NCBI GenBank assembly: GCA_002269645.1
Contig: NIVC01000151.1
Location: 248,001 to 312,000 of the forward strand
DNA: 64,000 nt
Source of the DNA: Macrostomum lignano
Taxonomy: Eukaryota
Reading direction: 5' to 3'
Below the pieces are notes generated by a model, which saw only the letters and a list, made by a program, of their open reading frames with translations, had not been told where the DNA came from and did not search any database. Of this stretch, positions 1 through 64,000 are shown piece by piece (positions within the stretch are counted from its first letter, which is position 1; each line of letters opens with the position of its first letter). The position numbers and the translations under genes are program-made.

Positions 1-1137
1 CCCAAACAATTGATAAAAGAAGACAGAGCTCAAGGCCTTTGCATAGATGCAAGACTAACTGACAATAGAAAATGGAATCCTGATCCATGGTGAACAAATT
101 GTGTTGCCCAGCAGCCTAGTCAAGACAATCCTAAAGTGTGCCCATGAAAGACACCTGGAAATTGTATAAATAAAATGACTTCTGCAATCAGCATACTGGT
201 GGCCAGGTATGGATAGTGCCATAACAAACTGTCAAGTTGTGTCTACTATGCTAGGATAGTGCTAAGTTGCACAAAATTATCATGCCAAATGATAGACCAG
301 TTGAAAAGCCTGGTCAAAGCTCGCAATTGACATCATCAGGTTGTTTGCAATTGCTCCACAAAATCAATGATTTATTGATTACTACTTGTCATATCTCGAG
401 ATCCTCACTGGAGACACAAGATCACCAAGGCTAATCAACTGGCTGACAGAGGTCTTCAATCACTTCAGCAATCCTGATACCCTGGTATTTGACAACAGAA
501 GCAGCTTTGTCTCTAGAGACATGGAGGACTTTCTCGCTTCATAAGATATTTGACACAAATATGTTCCACTGTATGAGCAAAGACAAAATGGCAAGGTGGA
601 AATCTTCAATTGAATGCTGAAGCATGTGGCACAAACCTTTGAGGTTGAGCGGAAGAGTTTTGAAGAGGGCATGCAACATACTATATTCAGCTACTGCACA
701 ATTCCAAATGAGAATGGAGATACACCTGCAAAACTGCTATTTGGCTGCAACATAAGAGCAAATTTCCAGCCTTGCAGAGCAACCAAGGTCAATGAAACAT
801 AGAACAAGCTAGTGACCACATTAAAACAGGAACTGCAGCAAGTATTCAAGCAACACTTCAAAGTTGGTGATCTGGTATGTATTTGTTTGCCACATTTGCC
901 AAAGGGCAGGTCCCCCTTTACCTCTCCATTCAAAGTCACCAAAGTGGTTGGCAACTTCATATACCAACTAGACAATGGGAAGGTTTGGACTGCGCCCAAC
1001 TTGGTACCATTCAGATGAGACAAAAAGCGACAGAACCAGTTGAGATACAGTCAAGTAGAGTGCACCAACAGCATGTCCATTGGTCCAAAAGACAAAATAA
1101 AGGAATGCCACTTAAGCAACTGATTGAGGAAGTATGA
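1..1137 (+). mobile_element. Decayed Ty3/gypsy LTR retrotransposon integrase region (3' end of pol)
   Basis: Stop- and frameshift-broken frames give ENGILIHGEQIVLP..ILKCAHE, AYWWPGMD..CQVC (H2C2 zinc region), FSNPDTLVFDNRSSF, NGKVEIFN, TIPNENGDTPAKLLFG, and FKVGDLV..FTSPFKVTKVVGNFIYQL (GPY/F-like module). Confidence 0.85.
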
Positions 1138-1163
1138 ACAACCAAGTGGAGAGTGCACTATTT

Positions 1164-1177
1164 AAGGAGGAGGGAAG
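1164..1177 (+). other. Polypurine tract of the gypsy element; the 3' LTR probably starts at about 1178
   Basis: AAGGAGGAGGGAAG directly after the integrase region, followed by TTGATATGG. The LTR end could not be located. Confidence 0.55.
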
Positions 1178-1525
1178 TTGATATGGATTTTAACTATGGA
1201 ATTTTACACATGCAGTTGAACTATCTATGGTCATAATTCTTGAAGACCCAGACAATTACTAAAGAGCTAGGCACACAAGGAAAAATGGAATTAACTAACT
1301 AATGAGCAGAGTAAGACAAGGGCTCCTATGATAACAAATTATTTCTAATCCTTTTTTTAACACAAATATACAATTAGATGGAACAAATTATTTTATAAAT
1401 ACATATTACTAGGCTTATTAAAGAGTGGTTCTACAATATTAGATAAATTCATTTTAGTCAAAATCATATTATATATTGTCTATGGCCTAGGCCTAGCTGA
1501 AATTCAATTTTAAGTATCAGATTAA

Positions 1526-1612
1526 ACATGCCTTTTGAGGGAGTTATTTGTATAAATCACGAGGGCCTGAGGCCTGAGGGATTTATGAAAATAACTCCCG
1601 AAAAAGGCATGT
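1526..1612. repeat. Imperfect palindrome / hairpin
   Basis: ACATGCCTTTT-GA-GGGAGTTATTT ... AAATAACTCCC-GA-AAAAGGCATGT, with outer GTCTATGG (about 1478) / CCATAGAC (about 1627). Confidence 0.7.
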
Positions 1613-2474
1613 GTAATCTCGTATAAACCATAGACATTAAGACTTTGTGGGATATTATTGAATATTACCAAATAAAATCCCGGAGAACGCAAATATTGTC
1701 ACAGAAAGTCTTTATTTCTATGGATTATTTTTATTTAGTCTTTATGGCTACATCATGGCAAGATAAAAAGAGTCAAAAAGTGAGTAGTGCCTTAGAACTT
1801 GTTAATAGCCTAGCAATTATCCCATGTAGGCCTAGTGTATCTCTAACTATAATATTATTGATGTAATTGTCCAGTTATCAAATAGATAGTATACTAGCCT
1901 TAGGCATAGGTGTAGGCTGCATTCTGTAAGGCAATGAGCACAGAGCACTTATAGCTCGTATTTGCTGTTGGTCCATAGGCTAGTGTTAGGCTAGATGGAG
2001 ATTCCACTGAAGCCTGATATCAATTGCCTATATTTTGTTTTTTTATTCAAATTATTTTAGTTATTAAATTCAGTTGGGGTGCGCTCCTCCCATAGAGTTT
2101 TCTTTATTTTTTATATAGAAAATACACATTATTGTGTATATATACATGTACATGATATAAATATACATGTACCTTAGTAATCTGCACCCCCCCCTCATTC
2201 AAAATTTTCTGGATCCGTACCTGCTGACTGGTAATTCACTAAGCCATCCATGCATCTGCATCTGCTTTTCTAGCTTCCCACTGTGGCAGCTCAGCTCTAG
2301 CAGTTTTTGACAGTCTGAGTAATTCCTGCCACTCCAATGCGCACCGCCTGGCCCAGTGCCAACTGCTGGCGTTGACCGTCCTCTGGCCAGTCCATTTTGC
2401 TGCTCCAACCAGGGCCTGCACCTGGACACCTGTGCGGAGTCTGGCAGTTGGGCCTCGCAGGCCAAGTCAGCCAG

Positions 2475-5276
2475 ATGTCCACTCTGCAGGGCGGCAACGG
2501 GAGCGGCGGCGTCGGAGGTGCGGGGCTACCCGAGCACATCTTGGCGCTGCACTCCGGCGACAAGCTGGTCCGCTGCGCCGCCTACATCGGCTCCTTCCCG
2601 GTGGAGGGCGCCGACCAGCGGCAGCGGACGGAGTTTGTCCACCAGCAGCTCGAGGCGATGCAGGGCTGCGGCCGGTCCCGGCCCGTGCAGCTGTGGATCG
2701 CCCTGACTGGCGTCAAGGTGTGCGACCACACTGGGGAGCAGGTGAGCGGCCGCTTTTATAGCATTTGAAAAGATTTGAGCTTGTGAAAGAGACCAGCCAC
2801 AGGCCACCTCCAGCCACAGACCATCTCCAGCCACAGACCATCTCCAGCCACAGACCATCTCCAGCCACAGACCATCTCCAGCCACAGACCATCTCCAGTC
2901 ACAGACCATCTCCAGCCACAGACCACCTCCAGCCACAGACCATCTCCAGCCACAGACCATCTCCAGCCACAGGCCACCTCCAGCCACAGACCACCTCCAG
3001 CCACAGACCACCTCCAGCCACAGACCACCTCCAGCCACAGGCCACCTCCAGCCACAGACCACCTCCAGTCACAGACAACCTCCAGCCACAGGCCACCTCC
3101 AGCCACAGACCACCTCCAGCCACAGACCATCTCTGTAAATTGTCACAGAATCCGCATCCCCAAGCCAGCACTGAGCGACCCTTCGGCCCGCAGGTGCTGA
3201 TGGCGCACGCCCTTCGCCGCATCTCCTACGCGAACTGCAACCCGGACCACCAGCAGTTCGCCTTCATGGCCCGCGAGCCCAAGACGCAGGTCAGTCTGCA
3301 GTATTGCCACGCCTTTGTCACGGACAGCGCTCAGCTGGCCGAGGAGCTCAACAACCTGCTGGGCGACTGCTTCAAGCTGGCCTACGCGCTGCAGCAGCAG
3401 CAGGAGCAGCGAAAGAAGCAGCAACAGCAGCAACAACAACAGCAGCAGCAATTGCAGCAGCTCCCGCCGCCGCAGCCGGCTCCAACCGCCCAGCAACTGC
3501 TGATGAACGATCCCACCCTCGGCGCCCCTAATCGAGTCGGTAGCAACAGCGGCTTGCCCAGCAGCCTTGACTACCTGCGCCGCATCAACGCCTTTGCCCT
3601 TAGCAACGCTTGCGGCGGCCGCCAGCCCGCCCAGCCGTCGGCCCCCGGCGCCCCGGTGGAGAATTTCCGGTCCGCCTACGGCAACCCCGTCATCGTGCTG
3701 AAGGAGTGCATCGACCAGTCCGTGACATCCGGCGGCGGAATCCTGGTTGGTCCCGCCGCTTTGGCTGCCGGCGGCAGCGGCGGTCGGGACACCGTGGACG
3801 CCCCGACCATCGGCAGGAACCTTGTGAACAACAACGGCTTCTCCGTTGGCACTGCGGCCCCCTCTGCTACCGATGTGGAGTCTCCGCCGCCGCCTCTGCC
3901 GCTTCGGTGAGAACTTTTTGTGCCTTGGCTGCTTTGAGGCACCCACGAATCCTCGGGGCTTCCTCGTGAAGGGTCTGATCTGAGTTTCCTCATGAAGGGT
4001 CCAATAAAAGCTGGGTTTCCTCATGAAGGATTTGATAAAAGCTGGGCTTCCTCATGAAGGGTTGATGAAAGCAGGGTTTCCTCATGAAGGGTGCGATGAA
4101 AGCAGGGTTTCCTCATGAAGGGTCTGATGAAAGCAGGGCTTCCTCATGAAGGGTGTGATGAAAGCTGTGCTTCCTCATGAAGGGTCTGGTGAAAGCAGGG
4201 CTTCCTCATGAAGGATATGATGAAAGCAGGGTTTCCTCATGAAGGGTCTGATGAAAGCAGGGTTTCCTCATGAAGGGTCTGATGAAAGCAGGGCTTCCTC
4301 ATGAAGGGTGTGATGAAAGCTGTGCTTCCTCATGAAGGGTCTGGTGAAAGCAGGGCTTCCTCATGAAGGATATGATGAAAGCAGGGTTTCCTCATGAAGG
4401 GTCTGATGAAAGCAGGGTTTCCTCATGAAGGGTCTGATGAAAGCAGGGCTTCCTCATGAAGGGTGTGATGAAAGCTGGGCTTCCTCATGAAGGGTGTGAT
4501 GAAAGCTGTGCTTCCTCATGAAGGGTGTGATGAAAGCTGTGCTTCCTCATGAAGGGTCTGATCAAAGCAGGGTTTCCTCATGAAGGGCCTGATGAAAGCT
4601 GGGCTTCCTCATGAAGGGCCTGATCAAAGCAGGGTTTCCTCATGAAGGGCCTGATGAAAGCTGGGTTTCCTCATGAAGGGCCTGATGAGCAATTCCACTT
4701 TCTGCTCCTCCCAGTTACGACAGCCTGCGACCCTCGTCCTCCGACCGCACCCTGGAGCCGCCGCTGTCCTCTGAGCTGACCCCGGCAGCCTGGTATCAGG
4801 CCGACCTGCCCCGCGACCTCGCCCTCGAGCTGCTCAGCCGCGAGGAGATCGGCGGCTTCATCGTCCGGGACAGCAGCACCCACGTGAACTGCTACGCCTT
4901 GTCCGTGCGGGTGCCGCGCCAGGACAACCCGTCGGGCTACGCGCACTACCTGATCCAGCGCACCGCCAGGGGCGTCAAGCTCAAGGGCCTCCCCAAGGAG
5001 TGGCCCAGTCTGCAGTCGCTGGTGTGCCACCTGTCCGTGATGCCGGAGATGCTGCCCTGCCCGCTGCGGCTGCCCAGGCAGCAGGAGAACCCCATCTACT
5101 CCGAGCACCCGCCCGTCCCGCCCGGGGCTGGCGGCAGCGGAGGTGGCGGGCCAGCGAACCCGGAACCGGAGGATCTGGCGGGCCAGGCGTGCCCCTACGG
5201 CTTGAACCTGCCACCCGATGAAGACTATCAGAGACTGTCCGACTTCAGCTCCATCATGGCCGAGCTGCGAGTCTGA
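2475..5276 (+). CDS. SH2D5: SH2D5-like adaptor protein (PTB + SH2 domains), 3 coding exons
   Basis: Exons 2475-2741, 3194-3906 and 4715-5276 with GT-AG ends and matching phases (0, 2). PTB: YIGSFPV..QLWIALTGVKV..VLMAHALRRISY..QFAFMAREP..YCHAF. SH2: WYQADLPRDLALELL..GGFIVRDSS..YALSVRV..HYLIQRT..WPSLQSLVCHLS..LPCPL. The ATG at 2475 follows a CAG, so further upstream exons are possible. Confidence 0.88.
2795..3132. repeat. 17-bp minisatellite in SH2D5 intron 1
   Basis: Unit CCATCTCCAGCCACAGA with variants. Confidence 0.95.
3393..3460 (+). repeat. CAG/CAA poly-glutamine tract in the SH2D5-like coding sequence
   Basis: QQQQEQRKKQQQQQQQQQQQLQQ immediately after the PTB domain. Confidence 0.9.
3950..4688. 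repeat. 31-bp minisatellite in SH2D5 intron 2
   Basis: Unit GGGTTTCCTCATGAAGGGTCTGATGAAAGCA. Confidence 0.95.
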
Positions 5277-5404
5277 TAGAGATTTCATTCAGTTGCCGAT
5301 ATGTATCGAAACTCGCGTAAATGTAGGCGATTTTTTACACATCAGAATCGATTTTGCAGTACAGGCGGAGCCGGGCCAGTAAATTTCAAGCAATCTCTGA
5401 CTGC

Positions 5405-6385
5405 CTGTCTGAATCGCTGTTGGAATGCCGGTCTTCTCCACCTGTCTGAGACTGATTCGGTGTTGGAATGCCGGTCTTCTCCACCTGTCTGAGACTGATT
5501 CGCTGTTGGAATGCCGGTCTTCTCCACCTGTCTGAGACTGATTCGCTGTTGGAATGCCGGTCTTCTCCATCTGTCTGAGACTGATTCGGTGTTGGAATGC
5601 CGGTCTTCTCCACCTGTCTGAATCGCTGTTGGAATGCCGGTCTTCTCCACCTGTCTGAGACTGATTCGCTGTTGGAATGCCGGTCTTCTCCACCTGTCTG
5701 AGACTGATTCGCTGTTGGAATGCCGGTCTTCTCCATCTGTCTGAGACTGATTCGCTGTTGGAATGCCGGTCTTCTCCATCTGTCTGAGACTGATTCGCTG
5801 TTGGAATTCCGGTCTTCTCCATCTGTCTGAGACTGATTCGCTGTTGGAATGCCGGTCTTCTCCACCTGTCTGAGACTGATTCGCTGTTGGAATGCCGGTC
5901 TTCTCCACCTGTCTGAGACTGATTCGCTGTTGGAATGCCGGTCTTCTCCATCTGTCTGAGACTGATTCGCTGTTGGAATGCCGGTCTTCTCCACCTGTCT
6001 GAATCGCTGTTGGAATGCCGGTCTTCTCCACCTGTCTGAGACTGATTCGGTGTTGGAATGCCGGTCTTCTCCACCTGTCTGAGACTGATTCGCTGTTGGA
6101 ATGCCGGTCTTCTCCACCTGTCTGAGACTGATTCGCTGTTGGAATGCCGGTCTTCTCCATTTGTCTGAGACTGATTCGGTGTTGGAATGCCGGTCTTCTC
6201 CACCTGTCTGAGACTGATTCGCTGTTGGAATGCCGGTCTTCTCCATTTGTCTGAGACTGATTCGGTGTTGGAATGCCGGTCTTCTCCACCTGTCTGATTC
6301 GCTGTTGGAATGCCGGTCTTCTCCACCTGTCTGATTCGCTGTTGGAATGCCGGTCTTCTCCACCTGTATGATTCTCACCTGTCTG
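5405..6385. repeat. 43-bp minisatellite downstream of the SH2D5 stop
   Basis: Unit GCTGTTGGAATGCCGGTCTTCTCCACCTGTCTGAGACTGATTC with shorter deletion variants. Confidence 0.95.
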
Positions 6386-7054
6386 ATGATGGGAACTCAG
6401 GTTTTCGAAAACCTTCAATTCCTCTTAGCTGCTGAAGCATCTGAAACGAAGGCCCGGTGATGCCGATTGTCAATCAATGCACTATTAGTAGCTATTTAGA
6501 TGCCTGGGCAAAGCTGCCTGTTGTATCCTGCATGCTGACTGTATTTAATAACATATATAAATATGTATTAGGAATTGTTTATCGAATCCTGATTGCTTAT
6601 AAATGATTAATTCTGCCGTCAAAGCTGTACTACCGTCTCCAGGGACGGTCATAGCAGAGATTACAGTCCCCTGTTGCTAAGGAACGGTGCGGCGTCGCCC
6701 CTGCGCTTTTTTATTCTAGTCCGGCCTTTTTTAATTCCACCCGGCGCCTAAATCACCGTGTTCACAGGCAGGGGCTGCCCGCCTCCGCTGCACACCTGTT
6801 GCTTCTTCCCACTGTTTGCACTTTAACTGCCCCGTCTTTTATCCCCGCGTGTCCCGCGCGTCATCAGCCGGCCGGACTGCTGGGCCATGACAGATACGGG
6901 CATTCAAGTCTCAGCGGCCACCGCGAGCACTCGGTCTCCACAGGAGCTTTTGGTCTGCTTCCTTTTTCTGCCTTTTAAAGGCCCTTCTGTTACTGTACTA
7001 CTTAAGGGAATCAAAAGAGATCCCGGTTGCTAGGCGTTTGCTGTGAGATTGTTA

Positions 7055-7798
7055 TACGGTTGCTATGTGGTTGCTAAGGTAGACGGTTGCTATGTGGTTG
7101 CTAAGGTAGACGGTTGCTATGTGGTTGCTAAGGTAGACGGTTGCTATGTGGTTTCTAAGGTAGATGGTTACTATGTGGTTGCTAAGGTAGACGGTTACTA
7201 TGTGGTTGCTAAGGTAGATGGTTACTATGTGGTTGCTAAGGTAGACGGTTGCTATGTGGTTGCTAAGGTAGACGGTTGCTATGTGGTTTCTAACGTAGAC
7301 GGTTACTATGTGATTGCTAAGGTATGTGGTTGCTAAGGTAGACGGTTACTATGTGGTTGCTAAGGTAGACGGTTACTATGTGGTTTCTAAGGTAGACGGT
7401 TGCTATGTGGTTTCTAAGGTAGACGGTTACTATGTGATTGCTAAGGTATGTGGTTGCTAAGGTAGACGGTTACTATGTGGTTGCTAAGGTAGACGGTTAC
7501 TATGTGGTTGCTAAGGTAGACGGTTGCTATGTGGTTGCTAAGGTAGATGGTTACTATGTGGTTGCTAAGGTAGACGGTTGCTATGTGGTTTCTAAGGTAG
7601 ACGGTTACTATGTGATTGCTAAGGTATGTGGTTACTAAGGTAGACGGTTACTATGTGGTTGCTAAGGTAGACGGTTACTATGTGGTTGCTAAGGTAGACG
7701 GTTGCTATGTGGTTGCTAAGGTAGACGGTTACTATGTGATTGCTAAGGTAGACGGTTACTATGTGATTTCTAAGGTAGACGGTTGCTATGTGGTTGCT
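7055..7798. repeat. 27-bp minisatellite
   Basis: Unit GTTGCTAAGGTAGACGGTTACTATGTG. Confidence 0.95.
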
Positions 7799-8829
7799 TG
7801 GCAACTGCTTTTAATTACTCTATCCATTCTGGGGTTACAACTCAATCATGACTGCTTCAGCATATGTAAGCATGAGCAGCGGTTTTAACTTATTAATTGA
7901 TGGCTTAAATATTTTCTTAGTCTTTCAAGCTTCCCTTCGCCTTTGGTCTCCGCCTCCTTCTGTCTTCTTGCAGCCCCCCGTTCTCAGACTGGAAAATTGC
8001 AGCCACTGCTTCTCATTTGCTGCACAGCCTGTCAGTAGCGCAGCTCGCGCGGATCTCTGCCTGGCCATTCGCTTATTTTACACGCAGAGCCGGGCGCCAC
8101 CCCCTGTGTTCGCTGCGCTGACTCGCCAGCTGTTTTTATCCGTTTGCCGCCTTCGAACTTCAATTAACCCCGGCTTTTTGCTGCTTGTCCACTTTGTGTT
8201 TTTACTTGGCAATCTCCACTGATGACGGAGGATTTTTGCTGGATTTTTACCGCTTGCTTGAGCAGTTCACTCTGTGTATCCCGGTTCCCCCTGCGAGTTT
8301 CTGTCCCCCTCCGCTTCCGAGCTGAACTCAGTCTCAGGCCAGTCTGCCTATACTTGCTGCATGTCGGGCCCTGCACTGACACCCCTGCCCAGCCATTCAC
8401 AGGCTTAGCAATTCAAGAAAATTCTTGTAAGTTTCAGTTCTGCACATCGGCTCAATCATGATTGATGACACTTTTTGTTTATGTTTTGATTGCCTTGGCG
8501 AATAATATCAGTGCGAATTTTACATTTCACTCTACTGCTGCTGCTTCAGATGCAGTAGCATGATTAGCGCATGCGCTGTACTATTTAATTTCTGACAAGA
8601 AGCCCGTATTTATATTTAAATATAAGAAGCCGTTCTGTTTCTCCTTGACAAAGTCGCTGATTAATCACAAATTTTGCTCCGTATTTCTAATTGTCGAATC
8701 GCCGAGTCTCCTTAGCCTTCTGTCTTTATCTGATCGCTGCGACTGAGCAGCTGCTCGCTGGAAATTGCTTCAAGGTGGCTGATTTGCAGAGGCTTCTTGC
8801 TCCTGGTTCATATCGTCCCCAGCCAGGCT

Positions 8830-9150
8830 CTCGCGCAGTGCAGGAGGGACTGCCAGTTAGTGCAAAAATATCGACTACGCGGACAATGTCACTGCCACTG
8901 TGGCTGGACCATCACCCGCGGTCCTCAGAGACCTCCTTCAAGCCTTCATCCACCATGCCGAGCGCTGGGTACGCAGCTGCGGTCCTCTGGTGGATTTACA
9001 CTGCCATTGTGAGACAGGCCATCTCATTCACCGGCTTCATTTGGAACAGTGCCCTGGAAGTGAAAGGGGTTTTTGAATCTCTCAACAAGGTGCAAGGCCG
9101 CGCTTGTCGAGCTATCATGAGTGCGACTTCTCTAAGCCCTTTGTTTGAGT
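8830..9150 (+). mobile_element. Decayed non-LTR retrotransposon RT fragment (R1/LOA-like)
   Basis: TAC GCG GAC AAT (YADN, a YADD-like motif) at 8876. A downstream frame reads LWWIYTAIVRQAISFTGFIW..LNKVQGRACRAIMSA, matching the RT-thumb pattern typical of these clades. Frameshifted. Confidence 0.55.
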
Positions 9151-12100
9151 TCAGTTTCCTTTAGTGTTTGAGTTCAGCTTCCTGTAGGTTTTGAGTTCAG
9201 TTTCCTGTAGGGTTTGAGCTCAGCTTCCTGTAGTGTTTTAGCTCAGCTTCCTGTAGGTTTTAGCTCAGCTTCCTGTAGGTTTTAGCTCAGCTTCCTGTAG
9301 GGTTTGAGCTCAGCTTCCTGTAGTGTTTGAGTTCAGCTTCCTGTAGGTTTTGAGTTCAGTTTCCTGTAGGGTTTGAGTTCAGTTTCCTTTAGTGTTTGAG
9401 TTCAGCTTCCTGTAGGTTTTGAGTTCAGTTTCCTGTAGGGTTTGAGTTCAGTTTCCTGTAGGGTTTGAGTTCAGCTTCCTGTAGCGTCTGAGTTCAGCTT
9501 CCTGTAGGGTCTGAGCTCAGCTTCCTGTAGGGTTTGAGTTCAGTTTCCTGTAGGGTTTGAGCTTAGCTTCCTGTAGTGTTTGAGTTCAGCTTCCTGTAGG
9601 TTTTGAGTTCAGTTTCCTGTAGGGTTTGAGTTCAGTTTCCTGTAGGGTTTGAGTTCAGCTTCCTGTAGGGTTTGAGTTCAGTTTCCTGTAGGGTTTGAGT
9701 TCAGCTTCCTGTAGGGTTTGAGTTCAGTTTCCTGTAGGGTTTGAGCTCAGCTTCCTGTGTTTGAGCTCAGCTTCCTGTAGGTTTTAGCTCAGCTTCCTGT
9801 AGTGTTTGAGCTTAGCTTCCTGTAGGGTTTGAGCTCAGCTTCCTGTAGGGTTTGAGCTCAGCTTCCTGTAGTGTTTGAGCTCGGCTTCCTGTGTTTGAGC
9901 TCAGCTTCCTGTAGGTTTTAGCTCAGCTTCCTGTAGTGTTTGAGCTTAGCTTCCTGTAGGGTTTGAGCTCAGCTTCCTGTAGGGTTTGAGTTCAGTTTCC
10001 TGTAGTGTTTGAGCTCGGCTTCCTGTGTTTGAGCTCAGCTTCCTGTAGGTTTTAGCTCAGCTTCCTGTAGTGTTTGAGCTTAGCTTCCTGTAGGGTTTGA
10101 GCTCAGCTTCCTGTAGGGTTTGAGCTCAGCTTCCTGTAGTGTTTGAGCTCAGCTTCCTGTAGGTTTTAGCTCAGCTTCCTGTAGGGTTTGAGTTCAACTT
10201 CCTGTAGGGTTTGAGCTCAGCTTCTTGTAGGGTTTGAGCTCAGCTTCCTGTAGGGTTTGAGCTCAGCTTCCTGTAGGGTTTGAGTTCAGTTTCTTGTTGG
10301 GTTCGAGTTCAACTTTCCTGTAGGGTTTGAGCTCAGCTTCCTGTAGGGTTTGAGCTCAGTTTCCTGTAGGGTTTGAGCTCAGCTTCTTGTAGGGTTTGAG
10401 CTCAGTTTCCTGTAGGGTTTGAGCTCGGTTTCCTGTGTTTGAGCTCAGCTTCCTGTAGGGTTTGAGCTCAGCTTCTTGTAGGGTTTGAGCTCAGTTTCCT
10501 GTAGGGTTTGAGCTCAGTTTCCTGTAGGGTTTGAGCTCAGCTTCCTGTAGGGTTTGAGCTCAGTTTCTTGTAGGGTTTGAGCTCAGCTTCCTGTAGGGTT
10601 TGAGCTCAGCTTCCTGTAGGGTTTGAGTTCAGTTTCTTGTTGGGTTCGAGTTCAACTTTCCTGTAGGGTTTGAGCTCAGCTTCCTGTAGGGTTTGAGCTC
10701 AGTTTCCTGTAGGGTTTTAGCTCAGCTTCCTGTAGGGTTTGAGTTCAACTTCCTGTAGGGTTTGAGCTCAGCTTCTTGTAGGGTTTGAGCTCAGCTTCCT
10801 GTAGGGTTTGAGCTCAGCTTCCTGTAGGGTTTGAGTTCAGTTTCTTGTTGGGTTCGAGTTCAACTTTCCTGTAGGGTTTGAGCTCAGCTTCCTGTAGGGT
10901 TTGAGCTCAGTTTCCTGTAGGGTTTGAGCTCAGCTTCTTGTAGGGTTTGAGCTCAGTTTCCTGTAGGGTTTGAGCTCGGTTTCCTGTGTTTGAGCTCAGC
11001 TTCCTGTAGGGTTTGAGCTCAGCTTCTTGTAGGGTTTGAGCTCAGTTTCCTGTAGGGTTTGAGCTCAGTTTCCTGTAGGGTTTGAGTTCAGTTTCCTGTA
11101 GGGTTTGAGTTCAGCTTCCTGTAGGGTTTGAGTTCAGTTTCCTGTAGGGTTTGAGCTCAGCTTCCTGTGTTTGAGCTCAGCTTCCTGTAGGTTTTAGCTC
11201 AGCTTCCTGTAGTGTTTGAGCTTAGCTTCCTGTAGGGTTTGAGCTCAGCTTCCTGTAGGTTTTGAGTTCAGTTTCCTGTAGGGTTTGAGTTCAGTTTCCT
11301 TTAGTGTTTGAGTTCAGCTTCCTGTAGGTTTTGAGTTCAGTTTCCTGTAGGGTTTGAGTTCAGTTTCCTGTAGGGTTTGAGTTCAGCTTCCTGTAGCGTC
11401 TGAGTTCAGCTTCCTGTAGGGTCTGAGCTCAGCTTCCTGTAGGGTTTGAGTTCAGTTTCCTGTAGGGTTTGAGCTTAGCTTCCTGTAGTGTTTGAGTTCA
11501 GCTTCCTGTAGGTTTTGAGTTCAGTTTCCTGTAGGGTTTGAGTTCAGTTTCCTGTAGGGTTTGAGTTCAGCTTCCTGTAGCGTCTGAGTTCAGCTTCCTG
11601 TAGGGTCTGAGCTCAGCTTCCTGTAGGGTTTGAGTTCAGTTTCCTGTAGGGTTTGAGCTTAGCTTCCTGTAGTGTTTGAGTTCAGCTTCCTGTAGGTTTT
11701 AGCTCAGCTTCCTGTAGTGTTTGAGCTTAGCTTCCTGTAGGGTTTGAGCTCAGCTTCCTGTAGGGTTTGAGCTCAGCTTCCTGTAGTGTTTGAGCTCGGC
11801 TTCCTGTGTTTGAGCTCAGCTTCCTGTAGGTTTTAGCTCAGCTTCCTGTAGTGTTTGAGCTTAGCTTCCTGTAGGGTTTGAGCTCAGCTTCCTGTAGGGT
11901 TTGAGTTCAGTTTCCTGTAGTGTTTGAGCTCGGCTTCCTGTGTTTGAGCTCAGCTTCCTGTAGGTTTTAGCTCAGCTTCCTGTAGTGTTTGAGCTTAGCT
12001 TCCTGTAGGGTTTGAGCTCAGCTTCCTGTAGGGTTTGAGCTCAGCTTCCTGTAGTGTTTGAGCTCAGCTTCCTGTAGGTTTTAGCTCAGCTTCCTGTAGG

Positions 12101-13535
12101 GTTTGAGTTCAACTTCCTGTAGGGTTTGAGCTCAGCTTCTTGTAGGGTTTGAGCTCAGCTTCCTGTAGGGTTTGAGCTCAGCTTCCTGTAGGGTTTGAGT
12201 TCAGTTTCTTGTTGGGTTCGAGTTCAACTTTCCTGTAGGGTTTGAGCTCAGCTTCCTGTAGGGTTTGAGCTCAGTTTCCTGTAGGGTTTGAGCTCAGCTT
12301 CTTGTAGGGTTTGAGCTCAGTTTCCTGTAGGGTTTGAGCTCGGTTTCCTGTGTTTGAGCTCAGCTTCCTGTAGGGTTTGAGCTCAGCTTCTTGTAGGGTT
12401 TGAGCTCAGTTTCCTGTAGGGTTTGAGCTCAGTTTCCTGTAGGGTTTGAGCTCAGCTTCCTGTAGGGTTTGAGCTCAGTTTCTTGTAGGGTTTGAGCTCA
12501 GCTTCCTGTAGGGTTTGAGCTCAGCTTCCTGTAGGGTTTGAGTTCAGTTTCTTGTTGGGTTCGAGTTCAACTTTCCTGTAGGGTTTGAGCTCAGCTTCCT
12601 GTAGGGTTTGAGCTCAGTTTCCTGTAGGGTTTTAGCTCAGCTTCCTGTAGGGTTTGAGTTCAACTTCCTGTAGGGTTTGAGCTCAGCTTCTTGTAGGGTT
12701 TGAGCTCAGCTTCCTGTAGGGTTTGAGCTCAGCTTCCTGTAGGGTTTGAGTTCAGTTTCTTGTTGGGTTCGAGTTCAACTTTCCTGTAGGGTTTGAGCTC
12801 AGCTTCCTGTAGGGTTTGAGCTCAGTTTCCTGTAGGGTTTGAGCTCAGCTTCTTGTAGGGTTTGAGCTCAGTTTCCTGTAGGGTTTGAGCTCGGTTTCCT
12901 GTGTTTGAGCTCAGCTTCCTGTAGGGTTTGAGCTCAGCTTCTTGTAGGGTTTGAGCTCAGTTTCCTGTAGGGTTTGAGCTCAGTTTCCTGTAGGGTTTGA
13001 GCTCAGCTTCCTGTAGGGTTTGAGCTCAGTTTCCTGTAGGGTTTGAGTTCAACTTTCCTGTAGGGTTTGAGCTCAGCTTCTTGTAGGGTTTGAGCTCAGT
13101 TTCCTGTAGGGTTTGAGCTCGGCTTCCTGTGTTTGAGCTCAGCTTCCTGTAGGGTTTGAGCTCAGGTTCCTGTAGGGTTTGAGTTCAGCTTCCTGTAGGG
13201 TTTGAGCTCAGCTTCTTGTATGGTTTGAGCTCAGCTTCCTGTAGGGTTTGAGCTCAGTTTCCTGTAGGGTTTGAGCTCAGTTTCCTGTAGGGTTTGAGCT
13301 CAGTTTCCTGTAGGGTTTGAGTTCAGTTTCCTGTAGGGTTTGAGCTCAATTTCCTGTAGGGTTTGAGCTCAGTTTCCTGTAGGGTTTGAGCTCAGTTTCC
13401 TGTAGGGTTTGAGCTCAATTTCCTGTAGGGTTTGAGTTCAGCTTCCTGTAGGGTTTGAGCTCAGTTTCCTGTAGGGTTTGAGTTCAGTTTCCTGTAGGTT
13501 TTGAGCTCAGCTTCCTGTAGGGTTTGAGCTCAACT
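9150..13535. repeat. About 4.4 kb satellite array of 23-bp units with higher-order structure
   Basis: Unit CTCAGCTTCCTGTAGGGTTTGAG. Diagnostic variants recur at an offset of about 1.91 kb (9481/11393, 10191/12106). Confidence 0.95.
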
Positions 13536-13899
13536 TCCTCCTCTCAGTTTTCGCCCCATGCAAATGACCCTCCTGCTGTCGGAATCGCACAGTCTGCAAC
13601 TGAATCCCGACCAGGGAGGCAAACAATGGCTCCGAGCGCCTGCGAGTTTGCATAGCGACTGCAACAGCTGCAGAAAAGCTGCCATGATAATTGAGAGACG
13701 GAAATGCGCAGCCCGGGCGCTGGCTGGACGCAGGATGTCTCAAGGCTGAGGACGCCTCTTTGAAGTCAGAGGCTAATGAGCGAAGGAGCGCGAGCCCACG
13801 GCCACCTGGACTCGTCAGGTTCCTATTTTTAGGAATTAATAAAGGCATTGAAAGCATTTGCGACCGCCAGCTGTTGGAAAATCCGACAGGGTCTTGCTA

Positions 13900-14763
13900 A
13901 TCCTTAAATGCAGGAAATATTTTTGGGAATACAAGATGGCCAAAAATTCTCAGTAATTGCAAAATTTCTCGATGCTTTCTGTACAGCGCGGCTTCTCGTG
14001 CTGAGGAGAAACTGTTTACCTGATCTGTGCTGTCTTCAACTTGCCTGCCAGTAGTCAGTGCCAGCCTTGATCCCAGTATTGAGCATTTCTTGAGCAGCAA
14101 GCTCTTCACTCTGTGCATACGAGATAAGGCAGGCAGGTATAGAATATATTGACGTCTGCAAACAATGCACAGCACAAGGGCTTTATATAATTTTTAGCAT
14201 ATCAGTTAGTTTTCTGGATCTCTTGGCTGCCTCCTTCAGTTCCTCTTGGCGCTGTCTCTTCACGAGTATTCTTTTAGCTGATGGCATTTTAGTGATTTTG
14301 GTTGCAGCGCCAGCAGCGGTTTGAGTCTTGGGATTGTGGCAGACTTGGAATGTCGATCGGAGACGCCAAAGTAAAAGGGCAAACACTAAAAGCTTAGGCA
14401 CATTAATAAATAAAAGCTGTAGTGGAATGGGATTGAGAACAACATGAACTATATTGTATGTCCACATACCCCATTGAGGGTGACGGGGCCTATACATTCA
14501 AGCGGTGATGGGGGGCAGAGACAGAAAGGAAGGAAGGCTTGTCGCTTGAGGAAGGGCTCACAAGTTATGTGCATACCCCTACCCACTGGCCACTGTACAT
14601 TCTTAGCTCGTACATGTACATTGCCTCAGCTGTGGTGCCCCCTCGCTCCAGCTTGTAGCCTTAGCTCCCAGACTCAGAAAAGCAAAAGCTCAAAACCCCA
14701 ACATGCTATCATGCTAAAAGGTGGGGCTCCAGCCCCCCCCCCCCCCCGATTCCGACACCCCCG
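13900..14763 (-). mobile_element. Possible hAT-type transposon relic (5' end)
   Basis: The minus strand begins CGGGGGTGTCGGAATCGGGGGG..GCTGGAGCCCCACC, resembling hAT/MITE termini. It is followed by MPSAKRILVKRQRQEELKEAAKRSRKLTDML, similar to the basic N-termini of hAT transposases. No partner TIR, TSD or catalytic core was seen. Confidence 0.3.
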
Positions 14764-15129
14764 GTGCTAGGTGACTGTAAAGCCGCCTGTGTCCTGGCAA
14801 TTTAAAGAGCACTGCTGAGCATGACTAATCAGATAAGAGTTCAATTCAAAAGCACTGCTGAGCATGACTAATCAGATAAGAGTTCAATTCAGTTTAGCTC
14901 AGTTTAACAATCAAGCGAGCACTTGCGTTATATTTGTAAGATTAAAATATTTACTGTTGCGTTCGCATCTTGGCTCCATTCTGCTTTTGGAAGCAAAAGC
15001 CACAACGACAACTTGGACGCTCAATAGCGGATCATCCCAGAGACTTTGGGGAGTTTGCGCGTCCTCAGATGTCCATCATCAACTTGCTTAGGTTACACAG
15101 TGATGGCGCAACTGCCCGCTCGGCACCTG

Positions 15130-15714
15130 TCAATCTTCGTCGGCGGACTTTCCAGCAGTCTCGACGTCGGTGCCGGTCATTCCGGCGGCCGACGAAGATT
15201 TCCGACTCGGTGCCATCAGGCTGGCCGCGGTGCCCGCGCAGGCCAGGAGACAGCCGGCGGCCACGAGGCCTACGGACAGCACGCGCCCGCGCACAGGCAG
15301 CTGCGGAGTCAAGCCCAGCTGTTGGATAGCAAAACAGCCGAAGCCAAGCATCAGGAGGCCGACGCCGATGCACAGAATGGCGATCGGGAAGTACTCGCAG
15401 TACGGGCCCCAGCGCCAGCTTCCGATGCCGGAAGATGTCGCTGCAGACGGTTGTGGCGACTTTGACTGCTGCGGCGAATTTGCAGTTTGAAGCAGACACA
15501 GGCGTTCGGCTTTGATCCCACTGCTGACCCCATCGCACGCACCAGAGCCACCAGCTTCCTTTGCAGCCCTGGCTTCATAGAACTGCTGCAGGTAGGACCT
15601 CACTTTGATTGGTTTTCTTCCGCCTTTCCTGAAATTTTTGTCAAACAATAGAAGCATTAAAAGCATCCGAAGAATTTGTTAGATGAATAATCGAAACAGT
15701 CAGACTTACGGCAT
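15130..15714 (-). CDS. NRSN1: Neurensin-like small membrane protein
   Basis: ATG CC at 15714-15710, GTAAGT..TTTCAG intron 15709-15629 (phase 2), exon 15628-15130. Protein MPKGGRKPIKVRSYLQQFYE.. carries the neurensin hallmark VRSYLxQFY, followed by two hydrophobic segments. Confidence 0.7.
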
Positions 15715-16350
15715 GCCAGCCCTGGGAATAAAGCTCTGTGGATTAGAAACCGAAGCCAGACTCGGGCGCAGCGAGGTTCTCAGCTGCCACGGTATTTCAG
15801 CCGCTCAATCGGACAGGAAATCTTCGGATTCGGACATTTCTGCTGAGCGCTTCTGTGGCCAATCAAAGCCGAGTGGCATCTGGTCCGCGATTTTCAGCGC
15901 CCATAAATCGCAGATGGGCGCTGACTGGGAAAGCAGAAACATGCTGACAGGCTCCGAAAAAAAGACTGCAAGACCCATTTGATTTCAGAGGTTCAGCTGA
16001 TCTTATCGCTTCTGACCTATAAAAAGTTTAGACTGATCGTGCACGAAGTCAATTATTCGCGTGAGTTGACCTCGGGGGGGGGGGGGGGCAGGAGGCTTCT
16101 GTCGAACTGCAATGGGATACGCAGCAGACTCTCCTGCGCTCTCGCCGGCTTATCGAAAATCCCAGTCCAGACTGAGTGACATCCGTCAAAGTGACATGAA
16201 ATCCGAGCTGCTGCAGTCGCCAATCAAAGTGTCTCGGCTGCACAGGTCGCTGGCCCGATAGTATTAATGCGCCTCTCCGACAGGCACTGACGTTTTCCTT
16301 GTCGTTTTAGCTCGAATTCGACACATTTTTAGACTTCTTCCTCTGTTGGG

Positions 16351-19300
16351 ATGAAGTCGACTTTGGTTTGCAGGCTCGGCTTCGCGCTTCTGTGCTTCGC
16401 CTGTCCGCTGCAGTGCGCGCTGCCTCAGAAACTCTGTGAGCCTCTGTTACCTGCTCCTGCTTCTGGCACTGGCTGTTGCTGCCTCTGGCACTGGCTGCTC
16501 CTGCTTCTGGCACTGGCTGTTCCTGCCTCTGGCACTGGCTGCTCCTGCCTCTGGCACTGGCTGCTCCTGCCTCTGGCACTGGCTGCTCCTGCTTCTGGCA
16601 CTGGCTGTTGCTGCCTCTGGCACTGGCTGTTGCTGCCTCTGGCACTGGCTGTTGCTGCCTCTGGCACTGGCTGCTCCTGCCTCTGGCACTGGCTGTTGCT
16701 GCCTCTGGCACTGGCTGCTCCTGCCTCTGGCACTGGCTGTTGCTGCCTCTGGCACTGGCTGTTGCTGCCTTTGGCACTGGCTGCTCCTGCCTCTGGCACT
16801 GGCTGTTGCTGCCTCTGGCACTGGCTGTTGCTGCCTCTGGCACTGGCTGTTGCTGCCTCTGGCACTGGCTGCTCCTGCCTCGGATTATACTGTTCTTGAT
16901 TCTATTAATATCTACCTATCAATGCTCCTGGCAATTGCTGCTGATGCTAAAAGAATCTGACTGAATGTAAAGGCTTTTGTGGCATCAATAGATTTCTCTG
17001 TGAGACCTGAGAGCTCAATAAGTTCACCTTCCGCCCATCAACTCCAGGCTACTCAGGTCGCATCTCCGCGGCCGTCCTCGCTCCGGCCATCATCGGTGAC
17101 CCAAGTCCGGTGCCGAAGCTGCCGGTCACGGAGTACAGCAGCGAGCACCACTGCCTGTTCCAGCTCCACGCGCGGATCTTCCTCACCTGGCGCCAGGCCG
17201 CCGAGTTCTGCGCCCTGTTCAACGCCACGCTGCCGGTGCTGCGCACCCAGTTCGCCTGGCAGACTCTGCGCAGCTACGCCCAGAACCATCGCATCTGGGT
17301 TGGCGTGGTGCGCGCTGAAGGTGCGGTGCGCGAGGGCTCTCAGAGTGCCAGTGATTTTCACTCTGCTAGGCTGCAAAAAACGGTTTTCAGGTTCGCAACC
17401 ACTCTCCTATTCACTCGAACCCCTGACCAACCAAACCTTAACTCTGACCCCGTCTCACAAACCTAGATCGGGATCCTTTGATTCTCTCCCTGTTTCACCC
17501 CTGACCCACCAACCTCACCCTGACCCATCAATCTCACCCCTGACCCACCAACGTCATCCTTGACCTATCAACCTCACCCTTGACCCATCAACCTCACCTC
17601 TGACCCACCAACCTCACCCCTGACCCACTTAACTTTTCCTTTATTCACTTGCTTGACTCTTGCCTTGAACCCACCGGTCCTGAAACCAGAATAAGTCTCG
17701 CTACTGACCCGCCCCTAACCCACCCTTCAACGTCCTCATCAAGAAACCACTGTCCAGTTCAGGCCCCCGTCAGACCCTAGCCTGGCTCGAGTCTGTCAGA
17801 CCCGAGCCTGGACGCTGTCTGACCCGAGCCTGGGCGCTGTCTGACCCTTGATCTCTGTCTGACCCGAGCCCGGCCTCTGTCTGACCCGAGCCTGGCCTCT
17901 GTCTGACCCGAGCCTGGCTGCTGTCAGACCCGAGCCTGGCCGCTGTCAGACCCGAGCCTGGGCGCTGTCTGACCCGAGCCTGGGCGCTGTCTGACCCTCG
18001 ATCTCTGTCTGACCCGAGCCTGGCCTCTGTCTGACCCGAGCCTGGCCGCTGTCAGACCCGAGCCTGGGCGCTGTCTGACCCGAGCCTGGGCGCTGTCAGA
18101 CCCGAGCCTGGCCGCTGTCTGACCCGAGCCTGGGCGCTGTCTGACCCGAGCCTGACCTCTGTCTGACCCGAGCCTGGCCTCTGTCTGACCCGAGCCTGAC
18201 CTCTGTCTGACCCGAGCCTGGCAGCTGTCTGACCCGAGCCTGGCCTCTGTCTGACCCGAGCCTGACCTCTGTCTGACCCGAGCCTGGCAGCTGTCTGACC
18301 CGAGCCTGGCCTCTGTCTGACCCGAGCCTGACCTCTGTCTGACCCGAGCCTGGCAGCTGTCTGACCCAGCCCCTCAGTTTCACCCGTCAACGCCGATCCC
18401 GCAGCAGCTGGTGACCAGGACCTGTGGCGCTGGTACACCGACGGGCCCGAAGAGCCGCCGCTGAGCACCAGCGATTTCAGCCGGACCGACAACCGGACCG
18501 GCGTCGAGTGGAGCCGCTCCGAGCCCAGCAACGCCCACTGCGGCGAGGCCTGCGGAGTGGTGAACTACGATGGCAACCTGGCGGACTACGCCTGCGCCAC
18601 TGTGCCGCCCTGGGACCCTTGCGGCGACGAGTCGCACGTGGTGCGCACCGTGTGCCAGCGCTCCGGGCTGCCAGGTCTGCCATCTGGGGCGATGGGGAAC
18701 TCATGGAATTGCTAATTGCTTATGGAGCATTTTGAAAGGTTAAATAGACACTTATGGTTGCAATTCGGGATCAGGGATGGCAATTCGGGATCAGGGATGG
18801 CAATTCGGGATCAGGGATGGCAATTCGGGATCAGGGATGGCAATTCGGGATCAGGGATGGCAATTCGGGATCAGGGATGGCAATTCGGGATCAGGGATGG
18901 CAATTCGGGATCAGGGATGGCAATTAGGGATCAGGGATGGCAATTAGGGATCAGGGATGGCAATTCGGGATCAGGGATGGCAATTAGGGATAAGGGATGG
19001 CAATTAGGGATCAGGGATGGCAATTCGGGATCAGGGATGGCAATTCGGGATCAGATTCGGGATCTGAGATTACTATGCGATTCGGGATCTGAGATTACTA
19101 TGCGATTCGGGATCTGAGATTACTATGCGATTCGGGATCAGAGATTACTATGCGATTCGGGATCTGAGATTACTATGCGATTCGGGATCTGAGATTACTA
19201 TGCGATTCGGGATCTGAGATTACTATGCGATTCGGGATCAGAGATTACTATGCGATTCGGGATCTGAGATTACGATTCGGGATCTGAGATTACGATTCGG

Positions 19301-20767
19301 GATCTGAGATTATGATTCGGGATCAGAGATTACTATGCGATTCGGGATCAGAGATTACTATGCGATTCGGGATCTGAGATTATGATTCGGGATCAGAGAT
19401 TACTATGCGATTCGGGATCAGAGATTACTATGCGATTCGGGATCTGAGATTATGATTCGGGATCTGAGATTATGATTCGGGATCTGAGATTATGATTCGG
19501 GATCTGAGATTACGATTCGGGATCTGAGATTACGATTCGGGATCTGAGATTATGATTCGGGACCTGAGATTACTATATGATTCGGGATCTGAGATTATGA
19601 TTCGGGACCTGAGATTACTATACGATTCGGGATCTGAGATTATGATTCGGGATCTGAGATTATGATTCGGGATCTGAGATTATGATTCGGGATCTGAGAT
19701 TATGGTTCGGGATCTGAGATTATGATTCGGGATCTGAGATTATGATTCGGGATCTGAGATTACTATATGATTCGGGATCTGAGATTACGATTCGGGATCA
19801 GAGATTATGATTCGGGATCTGAGATTATGATTCGGGATCTGAGATTACTATGCGATTCGGGATCTGAGATTACTATGCGATTCGGGATCAGAGATTACTG
19901 TACGATTCGGGATCTGAGATTATGACTCGGGATCTGAGATTATGATTCGGGATCTGAGATTATGATTCGGGATCTGAGATTATGATTCGGGATCTGGGAT
20001 TATGATTCGGGATCTGAGATTATGATTCGGGATCTGAGATTATGATTCGGGATCTGAGATTATGATTCGGGATCTGAGATTATGATTCGGGATGTTTGCA
20101 TTGATTTTCCATACATGAATTTCAGTTTGCCGGTACCAGCGAGAGCCGCCTGTTGTTCCTACTCAGAGGGATTTCTATATAATCATAGCCGGCACTTTTG
20201 CAGGAAAGAAAAATTTACAATCTACTCGTACTCTGCATGTTGCAATTCAGACAGTTATGAGCCTGGACCCAATCCACTTCCCCTGACCAACATCTCCGCC
20301 CTCACCCTCAACCGGAATCCTTGCATTCGGGTTCCCGCACTCCCCGAGAATTATGAGCTGCATGTACATCTTCATCTCGTATGGAAATTTTACGAGTACA
20401 TCCTTAATGTATGTGCCTACTTGTAAAATCGATTAGTAGCTCTAATCTGCTCCCAGGTGTCCTATACATGCATGTACATGCACATGATTTCTCAGTTTCC
20501 CATGAGTTTCTCTAGATCTTCTCAATCCAGATTTACTTGACTTAGAGAGAGTAGACTAGCTCTGTTGTATGTTCTGTGTACAATCTATACAGGTACACAT
20601 TTTTAATCAAGTTCCCACACTTAAGCATAAATATAAATTTAATCAAAGTTGCTTCATCAAAAATAATTTCAGGGCTTCTTAGCGGCACGGGCTTAATATT
20701 GTTTCTGCGCCTGATCGCGAAGGCAGTCAACAAGAAGACCCGGCAGGTGAAGCTGCCGGCTGCTTAA
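16351..20767 (+). CDS. C-type lectin domain protein, signal peptide plus probable C-terminal TM helix
   Basis: Exons 16351-16435 (MKSTLVCRLGFALLCFACPL signal peptide), 17057-17320 (LTWRQAAEFC..RIWVG) and 18378-18674 (WSRSEPSNAHCGEACGVV..LADYAC..VCQ), all phase 1. Probable further exons 20126-about 20203 and 20673-20767; the 3' structure is less certain. Confidence 0.75.
16445..16880. repeat. 22-bp minisatellite in lectin intron 1
   Basis: Unit CACTGGCTGTTGCTGCCTCTGG. Confidence 0.95.
17795..18368. repeat. 22-23-bp minisatellite in lectin intron 2
   Basis: Unit CTGACCCGAGCCTGGCCTCTGT, running up to the acceptor CCCTCAG at 18377. A looser CCCTGACCCACCAACCTCAC repeat lies at about 17495-17630. 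Confidence 0.95.
18760..20092. repeat. Compound minisatellite (20-, 25- and 20-bp sub-arrays) in lectin intron 3
   Basis: CAATTCGGGATCAGGGATGG, then GATTCGGGATCTGAGATTACTATGC, then GATTCGGGATCTGAGATTAT; all share the ATTCGGGATC core. Confidence 0.95.
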
Positions 20768-21609
20768 TTAAGTTTTTATAACGACCAGGATACCGTGATT
20801 AAAATAAAAAATAAAACTATAATTATAACCTTGAAATTTACAAATAGTTCAATGTTTTGAGTACAAATTCTCGAAACTAAACAGGTAAAAAATAAAAATG
20901 TGGTTGTATGAATCGATGACTTCATATTGTTTATCTAAACCAACGTTAAACACAGCAGGAAGCGCTGTAGCTGCGTTCCGTTGCATCACTATTCAACTTG
21001 AAAAAAAATAAATATGCATGCAAAATGTGAGACCGTGAAAGTTTATATACAGCAGTAAAACTGCAGCTTGGAAAAGATTTTGGTCAAGTTCCAGCTCGAT
21101 ACGAGCGCGCGTGTCTAACTGGTGCTCCGAGTCAGGAGCGATTTTCGATGTGCACCACTTGTTTTATTTGTTCCATATGCGTTCCTTGTAAATCAGGATG
21201 GTCTATGCTCAATCTGGAACAACGCCAACCTCTCGATCGGGGCGGTCAGCTAGTGGGGCTTCGGACTGCAGGACCGCCCTCAGCAAACAAAGGCAGCCTA
21301 AACAGTATGCGAATATTGATCATTATTTCACTACTAATGGGGTGAATCGGTGAAAGAAATGCGTGAACAGAATTGAAGGCGATGGACGATTGCATGATAG
21401 CAGGCCATCATGAGAGGCGCTTCAAAAGACTGTATGAAATTTCACAATGCCGAAAACTAAAAAATGCAGCATATTTATTGAATACGAATTTTGTTCGAGC
21501 ATGTTGGCATGTTGCTTGTCATGTCGGCGTATCGCTAGTAGAGTGAATTGATTAAACTGTAAGATCGCAGTTTTACACTTTCATAACACTAACCAAGGAC
21601 GACTTAAGT

Positions 21610-22747
21610 AGGACGGGAAACCTCGTTTCTTAGAAAATTTTAGAAGGCAGGTTTTCTAACGAGCGGGCTGGGGGTGGGTGCACGATACAAGCGTAATTTC
21701 AGGCTAGCATAATATATGGGCGGCTTTCCTATTGGCCGGCGCAAAAACCGACTTGAAAACAGAAATTATCGATCGCATTGCACATAGGCTTTACGAACGT
21801 CACGCAATGTTGTTTAAAATTCCTTGGACATTACTATAAGCAGACGTTAGAGTACGATCGAGACCATCAAATAAAGAATATTATAGAATGGCACTGCTTT
21901 CGCTAAAACGGTCCTTGTCGGGGCCACCTCAACTGACAACGTCACAGGAAGTTTTCATTTTTTTCAGCGCAAAAATTGTTATTGCTTTTGATAGGAGGCA
22001 GATCCAGTGTTCATCTTTTGATATGTGTTTATTGTGCCTTTCTTATTGCTCTATCGATATTCGTAAAGCTTTTCGTTCAAAAAATTAGCTAGGATTCTAT
22101 GTTAATTTTTATTCAACGTATTTTTGCTGTACCTAAAACTCATAAAATGCATAGCACAACTCCAATCTATGGTTTTATGAATCTATTTTATCATCTCTGT
22201 TACACATATTTGTTACACAGTCAGCTAAGAATGATAAAATAGAATCATAAAGCCAAAGAGCTGAGCCGTGCCCAGTGGCGTAGGGAGGGGGGGATCAGGG
22301 GGGATGTATCCCCCCCCGAAGAGCCTGACCAAAACTTTTTTGTTGCACTTTTTCGCTATACATGCTACCATGTGAGCACTTTTACCTTGGTGTATCCCCC
22401 CCGTAGGAAATTCACCTTGGTGTATCCCCCCCCCGTAGGAAATTCCTGGCTACGCCCCTGGCCGTGCCATTGTAATGGTTTTTAGGTACAAGACACGTGC
22501 AAATGTACGTAGAATAAAAAATTAACATAGAATCCTAATTTTTTGAACGAAAAGCTTTACGAATATCAATAGAGCAATAAGAAAGGCACAACATATCAAA
22601 AGATGAACTCTGGATCTGCCTCCTATCAAAAGCAATAACAATTTTTGTGCTGAAAAAATGAAAACTTCCTATCTCCGAAGTGTACGAAGTATTTTTTCGG
22701 GAAAACCTGCCTTCTAAAATTTTCTAAGAAACGAGGTTTCCCGTCCT
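21610..22747. mobile_element. Non-autonomous foldback/MITE-like element with long imperfect inverted arms
   Basis: AGGACGGGAAACCTCGTTTCTTAGAAAATTTTAGAAGGCAGGTTTTC at 21610 is inverted at about 22700-22747. An inner arm at about 21947-22128 is inverted at about 22499-22670. No clear TSD. Confidence 0.8.
22273..22460. mobile_element. hAT-family MITE nested in the foldback element
   Basis: TIRs CAGTGGCGTAG / CTACGCCCCTG with a perfect 8-bp TSD GCCGTGCC (22265-22272 and 22461-22468). Confidence 0.9.
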
Positions 22748-25700
22748 TTTACTCAATTCATCAACACTAACACGACGAATTATTAGTTAGCCTATTTAGT
22801 ACCATGCAAGTATTTGAATTAATCATTTTCCCTTAATTATAATAAATTACTTGATATACCTTTCCTATAAAATAATTGGCACGGGTACATATTAAATACG
22901 AGTCTATTAAAATAGTTCTATGAAGTAAAGAAATAATCTGAATAATCAATTAGTTATCATACATTTTAAACAGCAAATCAAGTGCTCAAGTGAACATAAT
23001 CCTGCAAACACCTTCATATGGCGGGGCCCATGGTAGGCTATAGGTGGGAAAAGGGAGAAGGCCTAATGTGGGTAAGAGTAGACCAGGTATTGGTCTTACA
23101 CTAACTATGTCTTTAGTCTTCTTAGACTTAGACTAGGATTATATATGATTGCTATAATGTCTCTTCTTAACTTATTGGGCTGAAATGTAATGTAAATACT
23201 AAATAGAAGATTTTTCTAACCAAACTATAACATGTTGCCATTTTATACCAATGTATTAGGGCCTAATATAATATTAATATACTCGTACTTATATACCATG
23301 TGTCTTAATGCCTTCTTATGGTATAATATGAAATGGAAATAGAAACCTTAGACTTAAATCATATGCTATTTATAAACTATATCATCAACCTCCAAATTTT
23401 GCCCAAATTTATATAAGAAACTTCAATGCAAAGTTTCCCTTCTCTTCTGTGAGAATTTTCTATAGGTTTCAGCTTGACTTGACTGTCTAATAAACTAACT
23501 AAACTAAACTAAAAGCAAATTCAATGTAATATTAAAATATTTACTATATTAAAATTATTTAATAGCATATAAAATTGCTTCCATTAGGCCCTACCTAACT
23601 AATCTAGTAAAACTGTAGAAGCCTAGTTTATTAGGACCTAATTTTATTTTTAAGCAAAAATGGATTTATTACATTTTATGATGCTATTAGTGTCCTCTAT
23701 CAGATACATTCATCAGATAAGATCTGATCATCCAATGATCAGACTCATTGGAGTCCTTATTATTAGTCTATCTAATATATGTGAGGTGGAGGTGGAGAAG
23801 TTTTTTTTGGAATGAGTTGGTTTGAAAATTTGCTGACACCAGTGAGGTAGGGTGGATTCCACGTTTGAATTGCCGCCAGTATTGAGTTTGTACAAATAAA
23901 GCTGGAAAATTGCGCATACGAATCACAACAAATTTCTTCTCCTTTATTCCGACAGCCAGGTCCTCAAGTCCAGGGGGAGGGTAGTCGCAATCATAGCAGA
24001 GCGGTCATATAGCAGCCCGGTTGTTCAGATTTGTAGACTCAATGGTCTAGACACCATAAATCTGTTTGAGTTGTTGAGCTGATTACTATCAGTAGAATAG
24101 CGCTGCCACCACCATAATTTTATATTGCGGAATGTTGAGATCTCAGAGCTCATTTGGAGATGAGATGAGTTTGGTTGTTTAATGCCCCACAGGCAAATAA
24201 CTCAAGATAAACTGTCAATGGCTTAGGTAAATGAACAACTAGTAAATTATTATTAATTATTATTGTTAATTGCGCAAGCAGTAGTTATTAGGGATGAATA
24301 TTAATTTCATGAGAATGCTAGGTGCTAGGTGCTGAATGACTATTAAGCGAAACTGTAAGACTTACTTAGTAGAGGCAAAGACTACAAACACTATACTATT
24401 AAAACAGAAACTGGATAAACACAAATATTAATGAACGAGCACAAACTGCGGAAAAAGGGGGAGTTAACCAAAGGTGGCCCAAAATGGCCTTATAAATAAG
24501 GGAAACAATGTTGTCTAAACAGGGATGGGGCAATAGATAGGGTAGGAAGGCAAAGGATGGGGCAAGGAATGGGGCAGACAATGGGGCAGTGAACGACACT
24601 AAAGCCGCAAATGGGAATTAACAAAAAAAACTGAGCAATGGCAAAAGATGGGGCGAGGGATGGGGCAAGGGACGGTGCACCAAGTGAAAAAACAGAGGGT
24701 CATGAGCAAGTGTCACCACACGGCATCATCATGTTCATTGTGCAGTGGTAGATCGCCCTACCACATATGTATAGGCCTAAGCCTTATTTCAAGAAGTATA
24801 GGCCTATATAAAATATTAGAATAATTTAGACATCTGAATATCTAAATATCTTTTTTTCTTATTTTTAAATGGTTAAGTCATGTATTGGCAATAAGCCTAG
24901 TCATACATTAATAGTCAATATATTTATCCCTCTTTCTTTTGCTTTGCTTCTAAGTTCTTATTTCCATTTTAGCTCTATTCAGTATTCTATATTATTATTG
25001 GCATCATTCCTTTTTCTTTTTTAGATATCATTCTTTCTTATCAAAATTCCTTCTTTAAATTTATCCTTCCTTAACATCATTCCCCTTATGGCCTTAGTAT
25101 TATACTTTCCCTGGCCTTAATGTCTTTCTGTTAGTATCTCCTTTGGCATTTTTTCTATTACTTCCTATTAGTCTTTTTAGCATTATTACTAAAATATCAT
25201 CCCCTCTTAGCTTCAAATTTATCTCTGTTTACATTTGTTTACTATTAACTTTTGTTTAAACATTTATTCCAATAAGGCTTCTTATTCTTAGTATTACTCC
25301 TTAGCTAGGTTTTTTAAGCATAATCATAGTCCTATTTGTCATCATAGCTCCAAATTCAAGATGCCAAATATAAAACATAATCTTAGCTAATTAGTAAAAA
25401 ACTCCAAAATTGAATAAAATGTTAATTTCTCTATCCTATGCTTTTATACTGTTAAGATTTAAAAATCCTAAGAAAATTAAAACAGCAAAAGTATTCTAAT
25501 GGAGTTGTTTTTAATTTTTGTCAAATTATTCTAGTCTAGGTATCTAGATTCTGGATTGGTCAGTCTAAATTTCTCTTAATTATTAATAATTTAAGTAAAA
25601 TTTGAATTAGAAAAAGCTATAGTGAGTATATGCCTATGTGTAATATTTCATATTTCTATATGTTTGCATATTTATTCTGCCATTCTATAATTCATATTTT

Positions 25701-26048
25701 TAGTTTGATTAGTTAGAGCCAAAGGACTATATGCACACTGGTGAATTTTAAATGACATTGTGAATTAACTAACAAGAGGCATTACTGCCCATTCCACTGA
25801 CTCCCCTTAGCAGGCACACAGGTATATGGATATATCTGCAGGGATATCAGGGGAGTTAGTCAGAGTTTTGTGTGTACTTTATCCCACATGCTATCATTAT
25901 CAAACTAAATGTAGCTGTCCAAAGTTTAAGCCGATGCAGAGATCATTATTGAGCTTGCAGTTTTCAAACCAAAGCAGGCAAAGCATGAAATATCTGTCAT
26001 TATTTTCTCATGTGTCCGTCACCTTCCTGCCAGTGACTTCAGCCAGCC

Positions 26049-27095
26049 ATGGTTGACGCCGGCGTCTCCTCTCGGCTGCGCGAAACCCGCCGCCTGGTGC
26101 TGGACGAGGCCGCCCGCCAGCGCCGCCACCGCCGCGCCCTGGAGGCCCTCGAGGCCGACAACTTCCAGGCCGATCCACACGCCGACCTGCGGGTCAGCAA
26201 GCTGGCGCCAAAGTTCTCCGACGAGGCCTCTTCCTTCGGGCCGTCACGGGATGCCTTGGGTGGGGTGGCTGCGTCTGCCGATGGTGAGCACTTTGGTCCT
26301 CGCTTGAACCTGGTCCTCCTGGCCCCACCTCACCTGGTCCTCCTGGCCCCACCTCACCTGGTCCTCCTGGCCCACCTCACCTGGTCCTCCTGGCCCACCT
26401 CACCTGGTCCTCCTGGCCCCACCTCACCTGGTCCTCCTGGCCCCACCTCACCTGGTCCTCCTGGCCCCACCTCACCTGGTCCTCCTGGCCCCACCTCACC
26501 TGGTCCTCCTGGCCCCACCTCACCTGGTCCTCCTGGCCCCACCTCACCTGGTCCTCCTGGCCCCACCTCACCTGGTCCTCCTGGCCCCACCTCACCTGGT
26601 CCTCCTGGCCCCACCTCACCTGGTCCTCCTGGCCCCACCTCACCTGGTCCTCCTGGCCCCACCTCACCTGGTCCTCCTGGCCCCACCTCCTGGTCCTCCT
26701 GGCCCCACCTCCCCTGGTGCCTCAGTGAGTAGCAGCGCAGTAAAAATCCCCAACCAAACCCAAATCCCACAGGTAAAAAGTCGCGCAAAGCCAAGGCGGC
26801 GGGCGGCTCCGGCGCAGTCGGGACACTCGGCGGCCGGTTGCGCCGCAACTTTGCCGCGCTGCTTGAGGAGGAGCTGGCCAGGCGGGCGCAGCTTCCCGGC
26901 GCCTCTGCGTCCGGCTCGGCGGCCACTCCGTACGAGCTGGCGCAGGTGGGGCCGTCCCGCCTGCCGCCCCGCCATTTCTGTGCGGTCTGCGGCCTGCTGG
27001 GTCCGCACACCTGCGTGGTCTGCGGCACCCGCTTCTGTTCCGCCTCCTGCTACAGCACCCACCAGGACACTCGCTGCTTAAAGTGGACCGGCTGA
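26049..27095 (+). CDS. ZNHIT1: Zinc finger HIT domain protein 1 (SRCAP/SWR1 subunit, Vps71/SWC6)
   Basis: Exons 26049-26283 and 26773-27095 (phase 1). LDEAARQRR..LEALEADNFQADPHADL..PKF, RRNFAALLEEE, and the HIT zinc finger FCAVCG..HTCVVCGTRFCS..CYSTHQDTRCLKWT. Confidence 0.95.
26305..26715. repeat. 24-bp minisatellite in the ZNHIT1 intron
   Basis: Unit CCTGGTCCTCCTGGCCCCACCTCA. Confidence 0.95.
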
Positions 27096-27391
27096 CTGGA
27101 ATCTTCTTATAACCTTTTAGTTCATTGGCCGCGGCCGATATGTATCTAAACTGATAGCATTTTGCTTGCCTGCATTCTGTCATATTTATAATCAATTACA
27201 TTTTAACTGTCACTTTCATGTGTTTCAGTATAAGTAGTATGTTGCGTGACTTGCCTTGCAATTAATTTAGATTTTATTAGCCTTACAATTGATTACATCA
27301 ATAAATCTACAGGTATTCTGTGTCAGCCCCAGTCGAGCCCTGTGTCAGAAGTCCCAACGCCGCCCCCTTTTGCTGCAGTCCGCAGCCCACA

Positions 27392-30300
27392 ATGTGCAGC
27401 CTGTCCCGCTGCCTGCACGAGCTCACCAGCCGGCAGCCCGTGGAGGAGTTCCACCAGCTGGTGAGCCTCAGCACTCTGCACACCCTGCTGACTAGCCAGC
27501 CCGATGGCAGCGACCTGACGGCCGGTCAGCGGCCCATCAGCGGCAAGCAGCCGGCCGTCCTCATTGACCTCGGCGACAGCCTCCGCTGGATCTGCGGGCC
27601 CCGCACCGGCTGGCTCTGCGGCTGCGACTGGCGCGGCCTGCGGCTCAACCTGGCGGCCCGCCTGCGCGACTTCCAGGCGAGCCTCTTCCTGCCCATGCCG
27701 CTGTTGCCGGGGGACGGCGGCGCCAGCCACTGCGACAAGCTCGACTGGGCCGCCGAGCAGCGGGGGAGAAAGCACCGGGTGGCCACGATTATCCGGTGCG
27801 GGCTGGGCACTGGATACCCCCTCTACCCTCATGACCTCTCTACTCTCTTGTCCCCTCCCTCTACCCTCATGACCCCTCTACTCTCTTGACCCCTCTACCC
27901 TCTTGACCCCTCTACCCTCTTGACCCCTCCCTCTACCCTTATGACCTCTCTACTCTCTTGACCCCGCCCTCTACCCTCATGACCTCTCAACTCTCTTGAC
28001 CCCTCTACCTTCTTGACCCCTCCCTCTACCCTCATGACCTCTACTCTCTTGACCCCGCCCTCTACCCTCATGACCTCTCAACTCTCTTGACCCCTCTACC
28101 CTCTTGACCCCTCTACCCTCATGACCTCTCTACTCTCTTGGCCCCTTCCTCTACCCTCATGACCTCTACCCTCTTGGGCCCTTCCTCTACCCTCTTTACC
28201 CCTCTACTCTTGTATCTTATATCTTCTTAAACACTACCCTCTTGACCTCTCTTCTCCCTTTACCCCTCTTACTCTTACCTCTCTTTGCTCCTTCCTGTTC
28301 CTCTACATGCCGAACTTTGAGTGTTCCAGCTCAGTTACCTTTACTTGCCGCTTTTCCGATCCCCCAGGTACCTGCGCGAGCTGCAGCCAGCTGCAGGTGC
28401 CCAGGCGCAGCAGACCTGGCCCCGCCCGGCTTTCTCGCTGTGGCTGCCGCCCCCGGGCCTCGTCACAGCACTGCGCTTCTGCCTGCGCCGCCTGGAGGTA
28501 CCGTGCCAGCAGTCCCTGGACAGCCGCTTGGCTGAGTGCGCCCGTATCTCTACCAACATCGGCTGCCGCGCCATCGCCAGTGACTCGCCGCTCTGCTGGC
28601 TGCTGCAGCCGCCCAACCGTTCGTTGCTGCTGCTGAACTCGCTGAGCCCAGCGGGCGGCAGGGCTTTCCACGGCTACCAGCAGCTGCAGATGCGCCAGGC
28701 GCTGCTGCCCCGCCTGTGCGGCCTGCTGGGCCTCAGCGCTGACCGCCTGCCAATGCTGGCCTGCCTGCTGACTGACCGCTTCCTGCCTGCCGACTGCCTG
28801 CAGAAACTACATCTGGAGCTGGCGCCCGAATGCAGCTCGGAGCCCCGACAGGTGGCTGATTTCGCACCGCTTTTGCTCAGTATAACTGAGTAGCATTTGA
28901 GTAGCAACTGAGTAGCAACTGAGTAGCCACTGAGTAGCCACTGAGTAGCCACTGAGTAGCAACTGAGTAGCATTTGAGGAGCCACTGAGTAGCATTTGAG
29001 GAGCCACTGAGTAGCATTTGAGTAGCAACTGAGTAGCAACTGAGTAGCAACTGAGTAGCCACTGAGTAGCCACTGAGTAGCATTTGAGTAGCAACTGAGT
29101 TGCATTTGAGTAGCAACTGAGTAGCAACTGAGTAGCCACTGAGTAGCATTTGAGTAGCAACTGAGTTGCATTTGAGTTGCAACTGAGTATCAACCCTCCA
29201 TTCCCGCAGGCCCGACTGCGCTCTGTTGCTCTGGCGGTGGCCAAAATCGTCGCTGGTTTCTCCTCTCCCGACGCTGTGGACGAGGCATTAAAGCTGCTTG
29301 AGCCGTAAGCTTTTGATCGGGGCATCGAAAATCTTAATCACACCTCCCCGATCCCATCCCAGGTGTGTCCGCCACCCCCTCCCCGATCCCAGGTGTGTTC
29401 GCCACCCCCTCCCCGATCCCAGGTGTGTCCGCCACCCCCTCCCCGATCCCAGGTGTGTTCGCCACCCCCTCCCCGATCCCAGGTGTGTCCGCCACCCCCT
29501 CCCCGATCCCAGGTGTGTCCGCCACCCCCTCCCCGATCCCAGGTGTGTTCGCCACCCCCTCCCCGATCCCAGGTGTGTTCGCCACCCCCTCCCCGATCCC
29601 AGGTGTGTCCGCCACCCCCTCCCCGATCCCAGGTGTGTCCGCCACCCCCTCCCCGATCCCAGGTGTGTCCGCCACCCCCTCCCCGATCCCAGGTGTGTCC
29701 GCCATTCGCCACCCCCTCCCCGTCCTTCACTCCGATCTCACCAGCCACGCAGCAAGCGAGGAGGAGCGCAGCGGCCTGCGCAGGCAAATCGAGGCCGGCC
29801 TGGCCTTCTACGGGCCCTGCTGCAGCCCCGCCACCGCGCAGGACCCGAAGTCGCCCCCGGCGCCCGTCGATGCCTGCATCGAAGGTCACAAGTTCGACCC
29901 CTGGCTGGTGAGCCGGGCCAAGGAGCTGCACCTGTCCGGCCGGCTGCACCCCTGGGTGGCGCAGGTGCTGCACTACCGGGAGGTCCGCATCGAGCTCGGC
30001 TTCGAGGACCCGCCGCAGCCGGAAGCGGCTGAACTTGACGACCGGCTGGAGTTGACGGTGGACCTGTTCGCCGACATCCGAGCCAGGGCCTACCTGCTGC
30101 TGTACGACATCCGCCGCGCTGAGGAAGACATTAACTGTTCTGCTGCGGCTGTGCGGGTATGTAGGCGTGTGGACATGCCTGTGACAGTGTGACGGATATT
30201 CACATGTATGTCTGTGACAGTGACAGTGTGACATTCACAGGTATGCCTCTGACAGTGTGACGGATATTCACATGTATGTCTGTGACAGTGTGACAGTGTG

Positions 30301-32094
30301 ACATTCACAGTTATGCCTCTGACAGTGTGACGGATATTCACATGTATGTCTGTGACAGTGACAGTGTGACATTCACAGTTATGCCTCTGACAGTGTGACG
30401 GATATTCACATGTATGTCTGTGACAGTGACAGTGTGACATTCACAGGTATGCCTCTGACAGTGTGACGGATATTCATATGTATGTCTGTGACAGTGACAG
30501 TGTGACATTCACAGGTATGCCTCTGACAGTGTGACGGATATTCACATGTATGTCTGTGACAGTGGCAGTGTGACATTCACAGGTATGCCTCTGACAGTGT
30601 GACGGATATTCACATGTATGTCTGTGACAGTGTGACAGTGTGACATTCACAGGTATGCCTCTGACAGTGACAGATATACTGTACCTCCTGCAGTTTTGAA
30701 AAATCAAGTTCTCATTTTGTCCCGCAACCCCCGCTCTCAGCCTCCTTCTCTGGCCCGCTTTCCAGGAAACGGTGTGCCGGCAGGAGCGCGGTCTGACCAC
30801 CAGCACCGTCTTGATGACAACCGCGAGGTTCGAAAAGGGCCTGAAGCAGCTGGAGCTGCCCCTCTGCGCCGAGCTCTGGGGCAGAGTCGGCCAGGCCGGA
30901 GACGGGGTTCGAACCACCGCCTTTCTGGCCTGCATGCACGGCTGGCGACTGGCCGATCCGCTGTGCGCCCAGCCGCTGCTGGACCCGGCTGCGGTGCCGC
31001 CCGGCCTCTTCCTGCCGCTCAGCGTGCTCCGCTGCCTGCTGCTGCCGCCGCCCTGCAAGCCGCTTCTGCAGCCTTTCGAGCTGCACGCCCTGCTCGCCAC
31101 GCTGCTGCTGGGCTGCGATGCCGACGCTCCAGAGGCTCCCGGCTTAGACGCCAACGCTGTGGCCGCCGCGGTCATCGCCGACGCCTCCGAGCCGCCGCCG
31201 ACGCTGCGCGGCCTGCAGCTGGCGAGCCTCTTTGCCGCCGGCCTCGACACCGCCGTCTTCGTCAGCGACGCCTGCGGCCGCGTCAGCCCGGAGGTCGTGA
31301 ACTCCGTTGCTGCCGGCTTCCTCGCCTTCGACGGCCGACGGTTCCAGCGGCTGCTCCGCCTGGCTGACCACGGCCGAGCGCCGCCGCTGCTGCTCTGCGA
31401 GGGCTCCCCGGAGCGGCTGGACGCCTTCGAATCGGCGCTGGCAGCGCTCTTCCGCTCCCTCAGCCCGGTGGGCGGGCCCTGCTTTCAGAAGCCGCGGCTC
31501 TGCCAGCCAGCGAAGCCGGGTTCGGCGCAGCGGCCGCAGCCGGAGATGCAGCGCCTTTCTGGCCCCGAAGGTCGCGGCGGAGGGCGCGGCCGCGGTCTGA
31601 GGCCCCTTGAGATGTCCCTGCCAGCGCCGCAGCCGCCGCCCGCTGTCCGCTGCTACCCTGCCGGGCAGCTGCGCGTTGCCGGCCATCCCGTCTCCAGCTG
31701 GGATGCCTCGCGGCTCTCCTGCCCGCCTCCGCCGACCTCGGCGGCAGCGACGGCAGCGGTGATCTCGGCGAAGAAGCCAACCACCCAGCTGATTCCTAGC
31801 GGCGCGGAGGGCAACATGAACAGTTATGGCGGCGCCGGCTTCCACTCGGGGCCCCGCAAGCAGAGGAACAAGTCCGCCTTCAGGCCGCTGCGCCTCTCCG
31901 ATGTCGGGCCGCCGAGGAAGTCGCAGCAGCAGCAGCAAAGGCAGCAAAATCCGCCGGCTGGGCCTCAAACTGCGCCGCTGCAGGACGAGCGGCTCCTGCG
32001 ACTGCAGCAGCTGCTGCCGGGCCCGCCCGGGTCGCCAGAGGATGTTGAGGAGAAATTCATTAAGGCCATCGGCCGGGGTCTCGTGATTGGCTAG
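27392..32094 (+). CDS. FAM120A: FAM120-family (FAM120A/C-like) PIN-like protein, divergent, 5 coding exons
   Basis: Exons 27392-27795, 28368-28851, 29210-29304, 29745-30156 and 30766-32094; phases 2, 0, 2, 0 all match. Motifs VLID..WLCGCDW, WLPPPGL..LRFCLRRLEV..QSLD, LGLSADRLPMLACLL..FLP, GRLHPWVAQVL..EV.IELGFED, and ELWG..RTTAFLACMH parallel FAM120 as recalled. Confidence 0.7.
27815..28300. repeat. Pyrimidine-rich variable minisatellite in FAM120 intron 1
   Basis: CCCTCTACCCTCATGACCTCT / CTCTTGACCC units. Confidence 0.85.
28885..29190. repeat. 11-bp minisatellite in FAM120 intron 2
   Basis: GAGTAGCAACT / GAGTAGCATTT / GAGTAGCCACT. Confidence 0.95.
29340..29722. repeat. 30-bp minisatellite in FAM120 intron 3
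   Basis: Unit CCACCCCCTCCCCGATCCCAGGTGTGTCCG. Confidence 0.95.
30175..30672. repeat. 68-bp minisatellite in FAM120 intron 4
   Basis: Unit TGACAGTGTGACGGATATTCACATGTATGTCTGTGACAGTGACAGTGTGACATTCACAGGTATGCCTC. Confidence 0.95.
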
Positions 32095-34618
32095 AGAACG
32101 GAACTGCGATTTCAAACTGTTGGATTCTTGTATATCTTCTGGCATCCATGCTTATATTAAGGTACAGCAATGGCAGTTGGTGAATGGAAGCCGTTCTGCT
32201 TCCCAATCGGAATCATGGCAAATATGCTTGAAAGAGCTTTTCGGTAGCAATTGTTTATTTAGTTTCTATGTTAATTGCCACTATTTAACCAGAACTTTCT
32301 GCTTGTTATCTAGTGAGCATTTTGCGTCTCGAAATTGTCGTCTTCAACTGTTGGCGGAAGAGCATTGACGCTCGTTGCTGTCTGTATCGGCGCTGCTCTT
32401 CGTTTAGCATTCGCTCGCGTGTGTCATTGCCGGCGAATTATGTCATTCTTTTTGTACTTTTATTGATTTTGCATGCCTGTCTTTAGCTTGCTCATTCTCG
32501 GTGTTGTCTGTGCTTTGCCTTGAAGGTTTGTTTAAAGCAGAAATAAAGTTTTGTGCTTAGTTAGCTTTTTTCTAGCATTAATAGTTGCAATTCACTTCTT
32601 GCTTGAGTTTTGTCTTCTGTTGTAATTCAAAATTGAGTCTGTTCGGTTGAAAAGAGGCGAAGAAACTGGTGGCATTGCGATTCGCAGGAGCAATCCCTGT
32701 ACAAGAGCTCCGGATTGAGGAGAGCTCTCATTTGCATCAATAAACGTTCATGCAGTCATGGAATACCGTGTATAAACTGCATCCTTAAGCCGGTTTGCAG
32801 CCAGTAAAATTGAGTGCACGATCGGATAGCTAAATTTCCGGCTTTTTAAAATTCGCTACTACTATGAACTGGGAAATTCTCATTTATTGTACATACTAGG
32901 CACAATGCATCTACTTTAAAGTCGCGTAGACACTTCTAAATTTGACTATCCATAGGGAAAATAGAATAGTATATGCAATTTATCCTCATTGAAATGAATT
33001 TGGTCGAATTTTTAGCTGCTAAAAATCCATATTCATGAGTGCAGTGGCATAAATTTTATTTCTTGCGAAATCCAGCCCCTGTAACACCTTTTTACTTGAT
33101 ATACTTCAAATGCATTCATGAAAATCTTAGCATCTCTTGACCTGATAAGAAATGCAGTAACGGCAACGTAATAATTGTGGTTTCACGGATTAACTTTGAT
33201 TATTATCTCCCTAAAGTAAAACAAAAAAATATTTCTTAACTTTGTTTTCATTAAAATATTTTTTCACTGACAAATTTTCGTACTGGGTGGTTTGCTGTTA
33301 TAAAAAGCACTCAAAATGAGAAGATTGTGAATAGCCAGAAGTATGTGTATCCTGACTAATTTAACACGTGAGAACTGAGAAATTATTGTTTAATTTTTTT
33401 AACCAGACCCGAAATCGTTCGACGCATCCCTCCTATAGCCTAGGCCTAAGTTATTTGCTCACGCGTCACGCCTCACGTTTTAATAAAATATCTAATTGGC
33501 GTGTTTCCTTACCGGCAACGATAGTTAAGTTATAAACATTTATACATTCTGTCTTGAACTGCTAAAAAATTAAAGTTTCAGTGAACGGCAGTTTTCTGTT
33601 CGACCTAGGTTGGAGTTGGACAATTTATATTTAAATGACTATCTTATAGCCTATTTATTATTCTTAGATTGAGGGTTATGTAACCATTATTTCTAACTGT
33701 TTGCCATTTTATTATTGTATTTGGTTGGATTATTAACTGCTTATCAAGCCTAACTATGAGCTATAAAAGATGAATTATTGTCATTTAAAATATATTAGAT
33801 TATTCATTCTTACCATAGTTTTATATGAAACAGTATTGTATTTAAGAAGTAAAAACAAAGTGGGAATGACAGCAAATTGCATGAAGTCTTTTTTGCTTCA
33901 GAACTGCATATAAGAAATGCCAAATCTAAAGATATATGGCATAACAATATTTGTTAATTATTTATTATTTATTAATCTATTAGGCCTAATTGTTTTACCA
34001 ATACAAGTTTATTGTATAAAACCTATCAAAAGTATTATATTCATAAACCAAAATTCAAAAAGCATTAGTCTAGCAGAGAGGCCAGCCAAAAAGCAGTATT
34101 ATAGCCTTGAAAGTAAGTATAAACTTAAACAAAAATTTATATTATAAAGGACTGCCATTAGGCGTAATCAATGAAGGAAGCCTGCAATAGAAACTTGTTA
34201 CTTTGTAATTATTTAGCATCTAGGTCCATACAAAATGGCCAAACCCCAAACCCTTGTCAACCTAAAAAAATTTGGCTTGTCTTCATTAGTTTTTAAGTAT
34301 TCTACAATATATTATTGCCCTTGAGGCTATTTAGTATGTTCAATAAGTGTTTGGAATGCTTTACTGCTCAGTTCTTAATGACTGTAAGTTGTTAACATAT
34401 TTATGTAAAAATGTCACAGTGCATTCATTCATATTGACTGAGTAGCATATAGTTTCATTTTTGGTGGAAAATTGATTAATTTTTGTTTTAGTTATTATAA
34501 AAATTCAATTGGTTCAGTTGGAACTCGTAATTCTGGCTCACCAATTTAAATTACCCGCGATTTTCATGCTCCTGTGCTGCCCTGCAGTGCTCTCAGTCCT
34601 GGCAGATCTCACACGCGA

Positions 34619-37600
34619 ATGTACAAAGCTTTTGTCCGCGGCCTATCAGACCTGCAGGCAATGGCGGCTCAAGTGCACACCAAGGCCAGGACCCCGGTGT
34701 ATGGCAAGGGCCAGACTGTGAACCGCTTCCCCGTGCCAGACGACAAGGTGCCGTGGAGTGTCGCCTTCCCCGAGTACAAGCCCACCTACTTTGAGGACGC
34801 CAAGCTGAAGAAGGCGAGCTACGCTGACCCGGACATCCTGTGAGCTCACTGGACAGTTGTGTACCGCATGCTTGTCCTATAGTTGAATCAGCAGCTTTTG
34901 CATGACGGTAGTAGCTTAAATTGGCCACTGATTATTCAGATAAGTGGAAAACCCGGTCAATTTTTAAATTAATTTTCAATGACTTTAAAAACGTGACCCA
35001 TACATGCTGCTGATCATTCAAATGACTCAAAGATATGCTGCTGATCATAATAGATGCTGCTGATCCTTCAAATGATTCAAAGGTATGCTGCTGATCATAA
35101 TAGATGCTGCTGATCCTTCAAATGATTCAAAGGTATGCTGCTGATCATAATAGATGCTGCTGATCATTCAAATGACTCAAAGATATGCTGCTGATCATAA
35201 TAGATTCTGCTGATCATTCAAATGACTCACAAAGCCTATAATTCTCATGGAAGCTGTCAGGTGGATGGTGTTAGTTTTCATTTTAAGACAATGAGCTGAG
35301 AGCAATTACAGACGGTCACAGCAAGCCGCCCCGCCGCCCGCCCGCAGCAACAACAAGGCCGCGCCTGCCCTGAAATTCAACGGCACGGACGCCGGGGAGC
35401 TGAACCGGGTCAGCCACGAGGGCCGCTACTCGCTCGACCCCGACGGTCTGCCGCTGAACCCGCGCGGCCGGACCGGCATTCGCGGCCGCGGCTGTCTCGG
35501 CCGCTGGGGCCCGAACCACGCTGCCGACCCTATAGTCACGCGGTGGAAGCGTGATCCGAAGACTGGAGCCAAGGTCGGTGGCAATATACATACCCTGGGT
35601 GGCAGTGGGGAGCAGAAGCGGAACCAGCTGATGGGGGCTTTAGTTAGTTCGTTGGTCTCTGGGCACTGCTGCTAAGCTACTCTGCTCCCTGCTGATTGGG
35701 CAGGGATTAGAGAGTGCAACAGCAGGTGGGCTCTGTGCAATCAGAGCACAGGCTGGGGCTCATTGGGCAGGGGTAGAGAGTGCAGCAGGTGGGCTCTGTG
35801 CAATCATAGCACAGGCTGGGGCTCATTGGGCAGAGGTAGAGAGTGCAACAGCAGGTGGGCTCTGTGCAATCAGAGCACAGGCTGGGGCTCATTGGGCAGG
35901 GATAGAGAGTGCAACAGCAGGTGGGCTCTGTGCAATCAGAGCACAGGCTGGGGCTCATTGGGCAGGGGTAGATAGTGCAACAGCAGGTGGGCTCTGTGCA
36001 ATCAGAGCACAGGCTGGGGCTCATTGGGCAGGGGTAGAGAGTGCAGCAGGTGGGCTCTGTGCAATCATAGCACAGGCTGGGGCTCATTGGGCAGGGGTAG
36101 ATAGTGCAACAGCAGGTGGGCTCTGTGCAATCAGAGCACAGGCTGGGGCTCATTGGGCAGGGATAGAGAGTGCAACAGCAGGTGGGCTCTGTGCAATCAG
36201 AGCACAGGCTGGGGCTCATTGGGCAGGGGTAGATAGTGCAACAGCAGGTGGGCTCTGTGCAATCAGAGCACAGGCTGGGGCTCATTGGGCAGGGGTAGAG
36301 AGTGCAACAGCAGGTGGGCTCTGTGCAATCAGAGCACAGGCTGGGGCTCATTGGGCAGGGGTAGAGAGTGCAGCAGGTGGGCTCTGTGCAATCATAGCAC
36401 AGGCTGGGGCTCATTGGGCAGGGGTAGAGAGTGCAACAGCAGGTGGGCTCTGTGCAATCAGAGCACAGGCTGGGGCTCATTGGGCAGGGGTAGAGAGTGC
36501 AACAGCAGATGGGCTCTGTGCAATCAGAGCACAGGCTGGGGCTCATTGGGCAGGGGTAGAGAGTGCAACAGCAGGTGGGCTCTGTGCAATCAGAGCACAG
36601 GCTGGGGCTGATTGGGCAGGGATAGAGAGTGCAACAGCAATCAAGCCAGCCAATCACAGCCCAGAACCGATGCTGCCAACCCGTGCCAGGTCGTGGACCC
36701 CGCAAGCGGCCGCCCGGTGCTGCAGTTCGTCAGCATCCTCAGGGGCGACGTGAAGGAGTGGGCGATCCCCGGCGGCATGGTGGACTGCGGCGAGGAGGTC
36801 TCCGCCACCCTCAAGCGCGAGTTCGGCGAAGAGGCCCTGGACTCCACCATGGCAGATGCGGCCGGCAAAGCCGCGCTGGCGGTAGGCGGGCTGGGGGATT
36901 CGGGAATCGGGCTGGGGATTCGGGAATCGGGCTGGGGATTCGGGAATCAGGCTGGGGATTCGGGAATCGGGCTGGGGATTCGGGAATCGGGCTGGGGATT
37001 CGGGAATCGGGCTGGGGATTCGGGAATCGGAGTGGGGATTCAGGAATGGGATCGAATCTACCTGGGAATTCCCCGCCGCCCCACCAGGCCAAGGTGGAAG
37101 CGGCCTTCAACCACGGCGTGGACCTGTACAAGGGCTACGTGGACGACCCCAGGAACACCGACAACGCCTGGATGGAGACGGTGGCCGTCAACTTTCACGA
37201 CGAAGATGGCGACGGCCTGGCCATGTTCCAGCTGCACGCCGGTGAGTGCGGGAGACTGGAGCCAGGGGAGCACGGCGCCACTGCGTGCCACAGGTGGAAA
37301 CCCTTTGATCCTCGACCCGCTTTTAGTGAGAAGCACACACAATCCCCTTGAAAAAATTGGACCCAAATACCCTTGACCCACTTTGACTCAGTCACCTTGA
37401 CCAACATTGACCCAGTCAACTTTGACCCACTTTGACCCAGTCACCCTTGACCCACTTTGACCCAGTCACCCTTGACCAACATTGACCCAGTTATCCTTGA
37501 CCCACTTTGACCCAGTCACCCTGGACCGTATTTATTCTCTTGCTTCGAACCCCCAGGCGATGACGCGATCGGAGTCTGCTGGAAGGACATCTCCCGTGAT

Positions 37601-37669
37601 CTGAAGCTGTACGCCAGCCACCATCAGTTCGTTGAGAAGGCGGTGCAGCTCAGGGGCGCCCACTGGTGA
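34619..37669 (+). CDS. NUDT9: ADP-ribose pyrophosphatase (Nudix), 5 coding exons
   Basis: Exons 34619-34839, 35348-35573, 36690-36881, 37088-37241 and 37557-37669; phases 2, 0, 0, 1 match. [80 protein letters not shown]. Confidence 0.96.
35000..35230. repeat. Loose tandem repeat in NUDT9 intron 1
   Basis: Alternating ATGCTGCTGATCATTCAAATGACTCAAAG / ATGCTGCTGATCATAATAG units. Confidence 0.85.
35705..36640. repeat. 66-bp (63-bp variant) minisatellite in NUDT9 intron 2
   Basis: Unit AGAGAGTGCAACAGCAGGTGGGCTCTGTGCAATCAGAGCACAGGCTGGGGCTCATTGGGCAGGGGT. Confidence 0.95.
36887..37050. repeat. 20-bp G-rich minisatellite in NUDT9 intron 3
   Basis: Unit GGGCTGGGGATTCGGGAATC. Confidence 0.95.
37370..37525. 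repeat. TTGACCC-based repeat in NUDT9 intron 4
   Basis: CCTTGACCCACTTTGACCCAGTCAC units. Confidence 0.85.
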
Positions 37670-37832
37670 CTTCTGGCCACCGCTCCAGGCCTGAACCCTT
37701 TGGATGCTGAGCGAAAACTTTTCATTTTCCCAACTTTTTGTAGCCACAAATTTGTTAAAACTTGACATTTTGTTCGAAAACTTTCTCTACGCATATTTAG
37801 TCTTTTATTATAGTTTACTGACTGTTAAATTT

Positions 37833-38004
<172 letters not shown>

Positions 38005-38424
38005 CCCGCCTCCCAATCTCTCAGAAGTTTGCAGCTTCCATCTTTCCATCTTCAGCAGCAGGTCACGCCAAGCAGTCTGACCACAGCCAGGCCTTTTCTA
38101 CTATTTTTGCTAAGATTTTCCTCGGCATCTTGAGTAGATTTACTTCAAACTGTCTCACAAAAAAGAGCCTATGCTCGTATCATAGCTTTGGATGCGCTTA
38201 AGACTGCAGAGATCAGCCCTGAATGACAATCGCAGTTGTCAGGTGACAGACCTTCTGTAGCTCGGCCTTGCCGCGCAGATCAGCGCTTGCAGGAAGCCAA
38301 CTGAATAATGATGTACTCTAGCACTGACCTATTTTCCACACTAATAAACTTATAGTCATCCTTTATACACATGACGTAATTTAATGCCTTCATCGGCTTT
38401 GAGTCCAGGCGTTTTCTCGTTTTC

Positions 38425-39670
38425 TGATCTCTGTGTCAATCACACTCATTTCTCTATGAAAATCACTCTCCTGATCTCTATGAGAATCACTCTCCCTGAT
38501 CTCGATGAGAATCACCCTGTCTGATCTCTATGAGAACTTCTCTCCGTGATCTCGATGAGAATCACCCTCCCTGATCTCTATGAGAATCACCCTCCCTGAT
38601 CTCTATGAGAATCACTCTTCCTGATCTCTATGAGAATCACTCTCCCTGATCTCGATGAGAATCACTCTCCCTGATCTCTATGAGAGTCACTCTCCCTGAT
38701 CTCTATGAGAGTCACTCTCCCTGATCTCTATGAAAATCACTCCCTGATCTCTATGAGAATCACTCTCCCTGTTCTCTATGAGAATCACTCCCTGTTCTCT
38801 ATGAGAATCACTCCCTGTTCTCTATGAGAATCACTCTCCCTGTTCTCTATGAGAATCACTCCCTGTTCTCTATGAGAATCACTCTCCCTGTTCTCTATGA
38901 GAATCACTCTCCCTGTTCTCTATGAGAATCACTCACTGTTCTCTATGAGAATCACTCTCCCTGATCTCTATCAGAATCACTCTGTCTGATCTCTTTGAGA
39001 ACTTCTCTCCGTGATCTCGATGAGAATCACTCTCCCTGATCTCTATGAGAATCAATTTCCTGATCTCTATGAGAATCACTCTGCCTGATCTCGATGAGAA
39101 TTACTCCCTGATCTCTATGAGAATCACTCTCCCTGATCTCTATGAGAATCACTCCCTGATCTCTACGAGAGTCACTCTCCCTGGTCTCTATGAGAATCAA
39201 TTTCCTGATCTCTATGAGAATCACTCTCCCTGATCTCTATCAGAATCACTCTGTCTGATCTCTGAGAACTTCTCTCCGTGATCTCGATGAGAATCACTCT
39301 CCCTGATCTCTATGAGAATCACTCCCTGATCTCTATGAGAGTCACTCTCCCTGATCTCTATGAGAGTCACTCTCCCTGATCTCTATGAGAGTCACTCTCC
39401 CTGATCTCTATGAGAATCACTCTTCCTGATCTCTATGAGAATCACTCTTCCTGATCTCTATGAGAGTCACTCTCCCTGATCTCTATGAGAATCACTCTCC
39501 CTGATCTCTATGAGAATCACTCCCTGATCTCTATGAGGATCACTCTCCTGATCTCTATGAGAATCACTCTCCCTGATCTCTATGAGAATCACTCTCCCTG
39601 ATCTCTATGAGAATCACTCTCCCTGATCTCTATGAGAATCACTCTCCCTGATCTCTATGAGAATCACTGA
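38425..39670. repeat. 25-bp minisatellite between the convergent NUDT9 and astacin genes
   Basis: Unit CTCTATGAGAATCACTCTCCCTGAT with 23-bp variants. Confidence 0.95.
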
Positions 39671-39861
39671 AGTGATACCGACAGAATCCTACATGTTCTG
39701 ATACAGCTGGATGTAAACGTCAGCAGAGAAACAGCTACATTAAGTTCAAAAGTAAAGACGGGATGTCCGCAAGATTAAAACATCGGTCACGTGACTGACA
39801 ACCGCCACCTCAACAACTTTATTTCACAGGATAGCTCGTAGTGAGTGCCGATATTTGCAGC

Positions 39862-42441
39862 TTAGGCGCAGCCGTAGGCCTTGCGGATCCTGTAGGCGTC
39901 GTTGGCCGACATGTTGTAATAGTCGCCCAGGTCGGTGCCGCCGTTGTCCCGACGCCGCATCACGTGGACGCCAGGGCGGCAGGCGAAGCCGGTGGACGGG
40001 TACTGCATGCAGCTCTTGTAGTCGTAGGAGGTGCCGAACACGTTGCCCCTGTACTTGTAGTAGGCCGAGCAGTAGGCTGCGGGTGTTCCATGTTGGAAAT
40101 TCGCATATTTCTACTTGCAGTAGACTTTGGGGCATTAATTGAAGCTCAGCGGTACAATAAATTTTATATTCTTTGCTATTAGTTCATAAATCGCTGTATG
40201 AACTTCGATAGAATTACCCTCTCCCACCCTTTTTCCCACCCCTCAATCTAACCATCTCCCACCCTTCTTTTTCACCCTCTCTCCCACCCCTCTGTCCCAC
40301 CCTCCCACCCCTCTTTCCCACCCTCTCCCACCCTTTTTTCTTACCCTCTCCTACCCCTCTTTTTAATCATCTCCCACCCCTCTTTCCCACCCTCTCCCAC
40401 GCCTTTTCCACCCGGTCCCTCACCGGTCAGGATGTTGGCCCAGTCGATGATGAGGTAGCTGTCGCGGTCCGTGCGCGTCTGCTCGTGGTGGAAGCCGAGG
40501 GCGTGCATGAACTCGTGCACGATGGTGCCGCGGGTGAAGCAGCCGTTGTCCAGCGACAGGTTCTGGCGACCGCGGTTCAGGTAGCCCACGTAGGAGGAGC
40601 AGCTGCGGGTGGGTGTTCGCCAGTTGCCAAGCGACAGCATTTTTTTCAGTTTCCATAGCAACAGACTCTCTGGCTCAATCAGATTTCGCGTAACAGCGTT
40701 GCCATGGTAGCTGGCTATCTTGTTCAGGCAGAGTTCATACAGCACTGTTTCCATGGCAACAGCCCGCCATTCTTAAATCAGAGATTTGCTACCCCAGAGT
40801 GCCAAAGCAACGAGGTAAATTTATAAACGGTAGTGTGTTGCCACGGCAATAATGCACAATCAGAGTTCGAACCGGCAGTCAGTGTTGCCATGGCAACAAT
40901 GCATAATCAAAGTTCAATCCGGCAGTCAGTGTTGCCATGACAACAATTTGCATGACCAGAGTTCAAACCAGCAGTCAGTGTTGCCATGGCAACTGCCTAC
41001 CAGACTCACCCGGCGCCATTGGTGACATAGACGTAGCTGTACTCGTTGGTGCGCTGCTTGAAGGACACGCAGTAGTTGGTCATCTGCTCGATGTACCGCA
41101 GCGCTGCCACGATGGTGTTGGCGTTGCCTGCAATGCGGCGTCGCCCCGGGGTGCACTTTTACCTGACAGAAGGCAGAGTTATTGCAAACCGGAAATTCAA
41201 ACCCCGATCGCAACTCACTGCTCATGTGGCTGCCGATGCTGTACACCAGGGTGCGCCTGGGCCAGATGTTGGTCTGGGCATTCCTCAGCTGCAAGATGAA
41301 GGCAAACCTGTTGAGTCCTCAGCTTAAGCCCAGCACTTGCCTGCTTAACTAAAGTACCTGCTGGACTTCCGAGCGCAATGAGACCATATTTACGGAAATC
41401 CAATTTTTCTAATAGAAACTGACTTTGAGGCATTCACCGGCTTAATGATTCGAACCATGGACGCTTAAAGGTCTTAGGCATTCAAAATTTGAGTTTATTT
41501 ATTTCGTCATTTTGACTCGAGCCTCTATAGTATTGGATTCGAAACCAGGACCTTATCCTCAGAAACAATTTTAGCAATAAAATAAACGCAAACACTCACG
41601 CCGAGCATGCCGAGCTTCTGCTCTGTCGTGAGAATCATGTCGCCGATGGGGCCCTCCTTCAGGTCCTCGTAGCTCAGCGGCGCCTGCGGGGGCGCGGGAG
41701 GGGTGGCAGGGGTGACGGCAGCGGGAGTGGCGGCTCAGATTCCCAAGGGCTCAGGTGAGTATTTTCATTCGGGGAATTTTTTTACCAAATAGTTTGTCCG
41801 TGAAGTCTTGTCCGGAGATTATTTTTGTCCGAGGAGACATTTTGTCCGGGGAGACATTTTGTCCGGGGAGATATTTTGTCCGGCGAGACATTTTGTCCGG
41901 CGAGACATTTTGTCCGGCGAGACATTTTGTCCGGTGAGACATTTTGTCCGGTGAGACATTTTGTCCGGCGAGACATTTTATCCAGGGAGACATTTTGTCT
42001 GGGGAGACATTTTATCCAGGGAGACATTTTGTCTGGGGAGACATTTTGTCTGGGGAGACATTTTATCCAGGGAGACATTTTGTCTGGGGAGACATTTTAT
42101 CCAGGGAGACATTTTGTCCAGGGAGACATTTTGTCTGGGGACAAATTTTGTTTACAAAGCTTAGCAATGTATAATTATCAAACCACTGTACTTTTCCAGA
42201 CAATTATTATTTCAAGACTTTTCTGACCGCAGTTTCAGGCAGTACGGACGTAAAAACTCAAATTCGAGTACAACAAAGTCGAGATGAGGCAAGGCAAACT
42301 ACTCAGCACAATACCTCAAGAAATTGGACGAAGCAACCCAAAAGCCTGGCCAAAACTCACGTTGGGCGTGCAGCCGCACTGGCCGTGGACGCTGCCGACT
42401 GCCGCCAGGAGCAGCAGGCAGGCCGCCTTCAGCATCAGCAT
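39862..42441 (-). CDS. Secreted astacin-family (M12A) zinc metalloprotease, 248 aa, 6 exons
   Basis: Exons 42441-42361 (MLMLKAACLLLLAAVGSVHG signal peptide), 41683-41600 (GDMIL pro-peptide), 41288-41219, 41127-41010, 40602-40424 (GCSSYVG..HEFMHALGFHHEQTRTDRD) and 40076-39862 (YDYKSCMQY Met-turn); 747 nt in total, phases consistent. Confidence 0.94.
41825..42145. repeat. 17-18-bp minisatellite in astacin intron 1
   Basis: Unit CGGCGAGACATTTTGTC / GGGGAGACATTTTGTCTG. Confidence 0.95.
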
Positions 42442-42769
42442 ATCTGCAGTTGCTTTTCTGGTTGGTGACGGAGACTGGGAAATTGCAGGCGTCGCTCAGA
42501 GACCGACTCGATTTTGGAGAAGCCGCGCTCCTGCGGTCGCCGCCTGTTTTAAAGCCTCTGGGAGATAAGCGGGCCGGACTGCGGCTGCGCCGTTCTCACG
42601 GGCGCGGCGCCGCCAGCTCCAGCGGGTCGCGGCGCGGGAGGCACACCTCTTCGCGTGACTTTTGCCGCAATTTGTCTTCTTGCAAAAAAGTTTTTACAAC
42701 AATTGCCGCTCAACTGAATTTGCTTGCCTGGAAAACTGCGGCCGGCTTTGTGTCTGACCTTTCATGTGC

Positions 42770-43460
42770 GCTGTGTCTCAGCTTTCAGTGTGTCTCTCGC
42801 CCTTCATTGTGTCTCGGCTTTCAGTTTGTGTCTCTCGCCCTTCATTGTGTCTCAGCTTTCAGTTTGTGTCTCTCGCCCTTCATTGTGTCTCAGCTTTCAG
42901 TTTGTGTCTCTCGCCCTTCATTGTGTCTCAGCTTTCAGTTTGTGTCTCTCGCCCTTCATTGTGTCTCAGCTTTCAGTTTGTGTCTCTCGCCCTTCATTGT
43001 GTCTCAGCTTTCAGTTTGTGTCTCTCGCCCTTCATTGTGTCTCAGCTTTCAGTTTGTGTCTCTGGCCCTTCATTGTGTCTCAGCTTTCAGTTTGTGTCTC
43101 TGGCCCTTCATTGTGTCTCTCACCCTCCATTGTGTCTCTCGCAATTCATTGTGTCTCTCACTCTTCATTGTGTCTCTCACTCTTCATTGTGTCTCTCGCA
43201 ATTCATTGTGTCTCTCACCCTTGATTGTGTCTCTCACTCTTCATTGTGTCTCTCGCCCTTTATTGTGTCTCTCGCCCTTCATTGTGTCTCTCGCAATTCA
43301 TTGTGTCTCTCGCAGTTCATTGTCTCTCGCAATTCATTGTCTCTCGCAATTCATTGTCTCTCGCCCTTCATTGTGCCTATCGCCCTTAATTGTATGTCTG
43401 TCAAAATTCATTGTGTCTCTCGCAGTTCATTGTGTCTCCCACCCTCCATTGTGTCTCTCA
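42770..43460. repeat. 38-bp/19-bp minisatellite (TTCATTGTGTCTCTCGCCC family), copy 1
   Basis: CAGCTTTCAGTTTGTGTCTCTCGCCCTTCATTGTGTCT grading into 19-bp units. Confidence 0.95.
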
Positions 43461-43467
43461 CCTGTAG

Positions 43468-44275
43468 CCGTAACCGTCAATCTCAAGAAGTGCACCTTCA
43501 AGGCGTCGGAAATCGAGTTCGTTGGACACCGCGTCAGCGCAGCGGGAATTCAACCTCTCCAGTCGCACACCGAGTCCGTATCGGAACTCAAGGCACCCAC
43601 CAATACGGCAGAGTTGGCTTCATTCCTCGGCTTTGCAAAGTTCTTCCAGTTCTACATCAAGAACCTGTCTCACGTCGCCGAGCCGCTGACAGCGCTCCTG
43701 CGCAAGGACGCGCCATGGAACTGGGACGCGAAATGCCGTTCTTCGACCAAGATCACGAAACCGTCATCTCCTGCGACAGCAGCGACGTCGCCCTGGGCGC
43801 GACCCCCAGCCAAGTCGACGAGCACGGACAGCTGCGGCCAGTCGCCTTCGCCTCGCGAGCCCTGTCCGACACCGAGCGCCGCTACTCTGCGTCAGAGAAG
43901 GAGGCCTTGGCCTGCGTCTGTAGCTGCGAGCATTGGCACCTGCTGCTGTACGGTCGCAAGTTCAAGCTTCTCACCGACCATCAAGCGCTGACGACCCTGC
44001 TGACACCTCGAGGAGTCGGCCAACGACCTCTTCGACTTCAGCGCTGGTGCGAGCGACTCTTCGTCTACGACTTCCGGCTTCCGACACCGACATCGACTTC
44101 CGACATCGAGTACGTCCCCGGCAAGCTCAACGTCCAACCCGACTTTCTGTCTCGCTACGGCTACGACGGCAAGAGCGCAGCCAACGAGTCCAACGAGCAG
44201 CGCCAGAGCGAGTCCGACATCAACCTGGTGCTGGCCAGAAGCACCGAGCCGATCTCAGAGAGACTAAGAGAGACT
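43468..44275 (+). mobile_element. Ty3/gypsy pol fragment (RT C-terminus + RNase H), frameshifted, copy 1
   Basis: TVNLKKCTF..EIEFVGH..P..ELASFLGFAKFF..YIKNLSHVAEPLTALLRKD..W.W; after a deletion/frameshift near 43735: CDSSDVALGA..RPVAFASRALSDTERRYSASEKEALA..LYGRKF.L.TDHQAL..RLQRW..YDF..IEYVPGKLNVQPDFLSR. Confidence 0.92.
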
Positions 44276-44750
44276 TCATTGTATGTCTGTCAAAATTCAT
44301 TGTGTCTGTCTCAATTCATTGTGTCTCTCACCCTTGATTGTGTCTCTCACCCTTCATTGTATGTCTGTCTCAATTCATTAGGTCTCTCGCCCTTCATTGT
44401 GTCTATCGCCCTTCATTGTATGTCTGTCTCAATTCATTGTGTCTATCGCCCTTCATTGTGTCTATCGCCCTTCATTGTATGTCTGTCTCAATTCATTGTG
44501 TCTATCGCCCTTCATTGTATGTCTGTCTCAATTCATTGTGTCTATCGCCCTTCATTGTATGTCTGTCTCAATTCATTGTGTCTATCGCCCTTCATTGTAT
44601 GTCTGTCTCAATTCATTGTGTCTATCGCCCTTCATTGTATGTCTGTCTCAATTCATTGTGTCTATCGCCCTTCATTGTATGTCTGTCTCAATTCATTGTG
44701 TCTATCGCCCTTCATTGTATGTCTGTGTCTGTCACAATTCACTGTGTCTC
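44270..44750. repeat. 40-bp minisatellite, same family as 42770-43460, copy 1
   Basis: Unit TTCATTGTGTCTATCGCCCTTCATTGTATGTCTGTCTCAA. Confidence 0.95.
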
Positions 44751-45559
44751 TCACCATTAATTTTCTCACCAACCGCTGCCCAGACTCCCTCAATCCAAGG
44801 TCTGTCTGCCACTCCGCCTGTTCCCACAGCCCGTTAACAACAGAGCCAATTTGCTTCAAGTGAGCAGGTGAGAAGGACATCCAATTAATTAGGCAGATCC
44901 GGCGGTGGAGAGCTCATCTTCATCGCGGTGTGTAAACAGCTCAAGCCGAGTGCTTCCCAGCGACACCTGAGACAATTGCTGCTTGTCTGCAGCTGGTCCG
45001 AGCCGCTTATTGATGCCTTGGATGATCGCATGGAGACACTTCGGGTCCAACCGGTTGTTGAGTTCGCTGCAACGGATGGAGCCCGGGGTCCTTCACGGGT
45101 ACTCACGTCCAGCTGGGGAGCACGCGGCGGGTGGGACGATGCAGCACTGGCCGCCCTCATCAGCTCCCAGTCTCTTAGGGCCCGGGTTTCGGTGGCGCAG
45201 CTCAGCGGTGAACAGTCTGGGTCTCGCGCCACGAGCCCCTGGGTTCGATTCCGCACTCATTTGGGCTTGTCGTGCAATTCACAGACATGAGGGCCAACCA
45301 TTGAGCCAACTAACCAATCTGCTTGCTAGCGAGCTTCTCTCGACCCATAGGAAAATTGTAAAGCTTTTAAAACCAACCTTCAATCAGAAATGAGCAAAAT
45401 GTTCAATTAATTGTTGAAAACAGAATACAAGTTAATTGAATCAAAATTAGGCCTTCATCATCAAATAAATTGGCATTAAAAGATTTACATGCGGGAATCC
45501 TCTGAGTACACTTGGTCCTTTGGTTCAATAGGCTGAAAGTGCCGTTCTGGCCTGTCCCC

Positions 45560-46125
45560 AGTCTTACTAGTGGACGGGTGGAACAGCCACGTCTATAAAT
45601 AGAAAATGCCCCAGTCCCACCAGTGACGGGTGGAACAGCCAAATCTATAAATAGAAATGTCCCCAGTCCCACTAGTGACGGGTGGAACAGCCACATCTAT
45701 AAATAGAAGTGTCCCCAGTCCCACCAGTGACGGGTGGAACAGCCACATCTATAAATAGAAATGTCCCCAGTCCCACTAGTGACGGGTGGAACAGCCACAT
45801 CTATAAATAGAAATGTCCCCAGTCCCACTAGTGACGGGTGGAACAGCCACATCTATAAATAGAAATGTCCCCAGTCCCACTAGTGACGGGTGGAACAGCC
45901 AAATCTATAAATAGAAATGTCCCCAGTCCCACTAGTGACGGGTGGAACAGCCACATCTATAAATAGAAATGTCCCCAGTCCCACTAGTGACGGGTGGAAC
46001 AGCCACATCTATAAATAGAAATGTCCCCAGTCCCACTAGTGACGGGTGGAACAGCCAAATCTATAAATAGAAATGTCCCCAGTCCCACTAGTGACGGGTG
46101 GAACAGCCACATCTATAAATAGAAA
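45560..46125. repeat. 52-bp minisatellite containing CTATAAATAG, copy 1
   Basis: Unit TGTCCCCAGTCCCACTAGTGACGGGTGGAACAGCCACATCTATAAATAGAAA, about 11 units. Confidence 0.95.
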
Positions 46126-46364
46126 GTGCCTGCAGAACAGCAAGATGCCGCTGCAGTTTCCGAGACTGGGGGTCGACCCGATATTGTCTGTGGTAATCTG
46201 CAGCAACTGAAGATACTGCAATCCTGGGTCACTGAAGCAATGTCCTCAATGGTTGCAGAGTTGCGCCCCAGGCCATCCAGCCTCTTTTTCTCGCCTTGAA
46301 CCCGCGGATCTTTGATATGGAACTCCAGTCGGTTGCGTCTTTCATTCATTTATTTGCAAGATTG

Positions 46365-46630
46365 AAGCTTCACAATCTCGAAGCTTCACAATCTCAAAGC
46401 TTCACAAGCTCGAAGCTTCACAAGCTCGAATCTTCACAAGCTCGAAGCTTCACAAGCTCGAAGCTTCACAAGCTCGAAGCTTCACAATCTCGAAGCTTCA
46501 CAAGCTCGAGGCTTCACAAGCTCGAAGCTTCACAAGCTCGAAGCTTCACAAGCTCGAAGCTTCACAAGCTCGAAGCTTCACAAGCTCGAAGCTTCACAAG
46601 CTCGAAGCTTCACAATCTCGAAGCTTCACA
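46365..46630. repeat. 16-bp minisatellite, copy 1
   Basis: Unit AAGCTTCACAAGCTCG. Confidence 0.95.
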
Positions 46631-46849
46631 GCCCAGAGCTCCTTTCTTTGAGTGCTATTTCGCGTTTAAATTGCATTAAACTTGTGTTCCCGAAAAAACT
46701 GCCAACCCCTCTACCATAGAGTCGATTAAAAACATTTTTGTTAATAATGTTGAAGTCACTGGACTAAAGTACTTTTGGGTGATTCGTCAGTGCTTACTTC
46801 ATTGTCAAGATATTTGATATCTAGACATCATAGAGAGAACAGAGCAATT

Positions 46850-47095
46850 ATCCGGTGGCCGTGCCAGCAACACCCAGTGGCCGTGACAGCAACATCCGGC
46901 GACCGTGACAGCAACATCCGGTGGCCGTGACAGCAACATCCGGTGATTGTGACAGCAACATCCGGTGGCCGTGACAGCAACATCCGGTGATTGTGACAGC
47001 AACATCCGGTGGCCGTGACAGCAACATCCGGTGATTGTGACAGCAACATCCGGTGGCCGTGACAGCAACATCCGGTCAACGTGACAATCCGGTGA
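46850..47095. repeat. 22-bp minisatellite with alternating variants, copy 1
   Basis: GTGGCCGTGACAGCAACATCCG alternating with GTGATTGTGACAGCAACATCCG. Confidence 0.95.
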
Positions 47096-47151
47096 CCTGA
47101 ATCAGTACATCCGGCTTCATGCATTCCACCGGGATCAAGCATCTGACTGAG

Positions 47152-49515
47152 CCGAGGCTGGGCTACCGGAGGCGCGCCCAGCAGGACATCCGCCTCGTGC
47201 GCCAGTACTCGCTGCTGCTGGCCATTCTTCTGACCAGCGTGCTCTACAGAGTGCTGGCCGTCCTGGTGGGTGAGTGACGGGACATTGCTGCGGTTCCGGA
47301 CTGATTCTCTTTAAATGCGCCAATCTAACAGGTAAATGCCCCAATCTTCCAGGTAAATTCCCCAATCTAACAGGAAAATTCGTCAGTCTAACAGGTAAAT
47401 GCCCCAGTCTTACAGGTAAATTCCCCAGTCTAACAGGTAAATTCCCCAGTCTAACAGGTAAATTCCCCAGTCTAACAGATAAATTCCCCAGTCTAACAGG
47501 TAAATTCCCCAGTCTAACAGATAAATTCCCCAGTCTAACAGGTAAATTCTCCAGTCTAACAGGTAAATTTCCGAGTCTAACAGGTAAATCCCCCAGTCTA
47601 ACAGGTAAATTCCCCAGTCTAACAGGTGAATACAATTTGCATTAACCTGGCTAAAGTGCATGGCACACTCAAAAGCAGCTTAGATTTGGTGCTTGTTTAA
47701 TGTAAGAATACTTTCTTCTTGCCGCTACCCGCCTGGTCCCCCTCGGCCGGGGTGCGGATGCCGGAGCGCTCATCACTAACCAAACACTCCGATGCTTTGC
47801 TCAGCAATTTGCTCAAGCAGCTGCTGCACTTCAGGGCCCGTGGCAGGTTATGCGTAGCTTGAGTCTGACATTGGAGTTCTGTCACGTGACGGGCTGCCAG
47901 CGGAATCGATCCCAAAACGTGTTTCTTTGTCACTGAAGCATTTCCTGGCTTTCTTGTCATTGCTGTTGAGGGACGCCTGGGATGGGTGCGTGAAACGCCT
48001 GTGTAAGAATTAGCTGGCATAGCAACTCAACTGCTGTCACTCTGCTAACAAGTCGTTTTTATAGCAGATGGAATAACTTAGTGAAAATATCAGGATATGA
48101 CTTTGAGTGCTTCCGCCACTGTGCGCTTGTACATCTGCGCGCATTCACACCCAATGACCATCATTCACACCCAATGACCATCATTCACACCCAATGACCA
48201 TCATTCACACCCAATGACCATCATTCACACCCAATGACCATCATTCACACCCAATGACCATCATTCACACCCAATGACCGTCATTCACACCCATGACCAT
48301 CGTTCACACCCAATGACCGTCATTCACATCCAATGACCATCATTCACACCCAATGACCATCATTCACACCCAATGACCATCATTCACACCCAATGACCGT
48401 CATTCACACCCAATGACCATCATTCACACCCAATGACCATCATTCACACCCAATGACCATCATTCACACCCAATGGCTATCATTCACACCCAATGACCAT
48501 CATTCACATCCAATGACCATCATTCATACCCAATGACCGTCATTCACATCCAATGACCATCATTCACACCCAATGACCGTCATTCACACCCAATGACCAT
48601 AGTTCACACCCAATGACCATCATTCACACCCAATGACCATCATTCACACCCAATGACCATCATTCACACCCAATGGCTATCATTCACACCCAATGACCAT
48701 CATTCACACCCAATGGCTATCATTCACACCCAATGACCATAATTCACACCCGATGGCCCTCATTCACACCCAATGGCCCTCATTCACACCTGATGGCCCT
48801 CATTCACACCCAATGGCCTTCATTCACACCCGATGGCCTTCATTCACACCCGATGGCCTTCATTCACACCCGATGGTCTTCAATCACACCCGATGGCCCT
48901 CATTCACACCCGATGGTCTTCATTCACACCCAATGGCCTTCATTCACACCCGATGGCCTTCATTCACACCCGATGGCCTTCATTCACACCCGATGGCCTT
49001 CATTCACACCCGATGGCCCTCATTCACACCCGATGGCCCTCATTCACACCCGATGGCCTTCATTCACACCCACCCCGCCCCGCTACGCAGTGCAGTTCAT
49101 GTACCTGGCGCTCCATTGCGAGTCCAGCGCCAGCAGCGGTTACGTCATCACGCTGTGCGCGGAGAACGCCTGCTTCGTCTGCGCCTGCCTCTGGTCGGCC
49201 GGCGGCGCCACCGACAACTGGCTGGCCGGCGCTGTCAACCGCGCCGTGTCGCCGCTGCTGCAGGCCGGCAGCTTCGGCTGCCTCTGCGCCAACGTGGCGC
49301 ACTTCCTGGTCACCGCGGCCGGCCGCCAGCCGCCCTGCTGGCCCCCCTACTTCACCGGCCTGCTGTGGGGCCTCACCTGGCTGAATGTCGCCTCCTTCGC
49401 CACCGTGGCCGGCCTGCTGACGCAGCTCAGCTCGCCGCTGAATCTCTTCGACGCCATCCGCCAGACAGACGGAGACGAGGGGGCGCCGGAGGAGAACCTG
49501 CTGGGGCGGGAGTGA
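47152..49515 (+). CDS. 3' part of an uncharacterised multi-pass membrane protein, copy 1
   Basis: Exon about 47152-47269 (YSLLLAILLTSVLYRVLAVLV, G|GTGAGT) joins in phase 1 to 49091-49515 (several hydrophobic Cys-rich segments, GC-rich codons, TGA). 5' exons were not resolved. Confidence 0.55.
47322..47630. repeat. 21-bp minisatellite containing CTAACAG|GTAAAT, copy 1
   Basis: Unit CCCCAGTCTAACAGGTAAATT, about 14-15 units. Confidence 0.95.
48143..49072. repeat. 20-bp minisatellite, copy 1
   Basis: CATTCACACCCAATGACCAT grading to CATTCACACCCGATGGCCTT, ending just before the acceptor at 49090. Confidence 0.95.
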
Positions 49516-49774
49516 CTGCCTTGGCTTGGGTCTGACTCCTGTCTTACTTGTGCAGCTGTTGCTTCATATTACTGAATATTACTAGAGTCTTACTCGGATC
49601 TTACTCAAAATTTTACTTGCGCGTCGCACGATCAAAGCCCTTGACTCGCATTAAGCTTAATAAGTATTTTACTTGAGTATGATATGTGCCAATTGTTCAT
49701 CTAATAATGATATCGAACTAATACTTTTATATTTATATGCAGTGACAGAGGGGCTCATAGCCAACCTGATGCGA

Positions 49775-51247
49775 GAGTGAGTGACAGTGAATGGGAGTGA
49801 GTGACAGTTAATGGGAGTGAGTGACAGTGAATGGGAGTGAGTGACAGTGAACGGGAGTGAGTGACAGTGAATGGGAGTGAGTGACAGTGAATGTGAGTGA
49901 GTGACAGTTAATGGGAGTGAGTGACAGTGAACAGGAGTGAGTGACAGTGAACGGGAGTGAGTGACAGTGAATGGGAGTGAGTGACAGTGAATGGGAGTGA
50001 GTGACAGCGAATGGGAGTGAGTGACAGCGAATGGGAGTGAGTGACAGCGAATGGGAGTGAGTGACAGTGAATGGGAGTGAGTGACAGTGAATGTGAGTGA
50101 GTGACAGTGAATGTGAGTGAGTGACAGTGAATGGGAGTGATTGACAGTGAATGTGAGTGAGTGACAGTGAATGTGAGTGAGTGACAGTGAATGTGAGTGA
50201 GTGACAGTGAATGTGAGTGAGTGACAGTGAATGGGAGTTAGTTACAGTGAATGTGAGTGAGTGACAGTAAATGTGAGTGAGTGACAGTGAATGTGAGTGA
50301 GTGACAGTGAATGTGAGTGAGTGACAGTAAATGTGAGTGAGTGACAGTGAATGTGAGTGAGTGACAGTGAATGTGAGTGAGTGACAGTAAATGTGAGTGA
50401 GTGACAGTGAATGTGAGTGAGTGACAGTAAATGTGAGTGAGTGACAGTGAATGTGAGTGAGTGACAGTGAATGTGAGTGAGTGACAGTGAATGTGAGTGA
50501 GTGACAGTGAATGTGAGTGAGTGACAGTGAATGTGAGTGAGTGACAGTAAATGTGAGTGAGTGACAGTGAATGTGAGTGAGTGACAGTGAATGTGAGTGA
50601 GTGACAGTGAATGTGAGTGAGTGACAGTAAATGTGAGTGAGTGACAGTGAATGTGAGTGAGTGACAGTGAATGTGAGTGAGTGACAGTGAATGTGAGTGA
50701 GTGACAGTGAATGTGAGTGAGTGACAGTGAATGGGAGTTAGTTACAGTGAATGTGAGTGAGTGACAGTGAATGTGAGTGAGTGACAGTGAATGTGAGTGA
50801 GTGACAGTGAATGTGAGTGAGTGACAGTAAATGTGAGTGAGTGACAGTGAATGTGAGTGAGTGACAGTGAATGTGAGTGAGTGACAGTAAATGTGAGTGA
50901 GTGACAGTGAATGTGAGTGAGTGACAGTGAATGTGAGTGAGTGACAGTGAATGTGAGTGAGTGACAGTGAATGTGAGTGAGTGACAGTGAATGTGAGTGA
51001 GTGACAGTGAATGTGAGTGAGTGACAGTGAATGTGAGTGAGTGACAGTAAATGTGAGTGAGTGACAGTGAATGTGAGTGAGTGACAGTGAATGTGAGTGA
51101 GTGACAGTGAATGTGAGTGAGTGACAGTAAATGTGAGTGAGTGACAGTGAATGTGAGTGAGTGACAGTGAATGTGAGTGAGTGACAGTGAATGTGAGTGA
51201 GTGACAGTAAATGTGAGTGAGTGACAGTGAATGGGAGTAAGTGACAG
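49775..51247. repeat. 20-bp minisatellite (about 1.5 kb), copy 1
   Basis: Unit GTGAGTGACAGTGAATGTGA (GGGA variant at the left end). Confidence 0.97.
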
Positions 51248-51379
51248 AGTGACCTGGCAAATCAGCTGGCAATGTGTGTCACCTGGCAGATCAGCTGACA
51301 ATGTGGGTCAGTGCCAAACTGATTGACAAACTGGCTGGGGGGGGGGGCATCTGCGATGTTGATGCGATGAGGCGCGCGG

Positions 51380-51455
51380 GAGGCCAATGGGATCTGAGAC
51401 GGGCCAATGGGATCTGAGACTGGCTGGGGCCATCCGAAGTCCCAAAATAAAAGCT
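51380..51455 (+). promoter_or_regulatory. Candidate promoter of the neuropeptide gene
   Basis: Two GGCCAATGG (CCAAT) boxes in a 20-bp duplication at 51384 and 51404, and an A/T-rich AAATAAAAG about 140 bp before the ATG. Motif-only evidence. Confidence 0.25.
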
Positions 51456-51585
51456 GGTGCAGAGGCTCCCACCATGGAGCTCTCACTGACTCCGCCGGGC
51501 CGCTCAGCGAACTCAAAAAGCCAAGTTCTCAGCTCGCATTATTTACTGTACTGCATTTCCATACAAGCAGAAGCAGCCCGGTTCG

Positions 51586-52546
51586 ATGGCTCGGTCTCTC
51601 TGTGAGTTTCCATGAGTTATCCTGCAGTGAAGAAGCGCAGATAAAGTTAATAAAGTTTAGGATTTGGCATTTCGGCATTTCAGTTTGGCAGCTGCTGTTC
51701 TTGGCCGCCGCCTTCGCCCTCGCCTCCGCGGGTCGCCTCCACGAGGAGTTTCCTGGTGAGCCTTCTGTTTAAACAAATCATAAGAGACAAATACATGTAC
51801 GAACAAATTAACATTGGAACATTGGGACATCATCCCACACCAGCGCTGCGGCTCTTCTGCCCATCCCGCTGGCTCCTGAGCGCATGCAAGCGCGCCAATA
51901 CTGTATGCAGACACGCCCTGAGGCAAACTCTCACACTGGGTGAACTGCTCACCTAAACTGCTCACCTAAACTGCTCACCTAAACTGCTCACCTAAACTGC
52001 TCACCTAAACTGCTCACCTAAACTGCTCACCTAAACTGCTCACTTAAACTGATAACCTAAACTGCTCACCTAAACTGATAACCTAAACTGCTCACCTAAA
52101 CTGATAACCTAAACTGCTCACCTAAACTGCTCACCTAAACTGATAACCTAAACTGCTCACCTAAACTGATAACCTAAACTGCTCACCTAAACTGATAACC
52201 TAAACTGATAGCCACTCACCTAAACTGATAACCTCAGCTGCTCACCTAAACTGCTCATTAAAGCTGCTCTTCCTAAACTAACTTGTCAGATACCGACGCT
52301 CTGGACGGCCCTGGTGCCGAGGAAGACGATCTAGCGAGGCTGCTGCCGCTGCGCCAGCTGGCTCGCGACTACAAGAGCAAGAGAATGTCGGAATTTGTCG
52401 GCAAACGGATGTCGGAATTTGTCGGCAAACGGATGTCGGAATTTGTCGGCAAACGGATGTCGGAATTTGTTGGCAAACGCCCAATGAGTCGAAAGCGAAT
52501 GTCGGAATTTGTCGGCAAGAGAATGTCGGAATTCGTCGGAAAATAG
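51586..52546 (+). CDS. TRH/EFLamide-type neuropeptide precursor (6 x MSEFV-amide), copy 1
   Basis: Exons 51586-51601, 51684-51755 and 52290-52546, both introns GT-AG phase 1. MARSLFWQLLFLAAAFALASA signal peptide, acidic spacer, then KR-MSEFVG-KR x5 and a final MSEFVGK-stop. Confidence 0.9.
51945..52280. repeat. 13-bp minisatellite in neuropeptide intron 2, copy 1
   Basis: CCTAAACTGCTCA / CCTAAACTGATAA. Confidence 0.95.
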
Positions 52547-52768
52547 TAAGCCGCTGAGCGGAGCCACCCAGGAGAAGAGTGAAGCAGCTGAAAGCACATT
52601 TGCTGGACATTTCCCTTGTCGCGATGGCGAACGCAGATCTGAAAATTCAATAAAGCAGCCCCGATGCGCCCTCTTGGATGTCGCAGTTAAAAAGTTATGT
52701 TTACAATTTTGAATTCCGTTGATTTAAAAAAATCGATGTCTCTCAATAAGAGTTCGAGTTGGGACCGG

Positions 52769-53742
52769 TGTTAGAGTTTAGGATCTCCGCGTTTTAGGGT
52801 CTCCGCGGTTTTTCTATATGAAAATTATAGCTACTTCTATGTACATCGAGATTGGCACCCCAAAGTGTGAGCAGTCTTGCGTAACTTTCAATAGGCTTTG
52901 CACATTTTGGAGATCAGCTTTGTACTCATATTTTATGGGTGGCGGGAAGCGCTGTAAACATTTACATTGGGCAGATGATAAGAAAGGTTTGTGCTGTGTG
53001 ATTTTCGTCGATTTCTGCATTTCAAAGCTTGATGGCTTCGCTCAATCAAATATTTTTCTACGTCCTAAACAATGAATATACGCAGGTACCAGCCAGATTG
53101 GACGCCAAAGATAAGGCCAACTTAAAAAGACGCATTAGAGAAAAGAGCAAGCGTTTCTCCATCCATGACGGAGCGCTTTACTACAGGGTGACTAATAAGG
53201 ACGACAGTCAGCGAATGCGGCCTGAAGACCATCGCAGAGTACTTTTCACAGAGGAAGAGGTACGGGATAAGATCCGCAGCCTTCACTCGCAAGGAAGTCA
53301 CGTGGGTGTCAACAGCACAGTGAGCCTTTTTACTGCACGATACGACTGCGGAGGGGACAGAGTTAGGCTTCGCAATCTTCGCAGGGACGATCGGAAGGGT
53401 GGTAAGATGCGATACACTTGGAGTCAGCAAGTCTACATCGTGACCAGGTGTCTTGGTCAAAACGTGTACAGGCTAGGAGGACTAACCATGTGTGTCAATG
53501 GGAAACACCTCAAGAGATGCTTCCTCCAAGCACCGGCTGAAAGTGCATCACCGGTTTTTCACTAAGCGGACATTTACTTCATTACTTTAACAGTAAACAG
53601 TTTTCCATTTAAATACACAGTTGTGCGAGCATATACATATAAAACTAATGCTACGTTGATGATAAAAATGCCTTTCCACTTCTTATACATGTACGCGTTC
53701 AATACCATGACCATTGGTTTTACACAAATGGGGGGAGATCGG
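52769..53742 (+). mobile_element. Ginger/GIN-like (gypsy-integrase-related) element, internally deleted
   Basis: ORF 53029-53565: ..KRFSIHDGALYY..RRVL..IRSLHSQGSHVGVNST....ARY joined directly to GDRVRLRN.RR..RKGGKM...W...Y.V.......VYRL; no DDE core. Candidate TGT-starting left end at 52769 with CTCCGCG subterminal repeats. Confidence 0.55.
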
Positions 53743-54541
53743 AATTTGTCTTCTTGCAAAAAAGTTTTTACAACAATTGCCGCTCAACTGAATTTGCTTG
53801 CCTGGAAAACTGCGGCCGGCTTTGTGTCTGACCTTTCATGTGCGCTGTGTCTCAGCTTTCAGTGTGTCTCTCGCCCTTCATTGTGTCTCGGCTTTCAGTT
53901 TGTGTCTCTCGCCCTTCATTGTGTCTCAGCTTTCAGTTTGTGTCTCTCGCCCTTCATTGTGTCTCAGCTTTCAGTTTGTGTCTCTCGCCCTTCATTGTGT
54001 CTCAGCTTTCAGTTTGTGTCTCTCGCCCTTCATTGTGTCTCAGCTTTCAGTTTGTGTCTCTCGCCCTTCATTGTGTCTCAGCTTTCAGTTTGTGTCTCTC
54101 GCCCTTCATTGTGTCTCAGCTTTCAGTTTGTGTCTCTGGCCCTTCATTGTGTCTCAGCTTTCAGTTTGTGTCTCTGGCCCTTCATTGTGTCTCTCACCCT
54201 CCATTGTGTCTCTCGCAATTCATTGTGTCTCTCACTCTTCATTGTGTCTCTCACTCTTCATTGTGTCTCTCGCAATTCATTGTGTCTCTCACCCTTGATT
54301 GTGTCTCTCACTCTTCATTGTGTCTCTCGCCCTTTATTGTGTCTCTCGCCCTTCATTGTGTCTCTCGCAATTCATTGTGTCTCTCGCAGTTCATTGTCTC
54401 TCGCAATTCATTGTCTCTCGCAATTCATTGTCTCTCGCCCTTCATTGTGCCTATCGCCCTTAATTGTATGTCTGTCAAAATTCATTGTGTCTCTCGCAGT
54501 TCATTGTGTCTCCCACCCTCCATTGTGTCTCTCACCTGTAG

Positions 54542-55349
54542 CCGTAACCGTCAATCTCAAGAAGTGCACCTTCAAGGCGTCGGAAATCGAGTTCGTTGGA
54601 CACCGCGTCAGCGCAGCGGGAATTCAACCTCTCCAGTCGCACACCGAGTCCGTATCGGAACTCAAGGCACCCACCAATACGGCAGAGTTGGCTTCATTCC
54701 TCGGCTTTGCAAAGTTCTTCCAGTTCTACATCAAGAACCTGTCTCACGTCGCCGAGCCGCTGACAGCGCTCCTGCGCAAGGACGCGCCATGGAACTGGGA
54801 CGCGAAATGCCGTTCTTCGACCAAGATCACGAAACCGTCATCTCCTGCGACAGCAGCGACGTCGCCCTGGGCGCGACCCCCAGCCAAGTCGACGAGCACG
54901 GACAGCTGCGGCCAGTCGCCTTCGCCTCGCGAGCCCTGTCCGACACCGAGCGCCGCTACTCTGCGTCAGAGAAGGAGGCCTTGGCCTGCGTCTGTAGCTG
55001 CGAGCATTGGCACCTGCTGCTGTACGGTCGCAAGTTCAAGCTTCTCACCGACCATCAAGCGCTGACGACCCTGCTGACACCTCGAGGAGTCGGCCAACGA
55101 CCTCTTCGACTTCAGCGCTGGTGCGAGCGACTCTTCGTCTACGACTTCCGGCTTCCGACACCGACATCGACTTCCGACATCGAGTACGTCCCCGGCAAGC
55201 TCAACGTCCAACCCGACTTTCTGTCTCGCTACGGCTACGACGGCAAGAGCGCAGCCAACGAGTCCAACGAGCAGCGCCAGAGCGAGTCCGACATCAACCT
55301 GGTGCTGGCCAGAAGCACCGAGCCGATCTCAGAGAGACTAAGAGAGACT
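54542..55349 (+). mobile_element. Ty3/gypsy pol fragment (RT C-terminus + RNase H), copy 2
   Basis: Same translation and same frameshift as 43468-44275. Confidence 0.92.
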
Positions 55350-58225
55350 TCATTGTATGTCTGTCAAAATTCATTGTGTCTGTCTCAATTCATTGTGTCT
55401 CTCACCCTTGATTGTGTCTCTCACCCTTCATTGTATGTCTGTCTCAATTCATTAGGTCTCTCGCCCTTCATTGTGTCTATCGCCCTTCATTGTATGTCTG
55501 TCTCAATTCATTGTGTCTATCGCCCTTCATTGTGTCTATCGCCCTTCATTGTATGTCTGTCTCAATTCATTGTGTCTATCGCCCTTCATTGTATGTCTGT
55601 CTCAATTCATTGTGTCTATCGCCCTTCATTGTATGTCTGTCTCAATTCATTGTGTCTATCGCCCTTCATTGTATGTCTGTCTCAATTCATTGTGTCTATC
55701 GCCCTTCATTGTATGTCTGTCTCAATTCATTGTGTCTATCGCCCTTCATTGTATGTCTGTCTCAATTCATTGTGTCTATCGCCCTTCATTGTATGTCTGT
55801 GTCTGTCACAATTCACTGTGTCTCTCACCATTAATTTTCTCACCAACCGCTGCCCAGACTCCCTCAATCCAAGGTCTGTCTGCCACTCCGCCTGTTCCCA
55901 CAGCCCGTTAACAACAGAGCCAATTTGCTTCAAGTGAGCAGGTGAGAAGGACATCCAATTAATTAGGCAGATCCGGCGGTGGAGAGCTCATCTTCATCGC
56001 GGTGTGTAAACAGCTCAAGCCGAGTGCTTCCCAGCGACACCTGAGACAATTGCTGCTTGTCTGCAGCTGGTCCGAGCCGCTTATTGATGCCTTGGATGAT
56101 CGCATGGAGACACTTCGGGTCCAACCGGTTGTTGAGTTCGCTGCAACGGATGGAGCCCGGGGTCCTTCACGGGTACTCACGTCCAGCTGGGGAGCACGCG
56201 GCGGGTGGGACGATGCAGCACTGGCCGCCCTCATCAGCTCCCAGTCTCTTAGGGCCCGGGTTTCGGTGGCGCAGCTCAGCGGTGAACAGTCTGGGTCTCG
56301 CGCCACGAGCCCCTGGGTTCGATTCCGCACTCATTTGGGCTTGTCGTGCAATTCACAGACATGAGGGCCAACCATTGAGCCAACTAACCAATCTGCTTGC
56401 TAGCGAGCTTCTCTCGACCCATAGGAAAATTGTAAAGCTTTTAAAACCAACCTTCAATCAGAAATGAGCAAAATGTTCAATTAATTGTTGAAAACAGAAT
56501 ACAAGTTAATTGAATCAAAATTAGGCCTTCATCATCAAATAAATTGGCATTAAAAGATTTACATGCGGGAATCCTCTGAGTACACTTGGTCCTTTGGTTC
56601 AATAGGCTGAAAGTGCCGTTCTGGCCTGTCCCCAGTCTTACTAGTGGACGGGTGGAACAGCCACGTCTATAAATAGAAAATGCCCCAGTCCCACCAGTGA
56701 CGGGTGGAACAGCCAAATCTATAAATAGAAATGTCCCCAGTCCCACTAGTGACGGGTGGAACAGCCACATCTATAAATAGAAGTGTCCCCAGTCCCACCA
56801 GTGACGGGTGGAACAGCCACATCTATAAATAGAAATGTCCCCAGTCCCACTAGTGACGGGTGGAACAGCCACATCTATAAATAGAAATGTCCCCAGTCCC
56901 ACTAGTGACGGGTGGAACAGCCACATCTATAAATAGAAATGTCCCCAGTCCCACTAGTGACGGGTGGAACAGCCAAATCTATAAATAGAAATGTCCCCAG
57001 TCCCACTAGTGACGGGTGGAACAGCCACATCTATAAATAGAAATGTCCCCAGTCCCACTAGTGACGGGTGGAACAGCCACATCTATAAATAGAAATGTCC
57101 CCAGTCCCACTAGTGACGGGTGGAACAGCCAAATCTATAAATAGAAATGTCCCCAGTCCCACTAGTGACGGGTGGAACAGCCACATCTATAAATAGAAAG
57201 TGCCTGCAGAACAGCAAGATGCCGCTGCAGTTTCCGAGACTGGGGGTCGACCCGATATTGTCTGTGGTAATCTGCAGCAACTGAAGATACTGCAATCCTG
57301 GGTCACTGAAGCAATGTCCTCAATGGTTGCAGAGTTGCGCCCCAGGCCATCCAGCCTCTTTTTCTCGCCTTGAACCCGCGGATCTTTGATATGGAACTCC
57401 AGTCGGTTGCGTCTTTCATTCATTTATTTGCAAGATTGAAGCTTCACAATCTCGAAGCTTCACAATCTCAAAGCTTCACAAGCTCGAAGCTTCACAAGCT
57501 CGAATCTTCACAAGCTCGAAGCTTCACAAGCTCGAAGCTTCACAAGCTCGAAGCTTCACAATCTCGAAGCTTCACAAGCTCGAGGCTTCACAAGCTCGAA
57601 GCTTCACAAGCTCGAAGCTTCACAAGCTCGAAGCTTCACAAGCTCGAAGCTTCACAAGCTCGAAGCTTCACAAGCTCGAAGCTTCACAATCTCGAAGCTT
57701 CACAGCCCAGAGCTCCTTTCTTTGAGTGCTATTTCGCGTTTAAATTGCATTAAACTTGTGTTCCCGAAAAAACTGCCAACCCCTCTACCATAGAGTCGAT
57801 TAAAAACATTTTTGTTAATAATGTTGAAGTCACTGGACTAAAGTACTTTTGGGTGATTCGTCAGTGCTTACTTCATTGTCAAGATATTTGATATCTAGAC
57901 ATCATAGAGAGAACAGAGCAATTATCCGGTGGCCGTGCCAGCAACACCCAGTGGCCGTGACAGCAACATCCGGCGACCGTGACAGCAACATCCGGTGGCC
58001 GTGACAGCAACATCCGGTGATTGTGACAGCAACATCCGGTGGCCGTGACAGCAACATCCGGTGATTGTGACAGCAACATCCGGTGGCCGTGACAGCAACA
58101 TCCGGTGATTGTGACAGCAACATCCGGTGGCCGTGACAGCAACATCCGGTCAACGTGACAATCCGGTGACCTGAATCAGTACATCCGGCTTCATGCATTC
58201 CACCGGGATCAAGCATCTGACTGAG

Positions 58226-60589
58226 CCGAGGCTGGGCTACCGGAGGCGCGCCCAGCAGGACATCCGCCTCGTGCGCCAGTACTCGCTGCTGCTGGCCATT
58301 CTTCTGACCAGCGTGCTCTACAGAGTGCTGGCCGTCCTGGTGGGTGAGTGACGGGACATTGCTGCGGTTCCGGACTGATTCTCTTTAAATGCGCCAATCT
58401 AACAGGTAAATGCCCCAATCTTCCAGGTAAATTCCCCAATCTAACAGGAAAATTCGTCAGTCTAACAGGTAAATGCCCCAGTCTTACAGGTAAATTCCCC
58501 AGTCTAACAGGTAAATTCCCCAGTCTAACAGGTAAATTCCCCAGTCTAACAGATAAATTCCCCAGTCTAACAGGTAAATTCCCCAGTCTAACAGATAAAT
58601 TCCCCAGTCTAACAGGTAAATTCTCCAGTCTAACAGGTAAATTTCCGAGTCTAACAGGTAAATCCCCCAGTCTAACAGGTAAATTCCCCAGTCTAACAGG
58701 TGAATACAATTTGCATTAACCTGGCTAAAGTGCATGGCACACTCAAAAGCAGCTTAGATTTGGTGCTTGTTTAATGTAAGAATACTTTCTTCTTGCCGCT
58801 ACCCGCCTGGTCCCCCTCGGCCGGGGTGCGGATGCCGGAGCGCTCATCACTAACCAAACACTCCGATGCTTTGCTCAGCAATTTGCTCAAGCAGCTGCTG
58901 CACTTCAGGGCCCGTGGCAGGTTATGCGTAGCTTGAGTCTGACATTGGAGTTCTGTCACGTGACGGGCTGCCAGCGGAATCGATCCCAAAACGTGTTTCT
59001 TTGTCACTGAAGCATTTCCTGGCTTTCTTGTCATTGCTGTTGAGGGACGCCTGGGATGGGTGCGTGAAACGCCTGTGTAAGAATTAGCTGGCATAGCAAC
59101 TCAACTGCTGTCACTCTGCTAACAAGTCGTTTTTATAGCAGATGGAATAACTTAGTGAAAATATCAGGATATGACTTTGAGTGCTTCCGCCACTGTGCGC
59201 TTGTACATCTGCGCGCATTCACACCCAATGACCATCATTCACACCCAATGACCATCATTCACACCCAATGACCATCATTCACACCCAATGACCATCATTC
59301 ACACCCAATGACCATCATTCACACCCAATGACCATCATTCACACCCAATGACCGTCATTCACACCCATGACCATCGTTCACACCCAATGACCGTCATTCA
59401 CATCCAATGACCATCATTCACACCCAATGACCATCATTCACACCCAATGACCATCATTCACACCCAATGACCGTCATTCACACCCAATGACCATCATTCA
59501 CACCCAATGACCATCATTCACACCCAATGACCATCATTCACACCCAATGGCTATCATTCACACCCAATGACCATCATTCACATCCAATGACCATCATTCA
59601 TACCCAATGACCGTCATTCACATCCAATGACCATCATTCACACCCAATGACCGTCATTCACACCCAATGACCATAGTTCACACCCAATGACCATCATTCA
59701 CACCCAATGACCATCATTCACACCCAATGACCATCATTCACACCCAATGGCTATCATTCACACCCAATGACCATCATTCACACCCAATGGCTATCATTCA
59801 CACCCAATGACCATAATTCACACCCGATGGCCCTCATTCACACCCAATGGCCCTCATTCACACCTGATGGCCCTCATTCACACCCAATGGCCTTCATTCA
59901 CACCCGATGGCCTTCATTCACACCCGATGGCCTTCATTCACACCCGATGGTCTTCAATCACACCCGATGGCCCTCATTCACACCCGATGGTCTTCATTCA
60001 CACCCAATGGCCTTCATTCACACCCGATGGCCTTCATTCACACCCGATGGCCTTCATTCACACCCGATGGCCTTCATTCACACCCGATGGCCCTCATTCA
60101 CACCCGATGGCCCTCATTCACACCCGATGGCCTTCATTCACACCCACCCCGCCCCGCTACGCAGTGCAGTTCATGTACCTGGCGCTCCATTGCGAGTCCA
60201 GCGCCAGCAGCGGTTACGTCATCACGCTGTGCGCGGAGAACGCCTGCTTCGTCTGCGCCTGCCTCTGGTCGGCCGGCGGCGCCACCGACAACTGGCTGGC
60301 CGGCGCTGTCAACCGCGCCGTGTCGCCGCTGCTGCAGGCCGGCAGCTTCGGCTGCCTCTGCGCCAACGTGGCGCACTTCCTGGTCACCGCGGCCGGCCGC
60401 CAGCCGCCCTGCTGGCCCCCCTACTTCACCGGCCTGCTGTGGGGCCTCACCTGGCTGAATGTCGCCTCCTTCGCCACCGTGGCCGGCCTGCTGACGCAGC
60501 TCAGCTCGCCGCTGAATCTCTTCGACGCCATCCGCCAGACAGACGGAGACGAGGGGGCGCCGGAGGAGAACCTGCTGGGGCGGGAGTGA
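58226..60589 (+). CDS. 3' part of the uncharacterised multi-pass membrane protein, copy 2
   Basis: Exons about 58226-58343 and 60165-60589, duplicates of copy 1. Confidence 0.55.
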
Positions 60590-62659
60590 CTGCCTTGGCT
60601 TGGGTCTGACTCCTGTCTTACTTGTGCAGCTGTTGCTTCATATTACTGAATATTACTAGAGTCTTACTCGGATCTTACTCAAAATTTTACTTGCGCGTCG
60701 CACGATCAAAGCCCTTGACTCGCATTAAGCTTAATAAGTATTTTACTTGAGTATGATATGTGCCAATTGTTCATCTAATAATGATATCGAACTAATACTT
60801 TTATATTTATATGCAGTGACAGAGGGGCTCATAGCCAACCTGATGCGAGAGTGAGTGACAGTGAATGGGAGTGAGTGACAGTTAATGGGAGTGAGTGACA
60901 GTGAATGGGAGTGAGTGACAGTGAACGGGAGTGAGTGACAGTGAATGGGAGTGAGTGACAGTGAATGTGAGTGAGTGACAGTTAATGGGAGTGAGTGACA
61001 GTGAACAGGAGTGAGTGACAGTGAACGGGAGTGAGTGACAGTGAATGGGAGTGAGTGACAGTGAATGGGAGTGAGTGACAGCGAATGGGAGTGAGTGACA
61101 GCGAATGGGAGTGAGTGACAGCGAATGGGAGTGAGTGACAGTGAATGGGAGTGAGTGACAGTGAATGTGAGTGAGTGACAGTGAATGTGAGTGAGTGACA
61201 GTGAATGGGAGTGATTGACAGTGAATGTGAGTGAGTGACAGTGAATGTGAGTGAGTGACAGTGAATGTGAGTGAGTGACAGTGAATGTGAGTGAGTGACA
61301 GTGAATGGGAGTTAGTTACAGTGAATGTGAGTGAGTGACAGTAAATGTGAGTGAGTGACAGTGAATGTGAGTGAGTGACAGTGAATGTGAGTGAGTGACA
61401 GTAAATGTGAGTGAGTGACAGTGAATGTGAGTGAGTGACAGTGAATGTGAGTGAGTGACAGTAAATGTGAGTGAGTGACAGTGAATGTGAGTGAGTGACA
61501 GTAAATGTGAGTGAGTGACAGTGAATGTGAGTGAGTGACAGTGAATGTGAGTGAGTGACAGTGAATGTGAGTGAGTGACAGTGAATGTGAGTGAGTGACA
61601 GTGAATGTGAGTGAGTGACAGTAAATGTGAGTGAGTGACAGTGAATGTGAGTGAGTGACAGTGAATGTGAGTGAGTGACAGTGAATGTGAGTGAGTGACA
61701 GTAAATGTGAGTGAGTGACAGTGAATGTGAGTGAGTGACAGTGAATGTGAGTGAGTGACAGTGAATGTGAGTGAGTGACAGTGAATGTGAGTGAGTGACA
61801 GTGAATGGGAGTTAGTTACAGTGAATGTGAGTGAGTGACAGTGAATGTGAGTGAGTGACAGTGAATGTGAGTGAGTGACAGTGAATGTGAGTGAGTGACA
61901 GTAAATGTGAGTGAGTGACAGTGAATGTGAGTGAGTGACAGTGAATGTGAGTGAGTGACAGTAAATGTGAGTGAGTGACAGTGAATGTGAGTGAGTGACA
62001 GTGAATGTGAGTGAGTGACAGTGAATGTGAGTGAGTGACAGTGAATGTGAGTGAGTGACAGTGAATGTGAGTGAGTGACAGTGAATGTGAGTGAGTGACA
62101 GTGAATGTGAGTGAGTGACAGTAAATGTGAGTGAGTGACAGTGAATGTGAGTGAGTGACAGTGAATGTGAGTGAGTGACAGTGAATGTGAGTGAGTGACA
62201 GTAAATGTGAGTGAGTGACAGTGAATGTGAGTGAGTGACAGTGAATGTGAGTGAGTGACAGTGAATGTGAGTGAGTGACAGTAAATGTGAGTGAGTGACA
62301 GTGAATGGGAGTAAGTGACAGAGTGACCTGGCAAATCAGCTGGCAATGTGTGTCACCTGGCAGATCAGCTGACAATGTGGGTCAGTGCCAAACTGATTGA
62401 CAAACTGGCTGGGGGGGGGGGCATCTGCGATGTTGATGCGATGAGGCGCGCGGGAGGCCAATGGGATCTGAGACGGGCCAATGGGATCTGAGACTGGCTG
62501 GGGCCATCCGAAGTCCCAAAATAAAAGCTGGTGCAGAGGCTCCCACCATGGAGCTCTCACTGACTCCGCCGGGCCGCTCAGCGAACTCAAAAAGCCAAGT
62601 TCTCAGCTCGCATTATTTACTGTACTGCATTTCCATACAAGCAGAAGCAGCCCGGTTCG

Positions 62660-63620
62660 ATGGCTCGGTCTCTCTGTGAGTTTCCATGAGTTATCCTGCA
62701 GTGAAGAAGCGCAGATAAAGTTAATAAAGTTTAGGATTTGGCATTTCGGCATTTCAGTTTGGCAGCTGCTGTTCTTGGCCGCCGCCTTCGCCCTCGCCTC
62801 CGCGGGTCGCCTCCACGAGGAGTTTCCTGGTGAGCCTTCTGTTTAAACAAATCATAAGAGACAAATACATGTACGAACAAATTAACATTGGAACATTGGG
62901 ACATCATCCCACACCAGCGCTGCGGCTCTTCTGCCCATCCCGCTGGCTCCTGAGCGCATGCAAGCGCGCCAATACTGTATGCAGACACGCCCTGAGGCAA
63001 ACTCTCACACTGGGTGAACTGCTCACCTAAACTGCTCACCTAAACTGCTCACCTAAACTGCTCACCTAAACTGCTCACCTAAACTGCTCACCTAAACTGC
63101 TCACCTAAACTGCTCACTTAAACTGATAACCTAAACTGCTCACCTAAACTGATAACCTAAACTGCTCACCTAAACTGATAACCTAAACTGCTCACCTAAA
63201 CTGCTCACCTAAACTGATAACCTAAACTGCTCACCTAAACTGATAACCTAAACTGCTCACCTAAACTGATAACCTAAACTGATAGCCACTCACCTAAACT
63301 GATAACCTCAGCTGCTCACCTAAACTGCTCATTAAAGCTGCTCTTCCTAAACTAACTTGTCAGATACCGACGCTCTGGACGGCCCTGGTGCCGAGGAAGA
63401 CGATCTAGCGAGGCTGCTGCCGCTGCGCCAGCTGGCTCGCGACTACAAGAGCAAGAGAATGTCGGAATTTGTCGGCAAACGGATGTCGGAATTTGTCGGC
63501 AAACGGATGTCGGAATTTGTCGGCAAACGGATGTCGGAATTTGTTGGCAAACGCCCAATGAGTCGAAAGCGAATGTCGGAATTTGTCGGCAAGAGAATGT
63601 CGGAATTCGTCGGAAAATAG
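62660..63620 (+). CDS. TRH/EFLamide-type neuropeptide precursor, copy 2
   Basis: Exons 62660-62675, 62758-62829 and 63364-63620; same translation as copy 1. Confidence 0.9.
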
Positions 63621-64000
63621 TAAGCCGCTGAGCGGAGCCACCCAGGAGAAGAGTGAAGCAGCTGAAAGCACATTTGCTGGACATTTCCCTTGTCGCGATG
63701 GCGAACGCAGATCTGAAAATTCAATAAAGCAGCCCCGATGCGCCCTCTTGGATGTCGCAGTTAAAAAGTTATGTTTACAATTTTGAATTCCGTTGATTTA
63801 AAAAAATCGATGTCTCTCAATAAGAGTTCGAGTTGGGACCGGTGTTAGAGTTTAGGATCTCCGCGTTTTAGGGTCTCCGCGGTTTTTCTATATGAAAATT
63901 ATAGCTACTTCTATGTACATCGAGATTGGCACCCCAAAGTGTGAGCAGTCTTGCGTAACTTTCAATAGGCTTTGCACATTTTGGAGATCAGCTTTGTACT

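Follow-up and report, generated by a model that had tools for sequence, protein, structure and literature searches.

In the 64-kb stretch of Macrostomum lignano DNA analysed here (the window), one 24-bp repeat reads, from its sequence, as the peptide-coding exon of a small gene for a secreted precursor. This three-exon gene probably (with a probability of around 0.65) encodes a 114-residue neuropeptide preprohormone of the fulicin/EFLamide type, the probable source of a ligand for a TRH-type GPCR. Judged by its predicted structure, the product, MSEFV-amide, is a close relative of snail fulicin and arthropod EFLamide, and belongs to a known kind of signalling system. The first-pass annotation had already taken the repeat for coding, and its reading matched the DNA base for base, the splice junctions being predictions.

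The gene was predicted to consist of three coding segments on the forward strand (51586-51601, 51684-51755 and 52290-52546) separated by GT-AG introns of compatible phases; the predicted spliced coding sequence of 345 nt is in frame and gives 114 amino acids with the layout MARSLFWQLLFLAAAFALASAGRLHEEFPDTDALDGPGAEEDDLARLLPLRQLARDYKSKR-(MSEFVGKR)x4-PMSRKR-MSEFVGKR-MSEFVGK*. The predicted coding part of exon 1 (51586-51601, 16 nt, ATGGCTCGGTCTCTCT) starts with the ATG at 51586, encodes M-A-R-S-L, ends one base into the following codon and adjoins a GTGAGT donor. It is followed by a predicted intron of 82 nt (51602-51683, GT...AG, acceptor tttcAG) and by the predicted exon 2 (51684-51755, 72 nt), which ends in phase 1 next to a GTGAGC donor and encodes the signal peptide's hydrophobic core together with its cleavage region (…FWQLLFLAAAFALASA|GRLHEEFP). 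The second predicted intron (51756-52289, 534 nt, GTGAGC...ttgtcAG) holds a 13-bp minisatellite of about 26 copies (51943-52279, by TRF). The predicted coding part of exon 3 (52290-52546) contains an acidic spacer, the peptide array and a TAG stop codon at 52544-52546. The junction between exons 2 and 3 (HEEFP|DTDALDG) is used by both of the independent UniProt models that contain the gene, P0001 and P0079, which come from a different prediction set. The amino-acid stretch of exon 2 is likewise present in these two models.

Candidate signals were also read on the same strand around the gene. A 20-bp direct repeat (51382-51424, 2.2 copies by TRF, GGCCAATGGGATCTGAGAC[G/T]) provides two motifs resembling CCAAT boxes some 160-200 nt before the ATG, a possible promoter element; a TATA-like motif (AAAATAAAAG, 51444-51453) precedes the start codon by about 130 nt, and a hexamer resembling a polyadenylation signal (AATAAA, 52649-52654) about 100 nt past the stop. 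An unspliced open reading frame (51407-51772) was considered as the first exon and rejected: the hydrophobic stretch would then lie some 95 residues into the protein, and translation would have to begin ahead of the TATA-like motif.

The peptide array (52385-52543, forward strand, delimited from the codon table) holds the six MSEFVG copies that had been proposed, with starts at 52385, 52409, 52433, 52457, 52499 and 52523. KR precedes each of them and follows units 1 to 5, the last unit being followed by K-stop; Gly stands as the putative amide donor in 6/6 units, and a degenerate spacer, PMSRKR, occupies 52481-52498. The silent variation at third positions held up as well: all seven nucleotide differences among the units are synonymous (GTC/GTT, TTT/TTC, GGC/GGA, AAA/AAG and CGG/CGC/AGA). 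In a Monte Carlo simulation with equal numbers of changes per unit, the peptides were left unchanged in 4 of 200,000 trials (P ~2e-5). The six paracopies are under purifying selection.

The window is rich in repeats (160 TRF rows, about 60 or more minisatellite arrays), and a decayed pseudogene, or a 24-bp minisatellite with one frame open by chance, could be mistaken for a gene in such a minisatellite-saturated setting. The repeat is open in each of the three forward frames and in the reverse frames, units 1 to 4 are near-identical in DNA, and P0079 indicates a frameshifted version in another assembly. Against this stand the exclusively synonymous changes between units, the stop codon directly past the last unit, the predicted in-phase upstream exons encoding a signal peptide, 192 homologues of like architecture and the uniqueness of the array, no other tandem [hydrophobic]-G-[KR][KR] run being found in the six frames of the window. 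The absence of a gene thus appears extremely improbable, and the sequence gives good support for a neuropeptide precursor. Open reading frames on the reverse strand or in other frames over the repeat were discarded; they showed neither processing sites nor homologues nor a signal peptide.

The signal peptide had been described as split over exons of 16 and 72 nt, and the two predicted exons do join in phase. The predicted N-terminus begins with MARS, which contains a single Arg, and continues with a hydrophobic core of 15 residues (Kyte-Doolittle 11-residue maximum of 2.71), A-S-A at -3 to -1 and then Gly22. By hydropathy and the -3/-1 rule, on which this call is based, the N-terminus is signal-peptide-like, with a predicted cut at ASA|G past residue 21 that depends on the predicted exon 1, the least secure portion of the gene model. 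The mature peptides could be as predicted and the 5' end different, formed either by a spliced leader joined at the exon 2 acceptor or by another upstream exon. The flatworm spliced leader ends in AUG, and two consecutive AGs are present (51682-3 and 51690-1), the second of which has the frame needed for a leader that donates AUG: with trans-splicing onto 51692, past tttggcAG, the in-frame product would be M-LLFLAAAFALASA|G. The chimeric model P0001 has a different upstream exon fused to the exon 2 region, and an overlapping uORF begins at an upstream ATG in strong context (51474). Trans-splicing affects more than 10% of M. lignano transcripts (PMC5173321). The 16-nt exon, however, is already in the correct phase, with an ATG and a consensus GTGAGT donor, its product combines a textbook n-region (MARS) with an h-region, and the TATA-like and CCAAT-like motifs upstream are suitably spaced. 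A different 5' end is considered distinctly unlikely.

According to the predicted three-exon model, exons 1 and 2 would provide a cleavable signal peptide, and exon 3 the acidic spacer and six Lys-Arg-bounded MSEFVG paracopies. As in the established pathway, the KR sites would be cut by prohormone convertases, the basic residues trimmed by a carboxypeptidase, and the C-terminal Gly converted into an amide by peptidylglycine alpha-amidating monooxygenase. Each precursor would yield six MSEFV-NH2 peptides, with a calculated [M+H]+ of ~611.29.

Relatives were searched exhaustively with phmmer, using the exon 3 translation as query against 1.84 billion representatives. There were 192 matches at E<=1e-3 and 58 at E<=1e-10, all with the same architecture, although HMMER scores for these precursors are repeat-driven. 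P35905, the founding fulicin precursor from Achatina, was matched at E 6.3e-11, a fulicin-like precursor from Biomphalaria at 6.3e-15 and a Penaeus (shrimp) precursor with 13 GSEFLGKR units at 4.7e-14. FSEFVGKR, MSEFL/IGKR and FSEFLGGKR (annelid EFLGamide-type) precursors were also among the matches, the nearest FSEFV and MSEFL/I precursors being encoded by contigs from ERR6349664, JGI 3300005037 and 3300018840. The top bit scores belonged to the gastropod PRQFVamide precursors P0002 and P0003 (E 4e-28 and 3e-27), which score highest because they have more units per precursor; per-residue identity was 65-77% to xSEF[LV] precursors vs. 47-60% to PRQFVamide precursors. A word-index protein search with the spliced precursor, exon 3 or the N-terminal 69 amino acids gave no match, in an index that evidently misses such repetitive precursors and the M. 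lignano models. Pfam has no family for fulicin/EFLamide precursors, and the literature search for MSEFV, SEFVG and EFVamide returned no neuropeptide paper. Convergence can also make precursors this short and repetitive resemble one another.

Fulicin, EFLGamide and EFLamide are regarded as the protostome TRH type, with the core E-[L/F]-[L/F/V] (PMC8398477, PMC11890989, PMC5818035, PMC7294237), and this core, as stated in PMC8398477, appears as E-F-V in 6/6 units of the M. lignano gene. The TRH/EFLamide family, proposed in the first-pass annotation, is the best-supported assignment from the relatives and from Ser at position -4. The gene would accordingly be placed, as the best-supported reading of its sequence, in the fulicin/EFLamide/EFLGamide group, which has x-[S/N/Y]-[E/D]-F-[L/V/I]-NH2 as its signature, because Ser occupies position -4 in 6/6 units. 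The closest known peptide is fulicin (FnEFV-NH2), not the annelid EFLGamide cited in the first-pass annotation, and the units carry one Gly, not two.

In a comparison of two classes of precursor, which position -4 divided cleanly, the 51 of the fulicin/EFLa class had S (58%) or Y (27%) at -4 and an xR[EDQ]F unit in 0/51, whereas the 22 of the PRQFVamide class had Arg at -4 in essentially every unit, with a unit of the fulicin type in 2/22. Arg at -4 was found in 0/6 units of the M. lignano gene. The separation from PRQFVamide rests mainly on position -4, plus per-residue identity, because the two classes are about equal in mean per-unit BLOSUM similarity (fulicin 11.7, PRQFV 11.5) and cannot be told apart by it. 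The mark of MIP/PxFVamide peptides, Pro or Arg at -4 with a non-acidic residue at -3, is absent from the units, which have Ser-Glu and share only FV-NH2 with them.

The precursor could still be a real source of amidated peptides that is functionally part of the PRQFVamide or MIP/FVamide lineage (lophotrochozoan -FVamide), with a receptor other than the TRH type. The best matches, P0002 and P0003, hold xREFV and xRDFV units and thus have E/D-F-V-NH2 in common with the flatworm peptide, MREFV units exist, and the C-terminal Val at -1 is typical of the PRQFV class (80%, vs. 21% in the fulicin/EFLa class). The lineages are moreover entangled: annelids and oysters make FVamide/MIP and EFLGa/fulicin peptides from one gene (PMC3890597, PMC8398477), and FVamide/MIP, which the first-pass annotation had set against the TRH type as a refuting family, is no clean alternative to it. 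On the other side, Ser-Glu is found in all six units while PRQFVamides have Arg at -4 and MIPs have Pro/Arg with a non-acidic -3, identity is higher to the xSEF[LV] precursors, and bona fide fulicin precursors also have -EFV units (FNEFV, QYEFV). This lineage is judged unlikely, and the fulicin/EFLamide assignment is preferred.

Gastropod fulicin (Phe-D-Asn-Glu-Phe-Val-NH2) has the same -Glu-Phe-Val-NH2 end as the predicted flatworm peptide, and in both of them position 2 is taken by a small polar residue (FNEFV vs. MSEFV). Its precursors are likewise multi-copy, with KR sites, Gly as amide donor and a terminal ...F[VI]GK-stop, but they reach 230-360 amino acids and contain many different units (PYDFV, YAEFL and others) with spacers, whereas the flatworm precursor has 114 amino acids and six identical units. 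Fulicin carries a D-residue at position 2, and it comes from another phylum than the gene described here, which is from Platyhelminthes. Arthropod EFLamides (crustacean/chelicerate xGSEFLamide, Pyrrhocoris TVGTEFLamide) have the Ser-Glu-Phe core in common and gave the highest per-residue identity in the search (65-77%). Their precursors (P0036, P0073) have abutting paracopies (GKR-x-SEFLGKR) with a single Gly, as here (PMC7294237), and their copy number ranges from 1 to 18 in arthropods (PMC7294237); the arthropod peptides differ by a terminal Leu in place of Val and by a longer N-terminus (MGSEFL, VPGSEFL). Activation of the TRH-type receptor was demonstrated for the locust peptide, whereas the ligand role is inferred for the flatworm one.

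Annelid EFLGamide (Platynereis FSEFLGamide) also has the Ser-Glu-Phe-[Leu/Val] core, and FSEFVGGKR and FSEFLGGKR precursors (P0139, P0111), with GGK(K)R, were among the matches. Two Gly residues give the annelid product a -Gly-NH2 end, whereas the flatworm units have one (EFVGKR in all of them) and a predicted -Val-NH2 end. In Platynereis and Capitella the FVamide mRNA also contains the EFLGa region, placed after a stop codon (PMC3890597); in this window, the M. lignano gene was not accompanied by an FVamide/MIP exon. PRQFVamide precursors (Aplysia type; Plakobranchus GFO15630.1, Deroceras ARS01374.1) have in common pentapeptides ending in -[E/D/Q]-Phe-Val-NH2 and long KR-flanked arrays, but have Arg at -4 instead of Ser, are much longer (400-550 amino acids) and showed 47-60% identity. 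Deuterostome TRH (pGlu-His-Pro-NH2) also derives from a multi-copy, KR-flanked, Gly-amidated precursor of short peptides, but the peptides have no sequence similarity, the one described here having neither N-terminal Gln/pGlu nor Pro-NH2; the 114-residue precursor gave no match to Pfam PF05438 (TRH) and has no Gln-x-Pro-Gly units. A homologous receptor family has been proposed in the literature for vertebrate/deuterostome TRH.

MSEFV-NH2 would most likely act as a neuronal or neuroendocrine ligand of a putative M. lignano TRH-type GPCR, a role suggested because the literature treats fulicin/EFLamide/EFLGamide as what corresponds to TRH in protostomes. The link to a TRH-type receptor was first demonstrated for annelid EFLGamide, with activation by FSEFLGamide (PMC5818035), and the Platynereis, C. 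elegans (ELFamides) and Locusta (EFLamide) ligands all activate receptors of this type (PMC5818035, PMC7294237); no report of fulicin itself acting on a TRH-type receptor was found in the literature. The family gains a member in a transgenesis-capable flatworm, in a phylum for which data are otherwise thin: one polyclad larva, which expresses TRH-type pro-neuropeptides (PMC10396302), and monogenean GPCRs that cluster with TRH/EFLG receptors (PMC9645230). The defined pentapeptide would permit a direct test of TRH-type signalling, and perhaps of D-isomerisation at position 2, in Platyhelminthes.

The locus holds at least two identical gene copies in the assembly, within a tandemly duplicated 11-kb unit. 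The duplication is exact and head-to-tail (42669-52926 = 53743-64000, 0 mismatches over 10,258 bp, offset 11074). Unit 1 (42669-53742, 11,074 bp, defined by its boundaries and junction sequences) contains the gene along with Ty3/gypsy-like fragments (RT_RNaseH Pfam match) and minisatellites that total about 6 kb, and unit 2 (53743-64000, recognized by sequence identity) ends at the window edge. The second copy of the gene (62660-63620, forward strand; exons 62660-62675, 62758-62829 and 63364-63620) is 100% identical to the first, and tblastn of P0001 and P0079 matched both. The two gene copies previously noted are hence present, but only as identical halves of an exact duplication, which either arose very recently or is in part a product of the assembly. 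There is a sizeable minority chance that the second copy is an artefact of false duplication and that the genome is single-copy here: the 10,258 bp without mismatches include about 6 kb of hypervariable minisatellite arrays, and M. lignano assemblies are known to be difficult because of repeats and hidden polyploidy (PMC10468722). However, P0001, from another prediction set and with 5 units in its array instead of 6, runs from a (frameshifted) exon 3 through a spacer open reading frame (53086-53328) to exons 2-3 of the next copy, and the head-to-tail order was thus seen independently.

By analogy with the D-Asn of fulicin and the D-Ala of fulyal at the same position, MSEFV-NH2 might be isomerised to M-(D-Ser)-EFV-NH2, and the exact 11-kb tandem array might represent a recent dosage amplification of the ligand; this combination is a long shot. 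If true, L-to-D isomerisation at position 2 of TRH-type peptides would be older than the mollusc-flatworm split, and M. lignano would offer a genetic model for finding the isomerase and for testing how chirality gates the TRH-type receptor.

In UniProt, the gene is present only inside two chimeric and misnamed models (“Conserved plasma membrane protein” and “Anoctamin”), and a correction of the annotation would be useful for this putative peptide-hormone gene.

The peptide gene at 51586-52546 on the forward strand was made up of three predicted exons: 16 coding bases from an ATG at 51586, followed by the donor GTGAGT; a 72-nt exon at 51684-51755, preceded by tttcAG and followed by GTGAGC; and a third exon running from 52290, with ttgtcAG immediately 5', to the TAG at 52544-52546. 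Predicted splicing of the window sequence (49.7% G+C; eukaryotic) gave compatible phases (16+72+257 = 345 nt) and a product of 114 aa, MARSLFWQLLFLAAAFALASAGRLHEEFPDTDALDGPGAEEDDLARLLPLRQLARDYKSKR-(MSEFVGKR)x4-PMSRKR-MSEFVGKR-MSEFVGK-stop, reproducing exactly the in-phase joining of two small exons to six MSEFVG copies proposed by the first-pass annotation. The signal peptide split over two exons was also recovered as a prediction, hydropathy and motif reading giving an n/h/c layout: a single Arg, a hydrophobic core that peaks at 2.71 on the Kyte-Doolittle scale, and Ala-Ser-Ala preceding Gly22. With the exon-3 product as phmmer query against 1.84 billion cluster representatives, 192 matches were obtained at E<=1e-3 (58 at <=1e-10), nearly all of them precursors carrying -F[LVI]-amide pentapeptides in multiple copies. 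The gene has a splicing-compatible structure, the architecture of a precursor and family-level similarity; it is a genuine find, correctly delimited, and its six KR-bounded units, synonymous-only changes and matches put the probability that it encodes a neuropeptide precursor at about 0.95. By the established prohormone pathway, removal of the signal peptide would be followed by cutting at the KR sites by convertases, trimming by a carboxypeptidase and conversion of the Gly to an amide, each precursor yielding six MSEFV-NH2 and, as by-products, an acidic spacer peptide of 38 residues from the N-terminal side and the short fragment PMS(R).

The first four units formed a 24-bp repeat of 98% identity (TRF), and this apparent repeat is coding. 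The six units differed at seven nucleotides, all seven synonymous, and when random changes were simulated with the number per unit matched, all peptides stayed intact in only 4 of 200,000 simulations; the peptide sequence is under purifying selection, as the variable third positions had suggested. The reverse strand and the other frames were likewise open through the repeat, as expected with a short repeat; the coding frame alone had processing sites, a stop immediately behind the final unit, upstream exons that join in phase, and homologues. A six-frame scan of the whole 64 kb found no second tandem [hydrophobic]-G-[KR][KR] cluster, so the array is not a chance output of the minisatellites of the window.

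The phmmer matches included 51 proteins with x-[S/Y/N]-[E/D]-F-[L/V/I] units (class A), 22 with x-R-[E/D/Q]-F-V (class B, including the gastropod PRQFVamide precursors), 24 with x-[P/R]-x-F-[V/I] (class C) and 10 FLamides (class D). Class A held the founding fulicin precursor of Achatina fulica (P35905, E 6e-11), a Biomphalaria "fulicin-like precursor" (E 6e-15) and a Penaeus monodon protein (E 5e-14) whose 13 GSEFLGKR units follow the arthropod EFLamide pattern; two annelid-type FSEFLGGKR proteins (P0139 and P0111) also matched, the extra Gly excluding both from the class A expression. The proposed TRH/EFLamide-type assignment was the best supported one. Bit scores were highest for class B because of its more numerous units per precursor, at only 47-60% identity against 65-77% for xSEF[LV] precursors, and mean unit BLOSUM similarity did not separate A from B (11.7 vs. 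11.5). The two classes were separated by position -4, the fourth residue from the amidated C-terminus: xR[EDQ]F units occurred in none of the 51 class A proteins and a stray A-type unit in two of the 22 class B proteins, and the flatworm gene had Ser there in 6/6 units. The nearest single peptides (FSEFV, WSEFV, GSEFV, MSEFL/MSEFI) shared four of five residues, and fulicin, FnEFV-NH2, was the closest characterized peptide. On sequence grounds the precursor is thus probably of the fulicin/EFLamide type, as opposed to the PRQFV/MIP type. Among the profile comparisons, a single hint connected an -FVamide precursor with those of TRH: a sub-threshold Pfam TRH match (PF05438, E 0.005, 17 bits, cut-off 27.8) in the Deroceras PRQFVamide 1 precursor (P0003), which most likely merely reflects repeated KR...GKR spacing.

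In the literature, fulicin-related peptides and EFLGamide are regarded as one family with the core E-[L/F]-[L/F/V], and as the protostome TRH orthologues (PMC8398477, PMC11890989). In Platynereis, FSEFLGamide serves as ligand of a TRH-type receptor (PMC5818035). Arthropod EFLamide precursors carry 1-18 paracopies (PMC7294237), and work cited in PMC7294237 is reported to show that locust EFLamide activates its receptor. FVamide/MIP, which had been set against TRH as a separate family, is not a clean alternative, because annelids carry the EFLGa region on the FVamide mRNA (PMC3890597) and alternative splicing of one oyster gene gives MIP or fulicin precursors (PMC8398477); a FVamide/MIP companion exon was absent from the 64 kb in a six-frame scan. 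Among flatworms, expression of pro-neuropeptides called TRH and TRH2 is known from the larva of a polyclad (PMC10396302, and again in PMC13551398), and monogenean GPCRs group with TRH/EFLG receptors (PMC9645230). A text search of the literature found no mention of MSEFV, SEFVG or EFVamide. By family membership, MSEFV-NH2 would be a TRH-receptor ligand, about as likely as the placement itself, and would act on a TRH-type GPCR on neurons or neuroendocrine targets; the M. lignano gene would add a flatworm member to the fulicin/EFLamide (protostome TRH-type) family.

The gene is mis-annotated in the public records examined. The top match (P0001, UniRef A0A1I8IB55, E 1.8e-49) is named "Conserved plasma membrane protein" and another (P0079, A0A1I8FF87) "Anoctamin"; both are M. 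lignano models, both are chimeric, taking in adjacent sequence, and no Pfam family matched either of them or the 114-aa precursor, so that calling the gene hidden was fair as regards these records. P0079 (window 42210-49482) combines pieces of the 11-kb unit described below with the peptide exon, whose repeat it reads in a shifted frame; its name looks unfounded, since Pfam shows no anoctamin domain. Both models use the exon 2-exon 3 junction (...HEEFP/DTDALDG...) of the spliced model, and neither contains the proposed exon 1.

Exon 1 is where the gene model is weakest. From an upstream ATG in strong context (caccATGG, 51474), a short out-of-frame ORF extends across the start at 51586 and ends at 51603-51605; it either is a translational uORF or lies 5' of the transcription start, as may be the case if a TATA-like motif at 51444-51453 is used. 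Spliced leaders that end in AUG are known from flatworms, and if such a leader were attached at the second AG (exon start 51692), an in-frame signal peptide would likewise result, leaving the mature peptides unchanged. More than 10% of M. lignano transcripts are trans-spliced (PMC5173321). At the 3' end, the stop codon overlaps a donor-like AAATA/GTAAGC (52541-52552), at which P0001 is apparently spliced, reading on as ...MSEFVGKYTG; probably this reflects an error of the gene prediction, though an alternative 3' exon could also be involved.

The gene lies in an 11,074-bp unit that is duplicated head to tail (42669-53742 and 53743-64000), with sharp junctions and no mismatch over the 10,258 bp visible (42669-52926 = 53743-64000), so the second gene copy that had been reported, at 62660-63620, is identical to the first. 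Since this identity extends over about 6 kb of hypervariable minisatellite arrays, the duplication is either very recent or a false duplication of the assembly. Against the second copy being purely an assembly artefact, P0001, an independent UniProt model, spans two tandem copies: it extends from an exon 3 with a frameshift, by way of the ORF at 53086-53328, into exons 2-3 of a next copy with five MSEFVG units, vs. six in the window gene. The sequence inserted between the two copies in P0001 comes from a 178-aa ORF (MASLNQIFFYVLNNEYTQVPARLD...) just 3' of the peptide gene (53029-53565), without Pfam match and probably transposon-derived. The unit also contains, between 38-40-bp minisatellites, a Ty3/gypsy-type reverse transcriptase/RNase H fragment (43700-44300, copy at 54780-55370; Pfam RT_RNaseH, E 8e-29) that looks like a decayed retroelement.

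Minisatellites were extremely dense throughout the window (160 TRF rows in 64 kb; dozens of arrays with 11-68-bp units), among them a 23-bp unit x193 (9143-13539) and 20-bp units x74 (49775-51247) and x47 (48142-49072), and many arrays gave rise to long spurious ORFs. NUDIX-domain exons (36612-37376; PF00293, E 3e-5) were interrupted by an intron-like stretch with a 20-bp minisatellite (36887-37047). In the product of an ORF at 2765-3910, a poly-Gln stretch comes after a PTB/PID phosphotyrosine-interaction domain (PF00640, E 1.4e-6); what looks like the N-terminus of this product is no more than a translated 17-bp minisatellite (2793-3133).
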